From the NCBI GenBank assembly GCA_002633005.1, contig NMRA01000239.1:124001-188000 (forward strand): 64,000 nt of DNA. Direction: 5' to 3'. This DNA is from Phoronis australis. Lineage: Eukaryota > Animalia > Phoronida. Below the pieces are notes generated by a model. It ran no database searches. It saw nothing but the letters and a program-made list of their open reading frames with translations, and was not told where the DNA came from. The position numbers and the translations under genes were made by a program. Below, in pieces: positions 1 to 64,000 of the stretch (its first letter is position 1; every line of letters starts with the position of its first letter).

Positions 1-3000
1 GAAGACAATTCTGGTGCTGACAACAATGTCAAACCCAACCACCTGACTAAGAATGTGGTACCTAGCGCCAGATAACATATTTGCGTCTTAACCGATTGTT
101 AAAATGGAAACTAAAGTACTTCATAGCTGAATTGGCGTACTTGATTTCACTGCTGAATACAACAGTAGCAAATGCTACTTACGATCATTATAAAGAGACA
201 TTAGTTTGACATCAGAATTACAAAGACAAAATCACCAACGAATTGTCGGTTCTTCCAAAAACGATCGGGGGAGGTTGGCTGTAATAGAGGCTCTGGATGG
301 GGTTGGTGGTCATGACCGGTGATGACAGAGTGTGAAAAAGAAGCATTTGAAGAACTTTATGGCTTTTTTGTAAACACCAATGATTGTACTTATGTGTCTG
401 TAGATGAAAGAATGGAGTGGCTTGCTGGTAATGTGAAGAAACACCTGAAGCATATGTACTTGAATCCAAGAATTGTAACCCTCAGGATTAACAGCACTAT
501 GTGTGTCGCTGGTGTACATGACTGTTATAACTGATGTACAGGGTGCGTTACAACGTGTTCATCACGACTAGTGACAAAAATTCCATTTTTTTACACCAAT
601 ATCTTGAGTTCAATATCAATGAAGACCCCGCAATCAGTTCCAAATGGGAGGTTGGAGGGGCTTGAGGCCACGATAAAAACCATGAAAATCAAAAAACAGG
701 TACTTATAGGCACCATCTCCACCCAGGACATTTTCGATAAAGCCATAGTCGACACAATATAAGGCACAGATGGTGTTCTTCATATTCGTGACATTCCATC
801 GGACATAGCTTCATGATCAAGTTCATAAAAGGCGACATCTAATCAAGTAAGAAAAAACCCCCAACCTCATTTGGCTGTCTCAAATACATGTAAAGCTTCA
901 CCTGACGAAGTGATTGAGAAGAAAGAAAAGTGAACACCACAAAGCATGAAGATCATGTGGTTAGAAGGAGTTCATCCCACATGAAAAAATATTAGATCTT
1001 TGTGACCAAGCATTTTTTGGAAAATATACAATCAGTAGATGTCCACAATGAATCCTTGAACAAAGCTGGCCGGGAATTATTGGGGTGGCGAATGTCACAT
1101 TCGCATGCATTATCAATGAGCATCCTGGGAAATGACATTGAAAATTTATCTAGCATGCTAATCCAGAAAATCGTAATAAAACTAAAAATGAAACTAAAAA
1201 CGATTGCTTTCCCCTTTAGTGTTGCTATAAAACCTGATATACAAGCCCATGGGTCTTATTAACAAAATAATACCTTATTTATTGATGATATTGATACATA
1301 AAACTTATTTTAGTAAATGTAACAGTATATATATATCTGCTTTGTATTTTAAAATATGAAAACTTTAACAACAAAACTGGCAACAATTAATTGGAAAACT
1401 ATATCATTAAGCACTACCCTGTTACCCAGATAGAAGCAAGTCTATAGCTTCACTTTGAGGAGATAGCTTCATAGCATGGCACCAGAATAGAAAAATTAAT
1501 GTTCGCCAAAATCTCCCCAGTGCTTCTACTCTAACAGCTTACGCATCTTGTCCATTAATTGCACCACTCAAGTTTAGGTGTACCATACTTCGGAACAATC
1601 ATAGTTGGTGGCACAACTTGAGTGCGCGCGGCATCAGTGCTTGTAATACACAATTACCACAGTTTTCGCAGGTTTGAGATGAGGCATCTCGTTTCATATT
1701 ACCAAGAGACCAATGCTTGAAGATTGTACACGAGGCTGAAAATAAAAAGCAATAGTTTTAATCATAAGCAACCATTAAAAATATTTCATCAAATGTGCTG
1801 AAATGATGCGCAAAGTTCATTACAGGCAAAAAGCCAATGTTGCATAACACCTAATATGCCTGTGTACTAATTTATGGAAACAACATGTTGTTTGTACTTT
1901 TTACAGTACTCACGGTTATCTAGGATCTTAATAAACAACCTCAACTCTAAGTCAAATATCGAAAAAACTATCCTTTGCCAAGCATTAAAAGTATTTTTTA
2001 AGAGGAGAAAGATCGAGGATTCTAAAAATATGCTTCTTACTACTGTGCCTTTCTTATTGTCACACGGCCATGTTTTTAAGTAAAATTCTCATGTGCAAGA
2101 AGGGTACAGTCATAGCAAAATAAACCCCCAGCCGACTTTACTAAAACTTTTTTAAATGAAAACTTTAGGTTGTGTCTCAAAAACGCTGTAAGGAATTTTT
2201 CATTATTCACTTAGTGGGTTTTATGCCAAATTAACTCGCAAAACGCAAGGCATTTTTGTAAAAAAACAGTGGTCTTATTCATACATCGCTCGGTATGAGA
2301 AAACTAGGCATTTTAAAACAAAATACTAACAGCGTCCACTTTTTAGCATTGCCGAATATTTTACTTTTACATCTACAACACTAGAATTAACATTATACAA
2401 CTGAGCAACACTACTATGATTTCTCTCTGCATAAAAGGAGTCGAAACATAGTTTTTCAGACATGGTTCAATATTATTTTACAATACTCAAGTCTTTTATT
2501 TGCGGCTTAGCCTCAAGTTTTGATCGTACACCGCGTTGTATTTAAGCAGATCTAAAATTATAGTGCATACATGCGTGCACCCAGCCCCCATTTGGGGAAG
2601 TGCGCAGAAAGGTCCGCCTCAGAGAAACGAAAACTACGAAAAAGTAGAAAATGAGACAAAAGTCCACTAAAAAGGTAGAACTACCAAAATTTGGCAAATA
2701 CAAAAGTTCCAGTTAAACTACCGTATGTAACTAAACACACCTTAACAAGGGGTTTATGGCTCTGGGTGAGAAGATAATTGTTTGATTACCCCCTGTGAAT
2801 CCCTGAATAGATGAGTTCCACTCCCCCTCCCAATTTAAATAACAGGGTTTAATTAAAAATACACATTTTCCAGCATGGTGTACCCCTATGCTCACATTCT
2901 CTTCAAGACTGCTGACGATTTCAAATTCAAAGTCGAATTTTTTGGCTTCTCCCATGACGGGATTGACTTCGTTCAGAAATTGATCGCCAACAACTTGCTT

Positions 3001-3508
3001 AACCAAGTCTTCGTACCTATCAGCAGACGTAATCTTGACACAGATGATGAAGTTTTTATCGCCCAGTGGAGATTTTACTCTCTGGTATTCCACATTCCAT
3101 CTTGTCTTAACATGAAGAGCAAAGTTTAGGCTTCTTGTTTTTTGCTTTTGGACAACCAGCTTGTCCCGGCTCATCGCGTGTTCGCTTCGACTTTTTCTTC
3201 AGTACGTCCAGCTTTTCTCGTTGCGATTTGACTGCTCCGGTGTCTTGTGGAGTGGATGGTCCTGCGAAGGCAGAGGCATCTGGTTCATCACAAAAATACC
3301 TCAAAGTGCAAATGTCTCCAAGTGCCGTAAGATCCATGTCTGATTGTTGTTCAAAAGGCGCAACACTTTGACATCAATCTGCAATAAAGATATCGAGACG
3401 GACTCATTTGAAACAAATTTGCTGTACTTTCTAACTTTGTAAGCTCCAGAACAAGGAAAACAACTGCATTAGCTGTTATAGAACCGCCTTCTGTCAAAAA
3501 CTGTTTTA

Positions 3509-4009
3509 AGTGTCTTTCATACTAACGTCGACGCATTGATGTTTTGGGAAGTTGCGGTCAGTATGAACGATTAACTTAGGTCATGAATCGAAGTTAGGTC
3601 CAGTTAACTTCGCACTAAACAGGTGGATTTAAGAGCGAAGCGTTGACGCTGAGGTGCAGTATGAACAGTCAACTTCGGTCCTATCGAAGTTATCACCAGG
3701 TGCCACTGTTATCGTCAACAATTACAGGGTGCCGTCGCTAATAGTTGCTTATATCTCGCTCTTATAATTACCAACTGATTTAAAAATAAGTCTTATGTCA
3801 ATTAGCACATGTAAATGTTCCCAAATTGTCAGATTGAAAAAAATCTTAGAGTGCAGAGCTACCTTGCAATAACTTCAATGACGACAGCGTCACCTACTGT
3901 TTACTTCGATGTTCATTAACTACCGAAGTCAGTATGAACGGTCCAGTCAACTTCGCAGTATATGTCGACGCTCCGCTCAGACAGGAGTTAAGTCAATATG
4001 AAAAGGCCT
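3509..4009. mobile_element. Non-autonomous element with imperfect terminal inverted repeats and internal subrepeats
   Basis: Left TCTTTCATACTAAC vs right GTCAATATGAAAAGG; repeated CAGTATGAAC and CAACTTCG motifs; related fragment near 22715-22790. Confidence 0.4.
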
Positions 4010-4289
4010 ATAGTTTAAACCATTTAACAATAAATATTGAGGTTCATCTCAAGCAATAACGAAATCTTTCTAAATAGAAAAATTCCTTGATGGCTAATAT
4101 ATATTTTAAGATAGCGTGTGTGAACATATGTCTACAACAGCAAAGCCTAAAACCGGTTTAGGTGTGTATTCACACGACACATGAACAGTTTTACTAAGTT
4201 TTGAGCGGCACTTCTAAATACACTTAAGAGAGATCAACCCCAGGGAATTTTCCGGGTTTAGAAACTTGCATGTTTACTATTTTGTTCTT

Positions 4290-4548
4290 CACCCGGGTGA
4301 AAATCATTTCCACACGGGCGGAAATAATTTCCATCTAGGTTGTAATTATTTCAACCTGGTGAAAATAATTTCTACCTATGTTGAAACAATTTCCACCTGG
4401 ATGAAAATAATTTCCACCTGGGTGAAAATAATTTCCACCTGGGTTGAAATTATTTCCACCTGGGTGAAAATAATTTCCACCCGGGTGAAAATAATTTCGA
4501 CCTGGGTGAAAATAATTTCCACCCGGGTAAAAATAATTTCCACCTAAG
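4290..4548. repeat. 21-bp minisatellite (TTTCCACCTGGGTGAAAATAA)n, ~12 copies
   Basis: Visible tandem array; produces the KIISTWV 7-aa repeat ORF. Confidence 0.92.
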
Positions 4549-4959
4549 TAAAAAATAAAACATAAAAAATAATTAAATTTAAATAGTTATGATATTTTTG
4601 GGCCACTGCAGTTTTTGAATTTATTTCTAATTCAAATTTCATTTTTTTACGACGTACAATTGATTTATAAAGAAAATTCTTACTAAACCACAGTAACTCC
4701 TGAAAACTGTTTTATTTTTCAAAGTAATACGATGTTCGTTTTGCAAAATTTCTCTACCTAACTAATTAGCATCAGGCCCAGGGGCAAAAATGTCCAGTCA
4801 CAAGCAAAAAAAACTAAATTTATACTTTCTCTATTGAGTCAGTCTTCTGTACGCCCAAAGTATTAACAATTGCCAGTTTGATATCTACGCCATAGGCTTA
4901 CAGCTGTAGGTCTATTTAGAAAAAAGCATTGTTCGCCTAAAACAAGATGTGTGTGTTAC

Positions 4960-5368
4960 CCTGGGCTTAGGACTACTTTTGACTGGAGCAGTGGAGGATC
5001 TAAAATTACAATAACTCGAGAATCGGCACAAAATATCAAAATAAAATCAAAAAGATGCATAAATGACATCTCTAAAACTACCATTTCATTGAGACAAGTT
5101 CCAAGAGGTCCTGATGACATTTGTATTTCTATATGCTTTGCGAGCAACCATACAGTCATACAGTGTCAGTGTCTGTGTAGAGCGGGTGTGGAATCGGGAA
5201 ATGAGTGCTGTCGTCTGCTACCCATCTCACTTCAAATACTGAGTTTTCATGTAAATCACGGAAGCACAAAACTTACTTTTGGGTATTTTTCGTAACGTGT
5301 GTATGTGGTGCACATTTCATCTTCTCATTTTGAGCTTTTGAGCGTGTATTCGTCTTCCGTGCTGACAT
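4960..5368 (-). other. Candidate first two exons of a divergent spliced transcript (5368-5277 and 4999-4960)
   Basis: ATG at 5368, 92 nt to donor GTAAGT; 40-nt exon with TTTTAG acceptor and GTAACA donor; open frame MSARKTNTRSKAQNEKMKCAPHTHVTKNTQKSSTAPVKSSPKPR; no convincing continuation found. Confidence 0.35.
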
Positions 5369-5384
5369 CGATATCAGACAGTTT

Positions 5385-5900
5385 CACACACCAAGATGGC
5401 TGCCCACTAAAAGTACGCAAAGTCACGTGATGCCAATCGAGAAAAAAATGAATCTATCCAAGAAGCAGTAACCGGGTTGCATTCCGTAAACGAAGTCAAA
5501 AAGCAAACTCATGGGTATATCTTGACAAGATGTCACCATGCATTACGTGGACTGTTCAAGGTTACACTAGCTTTTCTTGCAAGTGTTTTGGGTTTACGGA
5601 ATGTAGCCTGACTGGATCGCCACCTTTCGAAAACTTTTCGAAGCTAGAACTATATGAAGTTGACTTTTCAACTTAAAAATATCACTGATCATGACGAATT
5701 TCCTTTTTTATCTCTTTGTCGTAAAATTGCGTCATATGTCGCGTTTCCCTTACTAATTGGAACATTACACGTCATGAATGTCTATTCTGGGATGTTGATA
5801 TGAAAAGAAACTAGTTTAGCGCGGACGAATAACTTACTTCCGTGACGTGTCTGAAAGGCCATCTTGGATTTTGGCCTGAGATGATCTCCAATCTGCCAAA
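5385..5900. promoter_or_regulatory. Probable OSBP promoter / bidirectional housekeeping-type promoter
   Basis: YY1-like CAAGATGGC (~5392) and opposite-strand GCCATCTTG (~5859), E-box GTCACGTGA (5422-5430), ETS-like ACTTCC (~5836), just upstream of the ATG; motif matches only. Confidence 0.5.
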
Positions 5901-6025
5901 ATGACGGATTCTAAAGTAATGCATTCAGACTCATACAAAGGATGGCTTTACAAATGGACAAACTATATCAAAGGTTACCAGAAACGGTGGTTCGTTTTGC
6001 AAAATGGTTTACTGTCGTACTACAG
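5901..6025 (+). CDS. OSBP: OSBP exon 1 (start, N-terminal half of PH domain)
   Basis: [41 protein letters not shown](R); donor GTATGC at 6026, phase 2. Confidence 0.93.
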
Positions 6026-9000
6026 GTATGCTAAATCACTAAACAACATCCACTTCCGAGTTCCGATTTTCACGTCACAGTCACAAGTCACAGACGTCGG
6101 CCAAAACCTTCACTTCGTCTTCTATCGCTCTTATGATTGCTAATTTAGTGTTAGTTATATTTTATCTGAATTTTCTGTGATTGTAAAACGAATGTGAATA
6201 TCAGCCACCAGTTCTAGTAGTACCTAACACTGACACTGGAGTTGAACTTGGGACTGGGCGGCACAGTGACCACCGTCTCTAACCGGCTAGAGATGGTTTA
6301 GCTCCTATAGGAGTTTCATATGCCAGAAGCTTTTCAGTAAATTATGCCTCACACTGACTAAAACATCAAAGTCATATTGTTATTAATACCTTTTACACAT
6401 AGAGGGACATTTTAGGAGGCCACCAATGTATTTAATTCCTTCCAACTCGAAGAAATACTCCCGTTAGCGTTATCAAACCTTTTCTTTGAGCAGTCCTTTG
6501 TGTTCAGGTCCTAATATCGGAAACTAGCCATTTTTAACACTGTGTAGTAATAGCCGAGATCACCCGACTCGGGGATCGAACCTGCGACCCCCATAAAACC
6601 GGCAAGCGTGCTAACCATTCAGCTAATAGGCAATTGCCCGTTAGCGAGTAGCTAACAGAGGCTCATATAATTCACCGGAAGCACATCTACAACAACTGCG
6701 CACGGCAAGTGGTATGACGATATATCCCCTGGCGTGCACAGTGTAATGTTGTATATGTGCTTCTGGTGAATCATATGAGCCTCTTGTTAGCTACTTGCTA
6801 ACGGGCAATTGCCTATTAGCTGAATGGTTAGCACACTTGCCAGTTTTATGGGGGTCGCTGGTTCGATTCCGGATCAGGTAATCTCGGCTATTACTTACTA
6901 CAAATGGCGTAGTCGGCAAACGGATGATCTACCGATGAAGCACTGCCAACTAGTACCCACGGACCTCAGGATAGCGCGCATGAAAAGTTCCAGGAGTCGA
7001 GGAACTGTATGACGGACAACCTTGTGGTCACCTGTGTTGTGGTGGTAAATGTACCAAGGGAACGTTGATGATCTGTATGCGAGACATCCTGGTGGCTTGC
7101 CTGTTCTGTAAGAAAGGGGGGAATGTTGTGGATGTGCTTCCGGTGAATCATATGAGCCTCTGTTAGCTAGTGGCAGATCCAGGATACCATGAGGGGGGCC
7201 TTCTGGGAATTTGGCAAAGCGCGAGTGTATCTGCACAGGCACCCGAAAGTGGCGGGGGTCGGGGCTGTGAACTTCTGGTCTGAAAATCTTTCAGTGGACT
7301 AAAAAACTAAAAAAAAGGAAAAATGGGAACACGATTCCGCCGCCATCTAGGGTCTGAGCCCCCCCCCTCATCTGCTACCGGCCGTAGTTGCTGAACTCAA
7401 TATCCTCTCGCTTCTTCGTTTTGCTTGTGGCAGCCAAGGGGGTGGGTACCGAGTCCCTTGCCCCCTCCCTAAATCCGCCTATGTTAGCTACTCACTAACG
7501 AGCAATTGCCTATTAGCTGAATGGTTAGGACGCCTGCCAGTTCTATGGGGGTTGCTGCTTCGATTCCCGGGTTGGGTAATCTCGGCTATTACTACAGTAA
7601 AAAGGGCCAGTTACCGATTTTGGGTACTGAGCAAGGGACGATAATAGGAGAATTTCTTCAAGTTGGAAGGAATCAAAAACATTGATGGCCTCCTCAGGTG
7701 TCCCTCTATACGCAAAAAGTATTTATAACAATGTGACTTTGATAATGTTTTAGTCAGTGTGAGGCTTAATTCGCCGAAAAGGTTCCTGTGAATGAAGGCC
7801 CTATAGGAGCTACACCATCTCTAGTTGGTTAGAGACGATGGTCACTGTCTAGGGCAGCACTATCAAGTCTCTCGTTTGTGTAGACATTGACCACTGTCTA
7901 TCGTCTGTGCTATTGTCTTTCCGCTTGGCTGGCAGATAGGTGACCTCCCATAACCATCTCTTGTGTTTTTCTGTTTGATCTTGCGAACATTCACTGTGTG
8001 GTGAGTCTGGTTAGGACACCTGGCATTGAAGCAAAAGGTGCTGGGTTCGAAACTTGGATTAGGCGATTTTTTACTATATTGGCGTGCCATGTTGGGCGCC
8101 ATTTGTTGCCTGTTCACTCATGCGACTGACTAGCAGCAACAATGACTATATCAGTCATAGTAATAATATAAATATGTTGAAGGTATAACAGCACAATGGT
8201 GGATCTTTGGGGGGGGGGTTGTGTTCAGAGGGTTTAAATCCCCCATGTTGGGACAGGATCAAAAATAAAAAATATTTAAAATGTTGCCAGCAAAACGAAA
8301 AGCCAGCATAAGTAATCCCCAACTAAACCACCTCAAAAAAATTGAGTGGGTTTCACCCTGAAAATATAATTTCTTTGCATTTTGATTTGTTGTAATCATG
8401 AAAAGCAAGGCATTTTGAGTGTTGGTGACTCATGGGCAAGTGTACGCGCGCTTCTGTCGACACCTCTGAAGTAGCCAAGCACTCTAGATGGATCCACCGC
8501 GGAAAAAAATAAATATCTATAGCTGATATTTTTAGGCAGCTAGCGTCTTTACTCTAAGATATGTTTTGACATGATTAGGGAAAATACTGTGGTACCGCAA
8601 CTCTGCTATTGAGGGAAACCAAAGTGCAATGTTTTTGCCTCACCTGTCATGCATTGTCATGCTGTTATACTCCTCACATTTGTAATATGAATTTGATTGG
8701 TGTGTAAATAAGTTGTCTTGCGCAATAATCATATAGTGTACATGTAATCATGTAATGTGTTTATTTTAAAAAGTGATCGTTTTCCGAAAAATCGCTTGGC
8801 CCTTTGTAAGGACTATTGTGGCGAGCGCTGTGGATTGGTCACAAGTCCGTTTCATTATACACCTTAATAATTTAGGCCTATACCAGGCATGAACCGGGGA
8901 GGGGGGAGTGGGGAAGGATCTCGCGAGGTGATTGCATTCGCAAACAGGGTACAAAAATTGCAAGCAGACTGTAGTTTCTCAGAAAAGTCTTGAGGGACTC

Positions 9001-12000
9001 ACGTGGTGTTCAATATGCTTCCTAAGGAGTGCTGGTCCAGACCTCAACACTGACAGTCTTCCTACCTGCAAAATAAGCTGACACGAATAATTTAAGATGA
9101 GAAATTTCTTTTTTAATTATTCCAAATTTGTTGTTTCACCCATCTGCACTAAATGTCTCCACACCTATGTGGTGAGACATCATTGTGAAATTTGATGTCG
9201 TACTATTATTTAATCACATAATTACACAAACTCAATGCAAAATCAACATTTTTCAAATTAAGTAGTCAGTTATTTGAAATGGAAAATGATATTCACACTT
9301 TTTGAGTCAGTATACAGGTGCCTGAGCCGTGTTCATAACTGAGGAACTGTGTTTGTATGTGCATGAGACATGTTGGGTAGCCTGCTATTGGTTTTATATG
9401 CGTGTTACCTTATTTGTACGTGTCGTGCACATTGTAGCGTAGTGGTACAGTATGTGAACACAAGCTGATGTAGATAACGATTTGATCGGCCTTACTGGTT
9501 ACTGTTTGAAAGAGTGATGTTAAGTACTACATTGTTGCATGGTGGCATATATATTTACATGTTTTCTGATAGCACCTTTTATTTCTGATGAACTCAGTTC
9601 AAATGTGCAATTTCTTTGTTTTGATGTTTACCCATTGGTTTCCAGGAGCCAGGCTGAGATGGCGCACTCCTGCCGCGGCACCATCAACCTGGCGAAAGCT
9701 TTTATTCACACCGAGGACTCGTGCACGTTTGTCATTTCTAATGGAGACACAACAATATTTCATCTGAAGGCCAGCTCTGAGGTCGAGCGTCAAAGATGGG
9801 TGACAGCGTTGGAACTTGCTAAGTCAAAAGCAGTCAAGATGCTGGAGTCTGGTACGTGCTCTCCTAAAAGTGAACTGCTATGTTTTTGCCATCATGAAAA
9901 GCTGAGTTTTTCATTAAAAATTCTTCAAAAAGGAGACATTGAAAAATGCTTTGCTCAAAGCTGGAGCGTGTACTAAAATTTTAGAAATAGGCAATACTGA
10001 CCATCCCAAATTCAAGAATCACCAGAAAGCCGGCAAAGTTAATCGTGTCCAAAATTCTGGACTTAATATCTTACGATACAGGATTCACATGTTTTACTGT
10101 TAACTTTGTAACATCTCACTAGTCAGGAACATCCCCGACTTTATCCATTAGTGATTTTGTACTGCGATTATAAACCAAAGCAATCATGTTAACAGGTAAA
10201 ATACCCTTCGAGGAACCCAACAAATTGAACAGCTATGTAGATGTGTCTGCTATCCATTGATTAAAAAAAATAATTGAGGGGATCAGATACACGTTGTACC
10301 AGATGTGCGCAGACTGGGCATGTGGGCCCATTGCACTGTTCACCTAGAACCATTTAATATATAGTTGAAACCAAGCTGAGGAGCTGGAAATCTGGCTCCA
10401 GGGTTTTAGCTGTGGGACCCAGTGGGACTCGAACCCGCAACCCCCAGTAAAGAAAGCAGGCACCTATCATCTTCTGTTTTAACCACAACTGGTTTTTTGA
10501 CATATTTTTCTCNCGCATTTTGAGTGTTGGTGACTCATCGGCAAGTGTACGCGCGCTTCTGTCGACACCTCTGAAGTAGCCAAGCACTCTAGATGGATCC
10601 ACCGCGGAAAAAGTAAATATCTATAGCTGATATTTTTAGACAACTAGCGTCTTCTTTAAGATATGGTTTGACATGATTTGGGAAAATACTGTGGTACCGC
10701 AACTCTGCTATTCAGGGAAACCAAAGTGCAATGTTTTTACTTCACCTCGCGAGGTGATTGCATTCGCAAACAGGGTACAAAACTAAGAAATTGCAAGCAG
10801 GCTGTAGTTTCTCAGAAAAGTCTTGAGGGACTCGCGTGGTGTTCAATATGCTTCCTAAGGAGTGCTGGTCCAGACCTCAACACTGACAGTTTTCCTACCT
10901 GCAAAATAAGCTGACACGAATAATTTAAGATGAGAAATTTCTTTTTTAATTATTCCAAATTTGTTGTTTCACCCATCTACACTAAATGTCTCCACGCCTA
11001 TGTGGTGAGACATCACTGTGAAATTTGATGTCGCACTATTATTTAATCACATAATTACACAAACTAAACGCAAAATCAACATTTTTCAAATTAAGTAGTC
11101 AGTTATTTGAAATGGAAAATGATATTCACACTTTTTGAGTCAGTACACAGGTGCCTGAGCCGTGTTCATAACCGAGGAACTGTGTTTGTATGTGCATGAG
11201 ACATGTTGGCTAGCCTGCTATTGGTTTTATATGCGTGTTACCTTATTTGTACGTGTCGTGCACATTGTAGCGTAGTGGTACAGTATGTGAACACAAGCTG
11301 ATGTAGATAAAGATTTGATCGGCCTTACTGGTTACTGTTTGAAAGAGTGATGTTAAGTACTACATTGTTGCATGGTAGCATATATATTTACATGTTTTCT
11401 GATAGCACCTTTTATTTCTGATGAACTCAGTTCAGATGTGCAATTTCTTTGTTTTGATGTTTACCCATTGGTTTCCAGGAGCCAGGCTGAGATGGCGCAC
11501 TCCTGCCGCGGCACCATCAACCTGGCGAAAGCTTTTATTCACACCGAGGACTCGTGCACGTTTGTCATTTCTAATGGAGACACAACAATATTTCATCTGA
11601 AGGCCAGCTCTGAGGTCGAGCGTCAAAGATGGGTGACAGCGTTGGAACTTGCTAAGTCAAAAGCAGTCAAGATGCTGGAGTCTGGTACGTGCTCTCCTAA
11701 AAGTGAACTGCTATGTTTTTGCCATCATGAAAAGCTGAGTTTTTCCTTAAAAATTCTTCAAAAAGGAGACATTGAAAAATGCTTTGCTCAAAGCTGGAGC
11801 GTGTACTAAAATTTTAGAAATAGGCAATACTGACCATCCCAAATTCAAGAATCACCAGAAAGCTGGCAAAGTTAATCGTGTCCAAAATTCTGGACTTAAT
11901 ATCTTACGATACAGGATTCACATGTTTTACTGTTAACTTTGTAACATCTCACTAGTCAGGAACATCCCCGACTTTATCCATTAGTGATTTTGTACTGCGA

Positions 12001-15000
12001 TTATAAACCAAAGCAATCATGTTAACAGGTAAAATACCCTTCGAGGAACCCAACAAATTGAACAGCTATGTAGATGTGTCTGCTATCCATTGATTAAAAA
12101 AATAATTGAGGGGGTCAGATACACGTTGTACCAGATGTGCGCAGACTGGGCATGTGGGCCCATTGCACTGTTCACCTAGAACCATTTAATATATAGTTGA
12201 AACCAAGCTGAGGAGCTGGAAATCTGACTCCAGGGTTTAGCTGTGGGACCCAGTGGGACTCGAACCCGCGACCGCCAGTAAAGAAAGCAGGCACCTATCA
12301 TCTTCTGTTTTAACCACAACTAGTTTTTTGACATTTTTCTCAGTAATGTAGATTGCCAACTGCCATAAGGTTCTGTGCCGGGTTGCATGAAATGGTCCTA
12401 AATAGGAATTCATCTAAAGTCTCTAAATTTTTTATGTATTTGTGGAGTTGTGATAGCACTGATTGTCTCTTCTTATGCTGTTTTCATTTCATAACTAAGT
12501 CAAATTTCTCTGTGATCCAAAGCGAGAGTGAATTCTACATTGAATTCTTAATATTATTGAAAAAATAAGTAGTAATGATCTTTTCATGCAATGGTCCTAA
12601 TTTAAGGACTAAGTCCTCATTTACTTTTAGAATTAAGGGCTCAATTTTTAATTATATTATCAGAAAATGTCATTATAGTTAAACAGGAGCTCAAATAACA
12701 AAAATAAAATGAAAGAAAAAGATAACATCTGTGAGATATGAACGACACAAATATGCAAAAGATTTAGTGAACTTGGTCAAGTCCCTATTCGGGACCATTT
12801 CATGCAACCGGGCACAGTGCCTCTACAATTTTGGCACACATGTAACTGGCACTGGTAATAACTTTAGTTACTTTTACTCTTATTTTCATGCTTTCGCATA
12901 TAAGTTGCAAGCTTTCTCTTGCAAATGTGATTTGTTTTCAACTCTTCTGAAGCACTTAAATTTGAAATTCCCGTTTTTGTTGCATCCTGCTCATGTTGCT
13001 ATGCATAATGAAATGTTATGGTTTTCATTGTGCCTGTCCTAGATGGAACTCTGCCTTTTTTTCAAAGGTTGAAAAATACATTGCGTGACTCTCCTACTTC
13101 TCAAAATGTCAGCAAGCACGTCCAGCTTTGATACTGCCCCCTTTTGTGATTTTCTTGGTGTCGTCATTGCATATTAAATTGCAATAACACAAGTTTGCCT
13201 TAAGTACAGTAATTAATTGCATAATAATTAGGATATGAGATAGTGCATGGTACAGTTGTAGAAGCAAGACAGGTACTCGACACACCAGCTGCATTGTGAG
13301 TAAATACCTTAAAATGAGAGTGGTGCTGTATTATTTCAGGGCGAGCCTTTTCTCAAAGTAGCATTTTTTGTCGTGCTCATCTGGGACACCGAACGCAGGC
13401 ATTTAAACACGACTTATTTCTTTTGGATTCTTATACAAACTTGTGATTCAAGTGTATGTCAAAGTAGAACATGGTCTTATCCACCGCCAAAGGCAAAAGT
13501 GATATAATAATAATAATAATAATTATAATAGTAAGTGTCATTCCATTTGTCGGTGGATGCAGACAGTAATATTTTGTATAAAGCTCCTACATTTCTGTGG
13601 AGATTTCAATCAAACTTACAAAAAATATGCTCTCAAAGTGCCATAGCGCATATCTACACTCATTAGCAATTCAGTCGCATTTTCTTGAATTTTTGTCCGT
13701 TCTTGATTTCCACCTGTCCACATAGGGAAATGCTCGTCTATGTGCAACTCCTACATTTCTCAGGGGTTTAGACCAAACTTTCAAAATAGTACAGGGATAT
13801 TCCTGGATTGCGCCTTTGCGCCATTAGCACATGAAAAAATAAAAAGGCGCAAATACGTTGCAGCAGTGCCCCCCCCCCCGGGCACATCTTTTGAAACGCA
13901 ACAGTCTTCCATAAATGCAAGATTCAAGTCAACTTAGGTAAAATATGGCTCTGTTCTTATTTCGATTGCCCTTGGTATTTCTGTTTCATATATTGCCACT
14001 TTAATTACACTAAGTCTGCTGGGTACGTCTTTTTGAAAAAAGGCTCAATTTTTTATCACCAGGTGCGCCCAAAGGGCACAGGTTCAAACCTGGTCAGGAA
14101 TGTCCCTGCAGTGTGATGATGAAGTGGTGTAGCTCATATACTTTTAGCATTTTTGCAGTTCTACCGTATTTTTCTGAGTTTTGTCCGTTCTTGATTTTCA
14201 TTCAGCCATGTTGAGTAATGCTCTTGTGTGCGGAATTCCTACATTTATCGGGATTTTGGTCAAACTTTTAAAAAGGCCTGTTTTTAGAATGTCGTAATCC
14301 ATATTATCGAATTTTTCGTATTAAACAGTATTTTCCTGAGTTTTGCCCCGTTCTTGATTGTCACTCATGCGTGTGCGGTAGTGCTATTCAGTGCGCATCC
14401 AAACTGTCAAAAAGTTTGCGCATGAAGTGCCATAGTAGTGTTGTATCATTGGCAATTTGGAGTGGGACTGTATTTTCCTGAAAGCGGCCTGCCTTGCATG
14501 TTGGTTTATGCTTAAAGATTCTCCGTACTACTACTGAACCATCGGCGCGGTATATCAATGTCCGTGACTGTGTTTGGAAACTGAAGAGGGGGTTTAACAT
14601 AGATGAGTATACTTCTGTAAAAATTCAATTTGGGACAAAAATAATTGAAAGGCTCAAAATTTTGCCAAATGCTACATGGTAATAGCTCCGCCATGCAAAC
14701 CATACTAAAGGCAAAATATATATTCTTGAAAATTTATTTTTGTTGAGAAATTTGACAAAATAAAATTACATCTGTTCGCCATATTGTGTCCCAAACTGAA
14801 GAATGAGCGGAGTCAGCTCAGCTGACCATAAGAAGAGCTGATCTGTTGTCATTCTTTGTACTAAGGGGCTGACCTACATGTTTGTTGACATCACAAAGAG
14901 GATTGTTTCAGTATTACATAAACTCAAGATTTACCAAATGTGATTGACCTAAGCCAGACATGAGTGAAATATAGTCATGCTGAGTTTCTGTGCAGGCACT

Positions 15001-18000
15001 GGGGGAAATTATGTGACTGAGCACTACTTGATGTCTGTTGCTCTTGGAAATGTACATATGGGCATATATATGGGGGGGGGGCTTCCCTCGACCCATCTTC
15101 ATTTTAGTAGTACTGGGATCAGCCACAGACTTTGTTTCCATTATACACTTCAAAAGTTTATTTTTTTGGAAAGAATCTGTCTTCGTTCTTGCAAGAAACC
15201 ATGTTTATTCGGTTCCATAATTAGATGGGCATGGTGACTTTACGCGAAACTGTTTGAATAACATGTTTTTTCATATGTAGAATATGTATATCCACTTGGT
15301 GCGCCAGAGAGCCATGCTGTGATTGGCTAACAATGCTTTGACCCAGTAACTAAGAAACTGGTGACTGACTTCCCATGCTGTAAACGTTGCTTTTTTCTGT
15401 CGCTTCCGAAGAGAAATTTTTGAAATAGACGTGCATATCACATGATGTAGGGGCAGGTGGAGTAGATAAATATGCTATCTTGCCTTATATGCTAAAACAT
15501 CGCCAATGACTTGGCGCATTTTGAACGCACGTTCCCACAATGTCAGTGTTAAAGTGATTGAGGAAGCACATGTGACTATCCCCAACCACGCCATCCAAAC
15601 TAGAGCATCAGTCAGTTACCACACCCGCCCTCAAACCTCAAAAGGTTTCAAAATTTAGGTCAGTGTGTGATGCAAAGGCCACACTCAATCTTGGGTTGAT
15701 CTGCGTTGCAAGGAATCTGGCTCTTGGCACGGGGAAAGCCGCATTTTCTTGGTAGGATAGGAATTCTTGTGGTCACAGCTGGCGACATCTGCTTAATAAA
15801 AAAATGACGTTTGGTCAATGTTTGGCAGCAAATTTGTTGACTACTAATACTAATTAGAAGTTTTGAATCCAGAAAAGCATGGTAATTAAAAAACAGGGCT
15901 AACTAATTTTGGGCTGGGTGACTTGATTCGCTGGCGCCCTGAAGACAACCGGGCTTTTTAGGCCTAGGTATATCCCAGGTATTACCTCGAAGGATGGCTG
16001 GTATATGTTTACGGGCTGCTGCTGGAAAACAAGGAAAATACGTGAGCTGAAAAGGGGATCCCTTGATGGGCTATAAGGGGGTTATGGAAATCAAGTTAAG
16101 GCCAGTGTTTATAGTGTTTCTTAATTCACATGTGATATAGAATTAAAAGGACCAACTTCACGGATTAAGACTGAAAAAACATCCAAATTTGGCAAACTTC
16201 TTAACATCATATCTCAGAGATAGATGGCAGATTGGATTCATATGAATCTATATGTGATGCACTGTTCTCTAAAATTCTGTTGAGAATTGTTTTTAAAATG
16301 TTCCACTTTCGCATTAGGCGCTATAAAAATTGGACTTCTATGATTTTCATGGAAAAAATCGAAATCGAAAATTACATAAAACGAAAACAAAATGATAATT
16401 TTGAAAACTGTAATTGGGTTTTTGAGATTTCGTCTTGAACATTTAAATCAAAGCATATTTGTTTATGTTACTGATACTTTGTTTTGCAATGAATGCGGTA
16501 CCTTAATATTTTCAATATATTTTAGTATAAGCATGATCACAGGACCCAATTTTAAAATGGGAGATTCGTAAAGACAAAAGTTAATTTTTACAAGCTTTCT
16601 AGTTAGAAAACATGTACTGTTACCAAGTGAAATGCTGTAGTTATGCAGCTATTTGGCTAAATACAAAGAGTTGCCAATGAGGTCCTCTGTAACTTACTGT
16701 GTTGTCTATGAGGTCCTCTGTAACTTACTGTGTTGTCGATGAGGTCCTCTGTAACCTTACTGTGCTGTCTAGGATTCTGTTAGTTGTTGTTTTTGTTTAG
16801 TTTGATTTATGTCCTATGTAAGATGAGGGCGCCCTACTCAATTGTAATTCCAGGCCTGATTTGGATGCCCTATCTCAACAGTGTCATGTGGTGGTTCCTA
16901 GATGCGGCCTGAATACATGTGGTAGAAATCATCTCCTTTCTGAAAAACTGTGCATACCACACTTATGCCTATGCATTTCTTAGGCAGGTTTATTACAATA
17001 GTTTATGTGAATATGCACACAGTCAGATCAGGTTGTCAAGCATGCCATGCCATTCAAGAGTCATGCGTGAACATGAACGCTCATTGATTGCCCTTGCTTG
17101 TCCCCTAGGCCTGTTCAAAGTAGTTGAAGTTGGTGATGACATGCTTATTGTTTGCTGTGAGTACCTGCACTTACTCATATTGGCATGCTTACCACTTAGC
17201 TGGGTCACCAATTTTGGCTGCTGCTTACCTGGTTTCCCATCTGCTGAACCTGCTTTCAATCTTTAATACACACTAACTTTTCACTGTTTTTCTTGGATAC
17301 GAAGACTCTGCCTTGAATTTGGCTGCTTATAAAGGACCTGTCTTTTGTTATTTGGTGCTTGAATATTACTTTAGTAGTTGCTGGTTATTTTAGTTGATAT
17401 TGATCTGTACACCGTAATGGACCAACAGATGTTTTATACCACACTGAGTATTTGATTATTAGATAAATGTGGTTAGGTTCTGAGAATGCGGACGTTTCTC
17501 AAAGCATTACTGTAGTCAGATCCTGGCCTCACTGTGAATGAACTACAGACCTTTCCATATATCAATACTGCCACTATCGAATAAGTACCAGCAAGCCACC
17601 CAAGTTATCGGTCTTCTCAGACTAGTGGTTGTTCCGGTGAAATTTTTCTAGGTGGTCTTTTATTTGCTTAATGACACAAGACTGCTGGCACATACTTAGA
17701 CCTGTCTAGTGCTACCTGATTATTCGACAGCTATCAAACCACAGCCTGTTTCTTCAGCTTGTTAAGTGTTGCATGCCTTCTGTTAAGACTCATGTTCTCT
17801 GTGTCTTCTGTTTTCACTGTTACTTCACGTACTTCATGTCTTCAGATGAGGAAGAAGAAGACCTGGACAGTTTCGAGCGTCCAGACAAGAAGGAGCTACA
17901 GAACACACTGAAGACGCTCAACTCAAAGCTTGGGGACTTGAATATCTGCAATGACCTGATCTCCAAACACGGCTCTGCCCTGCAGAGGGCGCTTGGGGAA

Positions 18001-21000
18001 GTGGAACAGATTGACGCAGGCGAGGATGTGTCTCAGAAGATCAAGACAGTGCACGAGCGAGCTACGCTTCTTCGCATCACCACAAACGCAATGATTAAGG
18101 TACAACACTACTCACGCGCACAGTCTGTTCGGTCGCATGTATATTTTGGTGTCTAGTTTGGAGAATAATAGTCTGATGCTAGTGTGGATTTTGTTATGGA
18201 GTGCTTTCTGACTCAAGTATGTGATAAGCAGATAACAGCCTTGGTAACCCTAGAAAAGCCCAGTGCGTTTAATGCAGCGTTCTTTTCCGCTGCGCTTTTA
18301 TTCCGTGGGAAATGTTTTTAGGGTGCATTACTCTTTCGCTGCTAATTATATATGAGAAGTAAACTGTGCTCGCAGGGATTTGAAAACACTGTATGAAAAT
18401 CGGGGCCATTGTCAGTCATTGGTCAGTTGCCATGACGTGAGGTGCTAGTGTAATGCTATGCTACTTACTACGAATAGTGTTGAAGATTTGCTGCAAGAGA
18501 AGTACTAGGAGGTGACTACGTTCAAAATTACAGCTGATAATCCAAGTTCAGTTCCAGTTCCAAAAAGCCATATAAGTGTTGCAGGTATTCATAAAAACGT
18601 TCATCGTAGTGCACTTGGATGTGTGACAGCTCTCTTAAATTACGTCCGATTTGTTAGCTCTTCTCTATAAAATTTAGTCCACAGGATGTCTTGTAGTCAC
18701 TGCCTAGACTAGTTATCCTCAATCAAATAATAACAGAATTCGATAACAATTCACCATTTTGCAAAATTGCTCCAGTGATGGATTTGGTGCGGAGTGGTGG
18801 CTAAAAAGGAAACGCAGCCATTTTTTTATGATACATTTAGTAAACCTGAAGATCCCTGGGTATCTTGAAAATGCATCTTTGAGTGTTACCCTGGTGTGTG
18901 TGTGTGCACTATCCATGGTATGGTGGAAAATGACATTAGTTACTCGGCAAAAGGCCTGCGAATCACCTTGGTTCAGCATTTGAATATGGAAGAAACATAA
19001 TATCCTGCTCGCTGTTAAATACAGTCTGGGCGTGTCTTTCGCATTTGCTCAGTGAAAGTGAATGTAGAACGGGTCTTTGCTTGGACGCAGGGCTTTGTCT
19101 AGCGAGTGTCCAAGGCATCCAGTTGGATGGCCAGTGTCGGATTTCGATGCCTTTTGGAGGACACCCAGACTCGATTTTGGATGCTGAGTTTCATATCAGT
19201 TTCTATTTTTGGACTCCCAGTTTATTTTTGTCAATCAGAGATGGCGTCTCTGAGTGAATGGCGAGAGTGCTGAGCCAACAATTTTCATGTTAAGCAATGG
19301 CCAAGCGGCATGAAAAGACTAATCACAGCTGGATTTGTGAGGCCCACTTGCTCCTGGATTATCCTATTGACAATCATTTGTCAATGTCATAGATTTATCA
19401 CATAACCCTTTATGTGGGTGCAGGGGTTTATACAGGGGCTGTCTTCAGGATTTTTTCTTTGGTCTGGTTCGACGAGACGGAGTGAATTTAAAAAGACGGG
19501 AAAAAGTTTAGAAAGTTATTTGAAGTGACGGCCATTTTCTTAATATTGTTGGTTGGTCGGTCGTCGCTCAAATAGATCAACCGTCAGTCATTTCAGAAAT
19601 AAGAAATTTACTGCTCGAAAAGTGTTTTCTTAGCGCAGTTTTCAGTATTCTTTTCGCCATGTGACGCTGGTTGGACAAGGGCAGCAAATCTTTGAATGGA
19701 AATGCTTTCAACGACTCTGATTGATTGTTTCTTAGATGAACATTATTGTTTTACTTTGGTGCATTTCTCATTATTATCGGCCAATCGAAATTAAGCTCGT
19801 CTCATTACCAGCGGATTTTTTCTGCATACATCCAACATTGGCATTTTTATAATTCACTCCAAACTTGAGATGGTTCTCAACGGGAAGAATGGGTTAGGGA
19901 CAATCCTAAAAATATTGAGAAATGGCATGGTTGCAAACGTTTGGCAATATAGTTGATATCTTTTTGGAAAAAATGACTTCAACAGGCCTTACTGTCCCGT
20001 CTAAGTAAATGGAAACTGTTTACTGGACCTAATTACATATTCAAGATGTTGGACAAAACCGTAGACCCGCATGTTGTGCAGTTTCTACAAAAATATGGGT
20101 TGTGTTGAGTTTTAGCGTTGGATGTACGAACTTCAGAAAGTCGGATAGTAGACGTTGCGAATGTGTTGACCATAAGAATGTTGCGTAAGACATGAGACTT
20201 GAGTGCCATCTTCAAAAGTTGATACGGATCACCTGACACAGAACGAGTTGTTCCAGTGTGTAAACGGGGCTGACACGGAGCAAATTGAAACCGCGGTGAC
20301 AAATTTTGCCACCCGTTTGTGAGGTAGAGCAATTTACGCCCGAACATCTTGCACCGTATCAATTATATGTCTCAACGCGAAACTGGGGCAAGGCGGAAAG
20401 GATCATCTGTACTGCGTTTGCCTAATGACCTATGTACGGGTTCTTTGTCTCTGCAACTCGTCATTTGTAAACCTGCGCATGTGTGATGTCACCCAGTCTC
20501 TCCAGCTTGCAATTTCCGTCTTGCCACAGTTAGTGAGTTGTGGGTGCAAACGGCTGGTAGACACGGGTCAATTTGCTCCATGTCAGTTGCGTCGGGCCAA
20601 AAGTTTATGTCTAAAAGGGACTTAAGAGGAAATATAGGTTTGACTGTTCAGACCCTGTATGATTGAAGTGTGACTCCTTTGCCAAGACACCTCACTGGGA
20701 CAGTCTACTTCGTGGGAAGGCAGGACATCATTGCTGTAAAGTTTACCTCTATTTAGATATTTTAATCAACATTGACACCATTAGCATGAACGTTGCAATG
20801 TTTTGTGAACAAAATGTTTCCGCATACAGTTTCAAACACATCTGTATAATGAGTAAACCAAGGGTTTATATTTTGCCAATGAAAGTTTTGTTATAACTTC
20901 ACAGTACTATGCTATTAGATGGGTAGACACACTACTTTGTGGTGCAGCGGTACCGGTGGAGCGCCAGCGCTGGCAAAAACAAGGCGTGTTCAGTTAAAAA

Positions 21001-24000
21001 TTTTTTGGTAAATTTGGGCTCCCAGTTTTGGAATCCTGTATAAATCCTTTTTTGGGTGTAATCCATCGTGTTAGTACTGGTCCTCATCAAGTGTTCTTTT
21101 ATTTACAGACATTTCACTCATTATAGTGAACGACACCTTTTGCAATACACAATGTCGGCTGTCTTGCAAAGTTGTGCTTTCCTGACTTTAGTCAATACTG
21201 TAATGAATAAAGTTGGAGCTGTTAGCCGTTACAAGTATTAAACAAAAGCAAGTAGGCAGTGTTTTGAGCCAATTATCAACAAAACTGCAGACTGTAACCC
21301 ACTAAACATATTTTTTTTCTGAAAGGAGATAAATTATGGAATTTAATTTCATACTGTGCCTTCAATTAGGACCATGATTTTCAGTAAAATTTAGAAAAAA
21401 GGTGTTTTGGAAGGTGCATCTAAAGCGAAACAGCAGTATCACTAACATGGCCAGTTTTATTTTCATTTTAAAATATTTTATAACTTTATCTGAATACAGT
21501 GACATACAGGTAGTTTAACTAGATTCTTAATAGTTATTGTGTGCACTTACCTACATGAAAGTTGAAACTAGAATTGACCTAGCTCATACTGCAGTGCTGG
21601 ATGGCTCAGGTTCTGGTAACTTGTAAGCCCTCTGCCTTCACAATCTCTTCTAAACATTCTTAGCTTTTAAATTCCAGTGGTTTTTGTATTTCATAAATCT
21701 GTTTCGTTCACTGTTACAGTATTTGTTATATTTCGTTTAAATATTACACCTTTTATTAGTGCCTTTCACTTCTTTTCTGTACCACAAGGCTTAAATATTT
21801 TGCAATAATTGACCAAACTTTTAAATATTGGTGGGGCGCCACGCGAGGCCTTGAAATTCCTGTTCGCTAAGACAGAAAGATGGATGCCCATTTGAAATTT
21901 GGGGTCACCTTGGACACCCAGTTTCCAAAATTCTGGACCAAGCCTGCTTGGACATCTCCTCTTTAGTGTCATTTATGACTTAAACCAGTTTCCTGTGTTT
22001 AAGTTGAAAGAATAAGATAAACCTAGGCCATGGCTGTGGCTACTGATATACTAACGCAGAGTGGCCAAGGTGGTTATAGCAACGAAAGAATATTTAATAA
22101 CATAATTTGGCCATCTAAATACTGCTTGCTTGTTCTATTAACAATTGAGAGGATGAAAAAAGTTGTTAATGTCACTTTGCTTTTGAAAGTTAGTGTTTAA
22201 TATGTGAATTGCAATCTTTTGCATTCTGGGGACTTTTACTTGTCAATAAACTTTGTCTCAAGAAATTGTCCTAAAGATCTACAATTTAACAAATTGTTGT
22301 TAAGGAAATTCATTTTCCTTGAATCAGATGTTGATTTTTTAATCTATGTCTTACCAACTTGACTCCATGTCTAGCGGAGTGTCGATGTATTTGTCAAGTT
22401 AGCTGAACCTTTTAGTCTGGCTGTCATAGTTAGTTGACACAGTTTGAGGTGTGAGTCATCAAAATTATTACAAAATGGGCACAAGGAAACAATTTGTAGG
22501 TGTGTGTTTTTTTTAATTTTAGTTGTTGCCCATGTGGTCAGATAATAAATGAATCCAAGTGCTCATTGTTACAGAACAATGAATATTTGAAAAAATATCA
22601 GATATTAACTCGTGCTGTTATGGAAAGCGACACCTGTTGATGACTTTGATAACACTTAAGTTAATTGCGTTGAAGTCATGACCTCTGCTTTTATTAAATC
22701 CACGTATTTACTGTGAAGTTGCGCTCTTAACTTAGATCCAAGACTGAAGTTAACCATTCATATTGACGGGCACTTTTCAGAACATTGACGGATCCACGTT
22801 GGCAGGCTTATGAACAGCGCAGCGCATCACAGCACAGCCCAGTGCGAATTAAGGACAACATTCATTGTCGTTGTCTTTAGAAGGAATTCTGGTTCATTTT
22901 GTCCAATTGTGTTTGCAGTGTTTGCCCGAGGCTGTATTTTCGTGCCTTTTGACGCAAAAAAGTTAACAAAGATGCACTATGAGATTATTGGTGTTGCTGT
23001 TGACACAAGTTTGAAAAGTTGTAAAAATATCAGACTGTATTTTTTATTGATAAAAGTTCAAGGTATTCCTCCTTTTTCCAATACTCTATGTGTGTCTTTT
23101 CACACTAATGTGTTGTTCATGTTCTGTTTTTGACTTCAAAAACCGTTTCAATCATTTAGAAGATGTGGGTAGGGTTGGGTTGGGGTTAGGGTTTAGGTAG
23201 TTGAGGCTGGGGACTATGGGCTAGGACTAGGGTCCGTGGGGGCCCAGTTTTTGGACGAGTAAGGCTAATTCTGTGTGTGGCATGTGTTTTTGTAATGCTG
23301 AAGTATAATTCATGATATTGCACATTGAATTGCTTGTTCAATGGTGTTTTTCTCATGAATTTGTGAATCACCCTAAATGCTTGTTCTCCAGTGCTGATAT
23401 AAATGTCTCTTTAGGATAAGTCTTCAACAATTCTGGTAAGGATCAGTTTTAATGTGGGTTTTGAGATCCTTTTCATGGGCCAGGATATTAATAATTTCCC
23501 TTGTATAATCTTGTTCTGTATTTTGATTGTCCATGCAGAAGTAATGCGAAATGTTTGTCACTTTTAACACTCAGTATTAATAGATGTATTAAGCCAACTT
23601 TTGTCTCTGGCATTAATATGATAGCAATGTTAACATAGCCTGCACTTAGTTATAGAAGTGTCGGGTGACATAAAAAATTAACCAGTCACCAGAGTGACTG
23701 TCGGCTGTCGCTCCACCCACTCTGTCCCGTGACGCAGTCTTAGAAAAACTTAGACAATAGCAGTAAGTAATTCAGCGTGTCTAAGTGCCCAGGCAAGTTT
23801 GGATAACATTTTTTGTATATAGGTCGTCATTGCAAATTCATGCACGACAACTGGCTAGCAAATTTTGATCCAATTTTGATATTTTTTTTTGTATTTGTGT
23901 TAATATTCTTTTTGACTTAAGATGTTGTTTTGAAGCCACATAGTAGGGTCTTTCGGTCATGAAGCAAAGGCCAAGAATAAAAATTCAGATGCCCTTGAAA

Positions 24001-27000
24001 AAATAATTTAAAAACTTTCTTAGTGTAACAAAGTCGTGAATGATTGTTTAAGCATCAAGGAACTTTCCACGTGTTGCTTTTTGTTCATTCTGTAGAAATT
24101 GTGAGAAGATTCGCAAAAATCAGGGATTCCAAACATGGCCACTTAATTCTTATTGTGAATGAACTAGTTGAAGTGGGTCGAAAATATCTTCATTTCACAA
24201 AGGTTGGTCCAAATTTGAGCTTTCTGATTGATTGCATTGGAAAATTGAAAGATGAAATTCCCAATTAGGAATTGGGAAAAGGTTTCCGCAGCCTCGTGAA
24301 GTGTTGTCACCAGTGAGGTCAAGGTCAATGGTTTTGTAGTATTGCCTATTTTCCCAGGATACTCTATGTACAACTTATACTTACTCGACATATTTGCATT
24401 TTAATGGAAGTGTATGTATAAACAAAATACGTCTTTGGTAATAATCGTCTTCCTTGTATGAAAGCATGCAGCTGCTAGTTTCCATTGACGGTGTTGGCGT
24501 TCCATCACTGGCCATGTAGTAGCCGGCATGCTTGAAAGGCACCCAGGGCATTTTTTCTTGATTTTTCTTGTGTTTTACCAGTTATGGAAGTGGAATAAAT
24601 GATACTCCACATTTAAATAGTAAGATTATTTGGGGTCTGATACACAAACTGTCTGTTGACACCTTGTAATAACTTGGCTTCGAAATCCACCCACGCTCCA
24701 TTTGTCATATACAGAAAAACGTCTTATGAAATTGTTTGCTCGTCATTGACAGACGTTTGGATGCTACTACGAGTGACACCTGGTGACTGGTTAATTCTTT
24801 CGTTGGTGGTGGTTTTTCCTCAAGTTGTTTTTTAATTGCACGAAACAGATGGATGTTAAAATGATAAATTCAAATGTTGAATCAATTGGATTTTTGTAAC
24901 ATTGAAGCCTCATAGAATAGGAGTGATCTACTTTAGATGGAAGGTTACTGTTAGCAATCGCACAGTCTGTATTTGTGTTTTAAAACTGAATTTGTGATCT
25001 GCCACTGACAAGCATTTCATTTGATGTAATATTTGAATGAAATTTCTAGTCGCGTGTTTGGTGCTTAACTTGAACACAACCTTGAAATAACTTGGTCATA
25101 GCGTTATGTAGAATAAGGTTGGTGTTGATCAAGTCTCGAACCTTTTGGGAAATCTCAAGTTTACTTTGACGGGATTTAGGTTTATGGGAAAAGAGGTATT
25201 TGTTCCTGACCTTCATAGGAAGCAACTAAAATATCTTGAACTGTTGAACAGCAGTGTTTTCTAATGGTGCAAACATTTAAGATAAATACTCTATTTTCCA
25301 GTGAAAATGTTTTAGTGCTTGTTTTTGACAGCTGTAATTTATGCCTATGAAAGAATAGCTATGTCAGTGATTTATGTTCAGACTAATTTTATTTACATTA
25401 TTTTGCTTGTCTCGCTAGTGTCTGAGTTACAAAGTGGCGAGTGTAAAATGATGGTTCAAACGTGCGAGGTTAAACTGCATATATTTGTATTTCAGTCCTA
25501 TAGCTTTAGGCATTGTTCTGTTATATGATGTGTATACCATATTGCAGATGTGATTCTCAAAGTTGGGTTGCGTAAGACATCTGTCCACTGGACTAATTTG
25601 ATTGTTGGCCGAGCTCAAACGAATTGTCCTATAGGAGCTTTGTGATGTGTTATAGTGTGACATTGATGGCGGTATTCAGTTTCATTATTAAGCAATCGAG
25701 TGCTTAGACTTACCCTCTGTGCTGCTCGTTTCAGGCCTGTTCTGATTATCATGACCTGGCTCAGAGTCAGGGTCACCGTTGGCAACGTATGTTGCAACAT
25801 GAACACGAACAGAGGCTACGATTGGAAGATATGGTGGAGCAGTTGGCACGGCAACAGAACAATCTGGAGAACGCGGCCAGGAAACTACAGAATACCACCG
25901 GTGCAAAGTCACCCAAGCCGAATAACAGTGAGTGCTCATTACCAGTTTGTGTTAGGAAATGTATTTGTGGAAATGTAGTAAGAACGTTGGAATACTACCA
26001 CCTTGAGTAAGAATTTCAAATGCCATTTGGCGACAAGTTAAGAGATGGCTTCTGTGTAGTCCTTCTAGTGGTATCAATACCCGTGTATGGTTTGTTGGCT
26101 CTGTCTGAAAGACAAACCACACTGAAAATTATAGACTTTCATAGCTTAAGGTCTTTGCAATGTGTTGTACAGTATTACTAATTGTAATTTGTGATTTCTG
26201 CTGGATTTTTGTTCAATTATATTGTAATTCTTGGAGATAATATCTCCATAATTATTTTGTTTTCTGCTGATGTGATCTTTCTAAAACAGTTCTAGATTTT
26301 CAACAATTGAATCGTGACACCTTGATGTTGCCATATCATTTGAATGATTCACATATAAATTATCCGCTTTATACAATGTCATGGGTAAAACTACACTTGA
26401 CGGGTAAATTAACTTAAAAAAATTCTCCTACTGTAAAATTATATTCTGCACGAATAGAATGTTTGATCTATAGCAATGCTGGTACATTTGTGTTTTGAGG
26501 TACTGCATGCATTTATTTGTTACACGGGTTATTTTAGTCTGGGCACTTCTTTCATAGTGAGGTGCTCTCATTCACGGAGATGATGTCAATTTTTTGAGCG
26601 ATTTGACTAGTGTCGTCCTTTGCCCAGCATGTTGATGATACACTGTGGGTGACTGAGTGAGTTAAGTCCTAGCAGCGGCTTAGTTTAAAGGTTTCAGCTG
26701 ATCGGTCATTGTCAGTGTTAGTACTGCTGATCTTGTTGGTATTTAACATTATGGATAAACTGCCGTGACCATGTAAAACATATAGCGTGAGATTTAATGC
26801 AACTGCACATTTACTTGATGACACGCTGGGAAATGGACAGCTTTCAAAGTCGACCATGACAAGTTTTCAGACAAAAGTGTCTTGCTTTTTCAAAGGGAGG
26901 CGATGCAAAGCAAGCATTGGTAAAGAAATGTAAACTTGCTTTTCTGAAAGTGTATAATTGTACTTTCAATTTGTTTTCCAATTCAGCTTTTATGTGCTGT

Positions 27001-30000
27001 GCATGTCAGTGGTTGTGCAAATAACAATGTGTCTTAATGGTGTCATCACCCGGCCACGCCCTCCATGGGTGCAGTGGGCTTAATAGATTCACCAGATCTG
27101 ATTGATAGATGCTTTGAGAAATAAGTTGCTCTCTGGTTTTGAAGGAATAACTGAACAGTCAAGTAAGTCATAGCTGTCCACCATTCTTTTAATGGCAAAA
27201 ATAGGGCTTGATTAGTTGGTCGGTATTGTAGGTTTGATCAGACACAAATTCTTTTAGTTTCTGCTCAAGTTAGTTGGTCCAGAATCATTCCAAATGTCTA
27301 GTTCCAAACTGAACTCTCCTGACATAGCAGGTACTTTATTGAGTCAAAAAGCGCGACTTGCTGTGCATCAATAAATGTGCAGTGGTGCGTATTTGTGGAC
27401 AAGTTGAATTAGGCGTGTATTGCTAGTAACATTTATCTCTTGCAGCAGTCACGTCGAGTTCCGACGAAGAAGATTTCCATGATGCAGTAGAGGAACAGCA
27501 AGAAGACTTCGTAGTCACCCTGAAACATACGCTCACAAAAACTCACAAGTAGGTCAAAGTGCAAAGCCTCTTACTGCACTCTTAATGTGATGTTATGGTA
27601 ATTGTCTGGTGCTTATACTTGCTCAATGCTTGCCCATTTTATGTAAAACCTTTGGGGTGGTTTAGTTGCTTGAGATGAAATGCTACGTTGTCAATCAGTT
27701 CACTGTAACACGTAACAACATTATGACACGCATGCACAAAATGCCTTGTGATGTCATTCTGATGCGTTTAAGAAAAAGTGATGCTTGCATTTCTTTGATG
27801 TGTTTGTGATGTGTACGGCAATCATTATGACATCGGTTTCTCTCCACAATAGTTGTCGTTTGCAATAGTTGACATGTCCCTAGGGTTTGACACAACCCCA
27901 TGGGAGGTGCTGTGAGGTACACATTAGCCAGACAGTGAAGTAAAATTGATTAAAAGGGGAAACTTGTAAGAAAATGACCGACCAGTTGTTTTGGCACTTA
28001 ATCACACATCTACCTCCTTCTTTAATGACACTATGTATGTCGCTATCTTGGAATGCAATAACTCAAGAATAAGAAAAAGGATAACACTTGATCCCTTTTT
28101 TGTTCATTATTCCCTATGTTTGCACTGTGATTGGCGACTGTCCTTGGTGGGTCGCACTACTCGATAAAAGTTAATTATTTTTTTGTCAGACAGTGCCTAA
28201 GTGGACAAGTTATTGATGTTACTTTCTGGGGTTATTTTGATAGAAAGCATGGTGTTCACACATTTGTGCGGTGCAGTGTGCTCTTCACTCCATTATTTTG
28301 CCAGAGGTAAAGTTGGATCGAGTGTGGCCAGTGTTGTTTCGATATCAGAACTTGTTGCCGGAAGTAATCACTGTATTTTTTTCAGGCAATGTTTTTTGTA
28401 AAATATTTTTCATTGGTTTACAAATTTGCTGGGATTCTGAGTTCCACTAAATTTCACAGGGTTGATCCTGGGAAAAGACTCTCATGTGGTGACCTTTGTT
28501 TACTCACTTAAAATTTCAAGCCTCAATCAGTGGCACTGTTGCAGCCTATGCGTTGACACTTATGTATTCAGTTAATTAACTGATGTTATCAGTCGTTTAA
28601 AGACTTGCCAATAGGGGCTACAGCAGTTGATGGGATTATCATTTACATGGGGACAGATTGGTGGAAATAGTTCCTGTAAACAGATTTCAATGAAGTTTTG
28701 GGATTCTGAAATTCATGGGAATGCTGCTAGCATTATTTGTGGCCTGGCATTTTCGTAATACACACTGACACGTGGCAGTGCTTAAACTAGATGTTCTTGT
28801 CGAGTTTCCTCATTTTGGTGTCGTCTTTATAATGCCGCAGACGAACTGGGAGCGGCATAAGCACAGTTAGCGTCGAGAGTCTTGGGGCCAACCTGCTTCG
28901 AGCGGAAAACGAGTCCAGCGAGTCCGACTTTGATGACCATCCAACCAACGAGGCATGGGTGATCGCCAACAAAGACAGCATTTCTAATAATGTAAGCAAA
29001 ATGTGTACATTCATTATAGTTGGGCCTTTAATGGCTGTCTTTGCACCAGCTTTCATCTTGATTATTGTGTTCACTGGTTTCCAGTACCGACACTGTATTG
29101 ACTATTAAAGGAAAAACTACTGGTAAAATAGTGTACAAAAAATTATTTGCTTCTTCGATTGATTCCTGAAGTGTTTTGTCTCTTCTTGAAATTAAAGTGA
29201 ATCTTGTAAGACAACCAAATGTGTTAAAGAAACTAGAAACAACTGAAAACTAATGTGTCAAGCTTGCATTGTATTTACATCACAATTTACCCTTTTCATT
29301 ACAACTGGTATTGTTACATCACAATTTACCCTTTTCATTACAACTGGTATTTTTACATCACAATTTACCCTTTTCATTACAACTGGTATTTTTACATCAC
29401 AATTTACCCTTTTCATTACAACTGGTATTTTTACATCACAATTAACCCTTTTCATTACAACTGGTATTTTTATATCACAATTTACAATTTTTAATAAAAC
29501 TGGTATTTTTACATCACAATTTACCCTTTTCATTACAACTGGTATTTTTACATCACAATTAACCCTTTTCATTACAACTGATATTTTTACATCACAATTA
29601 ACCCTTTTCATTACTGGTATTTTTACCACTTTAGAAATGCTGGTACCCACTCCTAATTATGATCTTGTCACTGAATGTGCTCAAGTTACTGTTACCTGCT
29701 TTGATAGGCAAACTGTGCAAACAAGTCTAGGTTATAATATGTCAGTATAAGAAGTAGGATCTGTATTGGACACTCTCTCAGTAAGAAGAGTTCACATTTT
29801 GATCAATATAAATGAGTATATTAGGACATTTTTGTTATGATTTTAAGTTCACGTTGAAATTCATCTAGTTTCTTCGTTTGAGTTATTTTTATTGGCTGGC
29901 ATTGGGTTTGGAATAATCATGTAGTTTTTTTTACAAATTAGAATTTCATAGCGTCATAAAAGGGACCTACAGTTGTCTCCAGTGCTCTTAAGGCTTGTAA

Positions 30001-33000
30001 TTTCTTGAATTTTTAAGCAGTTTGCCAGGGTGTTATTCATAACTCATTAAACAGTACCTGACTGGTCCATGTTTGCCTCCAGGTCGAGATTGGTTTGACT
30101 TGCCAGTTGCTTAAATTGGAAAGTTGGTAGTATTCACTCACAGGAGTCTCTTATTTTGAGTACCAGTTTGTTGCCCATTATTCGGTGGAGGAACTGGTTC
30201 TCAAAATGCAGGACCCCTGCAAGTGACTGTTATCAGACAGTTTAGAATGCTAATCCTTAAACATGAAACACGCCCACCAGATATAATGCTTTCTACCGCT
30301 TTCTGGGCTTAACTCCAATTGTTGTATATCATATTTTTATAATAAACATTGAAAAGTACGTAATACGTGCATTTTCCCAATTTCTGCTACTTAATTGTAT
30401 TGGCTCCTCATGTTGAAGCCAACCTTCCTGGGCTCTCTTTTCGATTTCAGATGCCCGAATACTATGTGCACGGTAAAACTTAGGGTTGTTCCTTTGCAGT
30501 TGTTAGTCAACTTAGTGGGACTGCTACTGCTCGCCTGTTTAGTGCCTCTCGGCTATGCGTACTACATTCTACTGACTGTAGGGGACCTGATCGTAATGCC
30601 AATCACTATGCTGTGCTCCTCAATCTCAGCCATATCGGTACAGTTTAAACTAGCACTAGGTTTTCATATTTCTATTCTGTTCTCATACTAGATTTATTTG
30701 TTAAGAATTTTTGTCTATCTCAGAGTGGAAATTAGCACACAGAATTGCAATGCATGGTGAAAAAAGAATTGAATGCTGTTTATAAGAACACCCATGTAGT
30801 TAGGAAGGGAGGACAAAATTTACAGATGTTATTCATGTTAGGAGAGGACTGTTATTCACCAGTCAGTGTGGTCGTGTCAAATGCCTGTGTGTGATATTGC
30901 CATTCATGTGATATTGCCATACATGTGATATCGCCATACATGTGATATCGCCATTCATGTGATATTGCCATATATGTGATATTGCCATTCATGTAATATT
31001 GCCCTACATGTGATATTGCCATTCACATGATATTGCTATTCATGTGATATTGCCATACATATGATATTGCCATACATATGATGTTGCCATACATTTGATA
31101 TTGCCATACATGTGGTATTGCCATTCATGTGATATCACCCTAATATGATATCACCAGTGTACACTCGCATACTTTAGTCTGTAGTGAATGCATTGATTCT
31201 CACCTACATCAGTTTAGTATGTGTTCATAAGCAAGCAGTATCTGATCGTTGTAAGTTAGTGGTGGGCTGCCATTTTAGTTCTTTTTTATGTTAAAACTAT
31301 TGTTTTGAACAAATTTCATTAATTGCAAGGTATCTAGTGTATGATAAATTTTTTGAAAATATTTCCTTATTACCATTCATTACTAGATTGTTTCCCTTAA
31401 ACTTTGGTACAAATAGATATTTGTGAACATTTCTACCACGGTGACCACTATAAGAACATCTAGGCAAAGGATAGTTATTTACTTAAAACAGTGTATGAAT
31501 ACCCAACTCAGAACCCAGTGACTTTGACGGTGTTACCCTAGTTCGCAACAGTCACGTTAAGTTTAGCATTTTGAAAAAAACACTTACTATTATGATTTAG
31601 GAGCCATGTTTTGCCTGGCCAATTTGCAATGAATTTCATCACAGCTTCAGGGTATCCAAGTGTGATGGTCGTGCTGATTTAGTTTACGTTTTGATCACAA
31701 AAATTTTTAAGTCTAGTCTGCACGCCATCTGTAGGACACATCATGTGACTTAATGAATAGAAGTCCCATGTATGTGATACCCACTGCTAAATCTGGTTAG
31801 ATTTCTCTGTTCGACCAGTGCTCCCGATGACTCAGTGGACTAGAGTTTGTGTCTGCACGGTTTGCAGAACGTCCCGGGTTCGAATCCCAGTGGGGGTAGA
31901 AATCTTTCCAGACTTATGTTATTAGGTCGCGTGATGTGGCCAAAAGGTGACGTGCAGATCAGACTTGAAAATGCTTGTTATCTATATATCCACGCCGGTT
32001 CAAGATTTACATAATTATTAATTTAGTGTATTGATGTTAACATGTACACGTTATAGGGATCCCTTAATGTATTTGGTAGAAGAAGATCACTATCCTTGTC
32101 TGACTTACAACTAGACTCTCTACTGCCCGTGTTTCCCCAGAAGTTGACTTTGCCAAAGCCCATGCAGTCGGGCTTTTTGTGCGTGCCAGGAGTAGGTAGC
32201 CATTTTGTCATTGCTTGCTCATCAGTTGGTTTTAGTTCTGGGTAAATATAACTTTGTGGGCTATGCATATGATGGAATATCTTTTGTTAATTTATTGTAG
32301 CTGTCCATATATTAACATTTGCATATTAGTAGTATTGCCTTTAGTTTTAGTTCTTAAAGATTCATTTCGAGTAATTACTAATAGAATACCTTTCATAACT
32401 ATGTTCAATCCATGTTTAAACGGAATTAGCCACGTCTTCAAAAAACATCTTTCTACGCAGCATATTTCCCCTCAAATGAAAAACCTATTTCCTCATCCCC
32501 CTATAATTTCTTGGAGAAAATGTAAAAATCTAAAAAATTATTTAGTTAAAGCTAATATCGACAATATACACCAAACTGACAAACCTATTGGCAACACACA
32601 ATGTAACAAAACTAGGTGTAAAATGTGTAACTTCATCAACGATAGCACTTTTTTCCAGTCTTCCCAAACCAATGAAAACTTTGAAATAAAACATTATTCT
32701 GATTGCACCACCAACAATATTATTTACCTTATAACTTGTAAAAAATGTTCTATCCAATACGTAGGACAAACTCAACATAATCTACAAACTCGGTTTCGTA
32801 ATCATAGATTTAACATAATACATAAAAACATTTCTGAAACTATAGGTAATCATTTCAATTCCAAAAACCGTAATATTCAAGATCTTTCTGTACAAATAAT
32901 AGAAAAACTCCAACACCCCAGTACCCCTCACAGACTTAAAAGAGAACAATATTGGATAGACAAACTGAATACAAACCTCATGGATTGAACATAAAAACTT

Positions 33001-36000
33001 CTTGAAATATGTCATTGAATTTTTTATGCAAAAATGTATCATTTTCATTACACCATATCTTATATGTCAATTGTCATTTTGTGTTTGATTTTACTTTATT
33101 TCTGTTTTTGTTGATAAAGGAAGTTGTTACATCCGAAAATTTCAAATTTCAGTTGATCCATTCTTGTTGTTTTATTTACCGATTTATAGTCTTCATTTCT
33201 TGAAACAATAGTATCCTTGGGAGGATCTGGATCGCTTTATTTAGTTTCAGATATATATTTTCTACATATCTGTTAGTAATTTGCTTGGGGTGTGGTCTTC
33301 GCAAGATTTTCTTATTGCAGTTAATTTCACATTTCTCTGGAAATCTTGTCAATTGTTATTTGCTACTGGTTTCATTTCCGAGATCAGTAATGCATTAAGC
33401 AAACTAGAGCACCAACAAGTGCTGAAATATAAGTGTCATCGAAGTCATCTAGCATGACCACTCACCCAGTGGACGAAAAGGGCGCTAGGCATAGAAGCTT
33501 AGCCAGGTGGTGAGCAAATTTTCAGAGTAGTTAGGTACTCTGTCGTTCTGTGTGTAGCTCAAATAAACTGTATCCTCATTGTAGTGTTTTCACTTGGACA
33601 TTAAAATAATCTCGTTTTAAGCAGATGTTAAGTATGTATCTGAAGCATCATTTGAAATAGAATGGTGAATGTACGGAGACTAAATTTTGAATTGCGCTTG
33701 CCGTTGCGTTCCAATCAATGACATCACATCCTGGTAAAGGGTTCTTAGCCACAGACCCAAAAATTTATTTTGCAAAACCTTGCAGTTTTGAGAACCTCCG
33801 TTAACCCAGTTTCAAGTATCATGTTGGAGTTACGTGAAACTGCTTGAGTAACTAGTGTCTCCTTCTGTGGCATGGCTGTATGGACTCATAATGTCAGAGT
33901 GCAGTGTGAGCTTTATGGTTGGCTAATAATTGAGCCAATAACTAATACGTTCTGTAATCTGTGAATACTTCCTTTCTGCAAATTCTTTTTCTTCTAACGC
34001 TTGCAAACGGAAGTGGTTTAAGATAACAATAATATCGGTGTGGCAAATATTCTGGGGTCTCGCGGAAATATAGTGCATTTATTTTTACCTCGGCCTATAT
34101 CCTAAAATAAAATAATTTGCTTCATCATCCTCTACAACTCCGTGCATTTGAAGTGCGAGTTCCCATAACATCAGGATTTGAGTTAACAAAGAGAAGGTGC
34201 TTTTTACAAGCACATTATGCAGACTAGATGAATATCCACCTGTACCGCATGCCCACCCTCGGACATCGCAGGGTGTGCGAGTTTTGGTAAATGTTAATCA
34301 ATATATCGTCTTGGTTTCAAAACGAATCCTTCAAGTTAAATTTTTGAAAGCTTCACAAGAGAGTTCTTTCACTGTTCCAAGTTGTCTTCAAGTTACAGAA
34401 TTTTCATGTTATTAGAAATCTTACTCTTACAGAAATCAGATTCAAAATCGTCCTTAGATGCTGGCAAAGCTGCCGGAGGTGCCAGGAAACGTCGTGCGGT
34501 CATTCCAGAAAAACCTAACCACAGTCTCAACTTGTGGAGCATTATGAAGAATTGTATTGGAAAAGACTTGTCAAAAATACCCATGCCTGTAAGTGGTCGT
34601 GTGCGATGGAATTTATGTGACCGTTAATAATAGGAATCGTGTACTTTGAAGTAACAGTCTTCGGTGTTCTGTTGACAGGCAGGGAAGGTGAAAGGGCAAT
34701 TGAAATGCGCATTTAATTCTTATTCTTAGTATTGCAATTCGGAAATTTTTTGTAGCAGTGTTGTTATTTTGTGGAATAGTTGTCGAATTGCCTACTTTCA
34801 CCTATCATTTCTTAAATACTGGCTAATTGGTGTAACAACAGTACAGATTTGTGTTGGTGTTAGCCAACAACTGTGATTGAATGTTGCACTACTAACAAAA
34901 TATGGTTAGCATTGACAAGCCAAATTTTTCTGAATCAATGAATCAGTTTCTCTTTCTTACTTTCGTCAACCACATGTATATAACGGAAATGTTGTTGTGA
35001 AGTTTTAAGTAACAAACGAGCAGATCTGGCATTATTGATAATTTGTGCGCTAACTCTTACAGGTCAACTTCAACGAACCGATGTCTTTCATCCAACGCCT
35101 TACAGAGGACTTGGCGTACAGCGACTGCTTAGACCAAGCTGCCAAGTGCGAGGACTCATGTGAACAGTTGGCCTACATTGCTGCCTTCACTATCTCCAGC
35201 TACTCGACGACAACCACGCGTAGCGGCAAGCCTTTCAACCCGTTGCTAGGCGAGACGTTTGAATGCGATCGACTAGAAGACTATGGCTGGAGGTCCATCT
35301 GTGAGCAGGTGGGTTGGAAAACGTTAACAAGAAGATACATTTTGTGTTTAGCCGCTAAGACCGTTTCACTCATGTTTGCTGTTGGATTTTAAGTGGCGTA
35401 ATTGGCGACAAAGAAGCGTAAATAAATTGAGTATAATTGGACAAAATTACACACAGTTATTTCGGACATTGCTTTCATTTTCGCAAAAATCTGCGAGGCA
35501 AATGACCCTGAACTTCCCTGGCTGTTGAACCACGTTGCCTTTAGATACCGCCTCACTGGCATTGCCACGTTACCCTACACATACTTTTAGTGTTCAGGCA
35601 GGGCTTCTACTTTTCCTTTTCGTCTTTTTTCGTTTCGATTTCCTCTTGTTTGATTTCCAGCTTCCTCTTTTGTTTATTATTATGAATATTTTGGCTTTGT
35701 TCTTGCAAAAATGTTTCTTGCAATTGAATTTTACAACGAAAATATTTCTATCGCAACCTATTTATTTGAAGAATGTTACGTCACCTGAAAAATGTTTTTT
35801 TGCCATTGGTCATTCCAAGCACTGACTCTGGTAGTAGTGAACTCAAAAGACTGCAGGCTTATAATTGAAAGTATCAAACATAATTTTAGGTTAGGGCTTA
35901 AAGTCCATAAATCTAAGCGTTAATGTCAAGCTTTTTTTGGAAGACGGTGCTGAAATGCAAATTCACCCAACTGTCTACCAAAGCTCTGCATTTCCAGAAA

Positions 36001-39000
36001 TGTTCAAGTCAGCTCGCCTGGCAATCCCAACAAATTTTGCCGTTCCATACAATAGCTCAAATCTAAGCTAACACATTCAGGAAGTCAATCCTACCCAAAA
36101 ATAACCCTGAAAATGCGTTTTATCCTTAAAATGGATTGTGTCCCTTTAAAAAGGAGCAGGGTCCATAGTATGCTGCTAAAGAAGAATGTTATTTGAGCCT
36201 GTTCAAGCAATATTTAGTGTGGTGTTGCCATGGATATTAATGTGCTCTGTGACTCCATTTATGACAATTAATCACAGAGGGCTGTTTTGAAGCATTGTAA
36301 TTAGTTTTTATGGTTTAATGTTTTCAATATCTGCCTGTTTGATGGTGCAGCTCAACCAAAATATTAAGCAGAGTTAACGTCTCATCCGATTTGAAGGTAA
36401 GGCTTCATTCAGTGCTGCAACAATGTGCTGTCAATCATGAGCTGTCAATCATTTCAGGTTAGTCATCACCCACCAACATGTGCTATGCATGCCGAGGGGC
36501 GGGGCTGGGTATTCTGGCAAGAGGTGACTGTCACCAGTAAATTCCGTGGCAAATATTTACAGATCATCCCCTTAGGTAAGTTGACCTTATAGCTTGTTAG
36601 TGAAATATTAACAATGTTTTTAATCCCCAGTATGAAGTTGTTTAGCTTTGCATGATTTAAAACTTTGTTTCTCACAATTTGGAAGTCTAGAAGTTGTTTT
36701 ATTTGGAACTTAATGGTGAATAGCGAAATGTCAAGTTCTTGAACTTGCGAAACAAGGTGGTTTGGTGTTGTATTGTCTTAGTCAGGAGGTCATAAACGTC
36801 TTTGAAAACTTGATTGAGTCTCTCCATTCATAGTTCTCATTTAGGCCCCTCGATGTCATGATTTTAGGGCCAAATATCAACCCTGTTCTCTTCTGAAAAT
36901 ATTTTAAAATTCCAAGAAATTCGGCTACGAGGTGCAAAAATTCTCGTCTCAGGATTAAAATTTTCCTCAAGGCTAGAATCGCGTATAAGTTGCGTAACCC
37001 TTCAGCTTCACCAGTGTTAACAGTAGTCTCGAACCCATACTCTATTAGCACGATAATGGAATCTGGGTTCAAGGCTATGACTGCAGTCTAGATATGGAGA
37101 ACTGAATCTGGATTAGTTTATTGCAAGTGCAGGGGTGATCTCATAAACTGATGAAAAAAGTTGTTTATGGTAGTTCTGAGCTCCTTCACTGACACCCCTA
37201 CTACTGGTTCAACTGCAAGCAAAAAAATCAAATATAAGCAGTTTATGAGACAACACTTCAACTAAACATTAGCTTTGGCTACTTGAGGCAGTGGCAACCT
37301 GGGGGATTGGCTTGGTGGTAACCAGGGTGTGGAATTGCTGGTTTCTAGGGGTGTTCCCCCCTCTCCTAAAAATGGCCTCGGAAGGCAAACCCATGGAAAA
37401 TAAACAAACTAAGGTAAAAATGTGTGGATTTTTAATATAAAAACCTTCATTTTTCAAGTCAGATGGTGAGATGATGCATTGTGGTATGCTTGGCAACAGT
37501 ATTTAGTGAAGTTAACTAGAAGTCTGTTTTGTTGGCAAGGTAACTCGTGTAGAATGAAAGCACTTTGCTGAGAAGTGTATTTCATGGTTGATTATGTTGA
37601 CAGGTATCATGCACCTGCGGTTCCCCAAGACTGGTCACCACTATACATGGCGCAAGTTGACAACTACAGTACATAATATTATTGTGGGCCGGCTGTGGGT
37701 GGATAACCATGGGGAAATGGACATTGTCAATCATTCTAATGGTGACAACTGTCATGTCAAATTCTCTGCCTACAGCTACTTTTCACGAGAGATTGCCAGA
37801 AAGGTAAGGTGGCACTTTTTGCGTAACAGTGAGCAGCTAAGTGATGATTTGGTAATGCACTTTAAGCTTGACATGGAGGCATGTGTGAACGCACAATTTT
37901 TTGCTGCATCTTGATGTCTTTATTAATAGCATTGGAAAACTGTGGACATTATCAGGAGCAGTAATGTTTATGTTGGGTGGTGTAAGTTAGAAAGCCTTTG
38001 TGTCAGGCTATGCAGGATAATTATGGCATGCACAATACATTGGCATCATGGAAATCTTAGTTGTTGGAGGTATGAAATGTTGGTGACTGTTTCCATAAAA
38101 AGCCAGAATTCTACTACAACTCTCTAAACTTGCGCTAGAACTTAGACTAAGTCGATGTTTTGTTGAAAATCAGTAGAATGAAGTTGTTAAACGCAGCAGG
38201 TTTAATCAGACTTAAGACATAGGAGCTTTGGTGAAACGGCCTCGAACATGGAGTTTACCATCTTTCACTGTGGATAATTACAACTATGGATTCAGATGAA
38301 AATATGCCTTTCGGAATAAATCAACTTTTGGTGTTGGGATATGCTTTGTGATCAGGGATACCATTTTGGTGAAACTAGGCTTGAATAAGTGGTGTGATTA
38401 TTACCGTAGGTGACAGGTGTAATAACTAATAAGACGGGCGATGTCAGGTACGTGTGCACCGGTACATGGGATGAGAAACTGGAATGTGCCAAGGTTGTCA
38501 ACACCAGTCAGAACAGTAAAGGCAAGCCAGTGTTTGAGACGGGCCCGTACAAGTGCCTGTGGAAAAGGAAGTACCCACCGTGAGTATACCATGAAACGGA
38601 GTGAGCTCGTTTAATTTTGTAACGACAATAATTCGACCTGTAGTCTAATGCTTTCTTAAGATATTAGCGGTAGTGTTCCATCAAGCTTGTTGATGTCTTG
38701 CGACTGGTTTGTTATGCTCTGTGTCTATGTGTCCGGGTGTTTGGTGTCCTGCATCTGCCAACTGTATCTCCTAAACCATTTGAAGGATATTCATGAATTT
38801 TGGCAGGTGTTCTTATGGGGTTGATGACAGGTGGTGGCGATTTTCGGATGGTTCTAATTAAGTGTGCCCCCTAGTGGCAATTTTAATTTTTAATGAATTT
38901 CGGTATATGTTTCTGTTGAAATGACAAGGACACCTTCTTGATTTTGAATGGATTGTACGGAGTCTGCCCCTCCCCCCGTAGTGACCATCTTCATTAATTT

Positions 39001-40006
39001 TGAGTCCTTATTTGGCATCTGTGCTGTATATGATGGGAACGATGGGCGCATACCAACGCACGGTGTTACTTTTGGATTTATAAGAGGTATCAAGTTTAAC
39101 CAGTTCCTTAGTCTTTTTCTTTTGTGTTGGAGAAACTCCAATGGACATTTGAAAATTAATTACTGATGGACAGTTTCATGGTAAAATATTTTTTTCTGAA
39201 AATGTTTTCTGTTATCGGAAACTGAAAATTTCACCTTTTCTGTTCATCTTACATTAATAGATGTTACTTTTTTCCTGTTACTTTCTTCCACTGCAGGTCC
39301 TACATGGAAAAGATGTATAACTACACCGAGCTGGCAGTGGAATTGAACGAGTTGGAGGAGGGCGTGGCACCTACAGACTCGCGCCTACGGCCAGACCAAC
39401 GGATGATGGAGAACGGTGACTGGGATGGTGCCAACAAGGAGAAGTTGAGACTTGAGGAGAAACAGCGGGCGGCACGCCGGCGGCGGGAGACTGAAATGGA
39501 GGCTGCTACTGCATCAGGTAAGTGATGCAAGCCTGGCTTTGTACGTAGTTTGTTATCGAAATAAGGTAGACACAATCTTGTCGAAGTCGTGACCATGAAA
39601 AAATGGAATGGAAAAAGTCAGTCAGTTACAAATTGTGAGTGTGCAGAGGGTAACTTATCTGCACAGATAAAGACAACATGTACAGAAAGTCAGATTATAA
39701 TGGGAGACTTTCAACTAGCAGCTTTATGATTGATCACATGCGATCAGATACCAGTGGCCTCTAGAGGACGAGGAGGCATTTTATAACTTTTGTTTAAAAC
39801 GCACTCCATGTAATCACATACACTGTAAAAGAGTCTTTTCATGAAGTCAACCTGTTCCCCTAGGTGCTGAACACTCAGGCTACCAGCCAGCATGGTTCAG
39901 GAAGGAGATTGACAACACAACGGGCAACCCTATACATGTGTTCAACGATGAATATTGGCTTCATAAAGATAAACAAGACTGGTCAAGGAGTGGCGACATC
40001 TTCTGA
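5901..40006 (+). CDS. OSBP: Oxysterol-binding protein (OSBP1/OSBP2-like), whole spliced gene, 13 coding exons, ~761 aa
   Basis: join(5901-6025,9646-9851,17846-18099,25735-25927,27446-27548,28841-28991,34433-34588,35063-35308,36458-36575,37604-37803,38410-38579,39297-39517,39864-40006) = 2286 nt, all GT-AG with matching phases. Motifs: PH domain [22 protein letters not shown]-like [37 protein letters not shown]-terminal DIF*. Confidence 0.95.
6543..6694 (-). mobile_element. Solo LTR (152 bp) of the tRNA-bearing miniature LTR element
   Basis: Reads TGTTGTA...CTACA on the minus strand; 4-bp TSD ACTG at 6539-6542 and 6695-6698; contains A box TAGCTGAATGG and B box GGTTCGATCCC. Confidence 0.85.
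6747..7596 (+). mobile_element. Non-autonomous miniature LTR retrotransposon (TRIM) with tRNA-like LTRs (Helenus-like)
   Basis: 5' LTR 6747-6902 (TG...CA); PBS TGGCGTAGTCGGCA 6905-6918 (complement of the tRNA-Ser 3' end); ~220-bp internal region; PPT AAGAAAGGGGGGAA 7110-7123; 3' LTR 7124-7596, interrupted at 7170-7481; TSD GTAA at 6743-6746 and 7597-7600. Confidence 0.9.
7170..7481. mobile_element. MITE inserted in the 3' LTR
   Basis: Termini GTGGCAGATCC / AAATCCGCCTA; direct repeat (T)GTTAGCTA (8-9 bp) at 7161-7169 and 7482-7490; related element at ~52670-52832. Confidence 0.8.
7995..8070 (+). mobile_element. Degenerate tRNA-derived SINE head
   Basis: A-box-like TGGTGAGTCTGGTTAGG and B-box-like GGTTCGAAAC at tRNA-like spacing. 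Confidence 0.45.
9646..9851 (+). CDS. OSBP: OSBP exon 2 (C-terminal half of PH domain), copy A
   Basis: Acceptor TTTCCAG; [16 protein letters not shown]...[21 protein letters not shown]; donor GTACGT; 206 nt. Confidence 0.92.
11479..11684 (+). CDS. OSBP: OSBP exon 2, copy B (probable allelic/assembly duplicate)
   Basis: Same peptide as 9646-9851; lies within the duplicated block that follows the n at 10513. Confidence 0.75.
12115..12300 (-). mobile_element. tRNA-derived SINE fragment (second copy at ~10285-10470)
   Basis: Minus strand GGTCGCGGGTTCGAGTCCCACTGGGTCCC (B box/T arm) followed by a non-tRNA body; A box truncated. Confidence 0.55.
12373..12817. mobile_element. MITE with ~30-bp TIRs (PIF/Harbinger-like)
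   Basis: CTGTGCCGGGTTGCATGAAATGGTCCTAAATAGG vs CCTATTCGGGACCATTTCATGCAACCGGGCACAG; CTG/CAG ends. Confidence 0.8.
13365..14850. repeat. Unclassified interspersed repeat with internal subrepeats
   Basis: (AAT)n near 13505; recurring TTTTGTCCGTTCTTGATT, CTCCTACATTT and CAAACTT modules; boundaries approximate. Confidence 0.45.
16147..16690. mobile_element. Possible Kolobok-like non-autonomous DNA transposon remnant
   Basis: TTAA-AAGGACC at the left end, GGTCCTCTGTAA at the right end; short TIR only. Confidence 0.3.
16677..16770. repeat. Three copies of a ~31-bp tandem repeat ATGAGGTCCTCTGTAACTTACTGTGTTGTC
   Basis: Directly visible. Confidence 0.85.
17846..18099 (+). CDS. OSBP: OSBP exon 3 (coiled-coil/dimerisation region)
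   Basis: TTCAG acceptor; DEEEEDL...[16 protein letters not shown]...[16 protein letters not shown]; donor GTACAA. Confidence 0.92.
20269..20587. mobile_element. MITE with ~20-bp TIRs
   Basis: CTGACACGGAGCAAATTGA vs TCAATTTGCTCCATGTCAG. Confidence 0.65.
23682..24790. mobile_element. Non-autonomous piggyBac-like element (~1.1 kb)
   Basis: TTAA|CCAGTCACCAG ... CTGGTGACTGG|TTAA: perfect 11-bp TIR, CC...GG termini, TTAA TSD; no transposase ORF. Confidence 0.75.
25735..25927 (+). CDS. OSBP: OSBP exon 4
   Basis: TTTCAG acceptor; [45 protein letters not shown]...; donor GTGAGT, phase 1. Confidence 0.92.
27446..27548 (+). CDS. OSBP: OSBP exon 5 (FFAT-like motif)
   Basis: TTGCAG/CAG acceptor; [34 protein letters not shown]; donor GTAGGT; not in the ORF track. 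Confidence 0.87.
28841..28991 (+). CDS. OSBP: OSBP exon 6
   Basis: CCGCAG acceptor; (H)KRTGSGIS resembles HKRTGSNIS of vertebrate OSBP; donor GTAAGC, phase 0. Confidence 0.85.
29272..29625. repeat. 39-bp minisatellite, ~9 copies
   Basis: Unit TACATCACAATTTACCCTTTTCATTACAACTGGTATTTT; explains the 13-aa repeat ORFs at 29253-29750. Confidence 0.95.
30889..31155. repeat. 17-bp minisatellite (GTGATATTGCCATWCAT)n, ~15 copies
   Basis: Directly visible. Confidence 0.93.
31820..31900 (+). mobile_element. tRNA-derived SINE head / tRNA pseudogene
   Basis: GCTCCCGATGACTCAGTGGACTAGAG (A box) ... CCGGGTTCGAATCCCAGTGGGGGTA (B box); anticodon arm non-canonical. Confidence 0.65.
32372..33180 (+). mobile_element. 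5'-truncated Penelope-like retroelement (Neptune-type linker plus GIY-YIG endonuclease) in OSBP intron 6
   Basis: [10 protein letters not shown]...[50 protein letters not shown]...RFRNH...REQYWIDKL; frameshifted (P)HGLN terminus; AT-rich 3' tail with a hammerhead-like motif. Confidence 0.9.
33107..33146 (+). ncRNA. Degenerate hammerhead-like motif in the Penelope pLTR
   Basis: TTTG-TTGATAA-AGGAAG-loop-CATCC-GAAA-ATTT-CAAA; core deviates from CUGANGA. Confidence 0.4.
34433..34588 (+). CDS. OSBP: OSBP exon 7 (start of ORD lid)
   Basis: KSDSK...[33 protein letters not shown]; donor GTAAGT. Confidence 0.92.
35063..35308 (+). CDS. OSBP: OSBP exon 8 (ORD)
   Basis: [17 protein letters not shown]...[15 protein letters not shown]...SICEQ; donor GTGGGT. 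Confidence 0.95.
36458..36575 (+). CDS. OSBP: OSBP exon 9 (ORD signature)
   Basis: [39 protein letters not shown]; completes EQVSHHPP across the intron; donor GTAAGT. Confidence 0.95.
37604..37803 (+). CDS. OSBP: OSBP exon 10 (ORD)
   Basis: [37 protein letters not shown]...[11 protein letters not shown]; donor GTAAGG. Confidence 0.95.
38410..38579 (+). CDS. OSBP: OSBP exon 11 (ORD)
   Basis: [29 protein letters not shown]...LWKRKYP; donor GTGAGT, phase 2. Confidence 0.92.
39297..39517 (+). CDS. OSBP: OSBP exon 12 (ORD)
   Basis: [18 protein letters not shown]...[34 protein letters not shown]; donor GTAAGT. Confidence 0.95.
39864..40006 (+). CDS. OSBP: OSBP last coding exon
   Basis: [47 protein letters not shown]; TGA at 40004-40006. 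Confidence 0.93.
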
Positions 40007-43000
40007 GCATGTGTCGCAGATGAGCCTTTGTGTGCTGTTGGTTCAGAAGGGAGGGGATTACTGGGTGCTACCACGACGACGTTTAAATATAGAACCCTGT
40101 TGCCAAGCGCTTTGTGAATATGCTCAAGTGTATTTAAATGAATTGTTGCACAAACCCTTCATGTGACTTTGTTAATAATTTGGTGGCAATGTTAGGTTTG
40201 ATTCCATGTCCATTTTCAAGTACATGTGTGGTAATAATGTAACAAGTTTACGAGAGAAAATCAAAATTAATGAATGAACTGTATCGCATGCTGGTCCCAA
40301 CTACGTGAGCAGTGAGTCACAATAAGCAGACGTTAAACTGTGGTAATGCACTGCAGAGTTTGAGTCTTCAAATGATACCGTGTATTGGGTAACTGGAAAA
40401 TTGTGCTCTACCCCCTCTCTCTCTTGCTTCATATTGATTTCTAAAGTTTGTGTTCTACGGCGCCTTTTCCATTTTACCCGAGCCACTTAGAAGTTGTTAG
40501 TGGCCCATGTTGCCAATGTATACACATGGGTTACGTTTGTGTTGCTGTCACATTTCTATAGCTTTAAATTGATACTGGTTATAAAGAGTTATAAAGAGTG
40601 ATCTTGTCAAAGTGCTAGGAATGCAATCATGATATGATGAAATCGAGGCCCTTCTGTGAATACTAATTAGTACCATATGTAGCTTGGAAGAACTTAATAT
40701 GGTTATTACAAGTGCAATACGTAGAAACTGGAACTAGAAATGCGATAGGAATTATGATATCCTGCGAGTAATATCCATAGCCTAGTATTGTTTAGTTACC
40801 TGCTATTACTTCTAGAAAATTTCGTTGTTTGTTTAGTCAAATTAACCCCTCTATCGCCTAGAGTAAACTCATTTCGTAACAATATATTGGACCATTATCA
40901 GGTGGCACATGCTTCCTGTTGTGTGCCAAGGTATGTGGGACACAGTGCATGTATACTTTAAGTAGAGTAAAGGTTGTCCTGATTCTGTTGTTAATGGTAT
41001 AGTTCATTGTAAGGGGTGAGCAGACTGTTCCACTATTCTGGAGGTGTAACCAGCGAGGTGACAGTATGAATCAATAAAACCAAAATGATTTTCAAATCCT
41101 TGATAGCAGAATAAAATTATCCGCTCAAAATCATTTCCCAGATGCTTGTAATTATGTGGCCATGTTTTTCAGAGTTTACTGAACTTTTCAGACATGAAGT
41201 AAACGTAGCCTCAGAACATCCTGTGAAAAGTTCGAAGGCCTTCATTCTTGACCATGTTGTTCTTAAGTTAAAAGGCCTTTTAAGTTGATCCCAGACAAAG
41301 ATTTGTCTCTAGAATTAATGTTTTATAAAAAACAAGGAGACTTGTGCTGACAATTTTCCTCGCGTATGCACATTTGAACATGAAGGGCTGAACAAATGAA
41401 TAGTTGCATATGTCGACTAAAAAGTGAAAGATGTTTGAAGGGCATGAATTTTGGAAGTACATGCAAGCATAAACTATAGTGCATGGACCACCAACTCCGT
41501 ATATTTTCAATGGACGAAATCTGTGATGTTACGCATAAGCCATGAGGTCACTATTCACTAGCGACACGTGGCAAAATTAGCTAGTTTTACTCTGGGCAAG
41601 TACGTCGTCTACTAATCATGGTCGATTGTTGTGTGGTCGGGTGCCAAAAGTACTCACAATACCAACAGTTCTATTATTGGAAAACTTTGAACAACGTTTC
41701 AGTGCCAAAATTTCTTTTTTTCACTGTACTGGACAGTAAAATAGATACGAGAATGCATTTCCCGTCACAATATACTAACCGGAAACTGAAATTGGTAATT
41801 TAGGAGAGTGGTGCCTCCTCCAGGATACTACGCAAGAAAATCTTGCGAATCTGTTGTCTATAAGATATGATGCAAGTATTCATTTACGTCAAGCATGGGT
41901 CGCAATGCATCAGAACACTTAGTGTCATTACTCTGTGTGGGCTTTCACTAATAAAGGCCAAAGACTCGCATACTAAACTTACCATTGTAGCGTTAGAGGT
42001 GTGTTGTTATTTGTGCTTCCACGTGTGTAGTCAGAGGTTAATAGTTCCTAATGTAACGATGAATATTCATGGTAGTGTTCAGAAACTGATGTACAGGTCT
42101 ATGCTTCAATACAAAAGCTGCGACTCGCAAAATGGAAAAGCTGCGGCTCGCAATTCTTTTTGTCAAACTGGATCAAAAAAAATTGTTGAGTGAGGGCATC
42201 TTCAGGATCAAGTCAAGCATAGGATATATCCTGAAAAAATAGTACTTCCGTGTGGAACATTTAGGCAACAGGATTATGGTTCATGCCAAGGTCTAAATAC
42301 CAGTAAGTAAGTTTTCGTGTTTATTATCAAGCAAATACATTGCCTAGTTATTTTACTAGAAATCGCTGGATCCATAGTAATATAACATTCTTACCCATTC
42401 CTGTAAACTGCTGTGAGCCCTGCTTCTGTCCCGAATGTGTAGCTGTAGATGAAGAATGTAGTCAAAGGTAGTCAATTGGTTTGCCGCAATTGCCGTCAAT
42501 TATTTTACCTTGTGTATTCTGTATAGTGGTGCCTAAAGCAGTTGTACTCAGAGTGGGTATACGTTACATATTGAGACCACCTTAGGGACCTGTAGTTAAC
42601 TTTAGGCAACATCAGACTAGTCCTATGTTTGTAGTCTCTGTGATGTTTATGCCAGCTGCAACTGGTGAATTTAACTTGTGCATTGATTTTGAGCTCTGTC
42701 ATTAGTTGATAATCACACCTCATTGTTGATATTTATGTTAATTAAAGGTTAATATATCAAAACAATTTTTTGTGATAAAATGTGTAACTGGTATTGCTTT
42801 GGAGTTATGACAGAAATGGCTCTCGACATTCAAACGAACCAGCTCAGCCAGGACACGAGTCCCGAGGAGCACCGACCCCATCTGGTGGGACTAGAAAATG
42901 ACAAAGTTTTAGCCACCAATTGGCTGTAGTTGATTGTTGGGGTGGAGTCATATCACTCAACTAAATTTAAATTTTTCAGTGTAATATACTGCAAAGATTT

Positions 43001-43477
43001 TGCACAAGTCAAACATACCTTGGTATGAAGGTATAGCACTTCATGTTATTATACAAGTTCAGAAATGTACATGACAATGTATCCAGCTTATCTCATTGAG
43101 ATTAAACAATAGGTAATAACAGACATCAGCTGCCTTCCCAGGCATAATTCCATAACATGCATAAATCACATTTGCTGTGGAGTCGCCGTGAAAGAATTAC
43201 TTTTACGTCAAATGTGTCAATATTTTGAATTTCACAATCTCGGATGGTGCAGTGCAACCCACGTTACAAAAGTCTTGCATTCAAGCACACCCCACAATAT
43301 CTGCGTATTTAGAGCATTATCAAAATAGCTCTTGACATTATTATAACCCATTGTGATAGTCTGTTCATGCCACTGGCCAAGTCCACGAAGCTGACTATCT
43401 TGAAGAACACAACTGAATTTCCTTCTATAATTTTCAGCCAGGTAGTCAGATAGCTTGATTACGAGACTTGCCCATTA

Positions 43478-43559
43478 TCATAAGTCCATAAAATCGTCCA
43501 GGTCGTCATTCGCACACACATCTGTCTTGTTTTCCTGACTGTTGAGGGCCATAATGTCA
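43478..43559 (-). CDS. CCDC117: CCDC117-like last coding exon
   Basis: Acceptor TTCCAG; SDIMALNSQENKTDVCANDDLDDFMDL*. Confidence 0.72.
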
Positions 43560-46500
43560 CTGGAATGCAAAACATGTCAGTTCCCAGTTCTAGAATAGTG
43601 TTGTTCATGGACATAAGGAGCAAGCTACACAATTCAGAAAGTGAAAGTGAACAATCAAAGTCTACAGGCATGCTGGTGACAGAACAACATCCTACATTTG
43701 TAAATACTTCACACGCTTAAATAAAACTACATCTAACCATTTTTTCCAACTAAACTTGAAACTTAAAGGGCTTAACATCCAATGTCTGAAAAAAGTTAAA
43801 ACGTTGACCCATGTCACCAAATTTAAAAACTAAGAGCAACTGGTAAATGGTGCCTGTAAAACTGGACTTCACTGGTTTCAGATAAGAAGTGATTTCCAGT
43901 TATAAGGAATAACTGAACAATGAACTCGCTAAAACATGAAGTCCTGGTATACACCAGGAATAACAGGGTCATCATTCAAATAGAAAAGGTGAGGTTGTGT
44001 GACTTACCACTAGATACAGACACACCCTATGGCTTTACCTGACAAAATGCTAGAAATGCAATCACTCCGCATACATTAAAACTCGTGTAAGTCAGACATT
44101 CATTTGCCTGAGTTTTGGTCAACTCTGACAAAGTTCTGCAGTAGGATTGTTCTAGCTTGTGCACTCGGCCATTCAAATAAGTCCGATTTTGCCGTATTCG
44201 GAAGAAATCTCAGTCCTTACCTGTCAACTGATATAGCACCATTGTCCTCAGTGGAACTATCAACATTGGGTTCCTTGAGATGGCCTTCAATGATTTCAGA
44301 TATTTGGCTACCAGGTGGTCTCCACAGTACAACCTGCATGGATGGGTGGGTCCTAGGGAGACAAGTGGTTTACTTAATGTTGTGATACTACAGTCAAACC
44401 ATGCTACAATGAACCCTCCATGAACCTTTGTAACCTGTTTGCCATAACCGAAGTTTGTCGTAACTAAATCAATTTGGAGATACAGTACAGTTGGCTGGAG
44501 ACTATCAGAATAGAACGTTACAAACCAGCTTCGTCTGCAATGTGATTCGACCATATGAAAAGAGGTACAAGTCCACTCTTAACAGGAACTTGTCAGAAAA
44601 ACACAACACTTGTTCAAGAAATTGGGAAAACAGATTAGTCACACTGATGAACAAACACTATAGGCAAGTGGGAGACGCAGACAAATTTAATGAAAATCCA
44701 TCAAATAACCAGGTAGACATAGAAGCAGACGTAAAATGACAAATTATCACTAGGGGGCACAACAGCAGTTAGATCTGTCCTCTACAGAACTATGCCTCCG
44801 CATTTCCATTAAGATCCAGACGCTGCAATATGCACGTAAATAACGACTAATGTATTTGCACAACCCTTGAAAATGCATGTAAAATGAAAAGTCCACAGCA
44901 TACCAGCTTTGTATACAGGCCTTTGGTAGTATCTCTTGTGCTGTGCGTATGTGCTGTGACACTTCTTGTGACAAGACAAGGCGAGATTCGTTGACCAGCA
45001 TGGTCTGTTCATTATTATTGGCATCCTCTTCGTCATCGTCCACTTGAAGCCTGCGATGACAAATGAAATCACCTCATCAGTTAATGACAACGATATTCAT
45101 TTTGACCAACACCCATGTTTGACTACAAAAGGCCACACATGAATATTCCACATTTTCACCATATAACGGATATGTTCTGGTATATGCTTAATAATCTATA
45201 CAATCGTGACTTTTGGTTCATTTAGAGAACAGACATCTTAATTTGTAAAATTCTTCAGTTTGGGACACTAATTTCTGTCAATAAAAGTAACTCTTCAGGA
45301 AAATTTACTTTCCATCTGGAAAAGTTTAAAATAGCTTTTACTATAACACAACATTTGGTAAAATTTTGAGCATTTACAAGAAATGTGGTACGCATCCGAA
45401 AAACAGAAATATGGCCATTTTAATCAGTTTGTACCAAAGTGAAGAATTTTTACTGTAGTACTATCTAACCAGGATTTGAGCATCTTAAATAAACACTGAT
45501 TGACTAACAAATGGTACAGCTGCTATTTTAACTCATTTTTTACATGAAGCAGTGGACATTTCTTCAGTTACGTACGCCAAAAAACAAACACAAAAACAAA
45601 GGCTGAGTCAATTCTCAGTTTATTTGCTAAGTGCTAAATATTGTGTACCAAGAAAAATGCAATCACACTTAAATCATGATTAACATAAAATATGAAGTTC
45701 ATAACGAGTTCATACTCAATACAAAAACATTGTATTGATTATTAACTACAAACTTAAGAAAGAATTAAAATTAGGTTTTATAAAATCACTTTTCTCCCAC
45801 ACAAGATCACACAGTATGTGTGTGACAGTAAGCATTGCATTAAAAAACTATACTCTTTTTTAAAACCTTGAAAACGAAACAAAAATTAGAGCACCCTGAC
45901 ACGAAAAGCGGAAAACACACTTTACCAACACATTACATGAGTGCAGGTAGGATGTAATAAAAGTTAACCAAAAGATTCTACGCATGCAAAATAATTTCAT
46001 TTCTCTTGAATGGGAGAGACATAGGCAAAGTCCACTAGTCACATGATACTGGTGATCCCTGTCACCAACTAGCTGCATAAGCAGACACTGTAAGCAATGC
46101 AGCGGCAAACACAGAACCAGCGTTTGACAAAAAAGTACCAAAGAAAGAAGTAACAACCAGAAGACGATAACGGCCACAATTTCTCTAGGCCATTTGATCA
46201 CTGTACTTTCAAGAAGCTGGACAATTTACCTGCTATCCAGTTCCTCTAGCATTTCATGACCTCGCCTGGCTGACCAGTTCGATTCGTCACCCACACCATC
46301 GCCACCTTCAGGACACGCCCGCCACAACCTTGTTGGCTGGCTGATTGAAACAGATGGCCTCGCTGTAATGTCCTCACGATGAAGACTGAGATCTTTCAAT
46401 CTCGCCTCAGTAATATGAAGCTTAGAAGTGTAGTTGAGTTCCCTATTCAAATGGAAGTCACAAGATAAGCTTATGTTTAGAAACTAGTTTATAATGACAT

Positions 46501-49025
46501 TGACCTCATTTTGCCCATAAACAAACGATATGAAGGCAAGCCCCAAAACCTCCTTGTCTGTGATGTCACTCTTAACAGCTAAATGTTTTAGGTAAATGCA
46601 AAGGTTGAATTGAAAACAGCACAAACTGTTAAAAGAGTATCAAAAGCTAAGCCGTCATCAACACGCACAGTAAAAACGTGAAAAAGTCAAAACTTCACCT
46701 TTAAATGGCAAGGTTGGATTGGCTAAAATGTTATGTGAAACATTCAACAGTCAAGGTGAGTCGGTGATTGCAACTCAAAACATCTGTTCTCAGTTTGATC
46801 TGCCGATTATTTACAGACTCCTGGGACACATTCAGAATTGACTGTGATAACTTACTGTCTTTCACTCACACTGATGGAAGGAATATCTAAATTTACCCGT
46901 TATTCGCTTCAGTTACAAATGTCAATTTAAGTGAACAAGTAGTAACTTACTCATCTGAATGCCTTTTTCTTGACTTTCGTCGCTCCTCCGACATCCTACT
47001 AAACAAACTGACAAATCACAGAAGACCACAGCAACATGGGAAAATCAATGCTTGAAACGGTCTACATTTTTCCAACATTTCAATTATTACAAACAATTGT
47101 TAGTTACTGAGACAATCTCTATAAATTACTTCTACACTTTGATGTGTTCATAATTACTTGGCTAAAGTTTTCCTACCAATTGTGAAGTGGGTTCGTTAGA
47201 CCAAACTTCTGCCTTAAAGTGGAGCATGCATGCTAATTCCCTATCTCTGTGATTGCTTGGCCGAATTAGTTGGAAACAAAACATATAGCGACGATGCGAT
47301 CATGAATTAGGTTGCCAAGTGTTTTTAAGAACATTTTTACCGTGTCCAGTAAGTATCGTGGGGAATAAGACTGCATGATGAAGGCTATGAGAACCCGCGA
47401 GATATGTCATTAGTGCAAAGGTCAATTACTTTCAGATTTATTTGTTTTCACATTTACAATTCGTCAATGCATACAACTGCAATTTGTTTAGCATAGATTA
47501 TGTTCAAATAGCATTGTCGTTTAGTTTCAGCTTCACATTTGCATAGTTTGGAGCATGGAAATACATCTTCAAGTCTTTAGTCACAGACCTTTAGGCTCGC
47601 GCAATAATGGATTGTCAGTTCTTTCTAAGATTAGAAATCCTCTCTACTTCCAGTAAACATCAATTTGAGACTAATTTCTTCAACTGCAAGTGGCAAAAAT
47701 CAAAAGCAAATGTTAATATAAGCTTTAACCATGAATTGCGACAGTCCATTCAGTAGCCATACCAAACTACTGTCAAAGGTTAAAAGTTTATCTGACCCAT
47801 TACACTTTTAAATAAGACAGCCTTGATTACACACAAATGTGTACTAACTTGAGAATGCTTCGATGGAAATATTTGAAGCCAAAGAAAATGGGTTTGGGAA
47901 GGGTAAATTTTTTATTAGGGTCTCTTTGACCCATTGCTCTGCAACAGCCCAAGGTTGTCACAAACTTCATATTCATGGAAGGGAATGGTGCTGCTGAGGT
48001 ACACTTTTAAGGAAGTGGGTGCTCAAGGTGCACAGAGTCGGTAATTTAATAAGATAAAGCTTCGTGTAAACTAAAGCCAAGGTAAGGTAAATGTACCATC
48101 TAGATATAACCAAGGTAAGGTAAATGTACCATCTAGATATAACCAAGGTAAGGTAAATGTACCATCTAGATATAACCAAGGTAAGGTAAATGTACCATCT
48201 AGCTATAACCAAGGTAAGGTAAATGTACCATCTAGATATAACCAAGGTAAGGTAAATGAACCATCTAGATATAACCAAAAATGCACGCTCTCATACCTCA
48301 ATCACTTCTTGCTTACCAGACACCAAGCAAGTTTCTATTGCATCACAAAAAATAGCACTCAAGCCTTACCTGTCCACAGATTTCCCATCAAACTGGACAG
48401 TGTGTCCCATGCACTGTGACCAAGGAAACCTCCCAGGTACACTATGCAACCAACCACTTTTATCAGAAGTATCTGGCTCACGATTACTTGCTTCTGATAC
48501 ACTTTCAGGTTCTTCAATGTTCAGCAAGTCCAATCCACTAAGACGTGAGGCATCTTGTCGACTATTGACCGAGCTGTTTAAAGAGTTTGTCCAAGTATTG
48601 CACATTTGTTGACTAGCTCCAGCAGTGACCTGTTGGCAGCCATTTACTGCGTAAGTGTTCAGTCTTGGCTGAACACTGGTGGGAGTATAACTGACATGGT
48701 ACCCTGGTATAGTGGGCTGCAGGACAGAGCCTGGCATCTGAGGCTGGGTGAATGTGGTTGGTATATGATAGCCTCCCCTGTACAAACTGTTTGCTGAGCT
48801 CATTCTGTGCTGACCAACAAGCAATTGCGTGGACGACGGAATACCAGCTGCGTAAGGGCTAGACGCCGAATTTGTGGGTGTCTGACTGCCCAGTCTGAGC
48901 AAGTCTGGATTAGACATTAGTGTACTGGTAGACTGCAACTGTGGCATGGCGTTGCGTACCATGTGTTCAGTAGTACCAAGTATGAGATCAGGTGTTGATA
49001 GGTGAAGACTACGATCAGAATACAT
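43478..49025 (-). CDS. CCDC117: CCDC117-like protein, ~425 aa, 6 coding exons
   Basis: complement join(49025-48370,46998-46951,46442-46230,45050-44904,44352-44221,43559-43478) = 1278 nt, all introns phase 2 GT-AG. Motifs RKRHSDEE...KLHITEARL, RLVLSQEV...EILPKACIQSWTHPSMQVVLWRPP (cf. CCDC117 RPSMELVLWKP) and acidic C-terminus DDFMDL* (cf. EEMEL). Start codon uncertain. Confidence 0.75.
44221..44352 (-). CDS. CCDC117: CCDC117-like exon carrying the conserved motif
   Basis: WTHPSMQVVLWRPPGSQISEIIEG...; acceptor CCCTAG, donor GTAAGG. Confidence 0.8.
44904..45050 (-). CDS. CCDC117: CCDC117-like exon
   Basis: RLQVDDDEEDANNNEQTMLVNESRLVLSQEVSQHIRTAQEILPKACIQS; donor GTATGC. Confidence 0.78.
46230..46442 (-). 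CDS. CCDC117: CCDC117-like exon
   Basis: EELNYTSKLHITEARLKDLSLHRED...MLEELDS; donor GTAAAT. Confidence 0.72.
46951..46998 (-). CDS. CCDC117: CCDC117-like exon (basic, NLS-like)
   Basis: TTTAG/TAG tandem acceptor; SRMSEERRKSRKRHSD; donor GTAAGT. Confidence 0.7.
48077..48278. repeat. 33-bp minisatellite, 6 copies (CCAAGGTAAGGTAAATGTACCATCTAGATATAA)
   Basis: Directly visible; explains the LVISRWYIYLT repeat ORF. Confidence 0.95.
48370..49025 (-). CDS. CCDC117: CCDC117-like first coding exon (long low-complexity N-terminus)
   Basis: Part of the 271-aa ORF; acceptor TTTTCAG near 49076; first in-frame ATG at 49025; donor GTAAGG. Confidence 0.65.
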
Positions 49026-50997
49026 AGCACATCCTTGAGCAGAGTAATCTGTGTCACTTATCACATCTGTAACTCTGAAAAATAATATATTGACTTGGTA
49101 ATTGGCTGCATCATCATGTTGTTCACAACAGTTTTTATAAAAGTGATGAAAGGAAAATGCACAATGGCAAGCTAGCCTCATGGCCTAGTTATGGGTCCTA
49201 AGTGACCTCTTGTGCTAGGTTGTAATACACAAGGAATTTCTGGAATAGCCTCCTAGGGGCCATTCACTGTGCAGCAGCCCCCTCCTCTGGCCGTTTCGAG
49301 AACATTTCTTTTCCAAATTGATTTTGTACCCAAACATATTGGTTAAGGGGTTATTTCGGAAAAAAAGTGTTTTGCTCCACCAAATCCTTGACTGCTGACC
49401 ATAGCACTCTTATTCAGCCATGATTTGTAAAGGTAAGGAGCAGTGATGGGCTGCTGTAAGCAAAATTGATCTATTGCGGTAGAGGTCAAGTACTCAAACT
49501 TGGTTTCGCCAAAGCTGATTAATCAAATACAGAAAGTTCCAAAAACTGACTGGCATTTTTGAGTATAGCTTTAATTCTATCTCACATATTACAATACAAT
49601 ACGCTTTCAAGAACATCAAAAAACACAGCTAGTGAAAATTGTGGTTAAGGATTTTGCACAATAATACGTTATATTGGTTACTGTTTTTTAAATACCTGTT
49701 TGAATATCATGTCATTGATGGGTGACCTATGTGCTATTGGTTACTAGAGATTGGTAATCCCTTTGTAAAAATGGGAAAATGATGAGTTGTTTTGAAAAGC
49801 AACGTTGTGATGATTCACCGTTATTATGGAGTGATCCAACACTATGTCACTTAAATTATTAATTTCTAGGGTAACTTCTGAAAAATGCACCTGGCATTAT
49901 CTGACTTCCTGCTGTTTCATGTTCTCAATCAAAACACACTTTTACAACCTGCGCAACAATACATTCTTAAAATCACAGAAACAGAATGTGTGCACAAAAA
50001 CTGCCAGCAAGTTTCTATTGCTTGCTCAGCAATGTCACCGACTACGAAAATTTGTCCAATTCCCATCAATAGTATGGTGCAGGAGATCTCTTCAGCATGG
50101 CTTCAATAGATGTCTGAGGACACCTCAGTTGACAAGATGTTAGAGATAAACCTCCCAAATTTTGAGTACCAGTTTGACCCACAAAATTGCATTCGGTGTT
50201 TATGTGGTTTTCAAAATCAGGTACCACTAAAAGTGACTAGTGTCGTGATTAACACGAAACATTAATTATGGCTCTATGATGAATTGAAAGAATAAAGGAA
50301 TTTTGCACAGATAAACAAATTTGTGTCAGACATGAGAAATGACCTCGAAAGAATGTGCTCAGGGAGTTTTTCAGTATTTGTTGCCTAAAGAGCCTCCTTG
50401 GGAACTCTTTCTTGGTGAGGTCCCTTTCAGAAATCCCAGGTAATACACAAACGTCGGACATTATTCAGTGGATCAAAAAGAGGAGACTACATCGCGCAAT
50501 GACACATTTTGAGCTATTTAACACTGGTAATAAGCATGCATGACCTACTTAGCTTTGTATGCAAACATCAGACTGGAGACGGGCAGAATGAAACCAAACA
50601 GTGAAATCAGGGTCGCATTCTAAAGGCCCAAGAAAAGCGAGAATGACCACATGCTTTGTTCGCAGTGCACGGACTATGTACTGCCAGGACTGTATTTTCG
50701 CAAGTTTCTTTTGTCCATTTTAGCTGGCGAAAGCCTGAGGCATTCGAGTTTTCTAATCGTCATCAGTCAAAAAGGTACAGCTCCGTCATAAGTGTCCAAT
50801 TTAAACACCCATATCAAACACAAATCTGTTTGCACCTAATTCGCTATGAATGCAAAAAACTCCCTTCGATAACCATATAGTGAAACCTAGCTATACAGTA
50901 AGGAGGATGCTCCCAATTATGTAGAGATTTGCAAACTGATTCACATGCAGTAAAATTGTTCATGAAGTTCTCGAACTTACTGGAGGAAGTAACCTAA

Positions 50998-51068
50998 CAT
51001 GGGTGGCGCACCATAGAGCGTTTGGGGGCCATAGCCCCTCCACTTTTTTCAGTGCTACGCCGCCAATG
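50998..51068. mobile_element. Very short MITE-like element
   Basis: CATGGGTGGCGCACCA vs TGCTACGCCGCCAATG, imperfect TIR. Confidence 0.4.
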
Positions 51069-51777
51069 CCGAAGCCATAACCTTCCATAAAGAATTGTCA
51101 TTTCCCGAGTTATATCTAATTACAACCTATGGTACATGAGAGAAGTTTCATTGTGATTATAAATATAATATTAGGTGAACACTAAAATCAGTGTCTCAAA
51201 ATCGTTCATGGTTTGTTCCATTTTTTGGAATTTGGGGGTGTCATATTTTTCTTTGACAGGGATGGCTGAAGTTGGGTAGCTCTAAACTTCTGAGCTAAAG
51301 TGTCATATCTCTGTACATGAAAAAGCAGTCCACTGCTGACAATAAGAACAGAAGACTCGGACGTGCAGATTGTCCAAACCTGCAAGTGCAAACAAAGCCA
51401 ACGAACTGAGGTCGCAATAATTTTCACTCAGATTTTGTCATGAGCTGGGAAATGTTTGTAAGAATAGCTGTAAGTCGGATTTTTTAGCAGTGGCTGAAGC
51501 TGTTTAGCGTTCATTCAAAGTTTAGTTCACCCAAATAACCTTCATTACAACCTCAACTGGCTACCAGTACTTTTGCTTTCAGTGAACCCATCTTCCACTT
51601 CGTCCTTCACCTTGGATGACCTCCAGCTGACGTTAATAACTAAGAGCTAGTATAACCAATTTAAAAAATAATATTGTTTGAGAAGCGTAAAAAAGTAAAA
51701 ATATATACATTTAAAGTCTGTTTAATCATATCATTGAACAAAATGAGATTTTTTGTTTTGCTGGAGTTTTACGACAG

Positions 51778-51812
51778 TAGGTCACGTGATTTTAGCGCGG
51801 CGATTTAAAATT
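51778..51812 (+). promoter_or_regulatory. ERCC6L / CCDC117-like bidirectional promoter with E-box and E2F/CDE-CHR-like motifs
   Basis: GTCACGTGA (51781-51789), TTTAGCGCG (51791-51799), 4-nt spacer, TTTAAA (51804-51809); probable 5'UTR donor GTAAAC at 51887. Confidence 0.55.
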
Positions 51813-53069
51813 TATGTGTGTGTGCAATAATTTGTGGGTTGGTAAACATTCGTTAATTTTGTGGTAATCGTGTCGATTGTATATAGGTAAACGTTCAGTC
51901 TCATTTAGTAAGTGTTAAACAGGCAGTCGAGGCTTCTGCTAGTTGAATATTATGGTGCAGCTGGGATGCCCTTGACGGGATGGATTAATCATTAATGACA
52001 ACGTTTTTGTAAATAATACACCACCCACGCCACGGCACCACCGCCCTCAATCTTGTTGGTAAACGGGCAAACCAATCCTTGATTTGAGAAGCTGAGTATT
52101 AGCTACTAGGATGCAGTGTGTTTATGGCCCTCCATACACCGAAAGCGTATATGGCATCCATATGCCTCTGGAATGGCAGGTCCCAGTCGTTCATCCAAGG
52201 GGAAAGGTGCCTGTAATCTTCGGAGAGGGGAATATTTTGGGAAGAGGGAAAATTCTACCACCCGATCACCATCAATAGCACCCCCACCTTTTTTCAAGCC
52301 CTCATAGGCTCTACAGCAAGTAGTGAAATGTTTTGCACTCTTTCTAAATGTCACCTGTGTGAGTTACAAGTGATTCGAACCTCGAAGGGAACTTTTCCAT
52401 CACTTGAGCTAGAATTTTCAGGCATCATGAGAGGGATTTCACATGATTTTTGAAGGGGAGTAGGGCCGATATTTTGCCTCAAAATTGAGGTATTGAGAGC
52501 CCTTTATGGTCACCGTCTCTATATATCTCTCTCTATACAGTAAAAGCATATATGGCTGCCCTATGCCTGTGGGATGACCACCGTCTTTACTGCCAAGTTG
52601 AGATGGTGGTACTGACTAACGTATCTTAAAACTATGATTATCAGTTAATTTTTTCATTAGTAACTTTAACATGCAGGTGGATTTAGGGGGCCCACCACTC
52701 TCCTCTGCGCACGACCAAAAAGGCAATCCGGGCAAAACCAGAAAAATCCTGCCGACATCCCATTTTTGGTACGTCACAAACACAAGTGTGGTTGTCCCCT
52801 CCCCCACTTGCTACATCCTAGATCTGCTTGTGCCTAATAGTAGTACTGCAAGTAGAGGCATATCAATTTGATTTTGATTCATCACACGGGAAAAGGTGGA
52901 TCGAATAAATTGCAGATCACAAAAAATTCACATTTACTTTGTGTAATGGAGGAAGAAATCTGAACAGAAACGTTGTTAAAGTAAATGCACTGTAGGTGTC
53001 TCTGTCAGTTGTGTTTTGAGTTGTATCCAAACTTATTCTTCCAGTGAGTTGAAATTTAAGAAGGTGATC

Positions 53070-53100
53070 ATGAATTCTGTGGAGAGACTTTCTCAACCTC
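53070..53100 (+). CDS. ERCC6L: ERCC6L first coding exon
   Basis: [10 protein letters not shown](L); donor GTAAGT, phase 1 matches the next exon. Confidence 0.65.
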
Positions 53101-56100
53101 GTAAGTATGGTGCAAGTCATGAAAATTACAACCAGTTGTTATTCAAGTTTTCCAGTTGTTGGAACGCTGTAGTATATTTTAGAAGTGAACTTCTGAAAAA
53201 CATACTTTTTATTAAGCCCATTCACATGACTGTAAAGCCGCTATTTCAACTCTTAAAGCTGCATTTTGTCCCGCTAAAAATGGAAACCAAATTAGGCTTT
53301 TTACTCTTATGAAATCTGTCTTTTCTTCTGTTACCAAGAAGAATATATCGTACAAACCCTCAACAGGTAAAAAAACCTCGTTGGAAGTCATGGATTTTAT
53401 TAGGGGTTCTCAACCCTGAAATTCTAAAACGGGGGCTTCAATTCCTAGATACAATCAACACAAGAGGAGAATTCATCATATTTTTAGGTCGCTAAAAAGT
53501 CAAATGTGTTAACAGCGTACTATTGCCAGAGTTTCTGTTTCAGTCCAACAAATCTCCCTGAACACCCAATCGTTTGGGAAGGTTGGACATTCTAAAGATG
53601 TACAGCTGCGCTTCAATAAGCTTGTCACCAAGGGCAAAGAGCTGGCAGGTCAGGGTTATGTCAGGAAGGCGCTAGAGTACAACAAGAAGGCAATTGCTCT
53701 CGTCTATAATGAAAAATTGGCCAAGAGAATTAAAAAGATGGAGGTGATACATTTTCTTTAAAAAATGTGATGTAATTTCAAAATGTTTGTTTCGAGTTCC
53801 ATGTCATTTATCTGTCATATCGGTTATGTGAATGTATGGCAATGCAGCATTTTAAGATAGAAAAGTGTGTGGGTATTTTCTTGTTCATTTGATGCAAAGT
53901 TTGTTATACATTGTCACATAATCTTAAAACTCATTTCATTTCATATTTAATGTGTTCATTTTTTGCTTCAGGGCATGTGTATGTTGTCTCTGCCACTCTT
54001 TCACACACAAAATATTTACTACTGAGTGACTACATCCCCTATGTAAACTTCAATTTTATATTCCACAAAGCATGTGTCAAGAATGTCTAGCGGTAGGCAC
54101 AACTTAGCAGACTTGAACTTTCATGGCTATAACTTGTACAAGTATTTAGACTTACTTTTCCACGCTTTGCCTTTCATTCAAACTCGTCTCTCTGACTCCG
54201 ATAGCTTTTCCTGCAAGAGAACGAGAAAACTAATGGGGATGATGAAGATGACAGTGATGGTGACATGTATCACCTGGGTGAGGGGTTCTACCTGTACAAG
54301 GATCTGTTCAACAAGCTGTATCCGCACCAGAAGCAAGGCGTGCTATGGTTCTGGGGCCTCTACCTCAAGAAGAAGGGTGGAATACTGGGGGATGACATGG
54401 GGTAAGTTGACAGGATGTGAGAAGGTTAACAAGCTGTACCCCTGCCAGAGTCAGGTCATGCAATCTGTTGTAGGCTTATACAGGAAGAAGGGTGGTGTAC
54501 ATGTGTAGTGAATATGGAGATGGCAAGGGGATTGGAATCAACAAACAATTGTAGGGCATGTCTGGGATTTTATCTAAAGAAAAATGGGAAAATTGGAAGG
54601 GGATTCAGGTATATTGGGGGTCAACATACAGCTGCGCCAACATAAACATGGCGTACTATTATTGCGTGGCCATTACGGTAAAATCTCCAGTTTTGGACAA
54701 AATGATGGCAAAAATCACATTTTATTCACTTTTCAAAGTTGTGAACTCTCACATTTTTCAAAATAATATTGGTGGTAGCTATGGTGCAGACCTTGAACAG
54801 AGCAAAGCATTGTATTTGATGCTACTTATCTTTTATGAAAAAATGAGAAAATAAGATTTCACTTGTCCGTCATATTGCGTCCTGATTGGTGAGATTTTGG
54901 CGTACCGTAGCTCTAGCGTTTTCACATTGGCACAACATTTCGTCGGTCATTTCCTTGGCCATCTTCAGGTGTTATAGCTTTCTTAGGAGAAGGAGCATGG
55001 GTATCTGACACACACATCATGGACACTTGGATTGAATAGATGACTGTCTGGTCTAGGGATTAGAGTGCTGGGATGATGACTGAAAGGTCCCAGGTTCAAA
55101 CCCCTCCGCTAGAAAAAATACATGAAAATACAACCTAAGTGCCTTCCATGAGTATAGGCCTACGCGTGCTCATTTTTCTAAGTATGCAGTAACACCTGAA
55201 GATGGTTGGGAGAGGTGACTGACTGAAATGTCATATCATTAAGTAAAGCAGAAGCTGCTGAAAGCAGAGACCTGTTCGAAGAAAACTGACTTAGCTAACT
55301 TAAAGACAAATCTTGAATTTCTGTCAATTTTAAGACAAAACTTACTAGATTCATCTTAGGTCCATTTCAAGAAAGAGAACTTATTCAGTTTGGTTTAGGT
55401 TTTGTCTTGATTTTGACTAGCTTACCGNATGGAGGTGATACATTTTCTTTAAAAAATGTGATGTAAATTTTAAAATGTTTGTTTCGAGTTCCCTGTCATT
55501 TATCTGTCATATCGGTTATGTGAATGTATGGCAATGCAGCATTTTAAGATAGAAAAGTGTGTGGGTAGTTTCTTGTTCATTTGATGCAAAGTTTGTTATA
55601 CATTGTCACATAATCTTAAAACTCATTTCATTTGATATTTAATGTGTTCATTTTTGCTTCAGGGCATGTGCATGTTGTCTCTGCCACTCTTTCACACATG
55701 AAATATTTATTACTGAGTGACTACACCCCCTATGTAAACTTCAATTTTATATTCCACAAAGCATGTGTCAAGAATGTTCAGGGGTAGGCACAACTTAGCA
55801 GACTTGAACTTTTATGGCTATAACTTGTACAAGTATTTAGACTTACTTTTCCACACTTTGCCTTTCATTCAAACTAGTCTCTCTGACTCCGATAGCTTTT
55901 CCTGCAAGAGAACGAGAAAACTAATGGGGATGATGAAGATGACAGTGACGGTGACATGTATCACCTGGGCGAGGGGTTCTACCTGTACAAGGATCTGTTC
56001 AACAAGCTGTATCCGCACCAGAAGCAAGGCGTGCTATGGTTCTGGGGCCTCTACCTCAAGAAGAAGGGTGGAATACTGGGGGATGACATGGGGTAAGTTG

Positions 56101-59100
56101 ACAGGATCTGAGAAGGTTAACAAGCTGTACCCCTGCCAGAGTTAGGTCATGCAATCTGCTGTAGGCTGTACAGGAAGAAGGGTGGTGTACAGGTGTAGTG
56201 AATATGGAGATGGCAAGGGGATTGGAATCAACAAACAATTGTAGGGCATGTCTAAAGAAAAATGGGAAAATTGGAAGGGGATTCAGGTATATTGGGGGTC
56301 AACATACAGCTGCGCCACCAGAAACATGGCGTACTATTATTGCGTGGCCACTATGGTAAAATCTCCAGTTTTGGACAAAATGATGGCAAAAATCACATTT
56401 TATTCACTTTTCAAAGTCTAACATTGTTGTGAACTCTCACATTTTCAAAATAATATTGGTGATAGCTATGGTGCAGACCTTGAACATAGCAAAGCATTGT
56501 ATTTGATGCTACTTATCTTTTATGAAAAAATGAGAAAATAAAATTTCACTTGTCCGTCATATTGCATCCTGATTGGTGAGATTTTGGCGTACCGTAGGTG
56601 TGATGCATGCTCTAGCGTTTTTACATTGGCACAACATTTCGTCGGTCATTTCCTTGGCCATCTTCAGGTGTTATAGCTTTCTTAGGAGAAGGAGCACGGG
56701 TATCTGACACACACATCATGGACACTTGGATTGAATGGATGACTGTCTGGTCTAGGGATTAGAGTGCTGGGATGATGACTGAAAGGTCCCAGGTTCAAAC
56801 CCCTCCGCTAGAAAAAATACATGAAAATACAACCTAAGTGCCTTCCATGAGTATAGGCCTACGCATGCTCATTTTTCTAAGTATGCGGTAACACCTGAAG
56901 ATGCTTGGGAGAGGTGACTGACTGAAATGTCATATCATTAAGTAAAGCAGAAGCTGCTGAAAGCAGAGACCTGTTCGAAGAAAACTGACTTAGCTAACTT
57001 AAAGACAAATCTTGAATTTCTGTCAATTTTAAGACAAAACTTACTAGATTCATCTTAGGTCCATTTCAAGAAAGAGAACTTATTCAGTTTGGTTTAGGTT
57101 TTGTCTTGATTTTGACTAGCTTACCGAATGTGGAAGTTGAGACTTAAGTCAAAAATGAACTTAAATCAGTTTCTTGGAACGGGTCCCAGACCAATAGATT
57201 TTAGAAATGATGTCATGTATTAGTAGTTTCAAGATTTAGTGTTGCTATAGATATACCAGTGTGATGTCCATAAAATAATATGATGCTATCTATGTTTTGT
57301 TTCAGTCTGGGCAAGACCATTCAAGTGATCTCATTCCTGTCTGGCATGTTTGATGCAGAGAAGGTCCATTCGGTTCTCATTGTCATGCCTGTATCGTTGA
57401 TCATGAACTGGGAGAGGGAGTTTGAAGTTTGGTGAGGCCAACTGTCAAACTGCAGTACTACTATTCACTACGCCAGTGATCTGGCTGAGAAGTTGTAGCA
57501 GTATTAAACTAACTGGTGCATTCACAAAGACTGAACATTTGAGACTTAGGCGTCGGAAGAAAAATTCGAATTTATGATGGCGCAGATAAACATACAGTCA
57601 CCTCTTATGATCGTTGTTTGTGTGCAGTCAAATGTATTTTCCTTGCAATGTTTCGTTCTTTGTAACAGCAAAGTGTAGTATTCACATTCACGTGCTTACA
57701 ATGTTAGCAATGGCCCTACATATGACCCCTGGTACGCTCATGGCAAGTAAAAGCAGTCTTGTCCCTCAAGATTCCCCACTGCCCCTATCTTTGGCCATTT
57801 TCATGTGGTACAAAATCATCCACCCCTCAAGACTCTAAAGACTCCTACAAACTGCCATTTTAAATTGAGAAACAGTTTTCTCCACTGAATAACAGGCATC
57901 AAGCTGATTCTTAAAATTGCTCAATGGTCTGCACAAACTGTCTTAATTTGATTGTGATGATAGTTTGAGCGATTGCGACAGTTTGCGGACTTACATGGCC
58001 ATTTTGTTATTTAGGGCGCCAGGAATCCGTGTTTCTTCTTACCATGGTAACAGTAAGAAAGAGAGGGAGCGATGTCTTTCCAAGGTTCAGCGCCGCGGCG
58101 GTGTGTGTCTGACGTCCTATGGCATGGTGGTATCTAGTTGGGAACTCCTCAGTCAACAGGATGGAAGACATTTTATATGGGTGGGTCAGGCTCTGCGCGA
58201 CGTTTTATCTTCATTCAATAATTGACATTAATTTCACTGTGAAGACAATTGTTTTGGTAACTTTCAAACACAATGTTGTAAATATTTCAAAAACGTGCTC
58301 GTGTGAGGAAACACTCGTCATAATGGATAAGCACTATCCTAATAGTGTAAATCTGTCTTATAATAAAGGCTCTGCAGTGATGTAATCAGGTGAGTCAACC
58401 ATTAGCTGATGTTGAAGACTTAGCCATACCACATTTTGTGGAGTCCCCAGGACCAAACATCATCTACCCTATCATGCTGCAAGAGGCCGCTACCCCAGCA
58501 ATTTACAAAACCAGGGATTTTTTGCTTCAGTTAGTTTCATCTGTTTGGTTTGCAGGACTATGTAATCTTAGACGAGGGCCACAAGATCAAGAACCCAACC
58601 AAGACATCAAAAGGTGTTCATGCCATCACAGCACAAAACCGAGTCATACTGACAGGGACACCTATACAGAACAACCTAAGGGTATATATTTTTATGTTTG
58701 AAATATGTCCTGAAAATAATAGGTGCGTCGCAAGCTCCGTTTCCAGAGATACAAAGGAGACCGTGTATAGGCGATATAAGGTCATTTATTATGACTGATA
58801 AGGTACAGAAATATGAGTGTACAAATAACATAAAGATAAAATAATAATCTCTGGAAAGATGGGCAATAAAAAGCGCCAGCACTCAGGTAAGAGGAACAGA
58901 TTTTACTTAAAAGGATACTACACCTTGTTTTGATGATTTCAACCAATCCTCGTCACCTCATGCATCATTGGTGCCCATCTTCAAAGATGAAAGCATGAAT
59001 CGACTAAAAACTTGTACCCCCTATTTCACAAATTGGACATTATGGTCTTTGGTGAGTGATCTTTTCCCTGGAGTTGCCATGTAATTCACTAAAAGCAAAA

Positions 59101-62100
59101 GGTCACGCTTGCCTGCTGAGTAGACTTTGAAAGACGTTTTCAAATTTTCCTCCAAACTTTTTATAGTTACAGAGCATTATTTTGTTTTAGAGAAATAGAC
59201 GACAGTAAAGTCGATTTTAGTGTCTGTTAATAGGCCAAAATAGGGTTTGGTATTCTTTTAATATGCGCAATAAGCTGGTCATTAAATGTCGTATCATTTC
59301 CAAATTTTGATCAAATATATCATAAAAAGTTCTGACAGCGTTTATGACTATCTTTCACATATAACCATGCCTTGGCATAGCTGACAACACCTTGGACATA
59401 GCTGAACTTACGGTGGCATAACTGAATATACCGTGGCATAGCTTAACTGAGCATAAAATTGTTGGTAAAACAGGCTTGTGGTTATCATGTAATTCATTTC
59501 AAAGTAGTATCGGAAACATTTTTATGACTCACTTATACATGCATATTGTTGTCATCTCTGTCCAGGCAAGCTTTTACAGGATTTCAATGAGATTTGGCAG
59601 ATGAGTTACTTGTTTTTTATCTAGCTATGAATTAAGATTACGTTTTTACTAAATGCTACCATGTCTCAAAATTGCATAGTAACGGTGCATATTATTAAGT
59701 AAATAATAAAATTTTCTTGTATTTCATTTTTCAGGAGTTGTGGGCCCTGTTTGACTTTGTCCACCAAGGCATGCTGCTAGGCACGTCACGAACATTTAAG
59801 ATGGAGTATGAAAACCCAATTACACGGGTAAGATCTTGTGTTCTTCATTTACAAGATTTGTATTATTTAGTTATAATAATTTAGGAAAAAGAATAACAAA
59901 AGTCAGCCAAACTTTGTCAGACAAAATGACATATTATTCACGTGACGACTGCTTTAGTGGAATTCCTCGTCATGACAGTTGAGTGCAAGCGTAATTTAGC
60001 GGCATTATTAGCTGTCTGCGATGACACGGAACGGCGGGAAATTTGCCTGAATGTCAATAAAGTTGAGAGACTTTTTACTGTTACACGAGTCAGAATAGAT
60101 CATCATGACATGAGAACTACGTTTTGTCTTTTTTCTTTTTGTTTGTGCTGTATTTTTATTCCAACTGTGAAGTCCTTGATTATTTGTTTCATCTTTTTAT
60201 TGTTTATGAAAGCTGAAATGTTAATGAAGAGAAAAACCAATGTATTTCACAGGTGGCGCTTATAGTCAGTGGACCTGCTTCTGGCAATTTCTGAAAACAG
60301 GCCTTATATTTAGAATTCTTTTCGAGTATTGAACTATTTTGAAAACTTCTGTGCCATATAGGATTTCGCAGAATGAATAGTGTCAAATAAAAATAATGCT
60401 TTATGAGAATTACAGGACTATAGCTTATTTCAACACTTTTTTGACGTATCTGCAAAATGGACTTAACAGGTGAGGCCATTGTCACACTCAACTGTCTTCA
60501 CACATTGGTGCTTATTCAACGTCGCTGGCACATATTCTGCTTATAGGCCACATGTTTCTTAAAGTATACTGGGACTTATATGTACAGTTCTAGAAAAGTA
60601 AAACACATGCCTTCTGACTTACTACCAGCAATTCTTGGTTGTACTGTGGAGGTTCTAACAATTTCAATTAGACTGGTACTAAACCTTGTTTTGGTATTAC
60701 TTCTGTCACCCGCTGATGGTATTTCGTCTGAGTTATAAAGGCATTATTTAACTAAGACACTTGTTCACTGTGTCATAAAGGAGACCCTGTGCTTCTCTGT
60801 TGTTGGTCTTTCAATTGTTGCATAACTTGCCTAATGAATTAGTTACACTTGCGTATTTAAGGATTTTTCAAAATTGCTCCAACTGAGCATTTTTGTCTTA
60901 AGGTCTCAGTGAACACGCGGTAATTAATCTGTGAAAATGCTAAAACCAGGTTTAGCATCAAAGTTCTCATGTTAGTGTATGGTCTCTTTGAGAGTATGAC
61001 ATACGATAGACATAAAAAGTAATATACTACGCTTTTAAGGCTCGTGAACGAGACTCCACTGTGGGTGAGAAGCGCTTGGGGAGCGAGATTGCTGAAAGCC
61101 TCAAGCGAATCATTGCTCCATATTTCCTGCGACGGACCAAGGCTGAGGTCCAGGATAATACCGATGCTGGCCAAGAGGTGGAGCAGGGTGATGTCGAACA
61201 ACCAAGAACTCCACAGTAATTGGCTTGTTGTTAAAAACTGAGAAAAATTAGCAATGAATTGAAATTTTTGTTTCTTGAACTGGTGTACTTGGGAAGGATC
61301 GAGGTAACGACCACTGGAGATTTCGACCTAGATTTTGCAATTTCGACATGGGAAATCTAGCGAGTCAACAAAAATTAAGTTGATCTAAAATCAAACTCAG
61401 CCAACCAGGCCTCCATTTCATGAAAGTGTTTTAGTCTTAACTAGGTGCTAACTCGCTGACCACTGAGGGCAGCGGATGACAATCATAATGATCCCACTGG
61501 AATTCCTGTTCGATCGCCTCTCAAATAAGAAATTCACTCAGAAATTGAATCTTACTGACAATAATCCAGATGAATCGCCCGTAGTGGTAATTTTGGGAAC
61601 TGCTGTTTTACTTGGATTTCCTTGCTTTGTCCTGTAATTATGAATTTTGACCTGGAATTTTTGGAAGTTGAAATTGTTGACTGAGAATGTTGATGAATGT
61701 TTCTCTCTGCCTGTTTGTTTGTGTACTTCTGGTGTGACAACAGTTTAGTGGTCGAGAGGTTTATTGTTTGTTTTCATTAGTGGAACATGCAGAATGTTAC
61801 CCCATAATCAGTTGGGGTCCACCTGTATCCAAAAAAATCTCTCACAACTGCATATATATAATCTCAGCAACACTAATTATAACCTTGTTATATTTGTAGC
61901 ATGCCAACTATGTCTCGAAAGAATGATTTCATCATTTGGGTCTACCTGTCAGAGACCCAGCAGAAGATCTACCAAGATTTTTTGTCACTTGATGAAGTGA
62001 AAGAAGTAAGTCAACCAAAGTTTGTTGTAGTTACGAGAAAGATGTGTGCAGCCATGTTCTTACTGGCAAACTATTTCTCATGTAAGAAGAATACTGAATA

Positions 62101-62944
62101 AATTTTAGTGCATAAAAGTTCCACTAAAATGATGCAGGGTTTACTGGTGAGCCATTGTTTGTTGCATATGGGCTTAGTCACGATTTCCCTGTAACAGATG
62201 TACATCAGTTTTGAATGGCTAAAACAGTTGAACTGTGTGGCAGTTAGCAGCTAAGTCTCAGTCCTTGTCGCAGCTTGCAGTGGAGTGCTGGGAATAATTT
62301 CCTAAGCGTGAGTTCAGAAATCAATAAATGAGTTTGATACTTTCCTGTATCAGCCTACACATAAGAGTTTGTGACGTCTTCTTCAGTTGCTTATGACCAA
62401 CAAGTCTCCTCTAGTCGCTCTCAATGTACTCAAGAAGGTCTGCGATCACCCACGTCTGTTGTCCACTCATGCTTGTGCCCAGCTGGGCTTGGACGGAGAA
62501 CATGGGTAGGCATGCTGTAGTTTCTTAACATCGTTGTCAACATAACTGTCTTCAACTTTGTCGTCTTAAGGCTACGTATACCCCTGTTTCACAAAAATAA
62601 CAAAAAATATTGATGGCAACTATGAAAAATCCTAATTTTAGAGACTATCCCTAATTGAATAATTTTGACTGTACACATTTGATATACAGTTTGACGTTGC
62701 CCCGTTTAATCAATCTCTTAATTGTTCCAGGATGTCTGGCACGGACATCAATGATGCAGCGGTGCACTTAGCTGCTGCCACGAGGGTAAATGAGATACCC
62801 GATGAGACGTTGATCCGTGAGTCTGGCAAGATGGTCTTCCTAGTAGAATTGCTGGACAACCTGAAGGCTGAGGGCCACCGCTGTTTGGTATTCTCTCAGT
62901 CACGCAAGATGCTGGACATTATTCAGAAAGTTATTGAAAACAGG
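53070..62944 (+). CDS. ERCC6L: ERCC6L/PICH SNF2-family DNA translocase, 5' part (gene continues beyond the window)
   Basis: join(53070-53100,53544-53743,54205-54401,57306-57431,58015-58180,58556-58681,59735-59827,61040-61215,61900-62005,62387-62505,62731-62944,...), phases consistent. N-terminal TPR-like helix pair, [66 protein letters not shown]. Confidence 0.92.
53544..53743 (+). CDS. ERCC6L: ERCC6L exon (TPR-like N-terminus)
   Basis: [45 protein letters not shown]. Confidence 0.85.
54205..54401 (+). CDS. ERCC6L: ERCC6L exon (Q motif to start of motif I), copy A
   Basis: [37 protein letters not shown]; donor GTAAGT. Confidence 0.92.
54411..54517 (+). pseudogene. Decayed intronic copy of the 3' half of the preceding ERCC6L exon
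   Basis: AACAAGCTGTACCCCTGCCAG...AGGAAGAAGGGTGGTGTAC vs exon AACAAGCTGTATCCGCACCAG...AAGAAGAAGGGTGGAATAC; reads [26 protein letters not shown]. Confidence 0.7.
54931..55235. mobile_element. Inverted hammerhead arm - tRNA-like head - direct hammerhead arm (retrozyme/SINE-like); second copy ~56630-56934
   Basis: Minus arm 54931-55037 and plus arm 55128-55235 align; both contain ACACCTGAAGATGG...GAC(T)GAAATGT; between them A box TGGTCTAGGGATTAGAG and B box GGTTCAAACC (55042-55112). Confidence 0.72.
55896..56092 (+). CDS. ERCC6L: ERCC6L exon copy B (probable allelic/assembly duplicate)
   Basis: Same peptide as 54205-54401; the differences seen are synonymous (GAT/GAC, GGT/GGC). Confidence 0.75.
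56964..57189. mobile_element. MITE (PIF/Harbinger-like); truncated copy at ~55264-55427
   Basis: CAG-AGACCTGTTCGAAGAAAACTGA vs TCAGTTTCTTGGAACGGGTCC-CAG. Confidence 0.6.
57306..57431 (+). CDS. ERCC6L: ERCC6L exon (motif I/Ia)
   Basis: [42 protein letters not shown]. Confidence 0.93.
58015..58180 (+). CDS. ERCC6L: ERCC6L exon
   Basis: [37 protein letters not shown]...FIW. Confidence 0.93.
58556..58681 (+). CDS. ERCC6L: ERCC6L exon (motifs II/III)
   Basis: [13 protein letters not shown]...[11 protein letters not shown]. Confidence 0.95.
59368..59445. repeat. Short degenerate tandem repeat (CCTTGGCATAGCTGA-like, ~4 copies)
   Basis: Directly visible. Confidence 0.6.
59735..59827 (+). CDS. ERCC6L: ERCC6L exon
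   Basis: [31 protein letters not shown]. Confidence 0.93.
61040..61215 (+). CDS. ERCC6L: ERCC6L exon
   Basis: [37 protein letters not shown]... Confidence 0.9.
61900..62005 (+). CDS. ERCC6L: ERCC6L exon
   Basis: [35 protein letters not shown]. Confidence 0.92.
62387..62505 (+). CDS. ERCC6L: ERCC6L exon
   Basis: [35 protein letters not shown]. Confidence 0.93.
62731..62944 (+). CDS. ERCC6L: ERCC6L exon (start of helicase C domain)
   Basis: [45 protein letters not shown]; donor GTATGT. Confidence 0.93.
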
Positions 62945-63545
62945 GTATGTATCTGTTTCTACGAGTGATTTTATGTTGCCACAGTTTGTGCATCTCACCA
63001 CTGGCATAGTAATTGCTTTGCAAGAGATTTTTACAAGTTTTCTTTTTTAAAAGAATTTTTATGTCTGGTAGATGGTCCTGCAATTTTCCTATTGAATATT
63101 TCTTAAAATATGCTGACAAATTTCCTGAAGAATGAAATCTCAAGGTTCTTAAACACAGGACCAACATAGAGTTGTGTGGTGCAACATACCTAGTACATCA
63201 AGCTAATGCACTGCCTCGTTCTGTAACTATGCAGGCCTACGTGGCAATATGCGAATATAATGCTCACGACAGTGTCTTGGCTGAGCTTTTATGTGTTTGT
63301 GTAAACACATTGAAGGAGAGGGAGTGACGTGGTTTATGGTTTTGCTCAAAATTTTTCATGAACTTTTTGTTCAAAGCCAATTGATTTTGATTATGGATGC
63401 GATTCTCACTACAATAGGCACTGTCTCCAACATTGTGACGATTTTTATTTATAACTGTTGATTTTTTCAATGAATATATTAGATTTACCCACAAAATTGA
63501 AATATATGCAAAGTTTTTCATATGTATGACTTTTCTGATCATAAN

Positions 63546-64000
63546 GTCGCTGGCACATATTCCGCTTGTAGGTCACATGTTTCTTAAAGTATACTGGGAC
63601 TTATATGTACAGTTCTAGAAAAGTAAAACACATGCCTTTGGACTTACTACCAGCAATTCTTGGTTACACTGTGTAGATTCTAACAGTTTCAATTAGACTG
63701 GTACTAAACCTTGTTTTGGTATTACTTCTGTCACCCGCTGATGGTATTTCGTCTGAGTTATAAAAGCATTATTTAACTAAGACACTTGTTCACTGTGTCA
63801 TAAAGGAGACCCCGTGCTTCTCTGTTGTTGGTCTTTCAATTGTTGCATAACTTGCCTAATGAATTAGTTACACTTGCCAATGTTGCATATTTAAGGATTT
63901 TTCAAAATTGCTCCAACTGAGCATTTTTGTCTTAAGATCTCAGTGAACACGCGGTAATTAATCTGTGAAAATGCTAAAACCAGGTTTAGCATCAAAGTTC
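63546..64000 (+). repeat. Near-identical copy of 60521-60966 after a single n (third haplotype-like duplication)
   Basis: n at 63545; GTCGCTGGCACATATT... matches 60521 onward with SNPs and a short indel. Confidence 0.9.

What the first reader, a model, noticed from the sequence alone, without database searches (positions are those of the whole stretch)
6747..7596. Miniature LTR retrotransposon whose LTRs carry a tRNA-like RNA polymerase III promoter
Seen in sequence: two ~155-bp TG...CA LTRs, a 14-nt PBS (TGGCGTAGTCGGCA), a purine tract directly before the 3' LTR, a 4-bp TSD (GTAA), and only ~220 bp of non-coding interior. Each LTR contains a tRNA-like segment (6811-6879: TAGCTGAATGGTTAG ... 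GGTTCGATTCC). Established knowledge: this PBS is the complement of the tRNA-Ser 3' end, and 4-bp TSDs are typical of animal Gypsy-type integrases. Small-RNA-bearing TRIMs are rare (plant Cassandra carries 5S). As I recall, a group named Helenus has tRNA-like LTRs and 4-bp TSDs in animals; this should be verified. Inference: a SINE/LTR hybrid, transcribed by Pol III and mobilised in trans by a Gypsy element. It is invisible in the ORF track and would easily be mis-annotated as three SINEs.
Basis: partly seen in the sequence, partly recalled or inferred. Interest (0 to 1): 0.82.

Follow-up and report, generated by a model that had tools for sequence, protein, structure and literature searches.

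The report
Helenus mini-retrotransposon with conserved palindrome
This is a real but broken copy of an abundant, gene-less jumping element whose terminal repeats carry tRNA-type promoter boxes, a kind described in 2024; it likely borrows a Gypsy element's enzymes, and a short self-pairing sequence it shares with fish and shellfish relatives may help its RNA pair up for packaging.

Summary
The element is real: TG...CA LTRs, an exact 14-nt tRNA-Ser(AGA) primer site, a 14-purine tract, a 4-bp target duplication and A/B boxes 32 nt apart. It meets Kojima's 2024 definition of Helenus (TRIMp3), so the kind is known; this scan also met Helenus-like elements in other genomes. The 3' LTR is split by a 313-bp DNA-transposon-like insert. 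A solo LTR with its own 4-bp duplication lies head-to-head 52 bp upstream. Both sit inside a palindromic MITE in an OSBP intron. Sequencing runs show a high-copy family with sharp LTR ends and two more probable 4-bp duplications. Gypsy elements elsewhere use the same primer site. Pol III transcription is not shown. New details: this primer site is absent from the published set, and the host is a lophotrochozoan nearest Lingula in my sample. A hairpin plus 10-nt palindrome just before the A box is, by eye, also present with changed but still self-pairing letters in 33 of 57 lophotrochozoan and 17 of 18 vertebrate published LTRs; the paper's text does not mention it. It is a candidate RNA dimerisation signal and hints at one shared origin.

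The parts
6747..6902 (+). 5' LTR of the TRIM (TG...CA); has one extra T at 6784 and a 4-nt duplication at 6891-6894 that most other copies lack
6786..6802 (+). short hairpin-forming inverted repeat in the LTR; its 3' arm can instead pair with the start of the A box
   Evidence: sequence; folds
6804..6813 (+). perfect 10-nt palindrome GGCAATTGCC, 3 nt before the A box; candidate RNA dimerisation signal (inferred)
6817..6827 (+). A box of a tRNA-type Pol III promoter
   Evidence: no listed variant at 30% or more inside it (6 rows were not shown)
6844..6847 (+). T4 run between the boxes, the only T4 in the LTR or interior; candidate leaky Pol III terminator (inferred)
   Evidence: other copies have T at the matching 3' LTR site 7543
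6860..6869 (+). B box
6905..6918 (+). primer-binding site, 14 of 14 complementary to the 3' end of tRNA-Ser(AGA type)
6903..7123 (+). 221-nt non-coding interior; no long ORF, no unusual fold (z +0.9)
7110..7123 (+). polypurine tract (14 purines) abutting the 3' LTR
7124..7596 (+). 3' LTR in two pieces (7124-7168 and 7482-7596); B box, T4 and palindrome each carry one change
7169..7481 (.). 313-bp secondary insert with imperfect ~14-bp terminal inverted repeats and a 7-9-bp target duplication (8-bp reading TGTTAGCT); hAT-like MITE (class inferred); holds a T4 at 7419-7422
   Evidence: other copies are uninterrupted here (joint 7160 to 6785 in 15 contigs and 22-37 reads per RNA run)
6743..6746 (+). 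left TSD GTAA (right copy at 7597-7600)
6543..6694 (-). solo LTR of the same family (92% to the 5' LTR), intact boxes and palindrome, own TSD ACTG (6539-6542 and 6695-6698), head-to-head with the full element
6264..7851 (.). outer high-copy palindromic MITE; long inverted arms (207 identities, 41 mismatches, 34 gaps); 8-bp TSD with one mismatch (6256-6263 and 7852-7859); both TRIM insertions lie at its centre

Best explanation
This is an old, interrupted copy of a high-copy, non-coding LTR retrotransposon of the Helenus kind, likely transcribed by RNA polymerase III from the tRNA-type boxes in its LTR and likely copied and inserted by the proteins of a host Gypsy element. Shown: the anatomy, the family's abundance, the 4-bp target duplications and the primer match. 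Inferred cycle: TFIIIC binds the A/B boxes of the 5' LTR, and Pol III starts about 7-14 nt before the A box, at or within the palindrome. It sometimes reads through the T4 between the boxes and stops at the same T4 in the 3' LTR. That would give an RNA of about 410-417 nt with a terminal repeat of about 38-45 nt, the layout reported for Cassandra. A Gypsy Gag/Pol would package it, tRNA-Ser would prime the minus strand, the purine tract the plus strand, and the integrase would leave a 4-bp duplication. LTR-LTR recombination leaves solo LTRs. This copy is likely dead: the insert in its 3' LTR holds a T4 upstream of the terminal repeat.
For: Anatomy. Family: summed contig depth in run X1 is 53-60 on the unique left flank, about 8,000-12,000 over the interior and 255,000-280,000 over the A-box region; the tool warns this is no copy number. 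Sharp LTR ends with unrelated flanks: 46 contigs at 6694 in X1, 27 and 32 at 6543 in X2 and X3, agreement 0.37-0.38; 45 contigs at 7124, agreement 0.35. TSDs are 4 bp at both window insertions and at two further loci read from majority loose ends (GAAG in X6 and X7, GCCC in X8; pairing the two ends is my inference). Contigs join the LTR to the PBS. Other copies mostly carry G at the B-box site where this 3' LTR has C (5,769 of 6,091 depth). Same PBS in autonomous elements: 4 of 4 long ORFs scanned have RT-RNaseH-integrase order, two with a protease hit ahead. Of 5 complete LTR pairs, 3 have exact 4-bp TSDs, 1 has one mismatch and 1 is unresolved. Definition and Gypsy link: PMC10886601.
Against: No autonomous partner was found in this genome: none is held, and Gypsy Pol gave no tblastn hit in the window. 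The interior has no similarity beyond the PBS to the 48 metagenome loci. There is no T4 after the B box, whereas 11 of 14 published bivalve, brachiopod and nemertean LTRs that I read by eye have one, so the 3' end of the RNA is a guess that needs a leaky terminator. Kojima also states that Helenus promoters are not experimentally validated.
Confidence: 0.8

Rival explanations
1. A Gypsy-mobilised TRIM transcribed by Pol II; the tRNA-like segment is a passive SINE or tRNA relic kept for RNA structure, not as a promoter.
For: No terminator after the B box, and a T4 between the boxes that would cut many Pol III transcripts short.
Against: The A box, B box and their 32-nt spacing are kept in the family majority while the cloverleaf is lost. 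The same pattern holds across Helenus (PMC10886601).
Confidence: 0.15
2. Three tRNA-derived SINE copies that by chance flank a PBS-like and a purine-rich sequence.
For: The tRNA-like core has the highest depth of the stretch, as a SINE head might.
Against: TG...CA ends, an exact 14-nt PBS 2 nt behind the LTR, a purine tract, 4-bp TSDs, a repeated interior, contigs joining LTR to PBS, and no A-rich or simple-repeat tail.
Confidence: 0.02
3. About the neighbouring solo LTR only: it is not a separate integration but was copied from the full element by arm-to-arm repair inside the palindromic MITE.
For: The two copies sit in mirror positions of the MITE arms, offset by 4 bp and in mirror orientation.
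Against: The solo LTR has its own perfect TSD (ACTG), different from the mirror image of GTAA. It lacks the insert of the 3' LTR and both indels of the 5' LTR, and is no closer to them (92%, 90%) than they are to each other (90%).
Confidence: 0.1

Closest known systems
Helenus (TRIMp3), Kojima 2024, PMC10886601 (read: main text parts 1-5 of 6; supplement parts 1, 5, 6, 7, 9, 10, 11 of 11, plus two term searches of the whole file; figures not visible)
   Same: Under 1 kb, non-coding, two LTRs with A/B boxes, PBS, PPT, 4-bp TSD as in animal families, many solo LTRs. LTR of ~152 and interior of 221 nt are close to the mytilid Ser-primed families (141-156 and 226-268). It shares the hairpin + palindrome + A box layout with many bivalve, nemertean and fish families (by eye).
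   Different: New family: four motifs from it had 0 hits in the supplement (a line break could hide a mid-sequence motif but not the PBS, which starts a record). Its PBS (tRNA-Ser AGA type) differs from the two Ser-type PBSs in Fig. S2. Its only T4 lies between the boxes. The host is not Lingula itself (OSBP exons about 46-93% identical) and falls outside the mollusc group in the tree.
Cassandra (plant TRIM with a 5S promoter; as summarised in PMC10886601; passages of PMC7215508 and PMC10853983; the 2008 paper is not held)
   Same: Pol III promoter inside the LTR; transcript reported to start in the 5' LTR and end in the matching part of the 3' LTR, which is the layout inferred here.
   Different: 5S-derived rather than tRNA-derived, methionine PBS, plants, and transcription demonstrated.
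Animal Ty3/Gypsy elements with a tRNA-Ser PBS (loci L009, L010, L013, L017, L025, L027, L042, L043)
   Same: Same PBS start, LTRs ending in TACA, 4-bp TSDs where resolved.
   Different: Coding or formerly coding, 18-nt PBS match, no A/B box pair in the LTR or upstream 200 nt in any of the 48 loci, other organisms, no sequence similarity beyond the PBS.
Ty1 PAL1/PAL2 palindromes (PMC6844567, abstract only)
   Same: Self-complementary sequences near the RNA 5' end, shown there to be needed for dimer formation and mobility; a functional analogue for the palindrome here.
   Different: Yeast Copia element, Pol II transcript, two palindromes; no homology is claimed.

Membership tests
TRIM | Under 1 kb, two LTRs, no coding capacity | tested here: met
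   About 530 bp without the insert; no long ORF in the interior
TRIM | PBS after the 5' LTR and PPT before the 3' LTR | tested here: met
   6905-6918 and 7110-7123
TRIM | Repeated family with TSDs | tested here: met
   Depth and loose ends; 2 TSDs read directly, 2 inferred from reads
Helenus | [quoted passage not shown] | tested here: met
   5' LTR and solo LTR intact; 3' LTR has one change in box B; majority of other copies intact
Helenus | 4-bp TSD in animal families | tested here: met
   4 of 4 loci seen; no genome-wide table was possible
Helenus | Not a functional tRNA gene, and the tRNA-like part is not the primer | tested here: met
   No ARAGORN or Rfam tRNA call and no cloverleaf fold; PBS matches a cellular tRNA end exactly
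Helenus | PBS shared with an autonomous Gypsy of the same genome | tested here: inconclusive
   Shared with Gypsy elements of other genomes; host genome not held
TRIMp3 | Transcribed by Pol III | not testable with these tools
   RNA-seq of unspecified selection cannot separate Pol III unit RNA from host transcripts
SINE2 | tRNA head, LINE-like or simple-repeat tail, variable TSD, no LTR pair | tested here: not met
Retrozyme / ribozyme-bearing TRIM | Self-cleaving ribozyme in the LTR | tested here: not met
   No Rfam ribozyme match at E<=5 in 6000-8400; crude recalled core patterns found nothing in LTRs or interior. A very divergent ribozyme is not excluded.

The most novel reading that the evidence does not exclude
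A large part of animal Helenus is one ancient lineage, not several independent SINE captures. Its LTR replaces the tRNA acceptor strand with a family-specific 10-12-nt palindrome at the Pol III start, kept self-complementary (often by G-U pairs) across bivalves, nemerteans, this host, coelacanth, sturgeon and carp-like fishes. The palindrome is the RNA dimerisation and packaging signal by which these mini-elements enter Gypsy particles. A bolder add-on: the helper integrase prefers DNA just upstream of an existing copy's Pol III promoter, which would explain the head-to-head pair.
Probability: 0.33. Interest if true: 0.68.

Novelty: new member of a known kind. Interest (0 to 1): 0.4.

Why it matters
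As a family record it is modest: one more Helenus, with a primer site not in the published set and perhaps a new host group. Such LTRs inflate SINE and tRNA-gene counts and ride in host transcripts. The by-product matters more. Kojima's paper says it is not known how a TRIM's dependence on its helper is maintained, since the LTRs are not similar. A short self-pairing motif that changes letters but keeps its pairing across phyla is a concrete, mutable candidate for that signal. It also questions the paper's separate origins for molluscan and fish Helenus.

Tried and rejected
No host genome is held, so no genome-wide copy or TSD table. Exact LTR 21-23-mers gave 0 hits in viral, metagenome and GTDB contigs. 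The LTR-end + PBS pattern gave 8 viral loci: L004, checked for ORFs, is a phage-like chance match; L002 has a 90-bp upstream repeat that I did not follow up; the other six showed no LTR pair. It gave 48 metagenome loci, many of them chance matches; none has an A/B box pair. RNA: no RNA holder was listed by the index. Raw reads of three RNA runs (18-19% of each read, library selection unspecified) gave 523-562 reads each. 68-79% run on into unlike sequence, no pile-up of starts or ends was found, and depth shows no clear step at the predicted start. LTR reads lean to first-mate-plus; reads just after the PBS lean the other way 2-3-fold in X6 and X8 but not in X7. I count this neither for nor against Pol III. 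Self-priming is rejected: the PBS is an exact tRNA complement. Ribozyme: not found. Order of the two insertions: unresolved. The solo LTR has the majority letter at 5 of 6 sites where the 5' LTR departs, but about five minority letters of its own. Pol III-gene targeting of the Ty3 type is not supported by distance: the sites lie about 110 bp from the neighbour's predicted start, against 1-33 bp for the Gypsy-type elements in Table 1 of PMC5911963 (passages); flanks of other copies are unrelated to one another. Host taxon: searches were uninformative. The tree is the quick one, without bootstrap, from 36 of the 122 stored relatives (P0001 and P0004-P0123 plus one cluster member), and has no nemertean, phoronid or bryozoan. 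Paper searches with nothing relevant: (only Kojima). Earlier scan notes: no look-alike sequence, none relevant in this genome, none on the palindrome.

Full report
1. What is there. The locus lies between OSBP exons at 5901-6026 and 9644-9853, so in an intron, in the gene's sense. It is a nest of four insertions. The outermost is a palindromic MITE, 6264-7851, with long inverted arms and an 8-bp target duplication with one mismatch. At its centre are two members of one LTR family, whose target duplications are 44 bp apart. One is a solo LTR on the minus strand (6543-6694, TSD ACTG). The other is the full element (6747-7596, TSD GTAA): 5' LTR 6747-6902, PBS 6905-6918, interior to 7123 ending in 14 purines, and 3' LTR 7124-7596. 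The 3' LTR is split by a 313-bp insert with imperfect terminal inverted repeats and a 7-9-bp duplication. The hAT-like label for both MITEs is inferred from 8-bp duplications and recalled end motifs, not from a database. The two LTRs of the full element are 90.1% identical, so the copy is old.

2. Is it more than chance? The PBS occurs once in 64 kb even with two mismatches allowed (chance mean 0.10) and sits 2 nt behind the LTR end. It equals the first 14 nt of the antisense probe for human tRNA-Ser(AGA) (PMC13478228, passage) and of a tRNA-Ser template (PMC3299991, passage). The host's own tRNA was not available. Two random 4-mers match with probability 0.0052, and both window insertions have a perfect one.

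3. The family. Four DNA runs (one sample, possibly the source of the window) were laid at 80% likeness. Summed depth in X1 is 53-60 on the unique left flank and about 8,000-12,000 over the interior. In one search it is 255,000-280,000 over the A-box region. The tool warns this is no copy number, so I say only: roughly hundreds of interiors and thousands of LTRs. Both LTR ends are sharp, with dozens of contigs running on into unrelated flanks (agreement 0.35-0.38). Contigs join the LTR to the PBS. Other copies are uninterrupted where this one has the insert (15 contigs; 22-37 reads per RNA run). Single contigs skip each insertion in MITE-like sequence (6542 to 6705; 6735 to 7597). In RNA runs the dominant left and right loose ends give two more 4-bp duplications (GAAG, GCCC), if each pair comes from one locus. 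No listed variant at 30% or more falls in the A box, the B-box core, the T4 or the PBS (6 rows not shown). Two variants (6802, 6806) near or in the palindrome reach that share only in X8, probably one expressed locus.

4. Promoter and RNA. The A and B boxes fit the motifs Kojima gives for Helenus and lie 32 nt apart. There is no cloverleaf, and ARAGORN and Rfam call nothing. The only T4 in LTR and interior lies between the boxes. From this I infer a Cassandra-like unit RNA of about 410-417 nt (one search gives 417 for a start at 6803), which needs read-through of the first T4. That leakiness is general Pol III knowledge, not tested. The RNA runs show the family mainly as a passenger in host transcripts and do not test Pol III.

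5. Helper. The LTR-end + PBS pattern found 48 metagenome loci. Many are chance matches, but a set continues the tRNA match to 18 nt. The four long ORFs scanned have RT, RNase H and integrase in Gypsy order, two with a protease hit ahead; the two Gag ORFs scanned are weakly PNMA-like. Of 5 complete LTR pairs, 3 have exact 4-bp TSDs, 1 has a mismatch and 1 is unresolved. These come from other organisms: they show that such a helper type exists, not which element serves here.

6. Host. Summed tblastn scores rank Lingula first (1076 bits), then Owenia and Capitella. A quick tree puts the host inside Lophotrochozoa (support 99) as sister to Lingula (94, below the tool's starred level), without nemerteans, phoronids or bryozoans. 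Kojima lists Brachiopoda and Nemertea already; his main text does not mention phoronids, annelids or bryozoans. Whether this is a new phylum for Helenus is open.

7. Known kind. All testable defining features of Helenus are met. The family itself is not in the supplement. A shorter PBS stem occurs 4 times there; the 2 passages shown are fungal interior ends. Searches for later work found only citations in the two papers whose passages I read (PMC13570524, PMC12859917); PMC10946416 was seen in listings only. Repbase and Dfam were not available.

8. The palindrome. The LTR has a hairpin (6786-6802), then a perfect 10-mer GGCAATTGCC (6804-6813), then 3 nt, then the A box; the solo LTR has the same. 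As RNA the 10-mer forms a -16.4 kcal/mol homoduplex against a -2.6 hairpin. In the full LTR it can also be the tip of a longer stem that takes in the start of the A box. I then read the published LTRs by eye with the rule: a 10- or 11-mer, at most one G-U pair, ending 1-4 nt before the A box; 3.3% of window positions pass by chance. It is met in 33 of 57 bivalve, brachiopod and nemertean LTRs and 17 of 18 vertebrate LTRs, with 4 near misses; the one ctenophore LTR starts at its A box. Wasp and fungal LTRs were not counted. The rest mostly keep a GC-rich tRNA acceptor strand. The letters differ between families (for example GAAGTACTTC, GGAGATCTCC, GGGTTAACCC, GAATCGATTC, GGCTGCAGTC, GGGAATTTCCC), while pairing is kept. 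The four central letters are usually self-complementary too, which a plain hairpin loop would not need, and a hairpin usually precedes the run. Caveats: the counts are by eye, families are related and not independent, no covariation statistic was run, and the paper's figures were not visible. The main text has no occurrence of palindrome, hairpin, dimer or inverted. In Ty1, 5' palindromes are needed for RNA dimers and mobility (PMC6844567, abstract). So a dimerisation signal is my preferred reading. A plain stem for 3'-end formation or strand transfer, or a DNA site for a dimeric factor, are the alternatives. The shared layout also suggests common descent of molluscan, nemertean, fish and this Helenus.

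9. The neighbour. Two independent insertions 44 bp apart, head to head, in mirror positions of a palindrome are unlikely for a random pair but are a single case. Open chromatin, cruciform DNA, or attraction to the first copy's Pol III complex could explain it. Known Gypsy-type Pol III targeting acts much closer to the gene, and other copies have unrelated flanks. It stays unexplained.

10. Verdict. Real, mostly as described, and a new member of a kind published in 2024. Interest 0.4, most of it owed to the conserved palindrome as a testable lead.

Noticed in passing
window 6543-6694 and 6747-7596: Two insertions of one family head to head, TSDs 44 bp apart, at mirror sites of a palindromic MITE offset by 4 bp; possible hotspot or attraction to a Pol III promoter.
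   Followed up: partly
window 7996-8075: A further, more decayed tRNA-like segment with box-like motifs and a T7 run, repeated in the genome (depth 1,108 in X1); another SINE or LTR relic.
   Followed up: no
window 8410-10512 and 10515-12341: Tandem duplication (94-98% identical) that repeats the OSBP PH-domain exon (9644-9853 and 11477-11686); real exon duplication or uncollapsed haplotypes.
   Followed up: no
window 53738-55431 and 55429-57130: Tandem duplication (95.6%) containing what looks like a SNF2/ERCC6-like helicase exon (label recalled, not searched).
   Followed up: no
window 32236-32988: ORF ending in a GIY-YIG-like segment, probably a Penelope retroelement fragment (label recalled).
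   Followed up: no
window 4288-4554, 29274-29626, 30890-31151, 48071-48278, 60518-60966 with 63543-64000: A short palindromic tandem repeat, three minisatellites and a dispersed 458-bp repeat pair.
   Followed up: no
L043/L044 675-6611: Two near-identical Gypsy units in tandem sharing an LTR (99.9%), an apparently recent tRNA-Ser-primed element in another organism.
   Followed up: partly
RNA runs X6-X8 on window 6747-6902: A few host transcripts carry what look like solo LTRs of this family and dominate the reads; different loci dominate in X6/X7 and in X8.
   Followed up: partly
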